This document shows positions 1 to 39,845 of a stretch of 39,845 nucleotides of DNA, in pieces. The stretch's first letter is position 1. The number at the start of each line of letters is the position of its first letter. Below the pieces are notes generated by a model. That model did not search any database. It saw nothing but the letters and a program-made list of their open reading frames with translations, and had not been told where the DNA came from. The stretch is taken from IMG/VR virus record IMGVR_UViG_3300038829_000102, positions 1 to 39,845 of that record, one strand, 5' to 3'. Both the position numbers and the translations under genes were made by a program. This stretch comes from a virus (Duplodnaviria; Caudoviricetes).

Positions 1-1
1 G

Positions 2-619
2 CGTAGGGGTCGGCACCGATGCATAGAGATTGGCCAGCCAAGCGAGATCGATGGGGCTTCCCTCGCCCACGTAGATCTCCCCAGGGCCCCTACCGTAGGG
101 CTTACTCGGAAAGAAGTAGACTCGGCTGAGGTTTGCGCACGTGAGGTCTGCCGGGATTTTGTAGTGGGTGCGGATCAGGTTCCAGGTTCTAGGCCAGTCT
201 GCCGGCAGAACGGGCGCAGAGATCGCGAGTATCAGGCGGTAGCTACCGGCCGAATGGGTGCCGTGACAGGCGTAGCGAAGCCCCGAAAGGCCCTCTGCTA
301 GGTCCGCCATCGCTTCAGGCGCGGGGTTATCGAGGTCAAACACGGCAAGTGTGATCGCGCGCACGTTAGCGTCGGCGCGACGCTCACAATCGGCCGCGTA
401 ATCGGCCGGACTCCATGCCTCAACCTTTTTGTGCTCGCAATGGTGCCCAAGGCAGTCACCTTCCCTAGGACGCTCGGGATCGGGTTCCTTGCAGGCGGTT
501 ACCTTGAAACTCGAAAGCTCGGAAACGAGATCGTCCCAAGACACTTCGACGGGCTTAGGGTCGTTATCCCCAGGCCCGTCGAAAAGTGCGATCCGATAAA
601 GGGGTTCACCTTGCGCCAT
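2..619 (-). CDS. AEP-type primase (N-terminal part of a probable primase/helicase), truncated by the window edge
   Basis: Not in the ORF track; translated by hand from ATG 619 with no stop to the edge: MAQGEPLYRIALFDG...TLAVFDLD...ACHGTHSAGSYRLILAIS...DLTCANLSRVYFFP. Has hhhDxD plus HxTxS and YRL motifs typical of phage AEP/VirE-N primases; AGGAG upstream at 631-635. Confidence 0.75.
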   Translation of the reverse strand, partial: MAQGEPLYRIALFDGPGDNDPKPVEVSWDDLVSELSSFKVTACKEPDPERPREGDCLGHHCEHKKVEAWSPADYAADCERRADANVRAITLAVFDLDNPAPEAMADLAEGLSGLRYACHGTHSAGSYRLILAISAPVLPADWPRTWNLIRTHYKIPADLTCANLSRVYFFPSKPYGRGPGEIYVGEGSPIDLAWLANLYASVPTPT

Positions 620-658
620 GTGTAGCATGACTCCTGAACTGTGCAACGTGTGTGCCGG

Positions 659-687
659 AAACTAGTCTTTGTACGCATCTACGTCAA
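659..687 (-). promoter_or_regulatory. sigma70-like promoter upstream of the primase
   Basis: Minus strand reads TTGACG-17 nt-TAGTTT, 40 nt before the primase start. Confidence 0.55.
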
Positions 688-761
688 CGCGGTCGATACT
701 CCCCTGAAAGCGTAGGATGCGGCAAATCACCCGGCCGCATCAACGGGCCTTTCTAGGAGTT

Positions 762-1418
762 CTAAGGAATGATCCCCCGCGCGCGGGCCCAATCGATCCA
801 ATCGGGATGGGTCTCTTTCGCCATCGTGACGAGGTCCGCGATCGAGGCATCGGGGTTGCTGTCCACCCATGCCAGCGACTCGGGGCATGCGCCCAAAAGC
901 CAGAGCATACGAGAAAGAGGAGATTTCACCCCGAGGTCCGCGCCCTGGAGGTTCGCGCCCCGGAGGTTCGCGCCCGTGAGGTCCGCGCACCGGAGGTTCG
1001 CGCCCCGGAGGTCCGCGCCCCGGAGGTTCGCGCCCCGGAGGTTCGCGCCCCGGAGGTTCGCGCCCGTGAGGTCCGCGCCCCGGAGGTTCGCGTCCTGGAG
1101 GTTCGCGCCCCGGAGGTCCGCGCCCCCGAGGTTCGCGTCCTGGAGGTTCGCGCCCAGGAGGTTCGCGCCCCCGAGGTTCGCGTCCTGGAGGTTCGCGCCC
1201 CGGAGGTTCGCGCCCAGGAGGTTCGCGTCCAGGAGGTTCGCGCCCAGGAGGTTCGCGCCCAGGAGGTCCGCGTCCTGGAGGTTCGCGCCCCGGAGGTTCG
1301 CGCCCCGGAGGTCCGCGCCCTGGAGGTACGCGCGCTCGCCTTTGGTCTCGGCCGAGTATCGGGTTTCCAGCCACAGCGCATGTGCCGCAAGTATTTTATT
1401 CAGTTTTGCAGGGTTCAT
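762..1418 (-). CDS. Pentapeptide repeat protein
   Basis: Long A(D/N)LxG/D repeat run after a typical '[12 protein letters not shown]...GERAYL' N-cap; ATGA overlap with the upstream gene. Confidence 0.92.
930..1330. repeat. 15-bp tandem repeat array encoding the pentapeptide repeats
   Basis: Repeated (g)aggt(t/c)cgcg(c/t)cc(c/a/t)gg-like units; this explains the spurious overlapping ORFs in other frames. Confidence 0.9.
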
Positions 1419-1798
1419 GTGGTCATTATCCTCGTTACGGGTTTTCGGTTTCGTTCTCTTCGTCGAATTCCGGATCGCACGCAGTCACGGCATGCGCAAT
1501 CGATGTAGCCTGTTTCGGTGCAGATCTGAGGGACCTTATCCTCAGCGTAGGCGGACTCGATTCGCTCGCTACATTCAGCGCAGTAGAGATCGGGATCTTC
1601 GTAGTTCACATCGGCCGTGCAAATGAACGCACGGTGGGTGCCTGCCTCGTGCGCTTCACGCCGATCGGTGCTCGCACACTCGGGGCACAGAACCGCGGGA
1701 TCTCGATTCTCCGCTGTGGCCACGATGTAGAACAGAGGGTAACTGCCCAGCGACGTGTACTTATCGAGTTTCGGAATGTGAGGGAAGCTTTTAGCCAT
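1415..1798 (-). CDS. Cys-rich hypothetical protein (probable Zn-binding)
   Basis: [10 protein letters not shown]...GSYPLFY...CPEC...CAEC...CACRDC. Start placed at ATG 1798 because the upstream in-frame extension runs through the structured region. Confidence 0.6.
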
Positions 1799-1915
1799 GT
1801 CAGTGCCCCAAGAGATAATCGGAAATACGGCCGTTGTCGTTACTCGGAATGTGGCTACGCCGCGCGACCAGTACAGAACCCGTCCACCCACAGCGCTGTA
1901 TGTTTCGTGGTTTTC

Positions 1916-2142
1916 ATTTTGCAGAAATCTCGATAGGTGCCCCGCGTTATGCAAGCCCCGCGGTATCGCCTTCACGTCAGGATTGACCAATATGCCGGGT
2001 TTCTCTTCGGGCCCGTGAGCTAGCACGGGGAGTGTTTCCGGTGTGGCTTCCTATCGAGACCTCTGCAAAATTGGGGAGTGACTAGCTCCCCACCACTGCT
2101 CCGGGCGCTACGGTCGTCAGCCGTAACCAGCGGGTACCCGGA
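1916..2142 (-). ncRNA. Candidate structured early RNA (22-bp closing stem with internal hairpins/pseudoknot, preceded by two hairpins)
   Basis: Inverted repeat 1916-1937 / 2050-2071 matches 20/22, and both mismatches become G-U pairs only on the minus strand. Additional hairpins at 2072-2092 and 2100-2142. Confidence 0.55.
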
Positions 2143-2145
2143 ATC

Positions 2146-2187
2146 TGTATATCACGCGACCGCGGTAGGCAATGCCTACAATATAAT
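2146..2187. promoter_or_regulatory. Candidate early leftward promoter overlapped by a dyad operator
   Basis: Minus strand TTGCCT...TGaTATACA; palindrome GTAGGC-AAT-GCCTAC at 2165-2179; TATAAT on the plus strand at 2182-2187. Confidence 0.4.
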
Positions 2188-2247
2188 TATCCGATCGGGC
2201 CCTCGGATGTTGCTTCGGGGATATTACGGTTCATTTTGCCGGGTTTT

Positions 2248-2546
2248 GTTCTATGCTTGAAAAACGCAAGTGGTTGAATGAGGCCCTGAACAGACGAGCA
2301 TGGATCAGACCCCGGTACAGCGCAAGCTTATGAGATAACAGCGGAAAAGAGCCTTTGTTCTATGTTCTAGGCTGTTCCGGGTGGATCCGTAACCTATATA
2401 GGGGATCCTGATCTCTCCATACTACCTTTGTCTACCTCTCTACTTCTCTTCTAAAGAGATCTCTAAAGATCAACATAGAACATAGAACAGTAGGCAAATA
2501 TCCCCGAGATTTCCAATGCTTATGCCGTTCTATGCTGTGTTCTATG
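2248..2546. repeat. GTTCTATG iteron-like repeats in both orientations (candidate replication origin)
   Basis: Exact copies at 2248, 2357, 2527, 2539 (+) and 2474, 2481 (-), in an AT-richer, gene-free interval. Confidence 0.6.
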
Positions 2547-2613
2547 CTGGCGCGCGCGCGAGTAGAATCAGGCGCTTGCGCTGAATAGACCTAGAACGCG
2601 ACATTTATGTCCG

Positions 2614-2658
2614 TATGGTCACGTATCGTCACGTAGTGTATGGTCACGTATGGTGCAG
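2614..2658 (+). repeat. 10-bp direct repeats TAT(G/C)GTCACG
   Basis: tatggtcacg 2614, tatcgtcacg 2624, tatggtcacg 2639, degenerate tatggtgcag 2649; TTGACA follows at 2691-2696. Confidence 0.7.
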
Positions 2659-2731
2659 ACTGCTACCCCGTCCCCCTCCCTTTACTGCGCTTGACAAAAG
2701 CGAGCATTCGGGCAGGATTCCATGCAATTCC

Positions 2732-3178
2732 ATGGCCAATTACCGCACAATCGAGCGATTTCTCGGAAAGCCCAAGGCTTTGAATCGTAAAACATGGAGA
2801 GAAGCGCTCCGAAACGCGGTAGGTCCCTCTGGCGAGCGCCTGTGGAGCATGATGCTGGAACTTGCCGAGGGCCGCGCATGGCGCCCTACGTGGCAAGAGA
2901 ACGGCGTGGAACACGTAGGCGAGCCTGTGGTGCCCACGAGCGGGGACAGGCTCGCTGCCATGCGCGAGCTAGCTCACATGCTTTTCGGAAAGCCCGTCCC
3001 TCAGACTGAGGCAGCAAACGCGGAACATGAAGCGAGAGAAGTAGAAGCCGCTCGTGCACTCACGGATGCTGAACTAGAAGCCCGTGTGAGGGCCGCTTTG
3101 ACCCCAGGTGAAGCGCTCGACACGTCGCTAGGTGGTCGCGTCGTAGATGGCGCGATCGTTGCTACGGACAAGAACTAG
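2732..3178 (+). CDS. Probable terminase small subunit-like protein
   Basis: First gene of the late block; 'DRLAAMRELAHMLFGKP...ALTDAELEARV' helical pattern as in TerS-like proteins. Call is mainly positional. Confidence 0.5.
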   Translation: MANYRTIERFLGKPKALNRKTWREALRNAVGPSGERLWSMMLELAEGRAWRPTWQENGVEHVGEPVVPTSGDRLAAMRELAHMLFGKPVPQTEAANAEHEAREVEAARALTDAELEARVRAALTPGEALDTSLGGRVVDGAIVATDKN

Positions 3179-3300
3179 GCCAGTCACCATCAGACCTACA
3201 TCATCGCACACCTGACCTAGTTACGGGCACTTACCCGATCGACTCCACCCACCCCCTCTCGTTGAAGATCACGATATGTGCGTATGAGTCGGGGTATTAT

Positions 3301-3369
3301 TTCCAGAACATGCTCCGGGTTTCGCACTGAGGGGCGTTGTTTAATATTCCGGAACATGTTCCGGGTTTC
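3301..3369. promoter_or_regulatory. Tandem operator-like dyads
   Basis: 23-bp direct repeat TTCC(A/G)GAACATG(C/T)TCCGGGTTTC at 3301 and 3347; the second copy contains the perfect palindrome CCGGAACATGTTCCGG (3349-3364). Confidence 0.55.
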
Positions 3370-3390
3370 CAAAAGAGAGCGGGATATAAA

Positions 3391-3834
3391 ATGAATATCA
3401 AGGACGCGGAGCAGTGCATCAAGGAAGTGTTCGGGCCGGAGACCAAGGTTTTCCCCCGCGAGGATTTCATCAGCGGCCAGAAGCGCGTGCTCCGGCCGCT
3501 GGAAGAGGGCGAGGATGCCGTAGAGCATGACGGCCGCTACTTGGTCGGCGAGAAGCTGGTCATCCTCGGAACCGGGAAGACGTGGGAGGACGCGCTCCGC
3601 GGCCCCGTCTCGACCGAGATGGGCCGACGCCGAGCGCTTGCCGCCAAGCGTGCCGCCATCGCCAACCACGAAGGCGAGATGTTCGCCCTCTTCCTTCGGG
3701 AGTTGTACCACTCCCGCTTCGAGGAGTGGCGTCTTAGTTCGCCGCTCGCTAAGGAGCAGGATGCCGCGTTCGAGAAGGAACTCGAAAAGGCCGAGGAGGC
3801 GCAGAAGACGCCGGCCGGAGCCCCCCGTGCTTGA
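3391..3834 (+). CDS. Hypothetical protein
   Basis: ATG 3391, GC3-rich codons, overlaps the next gene by 8 nt. Confidence 0.7.
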   Translation: MNIKDAEQCIKEVFGPETKVFPREDFISGQKRVLRPLEEGEDAVEHDGRYLVGEKLVILGTGKTWEDALRGPVSTEMGRRRALAAKRAAIANHEGEMFALFLRELYHSRFEEWRLSSPLAKEQDAAFEKELEKAEEAQKTPAGAPRA

Positions 3835-4240
3835 TTCACGGTACGCTACCGCGGACGATCTCCGCTTCGTTCGAGATTCGTGGTTCGAGTCCTTCCGGCG
3901 CGGCGGCTACGCGCCGGAGGTCGGTTTCGATCTCTTCTCGGAAGGTCAGCGGCTCCTGATCGCCCACCTGACCGAGACGCCCATGAAGCCGGTTGTGGTC
4001 GCCTACGCCACGAAGACTCCGGACGAGATCCTTTCCTGGATCTGCTTCGACCGCTCCACCGTTCACTTCGTTTACACGAAGGCCGCCTACCGCAAGATGA
4101 GGCTCGCGGCCAACCTCCTGGAGCTTCACGGACCTTTCAAGTTCTACAGCCATCAGACGCGGGCCGGCATGCAACTTGCCAAGAAGCTCGGGCTTCGATA
4201 CAACCCCTACCTCACCATGAAAGGAAACGGCCCCACATGA
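3827..4240 (+). CDS. GNAT-family acetyltransferase-like protein
   Basis: GGAG then GTG start; RYATADDLRFVRDSW...EILSWI...VHFVYTKAAYRKMRLAANLL resembles GNAT motif A. Confidence 0.65.
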   Translation: MLDSRYATADDLRFVRDSWFESFRRGGYAPEVGFDLFSEGQRLLIAHLTETPMKPVVVAYATKTPDEILSWICFDRSTVHFVYTKAAYRKMRLAANLLELHGPFKFYSHQTRAGMQLAKKLGLRYNPYLTMKGNGPT

Positions 4241-4416
4241 GCAAGTATTGCCGCCCGAAGGTCCGCACGATGTTCCGAAAAAGCCACCGCATCCAGGGGA
4301 ACCGCGTCAGGTCCATCAACTACCCCGACCCGGTCACGATCTGGAAGCTGATGCGGAACATGAAGAAAGCCGTAACGCAGGCCAACAACAACGCCGTACT
4401 GAAGGAAAAGGAATAA
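4237..4416 (+). CDS. Small basic hypothetical protein
   Basis: ATGA overlap with the GNAT gene; AAAGGA upstream. Confidence 0.6.
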   Translation: MSKYCRPKVRTMFRKSHRIQGNRVRSINYPDPVTIWKLMRNMKKAVTQANNNAVLKEKE

Positions 4417-4419
4417 CCC

Positions 4420-4806
4420 ATGAAGATCGACACCCTCCACCTCGTGAACTCCCTCAGTCCATCAGGCCTTACCTCGAAGGATAACGACTTCGAGCCCAAC
4501 GAGCTGGGCGTGCTCGTCACCCCGAAGGGCGGCCAGCGCTCGTTTTCAAAGCGCGTCCGCTTCATCCCCTGGGCGAACATTAAGGCGTGCGACGTAGCCG
4601 AGGAGAGACCCCCGGAGCCTGTCACCACAGAGCCCCAATCTCAGACGCCGGCCAGCACGCCGGTCGAGCCCGGTACGCCCCCGCCCGATGTGGTCAAGTT
4701 CGTGAAGAACGAGAAAACAGGCCAAATCGAAGAGACCCGTATGCCACACCGCTCGGCGGTATTCGCGGGTCTCCGTGACGCGAAGGCCGAGCCGACCCCG
4801 GAGTAA
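4420..4806 (+). CDS. Hypothetical protein
   Basis: AAGGA RBS; fills the gap to terL; Pro-rich linker. Confidence 0.7.
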   Translation: MKIDTLHLVNSLSPSGLTSKDNDFEPNELGVLVTPKGGQRSFSKRVRFIPWANIKACDVAEERPPEPVTTEPQSQTPASTPVEPGTPPPDVVKFVKNEKTGQIEETRMPHRSAVFAGLRDAKAEPTPE

Positions 4807-4809
4807 GCG

Positions 4810-6351
4810 ATGGCTGAGATTCCGGGTCGCGCGCTATTCGAGGAGTACGAGCGACGGCGTAGAGCCAAGGTCGCCGTCTCCGGCACGGTAGCCGCGATCC
4901 GGAAGGAGTTGTTCGCCCAGCAGAACGCTGTACACGATGATACATCTCGGAACAAGACGCTCCTATGCACCCGCCGCGCAGGCAAGACGCAGTATCACGC
5001 CCGCGGCGGGACGATCATCGCACTCGAAAACCCCGGCACCCTCCAACGTATCTGGGGAATCAACCGACTTCGCGCGAAGCAACTGATCTGGGAAGAACTC
5101 AAGGCTCTCATCCGCCGCCACAAGATTGATCTTGACCCGTCCTACAACAAGGGCCAGCCCAACGAGACCGAACTCACCGTAAGGTTCGCGAACAAATCGG
5201 AAATTCGTCTCCTCGGCGCCGACAAAGAGCAGGAGGCCGAGAAGAAACGCGGTGACAAGACGATTCGCGAAACGGTCCTTGAGGCCCAGCTCTTTGGCCA
5301 CTTTCTCCAGAAACTCGTAGAAGACATTGCCGAGCCCTGCCTCTTCGACTTGCAAGGTGACTTCGTTCTAGAAGGAACGCCCGGCCCTATTTGTGCTGGC
5401 TACTGGTTCGAGGTCTCGGGCCGAAACGACACCGACAGCCGTTGGATCTCGCCGGGCGGCAAAGACGGCATCGGTGCCGGTTGGAGCTGCCATCGCTGGA
5501 GCGTGCTGGACAATCCGTTCATGCCGCACGCGAAGGTCTCCCTTCTCGAACTCAAAAAGAAGCGTCGTTGGACGGAAGAGAGCCCGACTTACAAGCGTGA
5601 GTGGCGCGGTCTGTGGGTCAACGATCTCACGGCCCTCTTCTACAAGTTCGATCCGGCGCGCAACATCTTCCACCCGGAAGACTTCCAGCCGTGGGGACCG
5701 GGTTGGGAACACACGCTGGGATGGGACCTCGGCTCGATCGATGACATGGCGCTCGTGGTGTGGGGTTACCATCCGAGTTACCCGGACCTCTACGAGGCGT
5801 TCTCCTGGAAGCAGCCGGGCGCGAGCGCGTCCGAGGTTCTGGAGCAGATCGAACAACTAGAAAAGCGTGGCTTCAACTTCGTGAAGATGGTGGCGGACAC
5901 ACAGGGCGGCGGCAAGATGTACGTGGAAGAGGTCGAGCGCCGATACAAGCGCCACTTCGACGCCGCGAAGAAGTCCGACAAGTCCGATCACGTGCGCCTG
6001 ATGAACGATGACTTTCTCGGAGGATTCCTCAAGCTGGCGGACGGCTCGCCGTACCAACAGGAGATCGCGGCCCTCATGCGCGATCCGGAGTGGCCGCCCC
6101 CGGACAAGCCGAAGGCGCCCCCGCGCGAGAGCCCGAAGTGCCCCAACCACTGCTCCGATGCCGGCCTGTACGGTTACCGCGATGTCTGGCACTTCCTCCA
6201 TTCGCAGGAGGACTTACCGCCGCCACAGGGCTCGGAGCAGCACCATGCGGCCGAGGTACGTAAAATGCAGGAGGCCCTTGTCAAACGTGCCCACAAGCGG
6301 CAGAATCCGGACGACTACTTCGAAGCTGAGGAGTTTGACCCATGGCACTGA
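4810..6351 (+). CDS. terL: Terminase large subunit
   Basis: Walker A-like CTRRAGKT, coupling motif LEGTP, DNP, nuclease GWDLG...D, and a C-terminal NHCSDAGLY motif; lies upstream of the portal. Confidence 0.9.
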   Translation: MAEIPGRALFEEYERRRRAKVAVSGTVAAIRKELFAQQNAVHDDTSRNKTLLCTRRAGKTQYHARGGTIIALENPGTLQRIWGINRLRAKQLIWEELKALIRRHKIDLDPSYNKGQPNETELTVRFANKSEIRLLGADKEQEAEKKRGDKTIRETVLEAQLFGHFLQKLVEDIAEPCLFDLQGDFVLEGTPGPICAGYWFEVSGRNDTDSRWISPGGKDGIGAGWSCHRWSVLDNPFMPHAKVSLLELKKKRRWTEESPTYKREWRGLWVNDLTALFYKFDPARNIFHPEDFQPWGPGWEHTLGWDLGSIDDMALVVWGYHPSYPDLYEAFSWKQPGASASEVLEQIEQLEKRGFNFVKMVADTQGGGKMYVEEVERRYKRHFDAAKKSDKSDHVRLMNDDFLGGFLKLADGSPYQQEIAALMRDPEWPPPDKPKAPPRESPKCPNHCSDAGLYGYRDVWHFLHSQEDLPPPQGSEQHHAAEVRKMQEALVKRAHKRQNPDDYFEAEEFDPWH

Positions 6352-6626
6352 AACCTACGGAACTCGGAGAACTGTTGGACGTCCTTCGCGCAAAGGGCGT
6401 TGTGGAATTCAAACACCACGACGAAACAGGCACGATCATGCTCAAGTTCGGCCCAGCAGAAGCTTCGAGTTCCGAGGTGCCGGCCAAGCGTGGCGTAAAG
6501 GCCGCGTTTCAAGAGATGATGGCGCCGACCCGAAAGCCCAGGGGACCGGACGGACTGACGGCCGAGCAGCAAGAGGAAGTCTATGGCGTCGTCCTGGATG
6601 ACATTCCCGATTCACCTGAGGACTGA
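6342..6626 (+). CDS. Hypothetical protein between terminase and portal
   Basis: GAGGAG RBS, ATG, tight packing with neighbours. Confidence 0.7.
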   Translation: MALKPTELGELLDVLRAKGVVEFKHHDETGTIMLKFGPAEASSSEVPAKRGVKAAFQEMMAPTRKPRGPDGLTAEQQEEVYGVVLDDIPDSPED

Positions 6627-6629
6627 CGA

Positions 6630-8582
6630 ATGAGTTACGCAATCGACCACACCAGCTTCAAGACCGGAAAACCGGCCGACACCGGGCAGGCCCTGGATGC
6701 CGGAGAGGTAGCTTGGTGGGAGGAAGCCGACGAAACCGCGCGCTGTGGTGCGTTCACGGGCGTGGTCAAGTCGCTGGCTGAGGACCAAGAGTTCCGCTCG
6801 CAGATGAACCTCCTCCACGCGCGCCTGTACGGAAACGCGGAGATTCTGGGCTTCGGGCTTCGCGAGTATGCGCGGTCGTCCCTCACGCACTCCATGCACT
6901 ACACGCCGCGCGTGAACCTGAACGTGATCGCAAGCGCGACGGACGCGCTGCACGCAAAGATCACGAAGTCCAAGCCGCGCCCGAGCTTCCAGACGGACGG
7001 CGCAACCTGGAAGATGCAACAGAAGGCGCGCAAGCTGGACAAGTGGACGCGCGGCGTCTTCTATGAGACGAAGATCTACCGGAAGGGCTCGGACGTGTTC
7101 CGAGATTGCGAGGTCTTCGGTACGGGCGGCCTGAAGCTGGTTCCGAACAAGAAGAAGCGCATCCAGTTCGAGCGCGTGTTCATCGATGAAGTGCTGGTGG
7201 ACGACGCGGACGGTTTCCTCGGCGCCCCCCAACAGATGTTCCACCGCATGAAGCTTCACAAGAGCGCCGTGCGGCGCCTCGTGCGCGCCTACCACAAGGG
7301 TGAGGACGCGAAAGCGAAGCTCGACCAGATCGACAAGGCGAAGGCCCCGGACGACACACACACCCTGAAGGGCTTCAACGACATGATCGAAGTCTTCGAG
7401 GGCTGGATGCTGCCCGACGAAGACGGCCAGGGCGGGCGTCACGTCATCGCGATCGAGGGCTGTGAGATCCTCTGCGAAGACTGGAAGATGAAGACCTTCC
7501 CCTTCGTCTGGATGCGTCTCTTTCCGCGTTTGCTCGGCTTCTTCGGGCAGGGTGCGGCCGAGCGTCTGATGGGCATCCAGATCGAACTGAACCGCCTGAT
7601 GAAGTCCGTCAGCGAACAACTCCGGCGCAAGGGCAAGGGGCGCATCTACGTACGCAAGGGCGCCGGTATTCCGACCAACAAGATCGGAAACGAACTCGTT
7701 CCGGTCATCGAGGTGAATGGCGACCCGAACACGGCCGTGCTTATCGAGAACATCAACGCGGTTGCTCCGGAGGAGTTCCAGCAGATCCAGACGCTCTACC
7801 AGAAGGCGTTTCAGGAAATCGGCCTCAGTGAACTTTCCGTTGCGGCGAAGAAGCCGAGTGGCCTGGATGCCGCGGTCGCGCTCCGCGAGTTCAGCGACAT
7901 CGAGACCGAGCGCTTCGTGAAGCCGGCCCAGGCGCATGAGGACTTCTATCTGGACGCAGCCGAGCTATGCATCGAGTACATGCGCGTGTCGGGCTCGAAG
8001 GCGTACAAGGTGAAGGTGCCCTCGCGGCGCTACACGATGGAGGTTGATTGGGCGGATATCGACCTGGACCGGGACGCCTATGTCATGCAGATGTTCCCTG
8101 TTTCGAGCCTGCCGCAGACACCGGGCGCGCGCTACCAGCGCGTGAAGGAGATGATGCAGGACGGCTTCATTGATGCCGCGGTCGCGCGCCGACTGCTGGA
8201 CATCCCGGACATCGAGGCTGAGGAGGATCTCGGAAACGCGGCGATGGACGACGCGGACGCCGTGATCAGCTATATCCTCGATGAGGATACGCCGAAGCTC
8301 TACCCTCCCGAGCCGTATCAGAACCTCGCGCTGCTCCTGAAACGCGCCACAGCTTCGTACCTCTTCGCACGTCACCACGGGTGCGACGAGAAGCGCCTGG
8401 AGATGCTCCGGGACTTGATTGATCAGGCGTCGAAGATGCTCGTACCACCGCCTGCGCCTCCGGCCCCGAACGCGATGCCCGCCCCGTCTCTTGCTGCACC
8501 GTCTCCGGCAATCTCCGGAGGCATCAACGTGAATGTTGCAGGAAATAAACCCCAACCCGTAGCACCACCCGTAATTGGGTAA
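6630..8582 (+). CDS. Portal protein
   Basis: 650 aa, helical, directly after terL; FGTG, PFVW...GFFGQG...IQIELN, and SGxA-like segments typical of podovirus portals. Confidence 0.85.
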   Translation: MSYAIDHTSFKTGKPADTGQALDAGEVAWWEEADETARCGAFTGVVKSLAEDQEFRSQMNLLHARLYGNAEILGFGLREYARSSLTHSMHYTPRVNLNVIASATDALHAKITKSKPRPSFQTDGATWKMQQKARKLDKWTRGVFYETKIYRKGSDVFRDCEVFGTGGLKLVPNKKKRIQFERVFIDEVLVDDADGFLGAPQQMFHRMKLHKSAVRRLVRAYHKGEDAKAKLDQIDKAKAPDDTHTLKGFNDMIEVFEGWMLPDEDGQGGRHVIAIEGCEILCEDWKMKTFPFVWMRLFPRLLGFFGQGAAERLMGIQIELNRLMKSVSEQLRRKGKGRIYVRKGAGIPTNKIGNELVPVIEVNGDPNTAVLIENINAVAPEEFQQIQTLYQKAFQEIGLSELSVAAKKPSGLDAAVALREFSDIETERFVKPAQAHEDFYLDAAELCIEYMRVSGSKAYKVKVPSRRYTMEVDWADIDLDRDAYVMQMFPVSSLPQTPGARYQRVKEMMQDGFIDAAVARRLLDIPDIEAEEDLGNAAMDDADAVISYILDEDTPKLYPPEPYQNLALLLKRATASYLFARHHGCDEKRLEMLRDLIDQASKMLVPPPAPPAPNAMPAPSLAAPSPAISGGINVNVAGNKPQPVAPPVIG

Positions 8583-8591
8583 GGACGCCCC

Positions 8592-9611
8592 ATGCCCCAG
8601 ATGCTCAGCAACAAACCGACTTCTGCCCCCGCGCCTAAGGGCGCTACCGACTATCAAGCCGAAGCAATGGCCGAGTTGGCGAAAGGCGAACAAACGCAGA
8701 TCACCCCGCCACCGGCTAAGGCCGGAGACCGCGAGTCGAACGGAATGGGGACCGGTGAGGAGACGGCCAGCGACCCGAAAGACGCGGCCTCTGCGACTAT
8801 CAAGGAGCCCGAAAAGAAGCCGGAGGACGGGATTCCGCCGAACATCAAGACGGCATTCGAAAAGTTGACTTCCGAGAAGGCGGCCTTTCGGCAGGAGAAG
8901 CAGGCTCTCACCCAGCAGGTGAAAGAGGCGAACGAGCGGGCCGCGAAAGCCGAGGCTTTCACGAACGCGAAGACGCCGATGGAGCTTCTCCGGGCGGCCG
9001 GGTTCACATGGAAGGATGCCGTGGAGGAGATTACAGGCGTGAAGGCGGAAGGTGAAGAGGCGCCGAAACCGAGCAAGGAGTCGAAGAAGCCAACGCTTGA
9101 AGACCTCGATCCCGAGGTGGCGGCTGACCTCAAGGCGTGGAAGGCCGAGCGCGAGACAAAGAAGCTCGAAGAAGGCAGAGCCGCCGTGCGGAAAGCGGTG
9201 GAGACTTTCGCGACCAAAGCCGGCGACAAGTACGCGCTTACCGTGAAACTCGGAAAGCTCGATGATGCGCTCGGTTTCATCGAGGCGCATTTCGCGAAGT
9301 ACAAGGAGCTTCCCGGTGCGACTCCTCAAGAGTCCATGGAGATCGCGCTCGCGCACGTGGAGGAAAGCCTCAAGAGTCAGGCCGAGAAGTGGAGGGCCGT
9401 CTTGACATCAGGCGCTGAATCTGATTCAGTACCGAATGCGGCTGATAACCGCGAGAGTGCAGCACCCGATTCGGCCACGAGTGAGACGGCTGGCAAGACG
9501 TTGAACCACTCGCAGGCCGGTGCTTCTCGCACTGGTCCCTCAAAAGAACCGCAGACCCCGGAAGAATACCGGGCCGCTGCACTTCGTGAGCTGCTGAAAA
9601 CAGCTCGCTAA
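8592..9611 (+). CDS. Capsid scaffolding protein
   Basis: Charged, coiled-coil/low-complexity protein between portal and capsid genes, ending in a short C-terminal helix. Confidence 0.75.
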   Translation: MPQMLSNKPTSAPAPKGATDYQAEAMAELAKGEQTQITPPPAKAGDRESNGMGTGEETASDPKDAASATIKEPEKKPEDGIPPNIKTAFEKLTSEKAAFRQEKQALTQQVKEANERAAKAEAFTNAKTPMELLRAAGFTWKDAVEEITGVKAEGEEAPKPSKESKKPTLEDLDPEVAADLKAWKAERETKKLEEGRAAVRKAVETFATKAGDKYALTVKLGKLDDALGFIEAHFAKYKELPGATPQESMEIALAHVEESLKSQAEKWRAVLTSGAESDSVPNAADNRESAAPDSATSETAGKTLNHSQAGASRTGPSKEPQTPEEYRAAALRELLKTAR

Positions 9612-9612
9612 A

Positions 9613-9655
9613 CGGTGACCTTCCATGTGGAGGTCACCGGTAAAGGTGACCTCTC
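9613..9655 (+). promoter_or_regulatory. Mutually exclusive hairpins over the capsid RBS
   Basis: AGGTCACC (9631-9638) can pair with GGTGACCT at 9614-9621 or with GGTGACCT at 9645-9652, which overlaps the AAAGGTGA SD-like element. Confidence 0.5.
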
Positions 9656-10891
9656 ATGGGTGTTACGATTTCGAATCCGACGTTTGCTCTCAAGACGCTC
9701 TGGCCTCAGCGGCGCGTCGTCAACACGGTCTACAAGGATCACGCCTTCCTGGCGATGATTCCCAAGTCCGAGCAGTTCTACGGCGAGAACATGGTGATCG
9801 CCGTCCGGTACGCCGACACGCAGGGGCGTTCTGCCGGCTTCGGTGTGGCACAGGCAGCGGCTGGTGCACATGCCGGTGTTCGCTTCTACCTCACCCGCGC
9901 GGCCGACTACCAAGTCGTGAACCTCACGACTGAGGCGATCCTCGCGACGAAGAACGATCGAGGTGCGCTCATCCGGAACCTGGACACCGAGATGGGGTCC
10001 GGCATGAACAACATTGGCAAGTCGCTCGCCACGGCTCTGTTCCGCGGTCGTTCCGGCAACATTGGGCGCATTGGCGCTGTGGCGGCCGGACCTCCGGCAA
10101 CCGTCACGCTCCTGAACATCAACGACGTGACGAGCTTCGAGGTGGGCATGATTCTCGTGTCCTCGGCGACGCCGACCGGCGCGAACCGAGCGACTCCCGC
10201 CACGGCGACCATCACGAAGGTCAACCGCGACACGGGCGTGCTTACGTTCGCTGATGGCACCTTCGCAGGCACCAACTGGGCCGCAAACGATTACATCTCG
10301 GCGAGCGGCGACAACGCGAACGCCAGCGGCTCCGGCAATAAGGTGCTCGGTCTGGCGGACTGGATTCCGACCACGGCGCCGACCACGGGTGACTCGTTCC
10401 TCACGGTCGATCGCTCGGTCGATGCGACTCGCCTCGGCGGGCTCCGCATGGACGTGAGCGGGCTGAACCCGGAAGAGGGGCTCATCACGGTCCTCAGCCG
10501 ACTTGGCCGCGAAGGCGGGCGCCCGGACCATGCCCTCACGAACCACCTCGACTTCCGGAACATCGAGTTCCAGCTCGGGTCGAAGGTCGTCTACAAGCAG
10601 ATGGCTGTTGGTGAGATCGGCTTCACCGGAATCGAGGTCATCTCGGGAACGGGACGAGGAACCTGCACCCTGCTGGCGGATCAGGATGCTCCGGCCGGAC
10701 TCCTCTACGCGCTCCAGATGGACACGTGGAAGCTCCACTCGCTGGAAGAGTGCCCGATGGTGCTCGACCTCGACGGGAACAAGCTGTCGCGCGTCTACAA
10801 CGCCGACCAGTGGGAGGCGCGCATCGTGTACTTCGCAAACACGGCTTGCGACGCGCCCGGCTTCAACGGTGTCGCCACGATGCCGAGTTAG
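9656..10891 (+). CDS. Major capsid protein
   Basis: 411 aa after the scaffold gene, strong codon bias, double stop; organisation fits an HK97-fold capsid with an insertion. Confidence 0.85.
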   Translation: MGVTISNPTFALKTLWPQRRVVNTVYKDHAFLAMIPKSEQFYGENMVIAVRYADTQGRSAGFGVAQAAAGAHAGVRFYLTRAADYQVVNLTTEAILATKNDRGALIRNLDTEMGSGMNNIGKSLATALFRGRSGNIGRIGAVAAGPPATVTLLNINDVTSFEVGMILVSSATPTGANRATPATATITKVNRDTGVLTFADGTFAGTNWAANDYISASGDNANASGSGNKVLGLADWIPTTAPTTGDSFLTVDRSVDATRLGGLRMDVSGLNPEEGLITVLSRLGREGGRPDHALTNHLDFRNIEFQLGSKVVYKQMAVGEIGFTGIEVISGTGRGTCTLLADQDAPAGLLYALQMDTWKLHSLEECPMVLDLDGNKLSRVYNADQWEARIVYFANTACDAPGFNGVATMPS

Positions 10892-10899
10892 TAGGCTGA

Positions 10900-10940
10900 C
10901 CGGGTAGAGGCCACAGGCGGGTTCGAGTCCCGCCGCCCGG
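10900..10940 (+). other. tRNA-like minihelix (T-arm stacked on an acceptor-like stem)
   Basis: CCGGG...GGCGGG-TTCGAGT-CCCGCC-G-CCCGG; no D or anticodon arm. Confidence 0.5.
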
Positions 10941-10995
10941 CTTGCAGTACCTCCCGCGCACTCTCGTTCGGGAAAAAGGAAAGAAGGCGAGAAAC

Positions 10996-11373
10996 ATGGC
11001 AAGTCACAATTATGCTCCGATCCGAGCGCTGGATCGTGAGCTGGTGGTGCTGGCAGTAAAGGCGACGGGCGGCGGGGCGGCGGCTGACCTCACCGCGCTC
11101 AGTGCCAGAGCGGGCGTCACATCCATCAACTACAACGCGGCCACCGGCAAGTACACGGTGACTCTCGATGCGAAGTATCAGGAGCTTCGGCACCTCTCGG
11201 GTACGGTGCTCGATCCCACCGCAGTTGATGACTGGGAAGTGGTTTTGGAGACGGATCTCACGGCCAATACCGCCACGTTCAACATCTGCGTGTTCAAGGG
11301 TGGCGTCCTCACCGATCTGACGAGCGATGAGAAGCTCATGTTGCTCATCGTTCTGAAGAACTCCTCGCGGTAA
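10996..11373 (+). CDS. Probable virion structural protein (capsid decoration-like)
   Basis: Small beta-rich protein just after the capsid gene; positional call. Confidence 0.55.
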   Translation: MASHNYAPIRALDRELVVLAVKATGGGAAADLTALSARAGVTSINYNAATGKYTVTLDAKYQELRHLSGTVLDPTAVDDWEVVLETDLTANTATFNICVFKGGVLTDLTSDEKLMLLIVLKNSSR

Positions 11374-11388
11374 CTCGGAGGCACGCTC

Positions 11389-12087
11389 ATGACCGCCGTT
11401 GCGCTCTCGATACTGCGAACCCGCTCCAAGCGGCGCGCTGACATGGAGAACGCCTCCTTCGTCGGTGATGCTGAATGGCTGGACTACATCAACGAGGGAG
11501 CGAAACGGCTCCATGAGCTGCTGGTGGGCGCCTACGGGGAGGATTACTTCAAGAAGACGTCCGCCTTCAACACGGCCAACGGAACGAGCGACTACCCGCT
11601 TCCTTCCGACTTTTTCAAGTTGACGGGTGTGGACCTAACCGTTAACAGCAAGCCGGTTTCACTGAAGCGGTTCATGGAGCCCGAGCGCAACGCCTTCCGG
11701 AACGTCTCGGCAATCAACTGGTTCAGCGTGCCGCGCTACAAACTCGAAGGAAACAATCTGCGGCTCTATCCTGCGCCGGCCTCCGTGCTCGCGGGTGTAA
11801 TCATCTACATTCCGGTGCTTCAGGTTCTAGTTGGAGGCTCAACATTTGCAACATCCTTCGTGAACGACAGCGACACGTGCGACTTTCCGAATGGCTGGGA
11901 TAAGTTTATCACGGCCTATGCCGCGGAACAGGCACTCATGAAGGAGGAGTCCAGCACGCGCGAAATCCGAAGCCAGCTCGACCGCTGGGAGGCGGAACTC
12001 GTAGCGATGGCTTCCGACCGCGACGCGGCGAACTCGGTTCAGGCAGTAGATCACGATCTAGAGGATCTTGATCCGAGGTGGTGGTAA
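11389..12087 (+). CDS. Head-tail adaptor / tail tubular protein A-like
   Basis: LRTRSKRRADM...WLDYINEG...YPLPSDF...LRLYPAP pattern of podovirus adaptors; GGAGG RBS. Confidence 0.75.
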   Translation: MTAVALSILRTRSKRRADMENASFVGDAEWLDYINEGAKRLHELLVGAYGEDYFKKTSAFNTANGTSDYPLPSDFFKLTGVDLTVNSKPVSLKRFMEPERNAFRNVSAINWFSVPRYKLEGNNLRLYPAPASVLAGVIIYIPVLQVLVGGSTFATSFVNDSDTCDFPNGWDKFITAYAAEQALMKEESSTREIRSQLDRWEAELVAMASDRDAANSVQAVDHDLEDLDPRWW

Positions 12088-12390
12088 ATGGGCCTCAGTC
12101 TGTTTGATCGTCTCCAACACCCTGATGAGTTGGTAAACCGCATTCAGGATCGGATGAAAGCCGTAATCAACGCTGTCATCCAGAAACCGCTCGTGGATGG
12201 TCATCTGGTGACGGCCACCGTAGCGCCTGCTCAAACAGCAGTGGCGCATAAACTAGGAAGGTTACCAAGGGGGTATTTCGTGGTTAGTGGTCAGGCCAGC
12301 ATTATCGGCCTATCAGCGGCGGCTGATACTAATTTCCTGTACGTGTCAAGCAGTGGCGGTAGCGAGACTGTAACTTTCTGGGTGTTCTAA
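12088..12390 (+). CDS. Small tail-associated virion protein
   Basis: 'VAHKLGRLPRGYFVV' motif common in small podovirus tail genes; abuts both neighbours. Confidence 0.55.
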   Translation: MGLSLFDRLQHPDELVNRIQDRMKAVINAVIQKPLVDGHLVTATVAPAQTAVAHKLGRLPRGYFVVSGQASIIGLSAAADTNFLYVSSSGGSETVTFWVF

Positions 12391-15300
12391 TGGCGCTTAT
12401 CAAAGAGAGCGTGGATGTGCCGTTCGTCGGGGGCCTGGATCTCAAGTCGGATGACGTGTTCACGATGCCGAACAAGGTCACGAAGCTTGAAAACGGCCGT
12501 TTCGTGGAAAAGAACACGCTCGGCACGCGCGGAGGTTTCAACCCCCTTTTGACCGGAACAGCGTATAGCGGCTCAAGCCCGAGCGCCCCTTACCGCATTT
12601 CGCGGCGCGAGACAGAACTGTTCATCGAGAGCGCCACTGGAGTACATGCAGCCGACGTAACAGGGAACAAGTGGAAGCGCGTATCCGGTGCCATCAATCG
12701 CGCTTCCGCAGAACTGTCCGCGGTAACACACCCCATCACGGACGTGCTGGAGTCCGACATGGCGGGCGAGAGCCTTAGCGGGATTCAGGTAATTGTCTGG
12801 ACCGATCAGAGTTCCGGAGGCGGCTTCGTGCCGCTCGCGTATATTCAAGTCCGTCGTGGGACCCAGATTTTACTTCAGCAGGCCTTGACTTCAACGGAGT
12901 CGTGTTGCCCTAGAGTCGTACACTCGGCCGCTGATTTCAAGTTCTACATCTATTGGATTGAGAATGTGTCCGGAACCGGGACCATAAAGTCTTGCACGCT
13001 TCTAGAGACGCTTCCTACTACGCTGAGTGCGACGAACACTGTAGAAACTACCTACATGTTGGCTAGTACTTCAGGTGCCACTACCGGCATCCCGATGATC
13101 GGTTTCATGGATGTGGTGGTGAACACGGCCACTACGGGAAGTAACATCTTCCTTTGCCACCGCTCCGTTACGGGGGGCTCGGTCGGCGGTGTGCGCCATC
13201 TAAGAATCAGCATATCTGACGGGTACACAATTTCCAGTTCATCGGCCACGCCAGTGGCCACCTGGGCTTCCGGTACTGCGGTTGAAGGCATCAGTGTGTG
13301 TGTTGCGCCGGAAATCGGTGGGCCGGGTGGTACCGCAAACTATAGCTGTTGGATCAGAACCGCCACATCTACGGACGGTGTTATCCAGCTTACTACCGCT
13401 GATTTTAGTTTTACCTTCGCTGTAGGCGCTACAGGCGGTGCCCCGACCGGTCGCATTACGGCAATCACAGATCCGGCAAATGATGACTTCACGTGGTGCG
13501 CTTGGGATGAAGGTGTTGCAGGCTCGACGACCAGTCGTGTGGTACTAGGTCGCGCCCAGATTGATGGAAGTGGTGGCTTCACCGTAGGACCCACCACCAT
13601 GGTCAGGAGCCTGGGGCTGGCGACCGGATTTTTCTCGGTAAACGGCACCACCTCCCTTTACCTTGGCCTAAACCTCTTCTCGACCATACAACCTACCTTC
13701 TACGCGGTGGAGGCCGTAACGTCCGCAGCGGTAGTCACGAGCGCGCACGATGTTTGCGTGCACATGAGTTGTCTCGCTGCGCCCCTCAAGAATCGCTGGC
13801 AGAGTCGCGGCGTACCGCGCCCCATGGCAGGCGGCAGCGTAATTCCCGTCTTTCGCGGTAGCCAAGATGTGATCAGCTTGGGAACTACTGTTCCGGTCAA
13901 CAACGTGGCAGACACCAATCGAACACCAATTGGGTTAGACCTGCTCATGCTGGTATTCGGTGCCAATGCCGGCCTCAATTTTGTAGAAGTCGACAAGTCA
14001 ACGGTCCTGGCTGGCGCCGACCCTCAGTTCTTTGACGGGGCCACGCTGGCAGAACTCGGATTTGAGTACTACCCCGAGACCCCGCTCGCCACCGCGGGAG
14101 GGGTCGGGACGCTTCCCGCTGGCACCTACGGTGTGACGTGCCTCTATGAGTGGACCGATAGATGGGGGCTGGTTCACCAGTCCGCCCCAGCCGTGCCCAC
14201 GTCGGTGGTGGTGGCGCTGAACCAACGCATCACCGTGACGGTGCCCACGCTACGTCTTACTAAGAAAAGTGGTGTTCGGATTGTAGTTTATCGAACGATA
14301 GCAAATGGATCCGTTTACTACCGTGTCCAAGGTGATGTGCTATACAGCAACTCGACACTCAACGTCACTACAGCCGACACAATCGCACTTGCGTCCGAGA
14401 GTCTGGCGGATCTTACCGTGCAGACAGGTGAGTTGCTCCCCACCACAGGTGGGGTTATCCCGGCCGAGATGTTCCCTTCGTGCAAGTTCGTGACGCTTCA
14501 CCAGAGCCGGCTGTTCTTTTCGGGTCTGCTGGAGCAGCGCATGCAGTACACGGAGGAGAGGCAAGGCACGTTCTTCCCGTGGACGAATGCCGGTGTCTAT
14601 TACCTGGACGTGGCCGGGGAGGCGGGGCGCTGCACGGCCACGGCCTCGATGGATGACAAACTCATCGTTTTCCAAGAAGGCCAGATCGGGGCACTGTTCG
14701 GTCGCGGCCCTAACAGACTAGGTGTGGACAACTCGTTTTCAAACGTCGTGACCGTCATAAGTAACTACGGTCACGACTGGGTGTGTTCGTTCTGCATCGT
14801 GAAAGATGGTGAAGGCATCTGGTTCCGCGACCGGCGCGGGCTCCGTCACCTGAACCGAGGGCTCCAGATTTCGGTGGAACAGAACGGCAGGCCGCTGGGT
14901 GAAGAGGTGGACTCGAAGGTAGGGCCGGCACCTGCGTCCGGAGCGCCTTTTCCGAAAAGCGCGGTCTACCATGACGAGCAAGATCAAGTCCGCTTCTCGA
15001 TGGGCTTTCCCGGTACCGGAATCCTGGTATACGATGGCGTAAACAAACAGTGGAGTGAGTACAAGAGCGCGGCCGGCGCGGCCGGTAACTTTTACGATGC
15101 AATCATGTTGCCTCGGGGCGGCGGACTGATTTCGACGGAGGGCGCGGCCTACGTTTACCTGAACAGCGCCGGGCAAACATACTATGAGAGCATGAACACG
15201 CTCAGTGATCTTGAAGTCGGGGGTGCGGCTACGGCGGTAGTCCTCCGACTGACCACGGCATGGCTGAAGCTATCCACCATTCAAGGTTTCCAGCGCATCT

Positions 15301-15617
15301 ACAAGGTGCTTGTAGTCGGTGAACTGTCGGCGCTCGGCGGGGCGTTTCACGAATCTAACGGCGTGACGCTCCAAATCACACCTGAAGTAGACTACAGTGT
15401 AAACGCGCCCACGATCGCTAGCCCAACGTTCTCCGACTGGTCAGAGTTCACGACGCGCTTTCAGGTTGCGCACAAGCCTACCGTTCAAAAGTGCGAGGCG
15501 ATGAGGTTCACGATCGCGTACTCCAGCAAGTACGGAGGCGCTAAGTTTTCGAGCCTCGCGCTTGAAATCGGCAAAAAAGCAGGTACAATGAAAACTCGCA
15601 GTGCACAGAGGTTCTAG
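12390..15617 (+). CDS. Tail nozzle / tail tubular protein B-like with inserted domains
   Basis: 1075 aa, beta-rich; starts PFVGGLDLK...LENGRF and ends with LTTAWL...GFQRIYK, as in nozzle proteins; follows the adaptor. Confidence 0.7.
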   Translation: MALIKESVDVPFVGGLDLKSDDVFTMPNKVTKLENGRFVEKNTLGTRGGFNPLLTGTAYSGSSPSAPYRISRRETELFIESATGVHAADVTGNKWKRVSGAINRASAELSAVTHPITDVLESDMAGESLSGIQVIVWTDQSSGGGFVPLAYIQVRRGTQILLQQALTSTESCCPRVVHSAADFKFYIYWIENVSGTGTIKSCTLLETLPTTLSATNTVETTYMLASTSGATTGIPMIGFMDVVVNTATTGSNIFLCHRSVTGGSVGGVRHLRISISDGYTISSSSATPVATWASGTAVEGISVCVAPEIGGPGGTANYSCWIRTATSTDGVIQLTTADFSFTFAVGATGGAPTGRITAITDPANDDFTWCAWDEGVAGSTTSRVVLGRAQIDGSGGFTVGPTTMVRSLGLATGFFSVNGTTSLYLGLNLFSTIQPTFYAVEAVTSAAVVTSAHDVCVHMSCLAAPLKNRWQSRGVPRPMAGGSVIPVFRGSQDVISLGTTVPVNNVADTNRTPIGLDLLMLVFGANAGLNFVEVDKSTVLAGADPQFFDGATLAELGFEYYPETPLATAGGVGTLPAGTYGVTCLYEWTDRWGLVHQSAPAVPTSVVVALNQRITVTVPTLRLTKKSGVRIVVYRTIANGSVYYRVQGDVLYSNSTLNVTTADTIALASESLADLTVQTGELLPTTGGVIPAEMFPSCKFVTLHQSRLFFSGLLEQRMQYTEERQGTFFPWTNAGVYYLDVAGEAGRCTATASMDDKLIVFQEGQIGALFGRGPNRLGVDNSFSNVVTVISNYGHDWVCSFCIVKDGEGIWFRDRRGLRHLNRGLQISVEQNGRPLGEEVDSKVGPAPASGAPFPKSAVYHDEQDQVRFSMGFPGTGILVYDGVNKQWSEYKSAAGAAGNFYDAIMLPRGGGLISTEGAAYVYLNSAGQTYYESMNTLSDLEVGGAATAVVLRLTTAWLKLSTIQGFQRIYKVLVVGELSALGGAFHESNGVTLQITPEVDYSVNAPTIASPTFSDWSEFTTRFQVAHKPTVQKCEAMRFTIAYSSKYGGAKFSSLALEIGKKAGTMKTRSAQRF

Positions 15618-15620
15618 ACC

Positions 15621-16526
15621 ATGCCACGATACAACAGAGCACCCCTTGGTGGCCCGATTGAGCGCGGGCTAAGGAACCATGCTGAGCGCCCGCAGTATGA
15701 CGGCTCACGTCGTCCTACGTACAGCGGCGGTGATCCGTTCAAAACTTACGATTTTGACCATGAAGTCAACACGATCGGCAACTCCACGCGCGATTTCGAG
15801 CGCGGACTCGCTGATGTTGTAGGTGGTGTATCGGATCTGTTCTTCCCTCCGGGTTTCGAGCCGGAAAGCCCTTATCAGGCTGATGCAGGGGCGTACGGAA
15901 TGCCCGGCTACGATGCGTGGCAAAAGATGCTCGGGGCGGGTGGTGCGGCGGCTGGTGGGCGCAACGTGTTGAACATGGATCAGGCGAATCAGGCGCGGGG
16001 TGTTCAGACCGGCCTCATTCAACAGCTTCAGGCGCAAGCGAGGGGTGACGGACCGTCCATTGCTCAAGAGCAGCTTAAACAGGCGACGGATCAGAACATG
16101 GCGCAGGCTGCTGCGCAGGCCGCGTCAGGCCGGGGAGCTGGTGCAGGTGGCGCAGCGTACCAAGTCGGCAACCAGCGCGCCGCCGCGGGTCAGAAAATGG
16201 CTGGTGACTCGGCCGTGCTACGTCTCCAAGAGCAGATGCAGGCACAGAACATGCTTGCCGGTGTCTCTGGTCAGATGCGTGGCCAAGACCTCAGCTCGCA
16301 AGGTCTGAACCTTCAGCAGACCTCGATGAACGACGATCTTGTCAAGTTCTACACGCAGGCCGGGCTCTCGCTGGAGCAGGCGCAACAGCAATCGAAGCAA
16401 GCACTGGAAGAGATGCGCGTCAAACAACAAATCGAGTTCGAGAAGATTAAGGCCGGCGCTGCGGCGGGTAATCAGGGTGGCGGCAGCGGTCTCGGCGGCA
16501 TGCTCTCGATGTTCGGAATGGGGTAA
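15621..16526 (+). CDS. Internal virion (ejection) protein
   Basis: Gln/Ala/Gly-rich helical protein with a Gly-rich hydrophobic C-terminus, at the ejection-protein position. Confidence 0.6.
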   Translation: MPRYNRAPLGGPIERGLRNHAERPQYDGSRRPTYSGGDPFKTYDFDHEVNTIGNSTRDFERGLADVVGGVSDLFFPPGFEPESPYQADAGAYGMPGYDAWQKMLGAGGAAAGGRNVLNMDQANQARGVQTGLIQQLQAQARGDGPSIAQEQLKQATDQNMAQAAAQAASGRGAGAGGAAYQVGNQRAAAGQKMAGDSAVLRLQEQMQAQNMLAGVSGQMRGQDLSSQGLNLQQTSMNDDLVKFYTQAGLSLEQAQQQSKQALEEMRVKQQIEFEKIKAGAAAGNQGGGSGLGGMLSMFGMG

Positions 16527-16529
16527 CAA

Positions 16530-18974
16530 ATGGCCTCTCCAGGGTTCAAAATAATTGGCGCGCTGCTCAAAGGTAAAAAGAAAGCCGATGAGGAGGAGGA
16601 GGAAGATGACCTGAAGAAGGCTCAAGACGCTGCTATCTCGCTGGACGCAACCGACTCGACACCAAAGTGGAACGCAGGGGACCACGCGACGCTGCGCCTG
16701 GACGGCATCGGGGACGTGGTGGTCCCTCGCGGTGACATGAGTGATGAGGACTGGAACGGTTTCATCAATGACGCGAAGGCGAAGCAGAAGCTCCGCGGCG
16801 AGACCGTGGTGGAGACCGTCGAAGACAAAGCGAAGGCGGCCGAAACAGGGAAAAGCGGCTACGAGGCCCGCCCCAAGTCGGACTATATGGAGGTCTACGT
16901 AGGCAAGGGGCGCGGTGAGACGGCCGTGGTCCCTCGCGGCGACATGGACGAGACCACCTGGAACGCGCTGAAGAACCGCGCCAAGAAGATGGGTGTCTTC
17001 CGCGGCTCGAACGACACCATCAAGGAGAAGATCCAGAACGCCGAGTCAATCGTTTCGAACCCGGAACTGGAAAAGCGTGTTGGCCCCATGTCGGAGTCTA
17101 CCGGCATGGAGGACGGCATCGAGCCAACGCAGACGCCTCAGCAGATGGAGAACGAGGCGAAGGATCTGAACCAGCAGAAAAAGGACACCGAGGACCTGGA
17201 GGTCCAGCGGGCTGAGGGCGGTGCGCCAGGCATCAAGGGTTTCGTACAGCGCGGGCTCACTTCCGCCGCGCCACAGTCGCGCGGGACCGTGGAGATCGGT
17301 GACGCGGAGATTGGTTCGGAGCGCGCCCTCAACAAGGGCATGAGCCGGCAACTCGGAAAGGCGGCGACATCCCAGCAGGATCAGCGCGCGGTGGTCGAGA
17401 ACGCGCTCGCGCCCGTGCGCGCGGCCGGCGAGGCGGCGCTTGCGGGCACGCAAGGCGGCGCCTACGGAATCGGCCAGGGCGCGCGCGAGTTCCTCAGCAC
17501 GTCTCCGCTTACGCAAGGTGCGCGCTTCGGCATGGCGGCGGCGGGCATGGCCAAGGAAGGGCTCGGCGAGCTGGCGCAGGACGCCGGCACGTTCGCGGCC
17601 GGTCTCACCGGAGCGCCCCCGCCCAAGTCGGACGTGATGGTGCCGCCCCCGGCGCCGCAGAGCCCTGCTCGCGCACCGGATGCCACCGGTATGCCGGCGC
17701 AGGCACCGGTTCAGACTGGCGCGGCTCCCGGAATGGGGTCCATGTCGATGAAGGCCGGCATGCAGACTTCAGGAGCGCCAAACGTGCAGCTTCCGAAGGA
17801 CCGCACGGCCGAGATCGATGCAGCTTATTCGCAAGGTGCACGCGCGCAGATGGCGCAAGCGGACCTTCAGGCAAAAGGCCTGGAGCAGAAGCGCTCAATG
17901 TTCGAAGCTGGCCTAAATGAAGATGTTCGCCAGCAGGCGCGGCTTGGTGAGGTGACCGAGCGTAAGCGCGTGGCGCTCGAAAAGCCGATGCAGATTTACT
18001 CGCAGATGGTTACCGAACTTCAGCAGCCCACACAGAAGGTGGACCCACACCGCTGGTGGAACTCGCGCTCTACCGGTCAAAAAATAATGCTTGCACTCGG
18101 TGCTTTGCTGACGAAAGGTGGCAACATTCAGGCTGTACAACACGCCATCGATGCTGACATTGGTGCACAGCAAAGCGATATATCGAACGATTTGAACAGA
18201 AAGAAGACGCTGCTTGGTGCGTCTGAAAACATGATTCAGATGATTCGTGCAAACGGGGCTGATGAGGTTCAGTCCATTCAACTTTATCGTGCTCTTTCTT
18301 GGGACATGGTAGCGAAGCGGCTGGAGATGGTCGCCGCCAACACCGACAGTCAGACTGTGAAGCTGAAGGCCGAACAAAACATCGCTGAATCGAATGTGAA
18401 GCGAAACCAAGTTCTCAACGAAATGGAGCGATACACGGCCGATCTTGAAATACGCAAGATGAACGCTGAGCGTGAGTGGGCCGAATCCTCTTGGAGAAGC
18501 GGTGGTGGAGGACCTAAGACCGGCAAGGTTGAGAAAATCAAGGGCCCCCAACTTACGAAAATCGCCGCGCTCAAGTCGGCAATCGGGAAGCTTGATCAAC
18601 TCAGCCGCTCCTACGGCGGTATCAACAGCGGGGCCATGGGCGGCTTCCCGGAGGCCGGTGTTAACGCACTGACACGTAATCTCCCCAAGACCGGAGCCGC
18701 GCGGTTCGACTACGACGCGCAGTTCAACCTCTCTAACATCGGCACCGAGTTGAACAACGCGGGCGTCATCCAGCCGGGCGAGGTGGCGCGATTTGAGAAA
18801 ATGAACGTGAAATCCTCCGATCCGGACACCCCGTTCAAGCTCCGCTCGATGAGAGAGGATCTCCAGCGGCGTCTGAGTGACATGGTGAAGACGTTCGAGG
18901 CGGCCGGGTATGGGACGGAGGGCCAGCTTCCGCCCGAGGTCTCCACGTTCGAGCCGGACGAGGCGGCCGAGTAA
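16530..18974 (+). CDS. Internal virion (ejection) protein
   Basis: 814 aa, helical and Ala/Gly-rich, with an internal duplicated VVPRGDM module. Confidence 0.6.
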   Translation: MASPGFKIIGALLKGKKKADEEEEEDDLKKAQDAAISLDATDSTPKWNAGDHATLRLDGIGDVVVPRGDMSDEDWNGFINDAKAKQKLRGETVVETVEDKAKAAETGKSGYEARPKSDYMEVYVGKGRGETAVVPRGDMDETTWNALKNRAKKMGVFRGSNDTIKEKIQNAESIVSNPELEKRVGPMSESTGMEDGIEPTQTPQQMENEAKDLNQQKKDTEDLEVQRAEGGAPGIKGFVQRGLTSAAPQSRGTVEIGDAEIGSERALNKGMSRQLGKAATSQQDQRAVVENALAPVRAAGEAALAGTQGGAYGIGQGAREFLSTSPLTQGARFGMAAAGMAKEGLGELAQDAGTFAAGLTGAPPPKSDVMVPPPAPQSPARAPDATGMPAQAPVQTGAAPGMGSMSMKAGMQTSGAPNVQLPKDRTAEIDAAYSQGARAQMAQADLQAKGLEQKRSMFEAGLNEDVRQQARLGEVTERKRVALEKPMQIYSQMVTELQQPTQKVDPHRWWNSRSTGQKIMLALGALLTKGGNIQAVQHAIDADIGAQQSDISNDLNRKKTLLGASENMIQMIRANGADEVQSIQLYRALSWDMVAKRLEMVAANTDSQTVKLKAEQNIAESNVKRNQVLNEMERYTADLEIRKMNAEREWAESSWRSGGGGPKTGKVEKIKGPQLTKIAALKSAIGKLDQLSRSYGGINSGAMGGFPEAGVNALTRNLPKTGAARFDYDAQFNLSNIGTELNNAGVIQPGEVARFEKMNVKSSDPDTPFKLRSMREDLQRRLSDMVKTFEAAGYGTEGQLPPEVSTFEPDEAAE

Positions 18975-21328
18975 TGGCCAAGGTGCGCGTCATCGCCCCG
19001 GATGGCCGGGCAGGTTCGATCGAGGACTCCGAGCTGGAGGCCGCGAAGGCGGCGGGCTACACGGTCGAAACCGAGAAGGACGTGAAGCGGCGCGGCTTCG
19101 AGTCGCAGGGCCTCCGCACGGCCGCGGAAGGTGCGGCGCGCTCGGTGACGCTCGGGCTCTCGGATCCGTTCATGAAGGGCTACGGGGTGCCAGCCGAGGA
19201 CATCGCCGGCCGGCGCGAAGCGAACCCAGGTGCCGCGCTCGTGGGCGAGCTGGGAGGCGCTATGCTCCCCATCGGTGGCGGGCCTCTCGCGGCCAAGGCG
19301 GGCCTCGCAGTTGAGCGTGCGGTAGCCGGCGCGGCCCCGACCGCGTTCCGGACGCTCGGCGCCAAGGCGGCCGGAGGTGCGGCAGGGGGCGGGCTCTGGG
19401 GACTCGGTGCTGCCATCTCGGAAGATGCGCTCTCGGACGGTGACCGTCAGCTTGCAGGTGAGAAGCTCTTGGCGATCGGTGGCGGTGGTGTCGTGGGCGC
19501 CGGGCTCGGCGTGATCGAAGGCGCGCTCGGGATGGCCGGAAAGGCGGCCGTCAACAAGCTGGCCGGTCAGTCGCTGCGAGGTAAACTCTCCGAGTTCTCG
19601 GAAGAGGTGATGGTGCGGCAGATCGCCCAGCAGTCCGACTTCAAGAAGATGAACCTCTTCGACCGTCGCCGCGATGTTGGCCGGTACGCGATTGAGAAGG
19701 GTTGGGCGAAGGAGGCCGCGCTCGGTGGCGTGGAGGCACTCCACTCCGCTGCGGCGGCCGATAGCGAGCAGATCGGCCTCCAGATGAGTGGCGTCCTGCG
19801 GCAGGCGGACTCCCGCGTTCACGGCGTGGACACGGCGCGCATTCTTGTACGCGCTCAGAATGATGTGCTCCAGGCGATCGAGAAAGATCCGCTGATGAAG
19901 CCTTCTTACGCGGCCGTGAAGAACTACGTGGATGAGCTTCAGACGCGCCCCTACTCGTTCGAGGAACTGTGGAGTCTACAGAGCAACCTGCGCAAGAAGG
20001 TGGGGCCAACCGAGCCTACCGTGTTCAAGGAGTCGCTCTGGAAGCTCCGCAAGATCATCCGCGATGAATTGATTGATCAGGCCGAGTCGATCTCTCCGCA
20101 CTTCGGGGTTCAGCTCAAGAAGCTAAACAAGCACTATGGACTCTCGGAACAGATTGAGCAGCTTGCCGAGAAGCGCCTCATTCAGCAGGAAGGTAATCGC
20201 TACGTTGGTGCATCTGACTACCTCGCAGGAGGCGCCGCTGCGATTGCAGGCGCTACTACTGCTGGCCCGGCTGGCGTGCTCGTCGGAGGCGTCGCCGCGC
20301 TCGCCAACAAGTTAGCGCGGGAGCGCGGTGGATTCGCCATCGCCGAGATCGGAGACCGTCTTGCGAAGTCGAAAGTCATCGGAAACATGGCCTCCAGTTT
20401 CAAGAAACGTGTGGACACCATGCTTCGTGAATCACCGGAGCTGCTGGGTGCCTACCGCGTTCCACTTGAGCAGGCCGCCGCCCGAGGCGCGATGGATCTT
20501 CTCGGAACGCACATTCAGCTCATGCAGCACGATCCTGAGTACGCCGGTCACATCGGTGTGGTGGAGGAAGACCCTCAACTGACCGGCGAGTATCTCCAAA
20601 AGGGCGAGCAGATTAGCGCGGTCGGCGGCATCTTGACGGGCTTTGACGCGCAGGCTGATGGCGCCATGGATAGGTTCCTCGGCCGCGCCGCGGGTCGACC
20701 GGGCGCCCCGAAGCAGGCGAAGCGCTCCTTGGCAGACTTCAACAGCCGAATTACGTCGCTCACAGCGTTAGCGCAACAAGGCGGGGCACATCTTCCTAGT
20801 TTGGACGGTGTGGCGCCGGAGACTTCCATGATGCTTCAGATCGCGTCCTTGAACGGGGCAAACTTCCTGCTGGAGAAGGCGCCAAAGAACCCGTTCGCCG
20901 GCCAGATGGCGGCGCTCTCGAAGCCCTGGAGCCCCTCCGAGGCGTCGCTCTCGAAGTGGTATCGCTTCGTGGAGGCGATCGAGCGGCCCCAGCACGTGCT
21001 GGAGGAACTGGCAGGTGGATCCGTGATGCCGGAGCACGTGGAAGCCATGGCGGCCGTTTATCCGAAGCTGCTGGAGGATCTGCGCCAGCGGATGCTCTCG
21101 CGCATGTCGGAGCTGGAGGATACGCTTCCTTACTCAAAGCGTCTGGCGCTCTCTGGATTTCTCGGCACGGACATCCTGGGCCTGTCCTCGGAACAGTTGA
21201 TGCTCCTGCAAGGGTTGCATGGCGAGGCCCAATCGCCGAAGATGGGCGGGTCGCCTGACGGACGCCAAGACGTGAACCAAGAGAAAAACCTGGAAACCCA
21301 GGCCCAACGAATGGAGAAACGAGCATGA
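18974..21328 (+). CDS. Internal virion (ejection) protein
   Basis: 784 aa with Gly/Ala-rich hydrophobic segments (GAARSVTLGLSD..., AAGGAAGGGLWG) typical of channel-forming ejection proteins. Confidence 0.62.
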   Translation: MAKVRVIAPDGRAGSIEDSELEAAKAAGYTVETEKDVKRRGFESQGLRTAAEGAARSVTLGLSDPFMKGYGVPAEDIAGRREANPGAALVGELGGAMLPIGGGPLAAKAGLAVERAVAGAAPTAFRTLGAKAAGGAAGGGLWGLGAAISEDALSDGDRQLAGEKLLAIGGGGVVGAGLGVIEGALGMAGKAAVNKLAGQSLRGKLSEFSEEVMVRQIAQQSDFKKMNLFDRRRDVGRYAIEKGWAKEAALGGVEALHSAAAADSEQIGLQMSGVLRQADSRVHGVDTARILVRAQNDVLQAIEKDPLMKPSYAAVKNYVDELQTRPYSFEELWSLQSNLRKKVGPTEPTVFKESLWKLRKIIRDELIDQAESISPHFGVQLKKLNKHYGLSEQIEQLAEKRLIQQEGNRYVGASDYLAGGAAAIAGATTAGPAGVLVGGVAALANKLARERGGFAIAEIGDRLAKSKVIGNMASSFKKRVDTMLRESPELLGAYRVPLEQAAARGAMDLLGTHIQLMQHDPEYAGHIGVVEEDPQLTGEYLQKGEQISAVGGILTGFDAQADGAMDRFLGRAAGRPGAPKQAKRSLADFNSRITSLTALAQQGGAHLPSLDGVAPETSMMLQIASLNGANFLLEKAPKNPFAGQMAALSKPWSPSEASLSKWYRFVEAIERPQHVLEELAGGSVMPEHVEAMAAVYPKLLEDLRQRMLSRMSELEDTLPYSKRLALSGFLGTDILGLSSEQLMLLQGLHGEAQSPKMGGSPDGRQDVNQEKNLETQAQRMEKRA

Positions 21329-21834
21329 AGCCGATTTTGAAGTACCTGTTTACGGCGGTGGCGTTCTCCACCGGAATCGTTTGCGTGGCACTTGCCGACA
21401 CGACCAACGGAACGGTCGTAGGCTCGGATCTTCTCGTCAAGTCGAAGACGATCACGGTTGCGGACGCCGTGGCCACCCAGGTGGCTGCGCTTACCTCGAT
21501 CTCGGGCGTATCCATCGATCGCGGCGGCGGTGTGGCGGCGGTGGTCTGTGCCGAGTCAACTCGGACGATCACCAGCGGCACCATGCGCGCCTACGTGTTC
21601 ATGCCGGAGTTCGAGCCGAACCGCGATGCCGGCGCGGGCGTAAGTTACCTCTGGCTTCCGTACCCCCCGCTGGACTTCACGATCGGCGGAACTACACAGC
21701 GCTGTCATGCCAGCGGCGACAAACAGAGCTTCTCGGGAATCGGCCGTATCACTTGGCTCGCGGACACGGTGGTTGTCTCGGCCGGTACGACCGTCGTGCT
21801 GACTCACTCAGTTCGTAAAGGAATGCCTAAATGA
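21325..21834 (+). CDS. Signal-peptide-bearing beta-rich protein (putative exported/virion protein)
   Basis: MKPILKYLFTAVAFSTGIVCVALA|DTT: basic N-region, hydrophobic core, ALA cleavage site; 2 Cys in the mature part. Confidence 0.65.
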   Translation: MKPILKYLFTAVAFSTGIVCVALADTTNGTVVGSDLLVKSKTITVADAVATQVAALTSISGVSIDRGGGVAAVVCAESTRTITSGTMRAYVFMPEFEPNRDAGAGVSYLWLPYPPLDFTIGGTTQRCHASGDKQSFSGIGRITWLADTVVVSAGTTVVLTHSVRKGMPK

Positions 21835-22745
21835 AAAAGATCATTCTCTGGTGTTCGGCCGCTGTTTTGTCGCTGACGGTGGTCGCGGCGCCGCTCGTGA
21901 TGGCGCAACCAGTTCAGGGCGATAACGCAGGGACCGGCCCGGTGATCGGGACCGCCGGCACATTCGGTAGTACGGTGACCGCCGACAACTTCGTGGCCAC
22001 TGCCGCTACCGTCAACTACACGATGTCTAGCAACGGTAGGCTTTACTACCAGGGAGCTGGAAGCAACTACGTTAAAGGAAATGCCAGCGGCCATCTTGAA
22101 GGTACGGCCGGGTTCCAGTCCAGTATTGCGAGCGGGAGCGACGGTTTTGTCTTTACTAACGAAGGTGAGATTCAGTGGCCGGACACGAAGATTGCCGAGT
22201 CGGGCACCACAGTTGTTGTTACTGCGGCCTCCGGCATACAGACCACTGGCGACACCATTTCGATGACCAACACATCCAGCCAAAGCTTTTATTGCGCTGG
22301 GGCCACTGGGCTGTGTGAGTTTGTTAGCAACCTGGGTGACGCAACGACTTCGCCAACTGTCGGTGCCGTTCGCATCAAGGCAAACAACAATATCGCAGAT
22401 ACAGACTTGATTGCCGCATTCACGAACTCAGCGAACATCACCGTGGCCGGAGTCAACGAAGATGGCGCCGTGGATATCGGCTCGTTCACGGATGACTCCG
22501 CGACCACCGGAAACCGCACGGTCAACAAGCAGTGCGGCATCAACGCCTTCGCAGCCGCCGCGACCGCAATCACCATCACCAACTCCTACGTGACGGCGGC
22601 TACGGCTGTATTGTGTACGTTGAACACGAACGATGCGACCGCGACGCTTAAGAACTGCGCCACAGCGGCGGGTTCCTTCACCGCCACCATCACAGCCGGT
22701 GCCACCGGCACCACGAAGCTCGCGTGGTGTGTGGTCGGATTTTAA
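21831..22745 (+). CDS. Signal-peptide-bearing fibre-like protein
   Basis: MKKIILWCSAAVLSLTVVAAPLVMA|QPV. The C-terminus 'TTGNRTVNK..G..FAAAATAITITNSYVT...TNDATA...AGSFT' resembles a recurrent phage fibre C-terminal module (recognised from memory). Confidence 0.65.
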   Translation: MKKIILWCSAAVLSLTVVAAPLVMAQPVQGDNAGTGPVIGTAGTFGSTVTADNFVATAATVNYTMSSNGRLYYQGAGSNYVKGNASGHLEGTAGFQSSIASGSDGFVFTNEGEIQWPDTKIAESGTTVVVTAASGIQTTGDTISMTNTSSQSFYCAGATGLCEFVSNLGDATTSPTVGAVRIKANNNIADTDLIAAFTNSANITVAGVNEDGAVDIGSFTDDSATTGNRTVNKQCGINAFAAAATAITITNSYVTAATAVLCTLNTNDATATLKNCATAAGSFTATITAGATGTTKLAWCVVGF

Positions 22746-22763
22746 CCTGGAGGGCATAAAATC

Positions 22764-23045
22764 ATGAACAAGTTCATTGCCGTTGCAGTCCTGTTTGCCG
22801 CCTGGGCATACGCTCAGACGTGCATCGTTTCGGCGCCCCCGGCGCCCCCCAACCCGCGCGAGATGGTGGTCAAGTTCACCAATCCGGATGGAGGTTGCCG
22901 TCCCTGCGTCGCGGTCGCGGTCGTCAACAACGGAGCCCGCCCGAACGAGTACCCTCAGCACAATGCGAAGTGCGACAACGCCTGTGCCATCGCACGACAG
23001 GCCGCCGCAAACGATAACGGCTGGGATGACGGTGGCGTACCGTGA
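22764..23045 (+). CDS. Small secreted Cys-rich protein
   Basis: MNKFIAVAVLFAAWAYA|QTC; GGAGG RBS. Confidence 0.7.
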   Translation: MNKFIAVAVLFAAWAYAQTCIVSAPPAPPNPREMVVKFTNPDGGCRPCVAVAVVNNGARPNEYPQHNAKCDNACAIARQAAANDNGWDDGGVP

Positions 23046-23596
23046 AATACCTTGCGCCCATTCTGCTCCTTTCCTGTGGCACCATTAGGCCCACGCTCGA
23101 TGTCACGTGCGAGACGGCATGTGGTCTACGGTTTCTCGGAGACTTCCAAAGCTCGAAGGAGTACCCCGAGGGGTCCACGCTCTGGACTTGTGAGGCCCTT
23201 CAGGTGGTGGAGCAGGCCATGCTCACGCAGTTTCCCAAGGTAAACGATGCGCGATTTAAGAGCACCTGTGAGGTGCTCAGCACATGGACCCTGTCCATGC
23301 ACGAGAAGGCTTTCTGGAAAGAGCCCGGCTTCTCGCACACCATTGCCGGCTTGACCGACTGCCAGAGCCGCCACAGCGTCATATCGAACTCACCGAGCGA
23401 CCGCTCCACGCTTCCGCACGAGATTGCTCACGCTGTTCAGGACTGCACGCCGAACGATTGTGCTCACCCCGGTGATGATGACCACCATGCCTGTTGGGCC
23501 GAGAACGGTATCTACCGCGCCCTCAGCAACAGTAACCTGGATGCTTTCAGGCACATGCCTTCCGATCTGATAATTCGGAGAGACGGGGGCTCGTGA
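23042..23596 (+). CDS. Putative lipoprotein with zincin HExxH motif
   Basis: MKYLAPILLLS|C lipobox-like start; IAGLT...TLPHEIAHAV; 8 further Cys. Confidence 0.6.
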   Translation: MKYLAPILLLSCGTIRPTLDVTCETACGLRFLGDFQSSKEYPEGSTLWTCEALQVVEQAMLTQFPKVNDARFKSTCEVLSTWTLSMHEKAFWKEPGFSHTIAGLTDCQSRHSVISNSPSDRSTLPHEIAHAVQDCTPNDCAHPGDDDHHACWAENGIYRALSNSNLDAFRHMPSDLIIRRDGGS

Positions 23597-23937
23597 GCCT
23601 TGGAACGTTCAGACGGCTCCAAACCCGGAGCCTATACACGGTAGCCGCCACGCTTACCACGGTGGCCGTCTATGACACGACGGGGCATAGCGTCGTGAAC
23701 GTGGAGATTCAAAACCCGTCCGGCGTGGATACCATCAACGCACAGGTGGAGTGCGCCACCGACTCAGCGGGGCCGTGGGATGTAATGGAGTGGGATGGGC
23801 TACAAGCGATTCTTCCCGGAGAAACTAGAAACGAGTCGTTCTCGAAAATGGGGAAGACGTGGATTCGAGTCCGCGCCGTGAGCACCGGCAGCGCCATCCC
23901 TAGCGTTCCGGTATCCTTCCACATGGAAAGCGCATGA
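23593..23937 (+). CDS. Small beta-sandwich virion-type protein, no signal peptide
   Basis: GTGA/ATGA overlaps on both sides; QVE..DS.GPW...WIRVRA pattern. Confidence 0.6.
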   Translation: MSLGTFRRLQTRSLYTVAATLTTVAVYDTTGHSVVNVEIQNPSGVDTINAQVECATDSAGPWDVMEWDGLQAILPGETRNESFSKMGKTWIRVRAVSTGSAIPSVPVSFHMESA

Positions 23938-25223
23938 GTCTCGTCCCGCTACTTCTGTTGGCCCAGCTCGGCCCCACCACACCGTCCCTCTCACGAGAGG
24001 AGCCGGTGCAACTTTATGACGAGAGTGCGCGTCTCGGACACGTCTCACGCATCAACTGCTCCGGCGCAGGGATCACCTGTACGCGCAGCGGCAATACCGG
24101 GACGGTGACGGTTGCAGGCGGCAGTGGCGCACCTACTGACGCCACCTATTGGGTTGGCGCAGCACACGCCAGCCTCTCGGCTGAAATCAACCTGGGCGCG
24201 CTCGGCACGGGGCTGGTCATCAACACCACCGGCACGCCGAGCATCAAGGGATCCAACACCTGCACGAACCAGTTTCCTCGCTCCGACAACGCCAGCGGGA
24301 CATGGACGTGCGCGAGCGTGGCTGACGCGGACCTCGCCTCGAGCTACTCGGGCGTGGGCACGTGCACCAACCAGTTTGCCCGCGTACTCAACGACAACGC
24401 GGCCCCCACGTGCGCGAGCGTCGTCTCGGCGGACATGAACATCACGACGACGAGCTGCACCAACCAGTTCGTGACCGCCATCTCGGCGGGCGGTGTCGGC
24501 ACCTGCACCACCGACACGCTCGCAGGCGCGCAGCACGCCAATCAGGGCACCACGACCACCGTGCTCCACGGCAACGCGGCGGGGAACCCTTCGTGGGCCG
24601 CGGTGACGCTCAACACCGACACGACCGGCGTGCTCAACGTCACGAACGGCGGCACGGGTGCAGCTCCGGGCGCTGGCGACCAACTGCTCGTGAGCGACTC
24701 GACGGCTGCCGCAACGTGGCGGTCGGTGCCTGACTGCACGGACACGGGTGGGAACCACCTGAACTACACTGCCGCCAGCAACACCTTCTCGTGCGGCACC
24801 AGCGGCGGCGGGAGCGGCTACAACCTCATCGAGGAAGACGGGACGCCACTCACCGCCAGAACCACCATTGATTTCACGGGCGCCGGCGTCACCTGCTCGG
24901 ACGTTGCTGGCGAGACCCGGTGCAACGTTCCAGGCGGCTCCGGCAACATCGGCAGCTTCACGGTGACATTCGGCACAGACGCCATCAGCCGCTACGAGAG
25001 CGACGAGGCCACCGTCTCCGCCGCGTGGGTCGGCGCGTCGTCTGACATCGTGCTGGTGCCGAAGTGTCACGTGGTGGTCGGCAACAACACAGTCGAAAAC
25101 TGCTTCGTCTCGCGCCTTCAGTGTGCCGTCGTGAGCGTCAGCGCGGGCGTCTCGTTCAACGTCCGCTGCCACGCAGAAGCGACAGCCAGCGGCAGCTACA
25201 CCATCACGTACACAGGAGCATGA
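23934..25223 (+). CDS. Cys-rich tail fibre-like protein with a short hydrophobic N-terminus
   Basis: Three xCTNQF...TC repeats, 'GVLNVTNGGTG' and 'LHGNAAGNPSW' fibre-type motifs, 16 Cys; begins MSLVPLLLLAQ. Confidence 0.7.
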   Translation: MSLVPLLLLAQLGPTTPSLSREEPVQLYDESARLGHVSRINCSGAGITCTRSGNTGTVTVAGGSGAPTDATYWVGAAHASLSAEINLGALGTGLVINTTGTPSIKGSNTCTNQFPRSDNASGTWTCASVADADLASSYSGVGTCTNQFARVLNDNAAPTCASVVSADMNITTTSCTNQFVTAISAGGVGTCTTDTLAGAQHANQGTTTTVLHGNAAGNPSWAAVTLNTDTTGVLNVTNGGTGAAPGAGDQLLVSDSTAAATWRSVPDCTDTGGNHLNYTAASNTFSCGTSGGGSGYNLIEEDGTPLTARTTIDFTGAGVTCSDVAGETRCNVPGGSGNIGSFTVTFGTDAISRYESDEATVSAAWVGASSDIVLVPKCHVVVGNNTVENCFVSRLQCAVVSVSAGVSFNVRCHAEATASGSYTITYTGA

Positions 25224-25225
25224 TC

Positions 25226-25888
25226 ATGAGACTTATCGCATTACTTGCGTTGCTGCCGACCATAGCGCTCGCACAGGGCGTCACCATCAAGAGCGGTGCC
25301 AGCACCGACACCGCCACTATCGACACGAACAAGAATCTCCGCACCAACCTTGGCCCATCAACGAGACAGTCGTTCACGGCGACGAGCAGCGTGCTGGTCA
25401 CGACTGCCATCTACTCGCTGAGCCTCGAAGCGCCAGCTGCGAACGGCATCAAGATTTCGCAAATCTGCGTGGGCTACAGCATCGGGGCCACTGCGGCGGG
25501 CACTATCGTCACCACGACCATCAACCGGCGCACCACCGCAAGCTCCGCGGGTACGGCGTTGACCAACAACGGCACGGGTGCCGATGCTGTGACCGACCTG
25601 AACGGTGCTGCGACCGCATACGGCGGCATCGCTCGACGCACCGGTACGTTGGGCACCATCGGCGCCAGCATCGATGCCTGGAGCTTCAGACAGAGCGTGC
25701 TGGCTGCTACCACCAGCAATGACACTGGCCCACCTGCACACATCATGTGCAAGCAGTACGGCGTGGACGGAGCGCAGGCGCTCACGGTGCCCAGCGGCGT
25801 GACGAACGGCATCAGCGTGGTGGTGAGCGCTGGTGGCGCAGGCTCGGTCGCAGTCGGGTCGATTCAGATTACCTTTATCTCGGAGTGA
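25226..25888 (+). CDS. Signal-peptide-bearing Thr/Ala/Gly-rich beta protein
   Basis: AGGAG RBS; MRLIALLALLPTIALA|QGV (alternative ATG at 25220); 2 Cys. Confidence 0.7.
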   Translation: MRLIALLALLPTIALAQGVTIKSGASTDTATIDTNKNLRTNLGPSTRQSFTATSSVLVTTAIYSLSLEAPAANGIKISQICVGYSIGATAAGTIVTTTINRRTTASSAGTALTNNGTGADAVTDLNGAATAYGGIARRTGTLGTIGASIDAWSFRQSVLAATTSNDTGPPAHIMCKQYGVDGAQALTVPSGVTNGISVVVSAGGAGSVAVGSIQITFISE

Positions 25889-25890
25889 CA

Positions 25891-26193
25891 ATGCTTCTTG
25901 CGATCTGCATTCTGGTAGGGCTGAATGTCGTTCTGAGTTTCTTGCTGGTCGTGCTGGTGACCGGCTTCTCGCGAACGAGGAAGGCTGTGGACTGGCTTCA
26001 GAACTTCGCCGATGAGGGTCTCGCGCTCGCGAAACATGCCAAGGCGGCCCATCTCTCGAACAAGCAAGCCTTCTCCGCAAGAGATGAAGAGGAGGAGGCT
26101 GTCCGCTGGGTGGTGGAGCGTGCCGCTAGCGTGAAGGTGAAATGCACTCGTGCTCAAGCCGCCAAGCTGGTGGCCATTCGGAGGTCATCGTGA
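25891..26193 (+). CDS. Membrane protein (holin/lysis-accessory candidate)
   Basis: N-terminal TM helix MLLAICILVGLNVVLSFLLVVLV; GGAG upstream. Confidence 0.6.
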   Translation: MLLAICILVGLNVVLSFLLVVLVTGFSRTRKAVDWLQNFADEGLALAKHAKAAHLSNKQAFSARDEEEEAVRWVVERAASVKVKCTRAQAAKLVAIRRSS

Positions 26194-26324
26194 TTAAGGA
26201 AGTCATCATTGACGTTGCAATTTTTCTGGCGCTCATAGTGTGTGTGGGCGCGTTCCGCGATCGGCAGTGCCACGGAGGCGACCATGGCGCCGAAAACCGA
26301 AGCGGAAGCACGTCTCGCCCGTAG
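26190..26324 (+). CDS. Small single-TM protein
   Basis: GGAGG then GTG overlapping the previous stop (GTGA); MIKEVIIDVAIFLALIVCVGAF. Confidence 0.45.
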   Translation: MIKEVIIDVAIFLALIVCVGAFRDRQCHGGDHGAENRSGSTSRP

Positions 26325-26466
26325 ACGCAAGAAGTGGCTTATCCGGGCCGGCGTCGCGATCTCCGGCATCGGGCTAGGCTACCTCTGCCCCTCGTTCCCG
26401 GAGAGCCTTCAGGCGTTCTGTCACCTCTTCGCGAAGGCACTTTCCCTGTTAGGAGGATCACCGTGA
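26284..26466 (+). CDS. Small membrane protein (holin-like)
   Basis: GGAGG RBS; basic patch RRRKK followed by a hydrophobic segment; stop overlaps the endolysin start. Confidence 0.55.
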   Translation: MAPKTEAEARLARRRKKWLIRAGVAISGIGLGYLCPSFPESLQAFCHLFAKALSLLGGSP

Positions 26467-26957
26467 CGCGCGAACTCATCCACCGCGATATCAACCTGGA
26501 CCTCGCCTACCCGAAGTTCCTGGAGCGCCTCCTTGAGGCGAAGGCGAAGGCGAAGGAGCGCGGCGCCAACTACCTGTCGACCGAGATGCACCGTGCCATG
26601 GAGCGCTCGCGGGTGCTTTACCTGAACTACAAGAAGAACGGCGGCCCCCGAGCCGCTCCACCTGGAGCCAGCGGCCATAACTTCGGCATCTGCTCCGATG
26701 AGGCGCTGATCGTCAAGCCGAGCCCGAACCGCGTCATCCGCTGGAACCCGGAGGATTACAACATCCTCTATGAGGAACTGGCGAAGGTGGGACTGAAGAA
26801 CGGCTCCGGCTACAACGATTGGCCACACGTGGACTTTCCTGGGTTTATAACGGCCGAGGAGTTGAGGCCGCTTCTACAGATTTGGGAGAACAGCCCGAAT
26901 CTCCCGACACTGGACCGTCTCAAGGAAGTGTGGAAGTATCTCGATCTCCACACTTGA
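26463..26957 (+). CDS. Endolysin, M15-family Zn peptidase
   Basis: R...APPGASGHNFGICSD...DWPHVD matches the SxHxxGxxxD and DxxH motifs; GGAGG then GTG. Confidence 0.82.
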   Translation: MTRELIHRDINLDLAYPKFLERLLEAKAKAKERGANYLSTEMHRAMERSRVLYLNYKKNGGPRAAPPGASGHNFGICSDEALIVKPSPNRVIRWNPEDYNILYEELAKVGLKNGSGYNDWPHVDFPGFITAEELRPLLQIWENSPNLPTLDRLKEVWKYLDLHT

Positions 26958-26969
26958 AAGGAGAAGTTC

Positions 26970-27269
26970 ATGTTCGCAGTGATTTTGCAGGCAGCGGGGG
27001 GCGGGGTTGACGCATCACAGGAAGCCGTTCAGGCCTTACTCGATGGAGCGGCACAAGGTAACGTCGTACTGGCGATCGTTGGCGGGGTTGTCCTCGCTGC
27101 GCTCGTGGTGCTCGGCATCCTGAAAAAGGATCACCCTCTCGTCCAGCCGATCGCCGGGATTTTGCTCAAACTCGGGCGCACTTTCTCGAAACCGAAGGCG
27201 AATCCAGCCGATCAGCAGGGTGTTGCCGCGGTTGTTCCGATCAAGAAGTTGGATCAGGAGCAGAAGTGA
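26970..27269 (+). CDS. Membrane protein, holin candidate
   Basis: Long hydrophobic segment VVLAIVGGVVLAALVVLGIL; AAGGAG RBS; follows the endolysin. Confidence 0.6.
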   Translation: MFAVILQAAGGGVDASQEAVQALLDGAAQGNVVLAIVGGVVLAALVVLGILKKDHPLVQPIAGILLKLGRTFSKPKANPADQQGVAAVVPIKKLDQEQK

Positions 27270-27568
27270 TTTTGAGGGCCACGCTGTTGGCCCTCCTGTT
27301 GGCCTCCTCTGCGATGGGCGCGCAGGGTGAGGCCATCAGTTTTGACCAGCCTCTACAGTGCGGCAAGCACCTTCTTCCCCCCAGCGTGTGTTACCCGATG
27401 GAAGCTTTTCAGGTAATGGACGCGGAGGTGAGGCGGCTTCAGGCAGTTGAACAGGACGCTAAGGCGGCTGGTGATCGGCGCTTGATCTTTTTCGCAACTG
27501 GGGCGATACTCGGAGCGATAACTGGGCTGTTACTTGGAGGCTACATCGCGTGGACCCTGCTTCGATAA
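27266..27568 (+). CDS. Signal peptide plus C-terminal TM protein (spanin-like candidate)
   Basis: MILRATLLALLLASSAMG|, short coiled coil, C-terminal LIFFATGAILGAITGLLLGGYIAW. Confidence 0.5.
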   Translation: MILRATLLALLLASSAMGAQGEAISFDQPLQCGKHLLPPSVCYPMEAFQVMDAEVRRLQAVEQDAKAAGDRRLIFFATGAILGAITGLLLGGYIAWTLLR

Positions 27569-28926
27569 CGTGCCCTTGTGGTCGCGGACCCAGAAGAAGC
27601 TTAGGTAAAAAATGCCTGAAGTGTATAGCCGAGTACAGTCAGCGTGCCCGTGATCGCCGCAAACAGACTCACGATACGGACGCCAACCTCCCTTCGATTG
27701 ACTCCGACTTCGCCAGCCTGAAGCCCTCCGACTTCGAGGTTGCCGTAGGTAACCAAGGCGGCACCGATCCCGAGGCCGCCAAGTCAAAGCGCCAAGAGTT
27801 CGCGCCGGCTATGGGACAGTTCGCCCAGTCGCTACAGCAGGACGGGCTCACAGAGGACTTGGGCGCGTACATCGGGGGCCTCGCTGAGCAGGAGCGACGC
27901 TTTTCTAACCGCCGCCTCGCGCGCTCGGTATCTATCTCGGCCGCACACGCCGAGTTATCCCGCGTACTTTTCAAGAAGGTTGCCGAGCAGTTCTTCAACA
28001 ACAAGCTTACGCCCACCGGTTACGCCACGAAGCCGCAGCGTAAAGACCTGAAGCGCACCGTCGTGCTGGGGCTTAGCGATTTGCACCTCGGAGCTAACCT
28101 TGATGAAAAAGGCAACCCGCTCCCGTACCGCGCCATCGAAGAAGCCCGACGCCTCGAATACGTAATGAGGCAGGCCCTGGACTACAAACCTCAGTACCGA
28201 GAAAACAGCAGACTTTTCGTGTTGCTGAACGGTGACATTATTGACGGCATGCTCCAGCACGACCAGCGCGCCGGATTACCGCTCGTGGAGCAGAAAGCCG
28301 TCTTCTGGCACTACTTCCGCTCGATGATGGGCTACTTCAGCCAGCAGTACCCGGAAGTTCACGTTTATTGCCAGCCCGGCAACCACGGCCGCGACATCGC
28401 GCGCCACCCAGGCCGCGCCACCAGCGACAAGTGGGACGGTCACGAATGGGAATGTTACTACGCGCTCCAACAGATGTGCGTAGGTCTCCCTAACGTCAAG
28501 TTCGATCTCCAGTTTCGCGCCATCACTGCGGTGGACCTCTACGGCAAGAAGCTGCTGGTGAGTCACGGTGACACCGAGCCGCGTTTCTTCGCACCGGACA
28601 CAGGCTCTACGCAGAACCAAGCCACCATGGCGACCGTGAACGCCAGCCGCCTGTACGGGTGCGAGTTCGACGCGGCATTCATCGGGCACTTCCACCAGGG
28701 GCGCTACCAGCCCCGGCACTGTAGATTGGTCTTCAATGCGGCTCTGGTGCCGCCGAACGGTCACGCGCGCGCCTCGAACTACATCGGCGAGCCCTGCGGC
28801 CAGATGCTCTGGGAGGCCGTGGAGGGCCACATCGTTGGCGATCTCCGCTTCATTGAGGTTGGCGCCGCGCAGGACAAGGATGAGCGCCTGGGGCAGCTCC
28901 TGACGCCGTTCCGGTTTCCGGACTAG
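27550..28926 (+). CDS. Calcineurin-like metallophosphoesterase with N-terminal Zn-finger-like segment
   Basis: SDLHLG, NGDIIDG, PGNHG, SHGD and GHFH motifs; N-terminal CPC...CLKC; GGAGG RBS. Confidence 0.85.
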   Translation: MDPASITCPCGRGPRRSLGKKCLKCIAEYSQRARDRRKQTHDTDANLPSIDSDFASLKPSDFEVAVGNQGGTDPEAAKSKRQEFAPAMGQFAQSLQQDGLTEDLGAYIGGLAEQERRFSNRRLARSVSISAAHAELSRVLFKKVAEQFFNNKLTPTGYATKPQRKDLKRTVVLGLSDLHLGANLDEKGNPLPYRAIEEARRLEYVMRQALDYKPQYRENSRLFVLLNGDIIDGMLQHDQRAGLPLVEQKAVFWHYFRSMMGYFSQQYPEVHVYCQPGNHGRDIARHPGRATSDKWDGHEWECYYALQQMCVGLPNVKFDLQFRAITAVDLYGKKLLVSHGDTEPRFFAPDTGSTQNQATMATVNASRLYGCEFDAAFIGHFHQGRYQPRHCRLVFNAALVPPNGHARASNYIGEPCGQMLWEAVEGHIVGDLRFIEVGAAQDKDERLGQLLTPFRFPD

Positions 28927-28984
28927 TTTGTCTTAAAAGACAAAATAGTGGTCTTAAACGCTGATTTTTGTCGTAAAGAACAAA
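28927..28984. promoter_or_regulatory. AT-rich intergenic dyad and spaced repeats
   Basis: TTTGTCTT-AA-AAGACAAA dyad; GTC(T/G)TAAA at 28930, 28951 and 28970. Confidence 0.4.
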
Positions 28985-29392
28985 GTGTTGACTCTTACGA
29001 TCAGCCTGCTTCTCGTATCCCCTCCGGGGGATATCTGCGATTTGTACCCTGAGCGGTATACCGCCCCACGGTATAGCGACGAGTGTGCCGGCCAAATCGT
29101 GTGCCCGTTCACCCGTTTTGGCCGGGTATGCGTCTGCGCGCCTCCGGTGATCAGTCTGGGCTCGTGGGACCCGCGCGAGTCGCCGGCCGAGTGGTCGCGC
29201 TCAAGCTACGGAACGCCGGCTTCGTTCGGGGCGACCGATAAGCTAGAGGTGCTGGAGAACATCAACGTGGACGCCTTCCGGGCGGCCGTGCGAGCCCTGG
29301 AGGCCGGCTTTCTGGACAGCGGCCAATACTTCCTGCTGAAGGTCGCCGAGAACGTGAAGAAGGAAATTCGAAAGATCGAGGCCGTCCGATGA
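28985..29392 (+). CDS. Hypothetical protein with hydrophobic N-terminus and Cys cluster
   Basis: ORF ends in an ATGA overlap with the next gene; start uncertain. Confidence 0.55.
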   Translation: MLTLTISLLLVSPPGDICDLYPERYTAPRYSDECAGQIVCPFTRFGRVCVCAPPVISLGSWDPRESPAEWSRSSYGTPASFGATDKLEVLENINVDAFRAAVRALEAGFLDSGQYFLLKVAENVKKEIRKIEAVR

Positions 29393-29736
29393 ACACCCTC
29401 CCCTCCGACTCGAAAGAACGCAAGGGCATCCCGATCGCGACCGGATGCCTTTACTACTTCCCGGCCGCGCTCGCCGAGGTTGCCAAGCTCTCCCGAATCG
29501 GGAACGAGAAACACAACCCCGGCCAACCGCTCCACCACGCCCGCGGTAAGAGCGTGGATCACGCGGACTGCATCGTGCGCCACCAGCTTGACGCCGGCAC
29601 CATCGACCCGGACACCGGGCTCGACCACGCCGTGATGGTGGCGTGGCGCGCGCTCGCCCAGCTCCAGGAGCTTCTGGAGTCGCGCGGGGCTCCGCTGGCG
29701 CGGGGCGCACGTTTGCCGAACAAGGAGACTCTATGA
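29389..29736 (+). CDS. dATP/dGTP diphosphohydrolase-like protein (DUF5664 / dGTP_diPhyd_N)
   Basis: RKGIPIATG..YFPAALAEVAKLSRIGNEKHNPG.PLH..RGKS.DHADCIVRH...AWRALA signature. Confidence 0.82.
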   Translation: MNTLPSDSKERKGIPIATGCLYYFPAALAEVAKLSRIGNEKHNPGQPLHHARGKSVDHADCIVRHQLDAGTIDPDTGLDHAVMVAWRALAQLQELLESRGAPLARGARLPNKETL

Positions 29737-29942
29737 GCGACGAGAAAAGCAACGGTAGCGCCTCAGGCGGCATCGGCATCGGGACGTGCTTCGCGCTGCT
29801 GTTCACGGGCCTGAAGCTCACCGGCTACATCGACTGGAGTTGGCTCTGGGTGCTGGCGCCGCTGTGGGGCCCGCTCGCGTTCATCCTGGTGGTGATCGTG
29901 ATCGCCATGATCGTGATGCTGGTCAAGGGCGCCGTCTACTAA
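29733..29942 (+). CDS. Small phage membrane protein ('LKLTGYIDWSWLWVLAPLW' type)
   Basis: GGIG...LLF..LKL.G.IDWSW.WVLAPLW motif common in phage membrane proteins; AAGGAG RBS. Confidence 0.75.
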   Translation: MSDEKSNGSASGGIGIGTCFALLFTGLKLTGYIDWSWLWVLAPLWGPLAFILVVIVIAMIVMLVKGAVY

Positions 29943-29990
29943 TAGGTGATGTAGAGACTTTCGGTTTTGGCCGACTTCTGTTCCGTGGGG

Positions 29991-30080
29991 TAACCGGTAT
30001 GAAAGAGACCATGCCTATCCGTTTGACTCGCTTCGCGAAAACGGATCTCTTTGAAGGTCTCTTTCATGCCTCTCCGGTTA
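29991..30080. other. Long nested hairpin at the convergence of the two arms (terminator, processing site or ncRNA)
   Basis: TAACCGG/CCGGTTA, ATGAAAGAGACC/GGTCTCTTTCAT and ATCCGTTT/AAACGGAT form nested stems. Confidence 0.55.
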
Positions 30081-30677
30081 ACTCCCAAGACAACCCTCGT
30101 TGCCCCAAGTTACCCACCCTTCCCGTGGCGCCCTGGCGAACAGTTCAATTCTGGGGCCGTCCCCGGCAAGTCGAGCGAACAGTGCGAACGGATCGGGCGG
30201 TTTCTCGGAATGCTTTGTGACTTTCGCTGAGAACCACGACACCTCGTGCCGAGACGCGGGCTTCACCTTGCCGCGCACGCCGAACACGAGGTGCTCCGTT
30301 GCTCCGCGCACCCAATAACCGCACCCAAAGAACGGCCGAGTGCCTGTGCGTTTGTCCGTCTTCGCCCACGTCACCATCCCTCGGTAGTCGAAGCCCCAAG
30401 CCGACAGAACATGGAGGCATTTCGGCAAGAGCGCGTTGACCACCCAGATCGCGCAGAGACAGTCCGACGCCGCCCGTGACTGTACAGGCAGCGCCTCGAT
30501 CTCGGCGAACGTCATCGTTGGGTAGTGCTTGAACTGCGCACCGTGCCAGCCAGTCCCGTCCAGTTCAGACGTACGGGTGGAGTAGGAGTAGCGCCACGGC
30601 GGGTCTGCCACGATCAGCCGGAACGGCCCCGCTGGGAGCGGAGGAGCCTGAAGAACTGCGCTTCGGAAGTCATTCAT
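30078..30677 (-). CDS. MT-A70-family N6-adenine methyltransferase
   Basis: LIVADPPW, HYPTM, AWGFDY...W.K, G.GYWVR..TEH, HSEKP, RIELFAR...GW..WGNE. Start is ATG 30677 or GTG 30737. Confidence 0.9.
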   Translation of the reverse strand: MNDFRSAVLQAPPLPAGPFRLIVADPPWRYSYSTRTSELDGTGWHGAQFKHYPTMTFAEIEALPVQSRAASDCLCAIWVVNALLPKCLHVLSAWGFDYRGMVTWAKTDKRTGTRPFFGCGYWVRGATEHLVFGVRGKVKPASRHEVSWFSAKVTKHSEKPPDPFALFARLAGDGPRIELFARAPREGWVTWGNEGCLGS

Positions 30678-30812
30678 AGAGATCTGCGAGGTAACGATCC
30701 TCTCGGGTTTAGCCCGAATCCGGCCCGCGGTGGCCACAGTCTCCGGACGAACTCAGCAAGCGCGTGCCCGCTCTCGCCTATCCGCCGTCCTTCGCGCCGT
30801 CGCGCGATCCTT

Positions 30813-31040
30813 CTAGGCCGTTGCGTGCCCGTAGGTGATCGCCTCGGGACCGCGGGCGCCCTTGCGGGTGCTGGCCTTGACGATCTTGTTGCCGGTCGTC
30901 TTCGAGTACAGCTTGAGGTACTTGCGCACGGTCGGCCGGCTGGTCTGCGTGACCTTCGCCAGCGCATCGAGCGTGTAACTGTACCCACGAGAGAAGACCT
31001 TATCGAGCGTCTTGAGAACCTGTTCCTTCTTCGCCTTCAT
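30813..31040 (-). CDS. Small basic winged-HTH-like DNA-binding protein
   Basis: YTLDALAKVTQTSRPTVRKYL helix-turn-helix pattern followed by RGP...Y wing. Confidence 0.6.
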   Translation of the reverse strand: MKAKKEQVLKTLDKVFSRGYSYTLDALAKVTQTSRPTVRKYLKLYSKTTGNKIVKASTRKGARGPEAITYGHATA

Positions 31041-31054
31041 GATGCCTGCCTTGG

Positions 31055-31555
31055 TTAGAGACGCCCACAACTATGCAAGAAGATGCCCACGGCGTCAAGT
31101 GTGTTGTGGTCCCTCGCGCCTACACTGATGATGTTATCGAGTTCCTCCGGACGTAGTTTCTTCCGAATTCGCTCCGTCATGATCTTCTTGGGAACCTGCC
31201 CCTTCCAGTCGGATGGGTAGTAGAACGCCTTCACCGGCCACCAGCCCGAGAGCGCCCCTACCACGCCCGACAGCTCGATAAGGTCGTTCGGGTCTACGTT
31301 TTGCTCGGCCGCTACGTAGCGCTCGCGCGGGTAGTAACGCGGAACCTCCACGTGGAGCTGAAGCTCTTGAGGGAATGGCACGGTAACGCGCGCCCACTCC
31401 CAGACGGCTACCGCCATTGCGCGCCACGCCTTGGGCCCTCGCGCCGTCCTTTCCGGGTTGATGATCAGGGCGGCCTTCGTGAGCGCCGGCTGGGTGCCGA
31501 GCACGCCCAGCGCGACGCCGCACCAGCGCAGGCCCGGATCGATGGCGATGTTCAC
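31055..31555 (-). CDS. RuvC-like Holliday junction resolvase
   Basis: IAIDPG...GVA, HVEVP, PSDWKG..PK, HN.LDAVGI; GTGA overlap. Confidence 0.8.
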   Translation of the reverse strand: MNIAIDPGLRWCGVALGVLGTQPALTKAALIINPERTARGPKAWRAMAVAVWEWARVTVPFPQELQLHVEVPRYYPRERYVAAEQNVDPNDLIELSGVVGALSGWWPVKAFYYPSDWKGQVPKKIMTERIRKKLRPEELDNIISVGARDHNTLDAVGIFLHSCGRL

Positions 31556-32148
31556 AGGTACCTTCCCGGCATCGAAAAGCGCCAGAGGAACCGGAACCGG
31601 GATAGGAACTCGCGCTCGGCCTTCGCGGGCGACCAGCCCAGGCGATCGAACCAACCCAGCTTCCAAGGCGCGTCGAGCCGGCCGGTGGCCGTGGTCTTGT
31701 GCCAGTCCGGGTGGATCGGCGACTTGAGGTAGAACGCCTCGGTACCGAGAATCTCCGAGTCCATCGCCGTGACCTCTGGGGGCTCGGTCGGCCGGAGATC
31801 AAACGCGACGGCGATCACGGTCTGGAGCCGCGCTTCGGCATCACGGTAGCCGCCGAGCTGGGCCTGATGCTTCACGGGGCGCGAAACATCGCCCAGGTAC
31901 GCCTCCGATGCGTCATGCAGGAGCCCCCAGCGTTGCGTCTCCAGTCCGAAACCGCGATCCTCCAGCTTCCACGAGACGCGGACACAGTGCTCGGCGACGC
32001 TGTAGAAGCGGTCCACGTGCCCCACGTAACGGCAGAGCATGGAAAGTGCGCGGGCGATATCTAGGATGTCCACCGCGCCCGGATCGGCGTCAAGGGGGAA
32101 GAACTTCTGCCCGCGGTACGTCTGAATCCAGTGCTTGATGTTGCTCAT
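31552..32148 (-). CDS. HD-domain phosphohydrolase (YfbR-like 5'-deoxynucleotidase)
   Basis: WIQTY.G..F...DIARALS..CRY.GH...FYSVAEH...LLHDASEAYLGD..RPVK. Confidence 0.88.
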   Translation of the reverse strand: MSNIKHWIQTYRGQKFFPLDADPGAVDILDIARALSMLCRYVGHVDRFYSVAEHCVRVSWKLEDRGFGLETQRWGLLHDASEAYLGDVSRPVKHQAQLGGYRDAEARLQTVIAVAFDLRPTEPPEVTAMDSEILGTEAFYLKSPIHPDWHKTTATGRLDAPWKLGWFDRLGWSPAKAEREFLSRFRFLWRFSMPGRYL

Positions 32149-32399
32149 GACTTGACCTCCATCACTACAAGCCACTCGTTCAGACCTACGCCGACGTTGA
32201 ACGATGGGCCGACCTGCACCTTACGGTATTCAATCGAGTTGCTGTAGGCAATGCGCACCTTTGCCTTATCATCTCGAATGTCAAGGTCCGCCGCAAGGTT
32301 CAGGTAATCGCCTGTAGGTAGCCCGATGAACGCGGGATAGTTGCCCGTGTCCCGTTTGTAGCGGAACACCAAGTCCATGAATGTTTCGCTCATCTTCAT
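32145..32399 (-). CDS. Hypothetical protein
   Basis: GGAGG RBS; ATGA overlaps at both ends. Confidence 0.65.
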   Translation of the reverse strand: MKMSETFMDLVFRYKRDTGNYPAFIGLPTGDYLNLAADLDIRDDKAKVRIAYSNSIEYRKVQVGPSFNVGVGLNEWLVVMEVKS

Positions 32400-32887
32400 C
32401 GTTTCCTCCAAACTAACAAGACGCACGGGAAAGGGGCGCCGGTCATCTTCGAGTCATCATCCGGATGCTTTCCGAATTTGATTCTACCCGGACAGTAGTG
32501 CGTCCGCAAGATCGAATCCGGACGATCCCGGTAAGGCTCTACCAGATCCTGCCACCAAGCCTGTTCCGGGCGCGTGGCCGGCAGGAGCATGCATATCGAC
32601 TCGGTCGGAGCGAGTAGGGAGTGGGCCGCATGGAACCATGCCTTCTCTACCCACGGCCGGATGTCCGAGTAAGGCGGATTACACCACACGTGGCCATCCC
32701 AATCCTGCTTTAGTCCGTCCTGCTCTTTAGTGAAATAGCGCTCGGCACAATGGGCGTTTTCGTGGGCCGCAACATCGAGTGTGTACCCCGTGACACCTGC
32801 CTTTTCCGCACACCAGTAGAGCGTCTCGATGGGCGTGTAGCGCTCGTCTTTGAACGGATTGTCCGAGTTGCTGATGTGGGGCTTCAT
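32396..32887 (-). CDS. Phage Dam-like DNA N6-adenine methyltransferase
   Basis: DERYTP, LDVAA..NA.C.RYFTKEQDGLKQDW, VWCNPPYS, LLPA, RIKF, APFP. Confidence 0.88.
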   Translation of the reverse strand: MKPHISNSDNPFKDERYTPIETLYWCAEKAGVTGYTLDVAAHENAHCAERYFTKEQDGLKQDWDGHVWCNPPYSDIRPWVEKAWFHAAHSLLAPTESICMLLPATRPEQAWWQDLVEPYRDRPDSILRTHYCPGRIKFGKHPDDDSKMTGAPFPCVLLVWRKR

Positions 32888-32964
32888 CGCCAGTCCTTTA
32901 TAAGCACGGCCGCTAGACCGGTCAGCACGATGGTTATAACGACGTAAGCACATAGTTCTAACAT
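32884..32964 (-). CDS. 26-aa single-TM micropeptide
   Basis: GGAG RBS; MLELCAYVVITIVLTGLAAVLIKDWR; the stop overlaps the methyltransferase ATG (ATGA). Below the ORF-track size cutoff. Confidence 0.55.
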   Translation of the reverse strand: MLELCAYVVITIVLTGLAAVLIKDWR

Positions 32965-33016
32965 CACAACTCCGGATGCCGGTAGACTGCTGAGTGAAGC
33001 TTAATATTGACGACGA

Positions 33017-35098
33017 TCATGCTGCCTTCGCTTTCGGTTCCCACGGAACCAGTTGGCCGTCAACCCAAACGGGCTCGGCGTCTTTGTACCAGCGGCGCAT
33101 GAATGCCGGCTCCGCTTTGATCTTCTTCATGTCCGGGCACACCTTCGACATCTCTTCCACCTGGATGAGCGCCTGACGCTTGCCGGCGTCGGTGGGCGTG
33201 CCGACCAGCCCATCACGATCCTCCGGGATTTCGAGAATCGTTTCATCGTGCGAGAAGATGATCAGCCGCGAGCCGTAGAGCGGGCTCTGCGTGTCCAGGT
33301 ACATCTCCTCTGTCATGCGGATGACGGCCCGCTTGGCGCCATCGGCCGCGAGGCCCTGGAACATCGTGTTCGCGCCCGAGGTGAACCGCAGGCCGCCGCG
33401 GATGCGCTTGCTGACGAACTGCTCCAGCATGTTGTCATTTTCTCGGAGCGTCTTCTTGATCCACTCGAAGTAGTCCGGCATCTCGTCGAAAAGCTCCAGC
33501 CAGTTGATCCGGAGGTTCTCGGAGTCGAGCACGCACTGTTTGCACGTCGGCGTGATGGCGTGGTTGTTCCAGCGATCGAGCTTCGTGACACCGCACTTCT
33601 CGGCCGTGTGCATCGTGAGGCAGATGCGCATGCCGGGATCTTTGCGCTTGGCGAGGACGAACTTGGGCGCGCTCATGCCGCCCGGAAAGCCGTAGTTGCC
33701 GGCCTTCGTCGCCTGCCGAACGTCTTTCACGTATGCGTCCTTGAGCGCCAGCAGCGCGAGGATCTCTTCGTAACTCTTGCCCACCATCTGGCCGGCGAAA
33801 GCCGCGTGCGGATCGAGGTCGGCGTTGAGCATATCGGCCATCTTCGAGCGGCCGACCACCCAATAGAGCACCTGCCCGAGCGTGTGAGCTTCGAGCGCGG
33901 CATAGTCGACCGATGACCAGAGCGTGCTGAGGCGAGCGATGCAGCGCTCCCGGATGCCGCCCTTGCGGGGCATGAGCTGCACGAAGCCCTCGTAGCTGGA
34001 GCGGCCGGTGGCCAGAACGGGGTTCGGCGAGACGTTGATGGGCGTCAGCGCGCCCTGTCGGAGCGCCGGCAGGTAGCCGTAGAGCTTGTCCAGCTTCGAC
34101 ACCTGGGCGAGTTCTTCGAGGATCTCATCGCCAGAGTCCTCCAGCACAGTGCGCTCGCAGGACACGTTACCGAGTGGGTTGCTCTCGGTAGGGTCGGTCA
34201 TCGGGGGCTTTCCGAGATACGCCTTGGTGACCATTTCCTTCACGACACTCTTGGTCTGCACCCAGCAGAGCACACCCTTTTTCTTCTCTTGGCGGTAGAT
34301 GCCGAACTGCGAGAAGTGCTCCTTGAGCTTCTCGATCTTGCCGAGCAGTTCCTTCTCCAGCGAGTCCAGCGTGCCGCCATCGGTGCGGAAGCCCCACAGC
34401 GCGCCGAGATGCATGCACCACGCGGCGAAGCACTGTGTGGGAAGGTCGTGGAGGTTCTCGCAGACCTCAGCCTGATACTCGGCAACTTCGAGGGAGTTCT
34501 GCGCGTCGTCGAGCGGATATTGAACCGCCTCGGGCGGCCACTCCTTGATCGGCTTGTCCTCCAGGAGCGCGTAGCTGAGGCGCCAGATGTCGTTCGCCTT
34601 GGCGTCCTTCCTTCCGAGATACAGATCGGTAACGATCTCCAGCGTGAAGCGGTTGCTGATGCGCCCCTCCACCGTGCGGATCTGCTGGTAGCGCACCGAG
34701 CGCCGGCCGCTCTCTTCGTCAATGTGCTCGTAGGCGGTACGCGGGTCCCAAATCTCGCCGTCCTGCATCAGACCGCGCGCGATGAAGTCCAGCGACGCCG
34801 CGATCAGAACGTCATGAACCTCCCCGCGCTGATACTTGGCAAACACCAGCGGGATGAGGCTCGGGTCCTCGGCGCAGAGACAACCGAAATCGTAGGCGAT
34901 GTTGGCGCCACAGAGGATCGTGGAGCCCCGGAGGAGTTGCTCGGCGATCTGCATGGTGCGCCGTTTGCCCTCCAAGAAAGGGGTCGTGAGGTGCGCCCAC
35001 ATCTTGCCGGCAAACGAACCGCACACGATGGGCGGGCACAGGAGGCCGGGCTGGATGAGGTGGGTTTCTAGGTCCAAACCCGTGTACATGGGCTTCAT
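33017..35098 (-). CDS. polA: Family A DNA polymerase with 3'-5' exonuclease domain
   Basis: ExoI GLDLET, NIAYD, TGRSS, motif A DYAALE, motif B RQATKAGNYG, FQGLAAD, motif C HDE. Confidence 0.93.
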   Translation of the reverse strand: MKPMYTGLDLETHLIQPGLLCPPIVCGSFAGKMWAHLTTPFLEGKRRTMQIAEQLLRGSTILCGANIAYDFGCLCAEDPSLIPLVFAKYQRGEVHDVLIAASLDFIARGLMQDGEIWDPRTAYEHIDEESGRRSVRYQQIRTVEGRISNRFTLEIVTDLYLGRKDAKANDIWRLSYALLEDKPIKEWPPEAVQYPLDDAQNSLEVAEYQAEVCENLHDLPTQCFAAWCMHLGALWGFRTDGGTLDSLEKELLGKIEKLKEHFSQFGIYRQEKKKGVLCWVQTKSVVKEMVTKAYLGKPPMTDPTESNPLGNVSCERTVLEDSGDEILEELAQVSKLDKLYGYLPALRQGALTPINVSPNPVLATGRSSYEGFVQLMPRKGGIRERCIARLSTLWSSVDYAALEAHTLGQVLYWVVGRSKMADMLNADLDPHAAFAGQMVGKSYEEILALLALKDAYVKDVRQATKAGNYGFPGGMSAPKFVLAKRKDPGMRICLTMHTAEKCGVTKLDRWNNHAITPTCKQCVLDSENLRINWLELFDEMPDYFEWIKKTLRENDNMLEQFVSKRIRGGLRFTSGANTMFQGLAADGAKRAVIRMTEEMYLDTQSPLYGSRLIIFSHDETILEIPEDRDGLVGTPTDAGKRQALIQVEEMSKVCPDMKKIKAEPAFMRRWYKDAEPVWVDGQLVPWEPKAKAA

Positions 35099-35373
35099 CC
35101 AAGCCCCCCGAATACGTGTCCAGGGCACTGCGATTGATGCCAGCGCACATCCTTCATATCATCCGCTACGAAATCACACCGATCACAGCGTAACGGGTGC
35201 TCTAGCGGTACCGTGGGCTGGTGGCGCATCTCCCAGTTGTCCAGAAACGCCTTCTTGTTACCCAGCCCGCTCTCCAGCTTGAGGAACTGGCGCATCAACT
35301 GCTGGGTGTCGCGCCGGGCGACTTCATTCCTCGCCGCGACCTTCGGATCGTCATCGCTGAGTCCCATGGGCAT
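35095..35373 (-). CDS. Hypothetical protein with Zn-finger-like motif
   Basis: CDRC-x12-H-x3-C; GGAGG RBS; overlaps the polA start. Confidence 0.65.
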   Translation of the reverse strand: MPMGLSDDDPKVAARNEVARRDTQQLMRQFLKLESGLGNKKAFLDNWEMRHQPTVPLEHPLRCDRCDFVADDMKDVRWHQSQCPGHVFGGLG

Positions 35374-35384
35374 CCTCCAAGAAA

Positions 35385-35455
35385 TTGCAGGGGCCGGAAT
35401 CGAACCGGCGATGGCGCCTTATGAGGGCGCTGCCTTGCCGCTTGGCTACCCTGCG
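35385..35455 (-). tRNA. tRNA with CAT anticodon (initiator-Met-like acceptor stem), CCA not encoded
   Basis: CGCAGGG-TA-GCCAAGCGGCAAGGC-A-GCGCC-CTCATAA-GGCGC-CATC-GCCGG-TTCGATT-CCGGC-CCCTGCA-A forms a complete cloverleaf with a C1:A72 mismatch. Confidence 0.9.
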
Positions 35456-35461
35456 GGGAAG

Positions 35462-35656
35462 CTAGTCGAGCGCCGACTCCAGCGCTTTCGAGTTCTCTTG
35501 CATCTCACCGTGGAACACGCGGTTCCAGACGGCGTCGAGGTCGTCATCACTGGCGGTAGGTGTGAGCTTCTGGTGTTCCAGCCGTGCCGTGTCGGCGGCG
35601 GCCTCGGCGGCGGGGATGAGGAGGTTGCGGCGGAAGACGTAGTTCGTGTTTTCCAT
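35462..35656 (-). CDS. Hypothetical protein
   Basis: GAGGAGG RBS inside the upstream gene end; 64 aa. Confidence 0.6.
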   Translation of the reverse strand: MENTNYVFRRNLLIPAAEAAADTARLEHQKLTPTASDDDLDAVWNRVFHGEMQENSKALESALD

Positions 35657-35659
35657 GTT

Positions 35660-36304
35660 TCAGCCCTCCTCTTCGAGTTCTTCCACCGGGTGGTCCTTAT
35701 CCCACTCGGCGCGGCGGCGCGCAACATCCGCGTCGTTGTTCCCGCCGAACTCGGTCGCGTCGGTCGCCTCGCTGACGGGATCGAACTGCGGGTAGGTGTT
35801 GATGTTGCCGGCGTTCTTGCCGGACTTCACGGCACCCTGCCGAGTCGAGCAGGCGATGAGCATGCCGCGCGCGAGCTGGTCCGGGCCAGAGGCGCCCTCC
35901 CCGAGAACTTCCAGGTTGGACATCTGCACCTTCTTTCCGTCGCCGAGATCCACCTCGGTCATCGCGTCACCGTCCGACTCGGACATCCCGCCGAGCGACA
36001 ACATGAACGCCTTGACGTTGCCGGGCGCCGTCTTCGGATAGGCGTCGAGCTGCTGGACGTAGCCGACCACCGAGCCGACCGGGTTGGGGACCACGGGCGC
36101 CTTCGTCTTCGGATCGAGGTCGCCCTTGGACTCGGCCTTCAGGACCAGCAGGCGGGCGATGAAGTTGAGGCCGCTCTCCGTGGACACTTTGCTGATGATC
36201 TGGAGAACTCCGAAGATGTACTTTCCATCGCGGATGAACTCCGACTTCTTGCCGGCCGCCTTCGACTTGCGGACTCGGCCCCAGATTGCACGTGCATTGC
36301 TCAT
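35660..36304 (-). CDS. Putative ssDNA-binding protein
   Basis: Lies between helicase and polymerase, beta-rich, acidic tail VEELEEEG, strong codon bias, AGGAG RBS. Confidence 0.5.
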   Translation of the reverse strand: MSNARAIWGRVRKSKAAGKKSEFIRDGKYIFGVLQIISKVSTESGLNFIARLLVLKAESKGDLDPKTKAPVVPNPVGSVVGYVQQLDAYPKTAPGNVKAFMLSLGGMSESDGDAMTEVDLGDGKKVQMSNLEVLGEGASGPDQLARGMLIACSTRQGAVKSGKNAGNINTYPQFDPVSEATDATEFGGNNDADVARRRAEWDKDHPVEELEEEG

Positions 36305-36346
36305 TACTTGCTCCTAGTTACGGGTTGGGTACGACGGTGGGACAGC

Positions 36347-36880
36347 CTAGCCGAGAAGTCTTTCACGAAGCAAGCCCCCTCGGTTTTCTTTGAAAGACCA
36401 ATGTCGCCAATCCCAGAACGCGGTAGGTCGCGGCGCACGGAGGCGCGGCTTCCCATCGGCGGCCGAACCCCAGCGACGCCAGCCAGCACGGCGGTAGCAG
36501 TAACCGGGAATCTCGCACTTCGTGGCCCCTGGTTTGATGTAGGTAATGAAGCCATCTACTGGCTGTGGCGTCCAGAGCGCATACGAGAGTGCCACTGCTT
36601 CGCGGATCATATCGCTGGAGAGGTACGGGCCTTCATTTCGGAAAAGCGCGTTCTCCCAAGCGTCGAGTTTATCGGTGCGCGTTGCCTTACCCGGTGTTGG
36701 ACGAAACGTCACCCACACCGCGAGGCGATCTGGTGTGATGAAAACAAGGTTCTGACCGTTCCGAGTAAACGATCGAGTTCCTGGTTGTTGGCGCGAATAG
36801 TGAGGTGCAGCGTTGATGCTAACGCCATCCACAAGAGCCAAGGCGTCCGGGTCACCTTTATCGGTAATAAGCCACATCAT
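36347..36880 (-). CDS. Mom/GNAT-like putative DNA modification protein
   Basis: HYSR...PG...FRNEG...SSDMI...ITY...PGYCYRRAGW echoes the Mom-family 'HY' and 'GxxYxAxxW' motifs (recognised from memory). Confidence 0.5.
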   Translation of the reverse strand: MMWLITDKGDPDALALVDGVSINAAPHYSRQQPGTRSFTRNGQNLVFITPDRLAVWVTFRPTPGKATRTDKLDAWENALFRNEGPYLSSDMIREAVALSYALWTPQPVDGFITYIKPGATKCEIPGYCYRRAGWRRWGSAADGKPRLRAPRPTAFWDWRHWSFKENRGGLLRERLLG

Positions 36881-36883
36881 AGT

Positions 36884-38794
36884 TCACCCGATTATCTCGG
36901 CGATTACAAGTTTCCGCTTTCCACCCAGGAGGTCCTGGGCGCCTCGGGCGAGGTCGCGGGAGCGCTGGAAGAACTCGGCAAGCGCCTGGGTGTGCTGGTA
37001 GACGTGGACCGTCACTTCTTGCGCGAATTGCCCTTGACGGTGCGTGCGGCCGAGGAGTTGTTCGAGGTCATCTTGTGGGTGGGTGATGATGATGTTTTTG
37101 TTAAAAACCTGAAGATTCTTACCTGTTCCGTGGGCCTTGATGCTGGCGACAATGGAGCGGGTCCCGTCTTCTCCGAGAATATCACGACTCGCGTCGGATC
37201 CGCCTCCGTAGTGCCGAAGACCAAGGTGAGAAGCAACCCGTTGTCCAACGGTGCTGTGCTCATACCAAATGATGCAAGGGCTGGTGGTCGCTTCGAGGGC
37301 TCGAAGATCATCGATGAGAAAGTTACTCTCCCAGATTGCTTCTGTAGCGGGCTGGGCGGTTGGCTCGACAACCTGCCAGTCCTGATAAGCGGTAGCGTTC
37401 CAGGTTGGGAGTGGTCCTTTAGAAGAAAAGGGAGGAACGCGCTCGATGAGGACCCGCTCGGTTTCTTGCCGGTTGAACTTGCCGTCTTGCGTCTCTTCTT
37501 CCCATTCACGGATCAACTTCTCCTCGAAATAGTCGTAGCCGTTGAACCAGCGGTGTGCAGCCTGCTCCAGGAGGAACGGGCTGTCCATCTTCTCTTTGGC
37601 GCGCTTGAGCTTCTCGCGGACCTCCTGGTGCCACGCCTTCCGGCACGCTTTCCACTTCTCGCGTACCTCCAGAGGCTCCTTGCGCGGCCAGCACCATCGG
37701 TAGAAGAAGCCGCAGGAGATTTCCTTGAGACAGCGATACATGGAAAGTGCGTCCATGAACAACTCGCCGTCCGGGCGCTCCCAGCTCGCCGCCACCGCGT
37801 CATACTTCGCCTGGATCTCGGGCGGTACGTGGACCCCGCGCCGCGTGACGGTCAGCTTGGCCTTGCAAGAGCCTTCGTCGGGGCTGGAGATGACGCCGCG
37901 GGTCTCCTCCAGCCGGCGCCGGAAGCCCTGCTGGACGTTCTCGCCGGCCTTGCAGAACTCGAAGAGGCACCCCGGGCCGAGAGCCGCCTTGCCGGGCTTG
38001 GGTACATCGAGCGCACCGGCCCACTCATCGATCACTATGTCAGAGTGCGGAGTAGGAGAGTTATCGTCCAGAGCAGCATTCGAAAAAGGAGCGAAATCTC
38101 GAACGGAGTCCTTGATGATCGTGCCGCTCCAACCACACAGACGAGCAACACGCACTTTATGCATAAAGCGCCAAAAGCGTTTGGATCTAGCCGCATCTTT
38201 GTCCCGCAGGTTCTGGAGTTCGTCTACGACCACGAGGTCAGGATTCTTCCGAGTAAGCGCGTCCGTGCTGGAGTGGTGCGAAAGCTCGCCGAAGCTCATC
38301 ACGTGGAGGATGGGGCGGCCCTCCACGAACCAGCGGCCTTCAGAGAAATTCGGAAGGTGGTAGTGCTGGCCGTAGTATTGCCAATCCACGTTGAGGAGCT
38401 GGTCCCGGAGGTTCGCCTGCACGAGCAGCACGGCTACCTTGCAGTTCGGCACCGCCATCGGCACCAGAAGGTCCATCAGCGTCTTGCCATCACCGACCGC
38501 GATGGGGCCGAGGATGCCCTCGTAGAGGGATGCCTCCTCCAGGCACCACGCCTGAAGCGGGAGAAGCGTCTTGCAGCACGGCCGGTGATAGAGGGAGACG
38601 CACGAGCAGGCCACCTCACCCTTTCCGAGTTTCGCGGTCCACTTCTCGACCAAGGCCGACATTGTAGCCGCATCGGGGCGAGGCCGGCGCACCATCTGCT
38701 TCACGCGCACGAAGTCTTTCGAGGGCATCACGCCCCCGGTAGCTTTCGCCATGCCAACGCGCGGGCTGGTACGGGCGCGATCGAAGAGTGTCAC
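36884..38794 (-). CDS. Superfamily 2 (SNF2-like) helicase
   Basis: LLPLQ, VGDGKT, VVVDELQ, WSGT, GTGKNLQ, EQLLGRTHRQGQ. Start is GTG 38794 (GTGA overlap, GGAG upstream). Confidence 0.88.
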   Translation of the reverse strand: MTLFDRARTSPRVGMAKATGGVMPSKDFVRVKQMVRRPRPDAATMSALVEKWTAKLGKGEVACSCVSLYHRPCCKTLLPLQAWCLEEASLYEGILGPIAVGDGKTLMDLLVPMAVPNCKVAVLLVQANLRDQLLNVDWQYYGQHYHLPNFSEGRWFVEGRPILHVMSFGELSHHSSTDALTRKNPDLVVVDELQNLRDKDAARSKRFWRFMHKVRVARLCGWSGTIIKDSVRDFAPFSNAALDDNSPTPHSDIVIDEWAGALDVPKPGKAALGPGCLFEFCKAGENVQQGFRRRLEETRGVISSPDEGSCKAKLTVTRRGVHVPPEIQAKYDAVAASWERPDGELFMDALSMYRCLKEISCGFFYRWCWPRKEPLEVREKWKACRKAWHQEVREKLKRAKEKMDSPFLLEQAAHRWFNGYDYFEEKLIREWEEETQDGKFNRQETERVLIERVPPFSSKGPLPTWNATAYQDWQVVEPTAQPATEAIWESNFLIDDLRALEATTSPCIIWYEHSTVGQRVASHLGLRHYGGGSDASRDILGEDGTRSIVASIKAHGTGKNLQVFNKNIIITHPQDDLEQLLGRTHRQGQFAQEVTVHVYQHTQALAEFFQRSRDLARGAQDLLGGKRKLVIAEIIG

Positions 38795-39054
38795 CGGCCG
38801 AACTCCGTCACGCCCAGGCAGCGCCCCAGGCGTCGCTGACAGCGGCTCTCGGTGACCTCGGCATCTCCATAGAGCTGGATGCAGGCGTTCAGGTTCTTCT
38901 CGGCCTGCGCCGCGTGCGCTCGTGCCCAAGCGGCCGAGTCTTCCGCCTCATCGCGCGCCTCACGCGCCCGGAGCGCCTCCTGGGCCGAGCCGACCGTCAC
39001 GCCGCACATGCCGCCGTATATGACGACCGCGATCACTGCGTAGAAGATCCTCAC
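38791..39054 (-). CDS. Small protein with N-terminal TM/signal segment and coiled coil
   Basis: MRIFYAVIAVVIYGGMCGVTV; GTGA overlaps at both ends. Confidence 0.6.
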   Translation of the reverse strand: MRIFYAVIAVVIYGGMCGVTVGSAQEALRAREARDEAEDSAAWARAHAAQAEKNLNACIQLYGDAEVTESRCQRRLGRCLGVTEFGR

Positions 39055-39335
39055 GGACCACGCTCCCAGTTCATGCCGCCGTGTACGCCATATACCACGA
39101 TGCCCTTCGGCTTCTGCCCTGGCAAAATATCGTAGTACAAATCGCCGCAGCGAATAGACGCCGAGTGGCGCCGCTCCTTGTTATATACCACTACCAACAT
39201 GAACGATTCTAGTTCCATTTGGGAGACGCTGTGTTTCCGGCATTCGTAGAAGTCGTAGCACGGGTGGCGTCGCAACTCACCCCAGCACTTCGGGCAGACT
39301 TTGGTACGCTCAACTGCGTTCGCGGCTTTTCCCAT
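39051..39335 (-). CDS. Zn-ribbon-like hypothetical protein
   Basis: CPKC...C...CRKH. Confidence 0.6.
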   Translation of the reverse strand: MGKAANAVERTKVCPKCWGELRRHPCYDFYECRKHSVSQMELESFMLVVVYNKERRHSASIRCGDLYYDILPGQKPKGIVVYGVHGGMNWERGP

Positions 39336-39421
39336 TTAGCCAGTTCCGTTATGGGTGGGGCTGGCGGCCGTTAGGAAATCCGCCATTTTACCTGTGCGCC
39401 TCCGCACTGCACCCCGTGACC

Positions 39422-39844
39422 TTATGCCGGCTTCGCTTCGTCCATCGCCGCCGCGTATTCGCTCAACTGTAGGTCCACCTGTCCGCGGGCGAACTCTCCG
39501 AGTTCCTTCGAGAGTTCCTCCTTGGTTTGCGTGGTAGATACCACCTCCACCTCCACCTCCACCTTCGCGAAGTTCCGATCGCCCAGGTTGACGGTGAGGC
39601 CGTGGCGAATCGCAACGCGAATTCCGGCAGGGGCGGCCGGCTTCTCCTTGTTCGGCGAGCCGGGCGGGCGGCCGGGGCCCTTCTTGGGCGCCGCCGCGGG
39701 GGCCTCCTCGGTACCGTTCACCTCGGCGAGCATCGCCTGTTCCTCCTCGGCCGGGGCGGGGGGCGGCGCGGCCTGCGTCTCGGGCTCCACGATGAGCTTC
39801 TTACGCTCCTTCGGGGGCTGGGCCGCGATGGCGGGGTTGCTCTT
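39422..39844 (-). CDS. C-terminal part of a gene entering from beyond the window; contains an AT-hook-like motif
   Basis: The frame stays open to the window edge (KSNPAIAAQPPKERKKLIVEPETQ...); KKGPGRPPGSPNK. Confidence 0.7.
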   Translation of the reverse strand, partial: KSNPAIAAQPPKERKKLIVEPETQAAPPPAPAEEEQAMLAEVNGTEEAPAAAPKKGPGRPPGSPNKEKPAAPAGIRVAIRHGLTVNLGDRNFAKVEVEVEVVSTTQTKEELSKELGEFARGQVDLQLSEYAAAMDEAKPA

Positions 39845-39845
39845 G

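What the first reader, a model, noticed from the sequence alone, without database searches (positions are those of the whole stretch)
1916..2142. Large structured RNA at the head of the early transcript: 22-bp stem enclosing a pseudoknotted domain
Seen: ATTTTGCAGAAATCTCGATAGG (1916-1937) and CCTATCGAGACCTCTGCAAAAT (2050-2071). The two mismatches are G-U pairs on the minus strand only, pointing to selection on an RNA of that strand. The enclosed 112 nt contain CCGG..CUC-CCCGUG/CACGGG..GAG..CCGG, GUCA/UGAC and CCGCG/CGCGG, and the last loop (GGCUU) can pair with the 5' AAGCC. Two more hairpins (2072-2092, 2100-2142) precede it, just after a candidate promoter. Established: stems of this length are RNase III substrates. 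Inference: a phage ncRNA excised from the first transcript made, for example an anti-defence decoy, ribozyme or regulator. I do not recognise the family.
Basis: partly seen in the sequence, partly recalled or inferred. Interest (0 to 1): 0.75.

Follow-up and report, generated by a model that had tools for sequence, protein, structure and literature searches.

The report
Phage early-leader RNase III stem
In the gene-free stretch ahead of an uncultured phage's replication genes, a real 22-base-pair stem likely marks a site where the host enzyme RNase III cuts the phage message and would release a 134-base RNA that matches no catalogued family, but the knotted fold and any job of that piece remain untested.

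Summary
The 22-bp stem (2071-2050 with 1937-1916) is real: the longest in the window on either strand, above all 300 shuffles (best 16). It sits in the non-coding leader of the minus-strand replication arm; the GTG-2026 extension is absent from the three closest homologues. Its length and central register fit E. coli RNase III rules at the two most restrictive positions, predicting a 134-nt product (2059-1926). The enclosed 112 nt fold no better than shuffles (164 of 200 as stable); the 5-bp pseudoknot is possible but competes with a P1 extension, and the promoter is unconfirmed. New here: the flanks also pair (2160-2130 with 1891-1859), hinting at a ~300-nt unit (mixed statistics). No homologue was found in Rfam, cultured phages, plasmids or related loci, so covariation is untested; the closest relatives could not be fetched. 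Best reading: an RNase III processing stalk in an early leader, cargo function unproven. The scan noted similar long-stem leader RNAs on other phage DNA before.

The parts
2050..2071 (-). 5' arm of the 22-bp stem (P1)
1916..1937 (-). 3' arm of the 22-bp stem; its last two bases begin an ATG (1917-1915)
1938..2049 (-). Enclosed 112 nt: weak helices 2041-2038/1998-1995, 2032-2024/2017-2003, 1987-1984/1979-1976, 1963-1959/1946-1942; possible 5-bp pseudoknot 2049-2045 with 1957-1953, competing with 2047-2045/1941-1939
   Evidence: not more stable than shuffles
1926..2059 (-). Predicted RNase III excision product, 134 nt, 10-bp closing stem and 2-nt 3' overhang (cuts 2060|2059 and 1926|1925)
   Evidence: inference from register scan, with rules from PMC1540722 (passages)
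2072..2092 (-). Hairpin A (7 bp, CUAG-containing loop), directly before P1; followed by a short U run that is the start of P1
   Evidence: 2 of 200 shuffles as stable; not called as a terminator
2100..2142 (-). Hairpin B; its outer helix competes with the long-range flank pairing
2130..2160 (-). 5' strand of a candidate outer helix (10+6+4+7 bp, 6 G-U)
1859..1891 (-). 3' strand of the candidate outer helix; a further 5 bp join 2096-2092 to 1911-1907
1855..1917 (-). 20-codon ORF starting inside the 3' arm; weak Shine-Dalgarno, no homologue; probably not a gene
1415..1798 (-). First gene of the early arm: 127-aa Cys-rich protein of a phage family without a named function
2175..2225 (.). AT-rich block with a palindrome (2189-2208), unchanged in one low-depth contig of a lake relative; candidate promoter or operator region

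Best explanation
The 22-bp stem is likely a processing stalk for host RNase III in the 5' leader of the phage's early replication transcript, which would be cut on both strands at the central G-U pairs. Shown: the stem, its non-coding position ahead of the first gene (start 1798) of the arm carrying polymerase and helicase, and its fit to part of the E. coli recognition rules. Inferred: transcription from a promoter somewhere between about 2140 and 2260; double cleavage at 2060|2059 and 1926|1925; release of a 134-nt looped-out RNA; and a trimmed mRNA whose new 5' end stays paired to the upstream fragment through the lower 10 bp (and perhaps the outer helices), which would set the stability or translation of the first early genes as RNase III sites do in T7. 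The enclosed 112 nt are read as a cargo whose own function is unproven.
For: Stem far beyond chance. 22 bp equals the full two-fold RNase III footprint (PMC3867540 figure legend; PMC1540722 passages). In the central register, with 10 bp on each side, the pair next to the cut and the third pair are A-U/U-A in both half-sites and the fourth pair is G-C or C-G; 3 of 15 registers meet the four A-U positions and only this one has 10 bp on both sides. Long-range duplexes over more than 100 nt are normal RNase III targets (PMC11780869 passages). Most T7 transcripts carry such sites (PMC3867540 passage; PMC8708148 passage). Non-coding status. Minus-strand preference is clearer in the outer helix (-40.8 versus -27.7 kcal/mol on the plus strand). 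The phage record holds no RNase III gene of its own (record 88% complete).
Against: The second pair after the cut is C-G in both half-sites where E. coli prefers A-U, and the distal box is canonical at one position of one half only (distal-box placement partly recalled). 12 of 22 pairs are A-U, so four A-U hits at the centre have about a 9% chance. The host is unknown, so E. coli rules may not apply. No promoter was found. No covariation could be measured. 0 of 25 related phage loci (TerL about 40-60% identical) carry a comparable stem upstream of the small terminase gene, apart from an AT-rich repeat array in L088 (some loci may not reach the leader), so the clade does not need it.
Confidence: 0.45

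Rival explanations
1. The excised 134-nt RNA is the point of the element: a stable, pseudoknotted small RNA made at the start of infection that binds a host protein, for example as a decoy against a defence system.
For: A pure processing site needs no 112-nt loop. The proposed knot has H-type geometry (5-bp and 5-bp stems, 1-nt connector, A-rich 6-nt loop; read from the sequence), and this pairing arises between these two segments in 1.8% of shuffles. The slot is where related phages keep small accessory early genes. Phage decoy RNAs exist (vsgRNA preprint 10.64898/2026.06.01.729453, passages).
Against: The insert folds no better than shuffles; the knot strand prefers a P1 extension (0.9); no homologue in 183 related loci, 32 whole records or 69 motif hits; no Rfam resemblance at E up to 10 except two chance-level hits; no 11-nt antisense match from the insert to the rest of the genome.
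Confidence: 0.25
2. The unit is larger and acts in cis or uncut: a ~300-nt RNA (2160-1859) with paired ends, or a put-like antiterminator or attenuator built from hairpins B and A, the U run and the short ORF, that controls read-through into the long replication operon.
For: Nested flank pairing of 27 bp in 31 nt at probabilities 0.94-0.99, stronger than all 99 background windows of the genome (-40.2 versus -39.7 at best), flank interaction reached by 8 of 300 shuffles; best flank duplex reached by 2 of 300 shuffles on minus, 30 of 300 on plus; 305-nt fold z -5.8. HK022 put is a double hairpin near an early promoter (PMC8632103 passage).
Against: The total flank fold is no better than shuffles (135 of 300; 177 of 300 with only the 3' flank shuffled); the boundaries were chosen after seeing the fold; the plus strand also gives z -5.2; the outer helix excludes hairpin B's outer stem and needs a start site upstream of 2160. 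No terminator was called at hairpin A, and the short ORF has a weak ribosome site and no homologue.
Confidence: 0.17
3. A DNA-level element: a miniature inverted-repeat transposon remnant, an invertible segment or a pair of protein-binding sites, with RNA folding as a by-product.
For: 156 bp with 22-bp terminal repeats is a typical size for such elements (recalled); the outermost AT could formally be a 2-bp target duplication; each arm holds an AGA-NN-TCT palindrome; both strands fold alike; it is absent from distant relatives.
Against: Single copy in the genome (up to 3 mismatches) and no copy of the arm in viral contigs, cultured phages or plasmids. The two mismatches fall on the central dinucleotide, where recombination sites must match (established knowledge). 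Contigs of three runs span it in one orientation with no strand-changing joint (same study as the source, and contigs drop rare variants). No longer target duplication is seen.
Confidence: 0.1
4. Chance or an assembly artefact.
For: Single lineage, no homologue.
Against: 0 of 300 shuffles reach 22 bp; identical in a second assembly and spanned by contigs of three runs.
Confidence: 0.03

Closest known systems
RNase III sites of phage T7 transcripts (R1.1; PMC8708148 and PMC3867540, passages) and the lambda N leader (RNase III regulation named in PMC8708148; details recalled)
   Same: Long helix of RNase III size in a phage early transcript, ahead of a gene; partial fit to proximal-box rules.
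   Different: R1.1 is a 49-nt stem with a small loop; here a continuous 22-bp helix loops out 112 nt, so a double cut would free a separate RNA. Cleavage is not shown here.
Processing stalks of stable RNAs: 16S rRNA flanking duplex (PMC8632103, passages); B. subtilis small cytoplasmic RNA precursor (title in the reference list of PMC11780869; otherwise recalled)
   Same: Distant arms pair around a folded domain that RNase III releases.
   Different: The released RNAs are conserved, catalogued and functional; this insert has no family, no homologue and no fold signal above shuffles.
HK022 put RNA (PMC8632103, passage)
   Same: Two hairpins spanning about 70 nt near the head of an early transcript.
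   Different: No sequence test was possible; here a long stem follows directly, and no downstream terminators were shown.
Phage RNA decoys of defence systems (vsgRNA preprint, passages; RNA anti-CRISPRs recalled)
   Same: Small phage-encoded RNA in an accessory early region.
   Different: Those copy a host guide or repeat; this RNA matches no Rfam family, and the stem lacks the bulge and nexus of Cas9 guides (features recalled).
Bacterial miniature inverted-repeat elements such as Neisseria Correia elements (recalled; one search gave no usable paper)
   Same: About 150 bp, long terminal inverted repeats that fold into an RNase III-type stem.
   Different: Single copy, no clear target duplication, no partner transposase seen.

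Membership tests
Bacterial RNase III substrate | Double helix of about 22 bp with 11 bp per half-site | tested here: met
   22 contiguous pairs, probabilities 0.89-1.0; length rule
Bacterial RNase III substrate | A-U or U-A at proximal-box positions 2 and 4 (no antideterminant) | tested here: met
   Both half-sites of the central register (rule from PMC1540722)
Bacterial RNase III substrate | Preferred pairs at proximal-box positions 1 and 3 and canonical distal box | tested here: inconclusive
   Position 1 G-C in one half and C-G in the other; position 3 C-G in both; distal box partly met in one half; E. coli rules, host unknown
Bacterial RNase III substrate | Transcribed and cleaved with 2-nt 3' overhangs | not testable with these tools
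   Needs RNA data or an in vitro assay
Any Rfam 15 family (riboswitches, ribozymes, CRISPR repeats, tracr, 6S, SRP, Y RNA, C4 and others) | Covariance-model match | tested here: not met
   Only a tRNA at gathering score in the window; best E 4.7 and 8.9 in 1750-2350
Hammerhead ribozyme | CUGANGA core, stem II, CGAAA, cleavage triplet | tested here: not met
   One CTGANGA (loop of hairpin B); the only CGAAA lies over 200 nt away, outside the stem; no Rfam hit
tRNA-like or tmRNA | Acceptor stem, T arm, tag frame | tested here: not met
   ARAGORN finds only tRNA-Met at 35385-35455
Retron msr-msd | Adjacent reverse transcriptase gene | tested here: not met
   No RVT_1 match in the record (record 88% complete); adjacent genes are not RTs
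Miniature inverted-repeat transposable element | Multiple copies | tested here: not met
   host genome not available
Miniature inverted-repeat transposable element | Target-site duplication and empty site | tested here: inconclusive
   Only a formal 2-bp AT; no close relative to show an empty site
Invertible DNA segment | Both orientations present; matching crossover cores | tested here: not met
   One orientation in contigs (weak test); the arms differ at the central two bases
Conserved structured ncRNA family | Homologues with covarying pairs | tested here: inconclusive
   No homologue reached; the model rests on one sequence and the closest relatives were out of reach
HK022 put-like antiterminator | Suppresses downstream termination in cis | not testable with these tools
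   Needs a transcription assay

The most novel reading that the evidence does not exclude
Host RNase III cuts a 134-nt H-type pseudoknotted RNA of an undescribed family out of the first phage transcript (possibly out of a ~300-nt precursor with paired ends), and this RNA acts in trans on a host protein, such as a defence or transcription factor, in the first minutes of infection.
Probability: 0.2. Interest if true: 0.75.

Novelty: new member of a known kind. Interest (0 to 1): 0.37.

Why it matters
RNase III sites in phage early transcripts are known; if that is all this is, it adds one example from an uncultured lineage. If the looped-out piece is a stable RNA with its own target, it would show a phage using the rRNA-style excision route to deliver a new small RNA at the start of infection, a cheap way to counter or steer the host. 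The predicted ends (2059 and 1926) make that directly testable with one transcript and one enzyme.

Tried and rejected
Homologue searches without result: Rfam; blastn of 1880-2200 in 50,697 phage records, no match at E 1; plasmids, one 43-nt chance-level match at E 0.2; nhmmer over fetched loci; exact patterns from the inner hairpin and from the arm in viral contigs, 0 hits each; two gapped motif patterns gave 45 and 24 loci, none a homologue by the model (best E 0.19, L265, which by eye lies antisense to a coding frame). The single-sequence model R1 found nothing convincing in 183 of the 196 loci then held (2 self loci and 11 re-fetches left out; best non-self E 0.04, a 51-nt hairpin in L022) nor in 0 of 32 whole virus records; its sensitivity is low and no positive control exists. 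Loci of relatives: terminase scans reached only phages at about 63% identity or below, plus the window's own phage, though proteins at 75-93% exist in sources without retrievable DNA. Sequencing runs: no RNA holder listed. A lake run covers 2175-2399 in one depth-2.2 contig with 16 loose letters before 2175 and does not cover the element; this shows nothing about absence. Rejected: translation from GTG 2026; the 20-codon ORF as a gene; antisense targets; retron, tmRNA, hammerhead; resemblance of the inner hairpin to CRISPR repeats and of the stem to a Cas9 repeat-antirepeat duplex (recalled leads, no Rfam support, no bulge or nexus). A z-score scan of relatives' inter-arm regions was cut at 16 of 17 loci and mostly picked a different, repeat-rich element. 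Literature searches showed no paper on this element; the library lacks most subscription papers and no supplements were read, so motif tables of large comparative screens (for example PMC8040213, search listing only) were not checked.

Full report
Setting. The window is a whole 39,845-base virus record, linear, estimated 88% complete, held by groundwater DNA runs. The plus strand from about 2720 carries terminase large subunit, portal and major head protein; the minus strand carries DNA polymerase, helicase, a methyltransferase and an HD phosphatase. The finding lies between the two arms, upstream of the first minus-strand gene (1798-1415). No cultured phage is close (terminase at most 27% identical) and the host is unknown. 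That this arm is the first transcript made is an inference from its gene content.

The stem. Arms 2071-2050 and 1937-1916 form 22 contiguous pairs on the minus strand with two adjacent G-U pairs at positions 11 and 12. It is the longest such stem in the window on either strand, 0 of 300 shuffles reach it, and it is identical in a second assembly. Contigs of three runs span it in one orientation (same study as the source). The G-U argument alone is weak (about 1 in 4 by chance if both changes are transitions), and both strands of 1900-2160 fold about equally.

The insert. The 5-bp knot has plausible H-type geometry and a 1.8% chance for these two segments, but 16% for any two unpaired segments, and its GCC prefers to extend P1 (0.9). 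Folding programs ignore knots and many true RNAs are not more stable than shuffles, so this leaves the domain unproven rather than refuted.

Coding status. The three closest homologues of the first gene (58-68% identity) begin at the Met matching 1798, so the frame from GTG 2026 is not conserved, although the protein collection holds the 203-aa call for this genome (P0001). A 20-codon ORF starts at 1917 inside the 3' arm, with a weaker ribosome site than 14 of 14 confident genes and no homologue.

RNase III test. PMC1540722 (passages) gives an 11-bp half-site with a 4-bp proximal box: A-U or U-A required next to the cut and at the third pair, A-U preferred at the second, G-C at the fourth. PMC3867540 (passages) gives 22 bp for the full two-fold substrate. 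Scanning 15 registers, 3 meet all four A-U positions, and only the central one has 10 bp on both sides; there the fourth pairs are G-C and C-G, the second pairs are C-G (not preferred) and the distal box is only partly met. The cut would fall around the two G-U pairs and free 2059-1926. This is modest support: about 9% by chance, and E. coli rules. Long-range duplexes are normal targets in B. subtilis (PMC11780869, passages), and T7 transcripts are routinely processed this way.

A larger unit. Folding 2161-1857 showed that the flanks pair in nested order: 2160-2151/1868-1859, 2149-2144/1877-1872, 2142-2139/1882-1879, 2136-2130/1891-1885 and 2096-2092/1911-1907, with six more G-U pairs on the minus strand. 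For: -40.8 versus -27.7 kcal/mol on the plus strand, stronger than 99 of 99 background windows, 8 of 300 and 2 of 300 shuffles in two interaction tests, z -5.8. Against: the total flank fold is ordinary (135 of 300), the plus strand gives z -5.2, and the test was post hoc. It needs a start site upstream of 2160 and so conflicts with a promoter just ahead of hairpin B. No minus-strand sigma-70 match was found. The block 2175-2225 is unchanged in one low-depth contig of a relative and may hold the promoter or an operator.

Homologues. None was found: Rfam, phages and plasmids, four pattern scans of viral contigs (with 79, 80), a one-sequence covariance model over 183 loci and 32 records. 0 of 25 related loci show a comparable stem in the same slot apart from an AT-rich repeat array. 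All reachable relatives are distant; terminases at 75-93% identity exist but their DNA could not be retrieved. Covariation, the decisive test, is therefore open.

Mechanism. Most likely (0.45) host RNase III cuts the stalk in the early leader, trimming the message and leaving its new 5' end paired, which tunes stability or translation of the first genes; the insert is released as cargo of unknown value. Next (0.25) the released RNA is itself the functional product. A larger or cis-acting RNA (0.17), a DNA-level element (0.10) and chance (0.03) follow. Shown: stem, position, non-coding status, partial rule fit. Inferred: transcription, cleavage, product, function.

Comparison and novelty. It works like T7-type RNase III sites and rRNA-type processing stalks; it is a member of no catalogued RNA family, and tests for retron, tmRNA, hammerhead, mobile element and invertible segment were not met or inconclusive. 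Earlier notes of this scan describe similar long-stem RNAs in phage transcripts on unrelated DNA; no look-alike of this sequence was on record. Those notes were not checked and are no evidence here. Seven literature searches showed no description of this element; supplements were not read. Verdict: a real, lineage-specific long-stem leader element of a known kind with an uncatalogued insert; interest 0.37.

Noticed in passing
window 2240-2560: Separate repeat-rich element with TAGAAC/GTTCTA repeats and a 22-nt inverted repeat (2356-2377/2468-2489); relatives carry their own 15-64 bp inverted repeats around 80-140 nt in the same slot (L088, L098, L111, L120, L136, L144). Candidate replication origin or packaging region.
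   Followed up: partly
window 2613-2654; L093, L098, L110, L111, L112, L120, L136: Short TGGTCAC-containing repeats upstream of the small terminase gene are conserved in seven related loci whose terminases are only about 47-63% identical; candidate packaging or genome-end signal.
   Followed up: partly
window 762-1418 (-); L128 815-1606: Pentapeptide-repeat gene of 15-nt units; the second assembly is 135 nt (9 units) longer.
   Followed up: partly
window 2072-2092 and 2012-2029 (-): Both hairpin loops hold the CUAG palindrome and the two hairpins are complementary over about 10 nt, so a kissing or strand-exchange contact is possible; GUCA/UGAC also recurs in the loops of hairpins A and B.
   Followed up: no
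window 496-655 (-): Strongly folded stretch (z about -5.7 in a coarse scan) at the start of the large ORF that runs off the left end, including the hairpin 545-583.
   Followed up: no
window 1415-1798 (-): Cys-rich early protein of a widespread phage family (285 viral stretches) with no named function; the PHROG label 'DNA ligase' looks doubtful for a 127-aa protein.
   Followed up: partly
window 35385-35455 (-), 29389-29736 (+), 31552-32175 (-): A tRNA-Met inside the replication arm, a dATP/dGTP diphosphohydrolase and an HD nucleotide phosphatase; possible nucleotide-pool or base-modification module.
   Followed up: no
L093 5010-5169 (-): Unrelated strongly folded non-coding stretch (z about -8.5) between the conserved repeats and the small terminase gene.
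   Followed up: no

Follow-up and report, generated by a model that had tools for sequence, protein, structure and literature searches.

The window analysed here, a stretch of 39,845 nucleotides, stems from an uncultured, short-tailed phage of lytic type, and its late block runs unbroken from the terminase to the lysis genes. Adjoining the lysis genes, in the same virus record as terminase, portal, capsid and adaptor genes, lies a cassette of seven genes (Table 1), named here by their start positions. A sequence-only reading of this DNA had described seven coupled genes, six of them with export-type N-termini, and we found all seven open reading frames where it had placed them.

Table 1. Genes of the cassette and a further leaderless gene of the late block, with positions in the window.
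Feature	Position	Strand	Basis
Small beta protein with signal	21325..21834	+	Leader and 2 mature Cys
Signal-bearing fibre with C-terminal tip of ~80 aa	21831..22745	+	Tip common to leaderless phage fibres
Small, putatively exported Cys-rich protein with CxxC and CxxxC, 5 Cys	22764..23045	+	Sequence
Lipoprotein with HExxH at residues 126-130	23042..23596	+	Lipobox Cys and motif
Leaderless jelly-roll protein	23593..23937	+	Predicted fold
Fibre whose leader is short and hydrophobic; Cys in eight local pairs, H-type-lectin-like tip	23934..25223	+	Sequence and predicted fold
Beta-rich protein with signal and one conserved Cys pair	25220..25888 (start 25220 or 25226)	+	Sequence
Leaderless protein with helix and HxLGR, between adaptor and nozzle	12088..12390	+	Slot conserved across related loci

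Leaders were called with a hydropathy rule based on an uncharged hydrophobic window, and cleavage sites were read by eye. Both supported export-type N-termini in six of the seven products, and 23593 is leaderless, as had been proposed. Elsewhere, the rule flagged 1 of 16 upstream late genes, 5 of 9 downstream lysis or membrane genes and none of 15 genes on the minus strand; it gives false positives, namely the adaptor (the single upstream flag) and 2 of 23 short 23593 matches. The mature Cys counts given earlier (2, 6, 5, 8, 16 and 2 for 21325, 21831, 22764, 23042, 23934 and 25226) were reproduced, Cys12 of the 23042 lipobox being extra to its eight, and 23593 has a single Cys. The claimed coupling holds at six junctions, with ATGA or GTGA overlaps of 4 nt at 21325, 21831, 23042, 23593, 23934 and 25220, the last an in-frame ATG two codons upstream of 25226. 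It fails at 22745/22764, where 18 nt that include a GGAGG site separate the two genes, so 22764 is not coupled. An independent contig carries identical N-termini and Cys counts in the six genes it covers. Searches of Pfam, PHROGs and NCBIfam gave no family match for the seven proteins, apart from one weak match of 23593.

Among the genes scanned we detected no other fibre-like gene, in line with the sequence-only reading. A minus-strand gene (762-1418) was rejected as a fibre; its one PHROG tail-fibre match is confined to a 5-residue repeat. The contig is incomplete, since an open reading frame runs off position 1, and no integrase was found among its scanned genes. GC3 of the cassette is 0.70-0.83, like that of virion genes, and a scan of the cassette for promoters and terminators revealed no excess of sites. 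The coupled genes, the virion-like GC3 and the lack of a site excess do not fit a phage moron with its own promoter and terminator and a deviant composition. Searches of annotated phages gave three records with the polymerase and none with capsid, portal or 21831, and found no cultured relative; a nozzle search of genome contigs gave no match, and locus searches with 23593 and 25226 found no loci.

We then considered which products are fibres. For 21831, 41 homologues were matched, and its tip aligns with leaderless phage fibres, one of which (P0192) also matches PHROG tail-fibre families; its assignment as a fibre was thereby borne out. An even number of at least two Cys was found in the tips of 17/20 signal-bearing versus 8/21 leaderless sequences, counts that ignore kinship and omit two proteins with ambiguous N-termini (P0194 and P0201). 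Three pairs of Cys columns are confined to signal-bearing sequences. Two Cys are also present in 8 of the 21 leaderless tips, which counts against the reading that we favour below. The preceding product, 21325, shares 28% identity over 98 aa with a leaderless protein (L012:17700-18167, pairwise E 0.002), and a three-sequence 21325 profile, run against the local set, found a further leaderless member outside its alignment (L017/L048, E 1.9e-11). These leaderless relatives stand immediately upstream of fibre genes, and 21325 is likely a signal-bearing version of a small fibre-base protein. Profile comparison gave no link between the 21325 and 23593 families (E 0.26), nor between either family and a further type of small protein from related loci (L029-type).

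The fibre nature of 23934, which the sequence-only reading had also proposed, is upheld by its predicted tip (residues 334-429). The fold of this tip matches C-terminal domains of tailspikes, tail fibres and pyocin fibres with Z-scores of 5.5-7.7; all are below 8 and thus possibly generic according to the comparison tool, but the list is coherent, the best 12 rows holding nine tailspike, tail-fibre or pyocin-fibre chains, two H-type lectins and one further pyocin chain. Foldseek gave no match for 23934 at E 0.001, and the monomer model had a pTM of 0.28. Neither 21831 nor 23934 showed a catalytic domain. Consecutive Cys of 23934 are spaced 7-19 aa apart.

Family statistics for 23934 were taken from the best 120 of 516 homologues matched, to which the counts in this paragraph refer. 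An N-terminal signal is present in 96 and lacking in 24. Cys counts are even in 89 of the 96 signal-bearing homologues versus 8 of 16 nozzle homologues (kinship ignored); by these counts, signal and Cys pairing go together in this family. The leader of 23934 itself, previously noted as weak, has neither a basic n-region nor AxA. This proved to be a family trait rather than an oddity: a basic n-region is missing from 33 of the 96, of which 18 end in A/S/G-Q at residue 9-15. Such short leaders may resemble myxobacterial ones. Inspected by eye, the 24 proteins without an N-terminal leader comprise 15 with internal or late signals, one with an internal hydrophobic stretch and eight that seem incomplete, and a truly leaderless homologue may exist among the family. 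All 15 with internal or late signals have an even number of Cys beyond the inferred cut. Seven homologues are fusions in which a 12088-type domain is followed by an internal signal-like segment and a 23934-type body, and one of them (L043) directly follows a nozzle-sized gene. L043, a MAG contig that bears the label Vicinamibacteria, belongs to a different phage from that of the window.

The wider claim of a fibre locus therefore stands for 21831 and 23934 and does not extend to all six signal-bearing products, as 23042 is a lipoprotein and 22764 has an odd Cys number and no fibre features; judged by their sequences, these two are not fibres. In a 23042 homologue from MW202637, the lipobox Cys and HExxH are conserved, as are a His further along the chain and most of the Cys. 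The protein is likely a Zn metallopeptidase and probably an accessory, membrane-bound one; Pfam, NCBIfam and PDB sequence searches with it gave no match, and a sugar-aminotransferase locus returned by its locus search was spurious. For 22764 we found no family match and no homologue among the related loci fetched. 25226 shares 40% identity and both Cys with a neighbour in MW202637, where, as in the window, the 25226-type gene follows the 23934-type gene. Its look-alikes in the Atlas are viral clusters without names (low recognition score). A likely role for 25226 is that of another exported part of the appendages.

We also surveyed by eye what follows the third ejection gene in 19 distinct related loci in which this region is visible (L013 counted with L012). 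In 17 of the 19, the slot holds a small leaderless protein and then leaderless fibre-like genes. In one of the others (L017), signal-bearing proteins follow a 21325-type protein that is leaderless, and the other (L009) has a slot without a fibre. In L012/L013, both 21325 and 21831 have counterparts without leaders, in conserved order. A second slot, flanked by helix gene and nozzle, shows the same exchange: L042, whose portal, capsid and adaptor are of the window's families, encodes a signal-bearing 23934 homologue there, where several relatives have a leaderless fibre, and a leaderless, Cys-free 21831 homologue lies between adaptor and nozzle in another locus (L011:1209-2159). By homology, one and the same base and tip exist in leaderless and exported-type versions in the same slots, and the leaderless counterparts make a virion role of the cassette fibres more likely.

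Two proteins are candidate docks. The AlphaFold2 model of 23593 (pLDDT 91) matches the jelly rolls XepA, YomS and Ena with Z 10-11; these are generic jelly rolls, XepA being the top phage match. Its 26 sequence matches include 23 short ones with 0-1 Cys, and the PHROG match, to a 'virion structural protein', is weak (E 0.008). Compared with the small proteins that precede leaderless fibres, the 23593 profile scored E 4e-4 over 84 columns with a probability of only 34%, which hints weakly at a distant relationship. 23593 is the likeliest candidate for a cytoplasmic base or dock of an exported fibre. The second candidate, 12088, has a profile that matches the seven fusions described above with a probability of 97% (E 8e-11) and matches neither 21831 nor 23934. 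A PDB sequence search with the 23593 and 12088 profiles returned nothing of note.

The accepted view is that tailed-phage particles are finished in the cytoplasm ahead of lysis. We propose, with a probability of roughly 0.65, that the 21831 and 23934 fibres are instead exported by Sec, folded in the periplasm and captured by particles at lysis. This route is based on the leaders, the slot, the leaderless counterparts, the fibre tips and the association of leaders with even Cys numbers; from these we infer that the fibres are exported, form trimers, acquire disulfides and attach to virions, and when this attachment happens. Two precedents, both described below, also speak for it: the RcGTA head spike, with its jelly-roll base that grips a fibre (PMC7296036), and the leader-bearing proteins in the virion annotation of phage phi18:3. 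Both fibres would pass through Sec into the periplasm and be oxidised there, and finished particles would capture them via small jelly-roll bases once lysis has opened the inner membrane. 23593, made in the cytoplasm and already on the particle, would pair with 23934, and 21325 with 21831, both of these exported; 12088 would be an alternative dock, and 23042 an accessory peptidase working from the membrane. We lean slightly towards a broader picture of a two-compartment particle, with head, tail and jelly-roll docks from the cytoplasm and disulfide-clasped fibres from the periplasm joined at lysis, in which one phage family switched from leaderless to exported fibres slot by slot and, in some lineages, a dock-fibre polyprotein is split across the membrane by host signal peptidase. 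The parts of this proposed assembly route are themselves of known kinds. We found no description of exported tail fibres of tailed phages in the literature searched, mostly outside subscription journals. Against the route counts that virion disulfides can arise without export, as stated in the accessible part of one study (PMC13576161). So do the false positives of the leader rule, the modest tip Z-scores and monomer pTM of 23934, the weak link of 23593 to the small proteins of relatives, the export of its top phage fold match, XepA, and its absence from particles (PMC6834076), and the incomplete contig.

Alternatively, the exported proteins might stay with the infected cell, masking receptors, blocking superinfection or serving as adhesins, either moron-like or akin to the Bdellovibrio MAT fibres. 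Cell-surface proteins with a signal and phage-like fibre parts are known (PMC10769870, available text), phage signal-peptide genes have elsewhere been read as host-envelope modifiers (PMC10367356, available text), and the cassette includes a lipoprotein. In addition, none of 28 nozzle/capsid relatives has a 23934 homologue, so the cassette is sporadic; its absence from all 28 suits retention on the cell and counts against capture by particles. We nevertheless consider retention unlikely. The cassette is coupled into the late block with virion-like GC3 and no promoter or terminator excess, no integrase is present among the genes scanned, and signal-bearing homologues replace leaderless fibres in two virion slots and are fused to a tail-slot domain. 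Retention would also leave the late block without any fibre gene.

A further possibility is that the 23934 leader stays uncleaved, either as a hydrophobic docking peptide for a 23593 base or as a membrane tether picked up by the particle, with disulfides forming in air after lysis or while tethered. The model here is the RcGTA head spike, in which a small jelly-roll gene (Rcc01079, the base) also precedes a fibre gene (Rcc01080); the base grips the fibre by a short N-terminal peptide, residues 2-10 of the fibre being hydrophobic and binding the jelly-roll pentamer (PMC7296036, as far as the available text goes). That text describes no export for this spike, unlike our proposal. Rcc01079 is not among the 23593 fold matches listed, where many jelly rolls score alike. 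In the window as well as in L007 and L041, a leaderless small gene precedes a leader that is short and free of K/R, and the 23934 leader has no basic n-region or AxA, as expected of a docking peptide. Yet among the best 120 of 516 homologues, 63 of the 96 signal-bearing ones have a basic n-region, 36 of these 63 end in A/S/G-Q like the short leaders, and 32 of the 33 short-leader proteins have even Cys. Three homologues with longer leaders resume with the same QL(T/G)P start, and this possibility leaves the classical leaders carried by 21325, 21831, 22764 and 25226 unexplained. We regard it as improbable. Equally improbable is release at lysis as decoys or escape aids that never join particles, with 23042 acting on the envelope: XepA is exported and absent from mature particles (PMC6834076, available part), 23042 is peptidase-like and lysis genes adjoin, but 23593 is leaderless, no catalytic domain was found in either fibre, and slot and fusion evidence links the fibres to tail genes.

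Periplasmic maturation of the fibres, if real, would make host range dependent on the Sec and disulfide machinery of the host and keep progeny from adsorbing before lysis; many 'secreted hypothetical proteins' of phages that are currently taken for cargo would then be receptor-binding proteins. The leaderless and exported versions of one base and tip in the same slots offer matched pairs for direct tests.

Known podophage and pyocin fibres are made leaderless in the cytoplasm. The window's fibres resemble podophage tail fibres and tailspikes and R-pyocin fibres (AP22 gp53 and gp54, LKA1 gp49, Pam1 tailspike) in the predicted fold of the tip, and share with podophage fibres the late-block position after the ejection genes and a Gly/Thr-rich modular shaft. 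They differ in the export-type leader, the local Cys pairs and the lack of the N-terminal virion anchor that a canonical, leaderless podophage fibre has on its own chain.

Leader proteins in the virion annotation of a tailed phage also occur in the cultured Cellulophaga phage phi18:3 (KC821620), where 3 of 12 proteins labelled 'structural protein, MS/MS' in the stretch fetched have classical leaders (gp085-gp087), gp087 matching PHROG tail families. The record is silent on these leaders. However, the three are not homologous to the window's proteins and are Cys-poor (0, 1 and 3), and co-purification is possible. The MAT fibres of Bdellovibrio bacteriovorus combine a signal peptide, phage-like fibre parts and tip disulfides, and after the signal a domain of ~130 aa, beta-rich and conserved, mostly with an S74 chaperone; they are cell-encoded and cell-bound (PMC10769870, available text), whereas the genes described here are phage late genes. 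A search for Pfam S74 in the window's proteins gave no match. The pIII protein of filamentous phages is a virion receptor-binding protein that passes through Sec and gains its disulfide bonds in the periplasm. Inoviruses, however, assemble at the membrane during extrusion, while head and tail of the window's phage form in the cytoplasm.

Re-reading of the plus-strand cassette, whose genes are named by their start coordinates (21325, 21831, 22764, 23042, 23593, 23934 and 25226), upheld the seven ORFs, the export-type leaders and the mature Cys numbers of the six leader-bearing products (2, 6, 5, 8, 16 and 2) listed by the sequence-only reading. Leaders were called by a hydropathy rule and by eye, and the rule flagged six of the seven cassette genes versus one of 16 upstream late genes and none of 15 minus-strand genes. 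Gene coupling, previously claimed throughout, holds at six junctions (four-base overlaps) and fails at one (18-nt gap). GC3 (0.70-0.83) is similar to that of virion genes, and promoter- and terminator-like sites in the cassette showed no excess over shuffles. The pattern is real and non-random, not an artefact. Outside the cassette, 28985-29392, 3' of a phosphoesterase gene, encodes a small Cys-containing protein with a short leader and no family match.

The most likely mechanism (probability about 0.65) is Sec export, disulfide formation in the periplasm and capture by particles at lysis, as the sequence-only reading had proposed. Late genes would be expressed together; head, tail, 23593 and 12088 (the 100-aa protein encoded between adaptor and nozzle) would assemble in the cytoplasm, and 21831, 23934, 21325 and 25226 would be translocated by Sec, shed their leaders, become disulfide-bonded and stay in the periplasm until the inner membrane fails and particles capture them. 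Export and oxidation are strongly indicated and capture by virions moderately so; the identity of the dock is tentative.

Among the best 120 of 516 matches to fibre 23934, 96 carry an N-terminal leader, and mature Cys counts are even in 89 of these 96 versus 8 of 16 nozzle homologues, counts that ignore kinship. The 16 Cys of 23934 itself form eight consecutive pairs, spaced 7-19 residues apart within repeated modules. The whole-chain confidence of its monomer model is low (pTM 0.28), but the C-terminus is modelled confidently; there, residues 334-429 match domains at the C-terminal end of tailspikes, AP22 gp53 and pyocin fibres as well as H-type lectins (Z 5.5-7.7), and Foldseek supported this likeness more weakly. 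In P0039-type fusions and L043:7348-8610, the fibre terminates in a short, conserved amphipathic motif and the next gene is again signal-bearing; head-to-tail chaining of segments is possible. The ~80-aa C-terminal tip of 21831 is common to 41 matches, about half of them leaderless, one of which matches PHROG tail-fibre families. An even count of at least two Cys occurs in 17 of 20 signal-bearing versus 8 of 21 leaderless tip sequences, again ignoring kinship, and three Cys column pairs (in 7, 6 and 4 sequences) are confined to leader-bearing ones. Disulfides alone are no proof of export because air oxidation can form them (PMC13576161); the argument for export rests on the leaders.

We fetched 31 nozzle-homologue and 6 capsid-homologue loci, extended nine records and read by eye the region 3' of the third ejection gene, visible in 19 distinct loci. 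In 17 of the 19 this slot holds a leaderless 109-156-aa protein and then leaderless fibre-like genes; in L017 the leaderless protein is of the 21325 type and two signal-bearing proteins come after it, and L009 lacks a fibre there. One signal-bearing gene closes a leaderless block in L023, and in L012 and L013 leaderless versions of 21325 and of the 21831 tip appear in the same order as in the window. A second slot, the adaptor-nozzle interval, is occupied in L011 by a leaderless, Cys-free 21831 homologue and in L042 by a signal-bearing 23934 homologue whose leader overlaps the preceding helix gene at its end. The pairing of a leaderless small gene with a short-leader protein is seen again in L041 and in the complete genome MW202637, two unrelated podophage-like genomes; MW202637 also has homologues of 23042 and 25226, and leaders on genes 3' of its capsid gene and its nozzle-sized gene. 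None of the 28 nozzle/capsid relatives has a 23934 homologue, which weighs against generality; of 30 records compared, the two that do match had been found via the 23934 family itself. Two further phages have a signal-bearing gene among those of the head (L043:812-1756 and L056:13413-13853, the latter directly 3' of the annotated capsid gene), which suggests exported head decorations.

The cassette proteins appear to work like podophage fibres and bases; they depart from canonical fibres, which are leaderless and self-anchoring, and from morons (phage cargo genes). Exported tail fibres were not described in the literature searched. Of the 12 proteins with a structural MS/MS annotation in the fetched stretch of cultured phi18:3, 3 have classical leaders, and these are unrelated to the proteins of the window; phi18:3 gp120, also flagged by the hydropathy rule, was taken for a false positive. 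Cells of Bdellovibrio bear exported fibres, the MATs (PMC10769870), and the cassette differs from them; that its proteins stay cell-bound for display or exclusion is unlikely, if the best placed of the alternatives.

Seven 23934 matches open with a 12088-type domain (profile probability 97%); its last strand continues into a hydrophobic stretch without charges and an AxA-like site, after which comes a 23934-type body. All are related and thus represent one lineage; in L043 one such gene lies directly 3' of a nozzle-sized gene. Past the inferred cut, all 15 proteins with an internal or late signal have an even Cys count. We infer that the fusion is a polyprotein cut in two across the membrane, an arrangement that would link the exported fibre to a tail-slot protein of the cytoplasm. 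P0031, P0075 and P0125 represent a second kind, with a ~120-150-aa leaderless N-terminal domain, an internal signal and a 23934-type fibre. In RcGTA, a gene transfer agent, a jelly-roll pentamer grips the fibre through a hydrophobic N-terminal peptide (PMC7296036), an arrangement that supports a dock and equally raises an improbable alternative, that the 23934 leader stays uncleaved as a docking peptide.

The leaderless 23593, earlier suggested as the link to particles, is predicted (pLDDT 91) to fold as a jelly roll; XepA, YomS and Ena (Z 10-11) have similar folds, as do many unnamed phage proteins. The 23593 profile weakly matches one group of the relatives' small slot proteins (probability 34%, E 4e-4 over 84 columns); no control did better than E 0.048 or covered more than 22 columns. 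XepA is exported yet not found in particles (PMC6834076), which supports the non-virion alternatives; that the cassette proteins are free decoys or lysis aids is nevertheless improbable too. 21325 belongs to a second small-protein family with three leaderless members. Since its one homologue keeps the lipobox Cys, HExxH and most Cys, 23042 is likely a membrane-bound peptidase. The product of 22764-23045 has a CxxC after a beta strand, loosely like a thioredoxin-type site, in a protein too short for that fold and with no homologue found.

Features of the window
Feature	Coordinates	Strand	Remark
Terminase large subunit	4810-6351		
Portal	6630-8582		SU10-like
Major capsid protein	9656-10891		
Adaptor	11389-12087		SU10-type
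100-aa gene (12088)			follows adaptor
1075-aa nozzle-like gene			follows 100-aa gene
Three long Cys-free genes			follow nozzle-like gene; putative ejection proteins, from size and position
Spanin-like candidate	25891-26193		flanks endolysin; no family match
Endolysin candidate	26463-26957		no direct family match; homologue L009:18725-19252 matches Peptidase_M15_4/VanY
Spanin-like candidate	27266-27568		flanks endolysin; no family match
DNA methyltransferase	30078-30737	minus	
DNA methyltransferase	32396-32953	minus	

In the spanin-like pair, the protein of 27266-27568 has a signal peptide, a coiled region and a C-terminal membrane helix, and that of 25891-26193 an N-terminal membrane helix. 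Capsid and portal had no match among annotated phage records, and no integrase was found among the scanned genes of the window. The window is a single viral contig of 39,845 bases and makes up the entire record. An ORF extends off position 1, so part of the DNA is missing from the contig, outside the late block. The minus strand bears replication genes, and the protein of 762-1418 (minus) contains a long 15-nt tandem repeat, by eye of the pentapeptide-repeat type.
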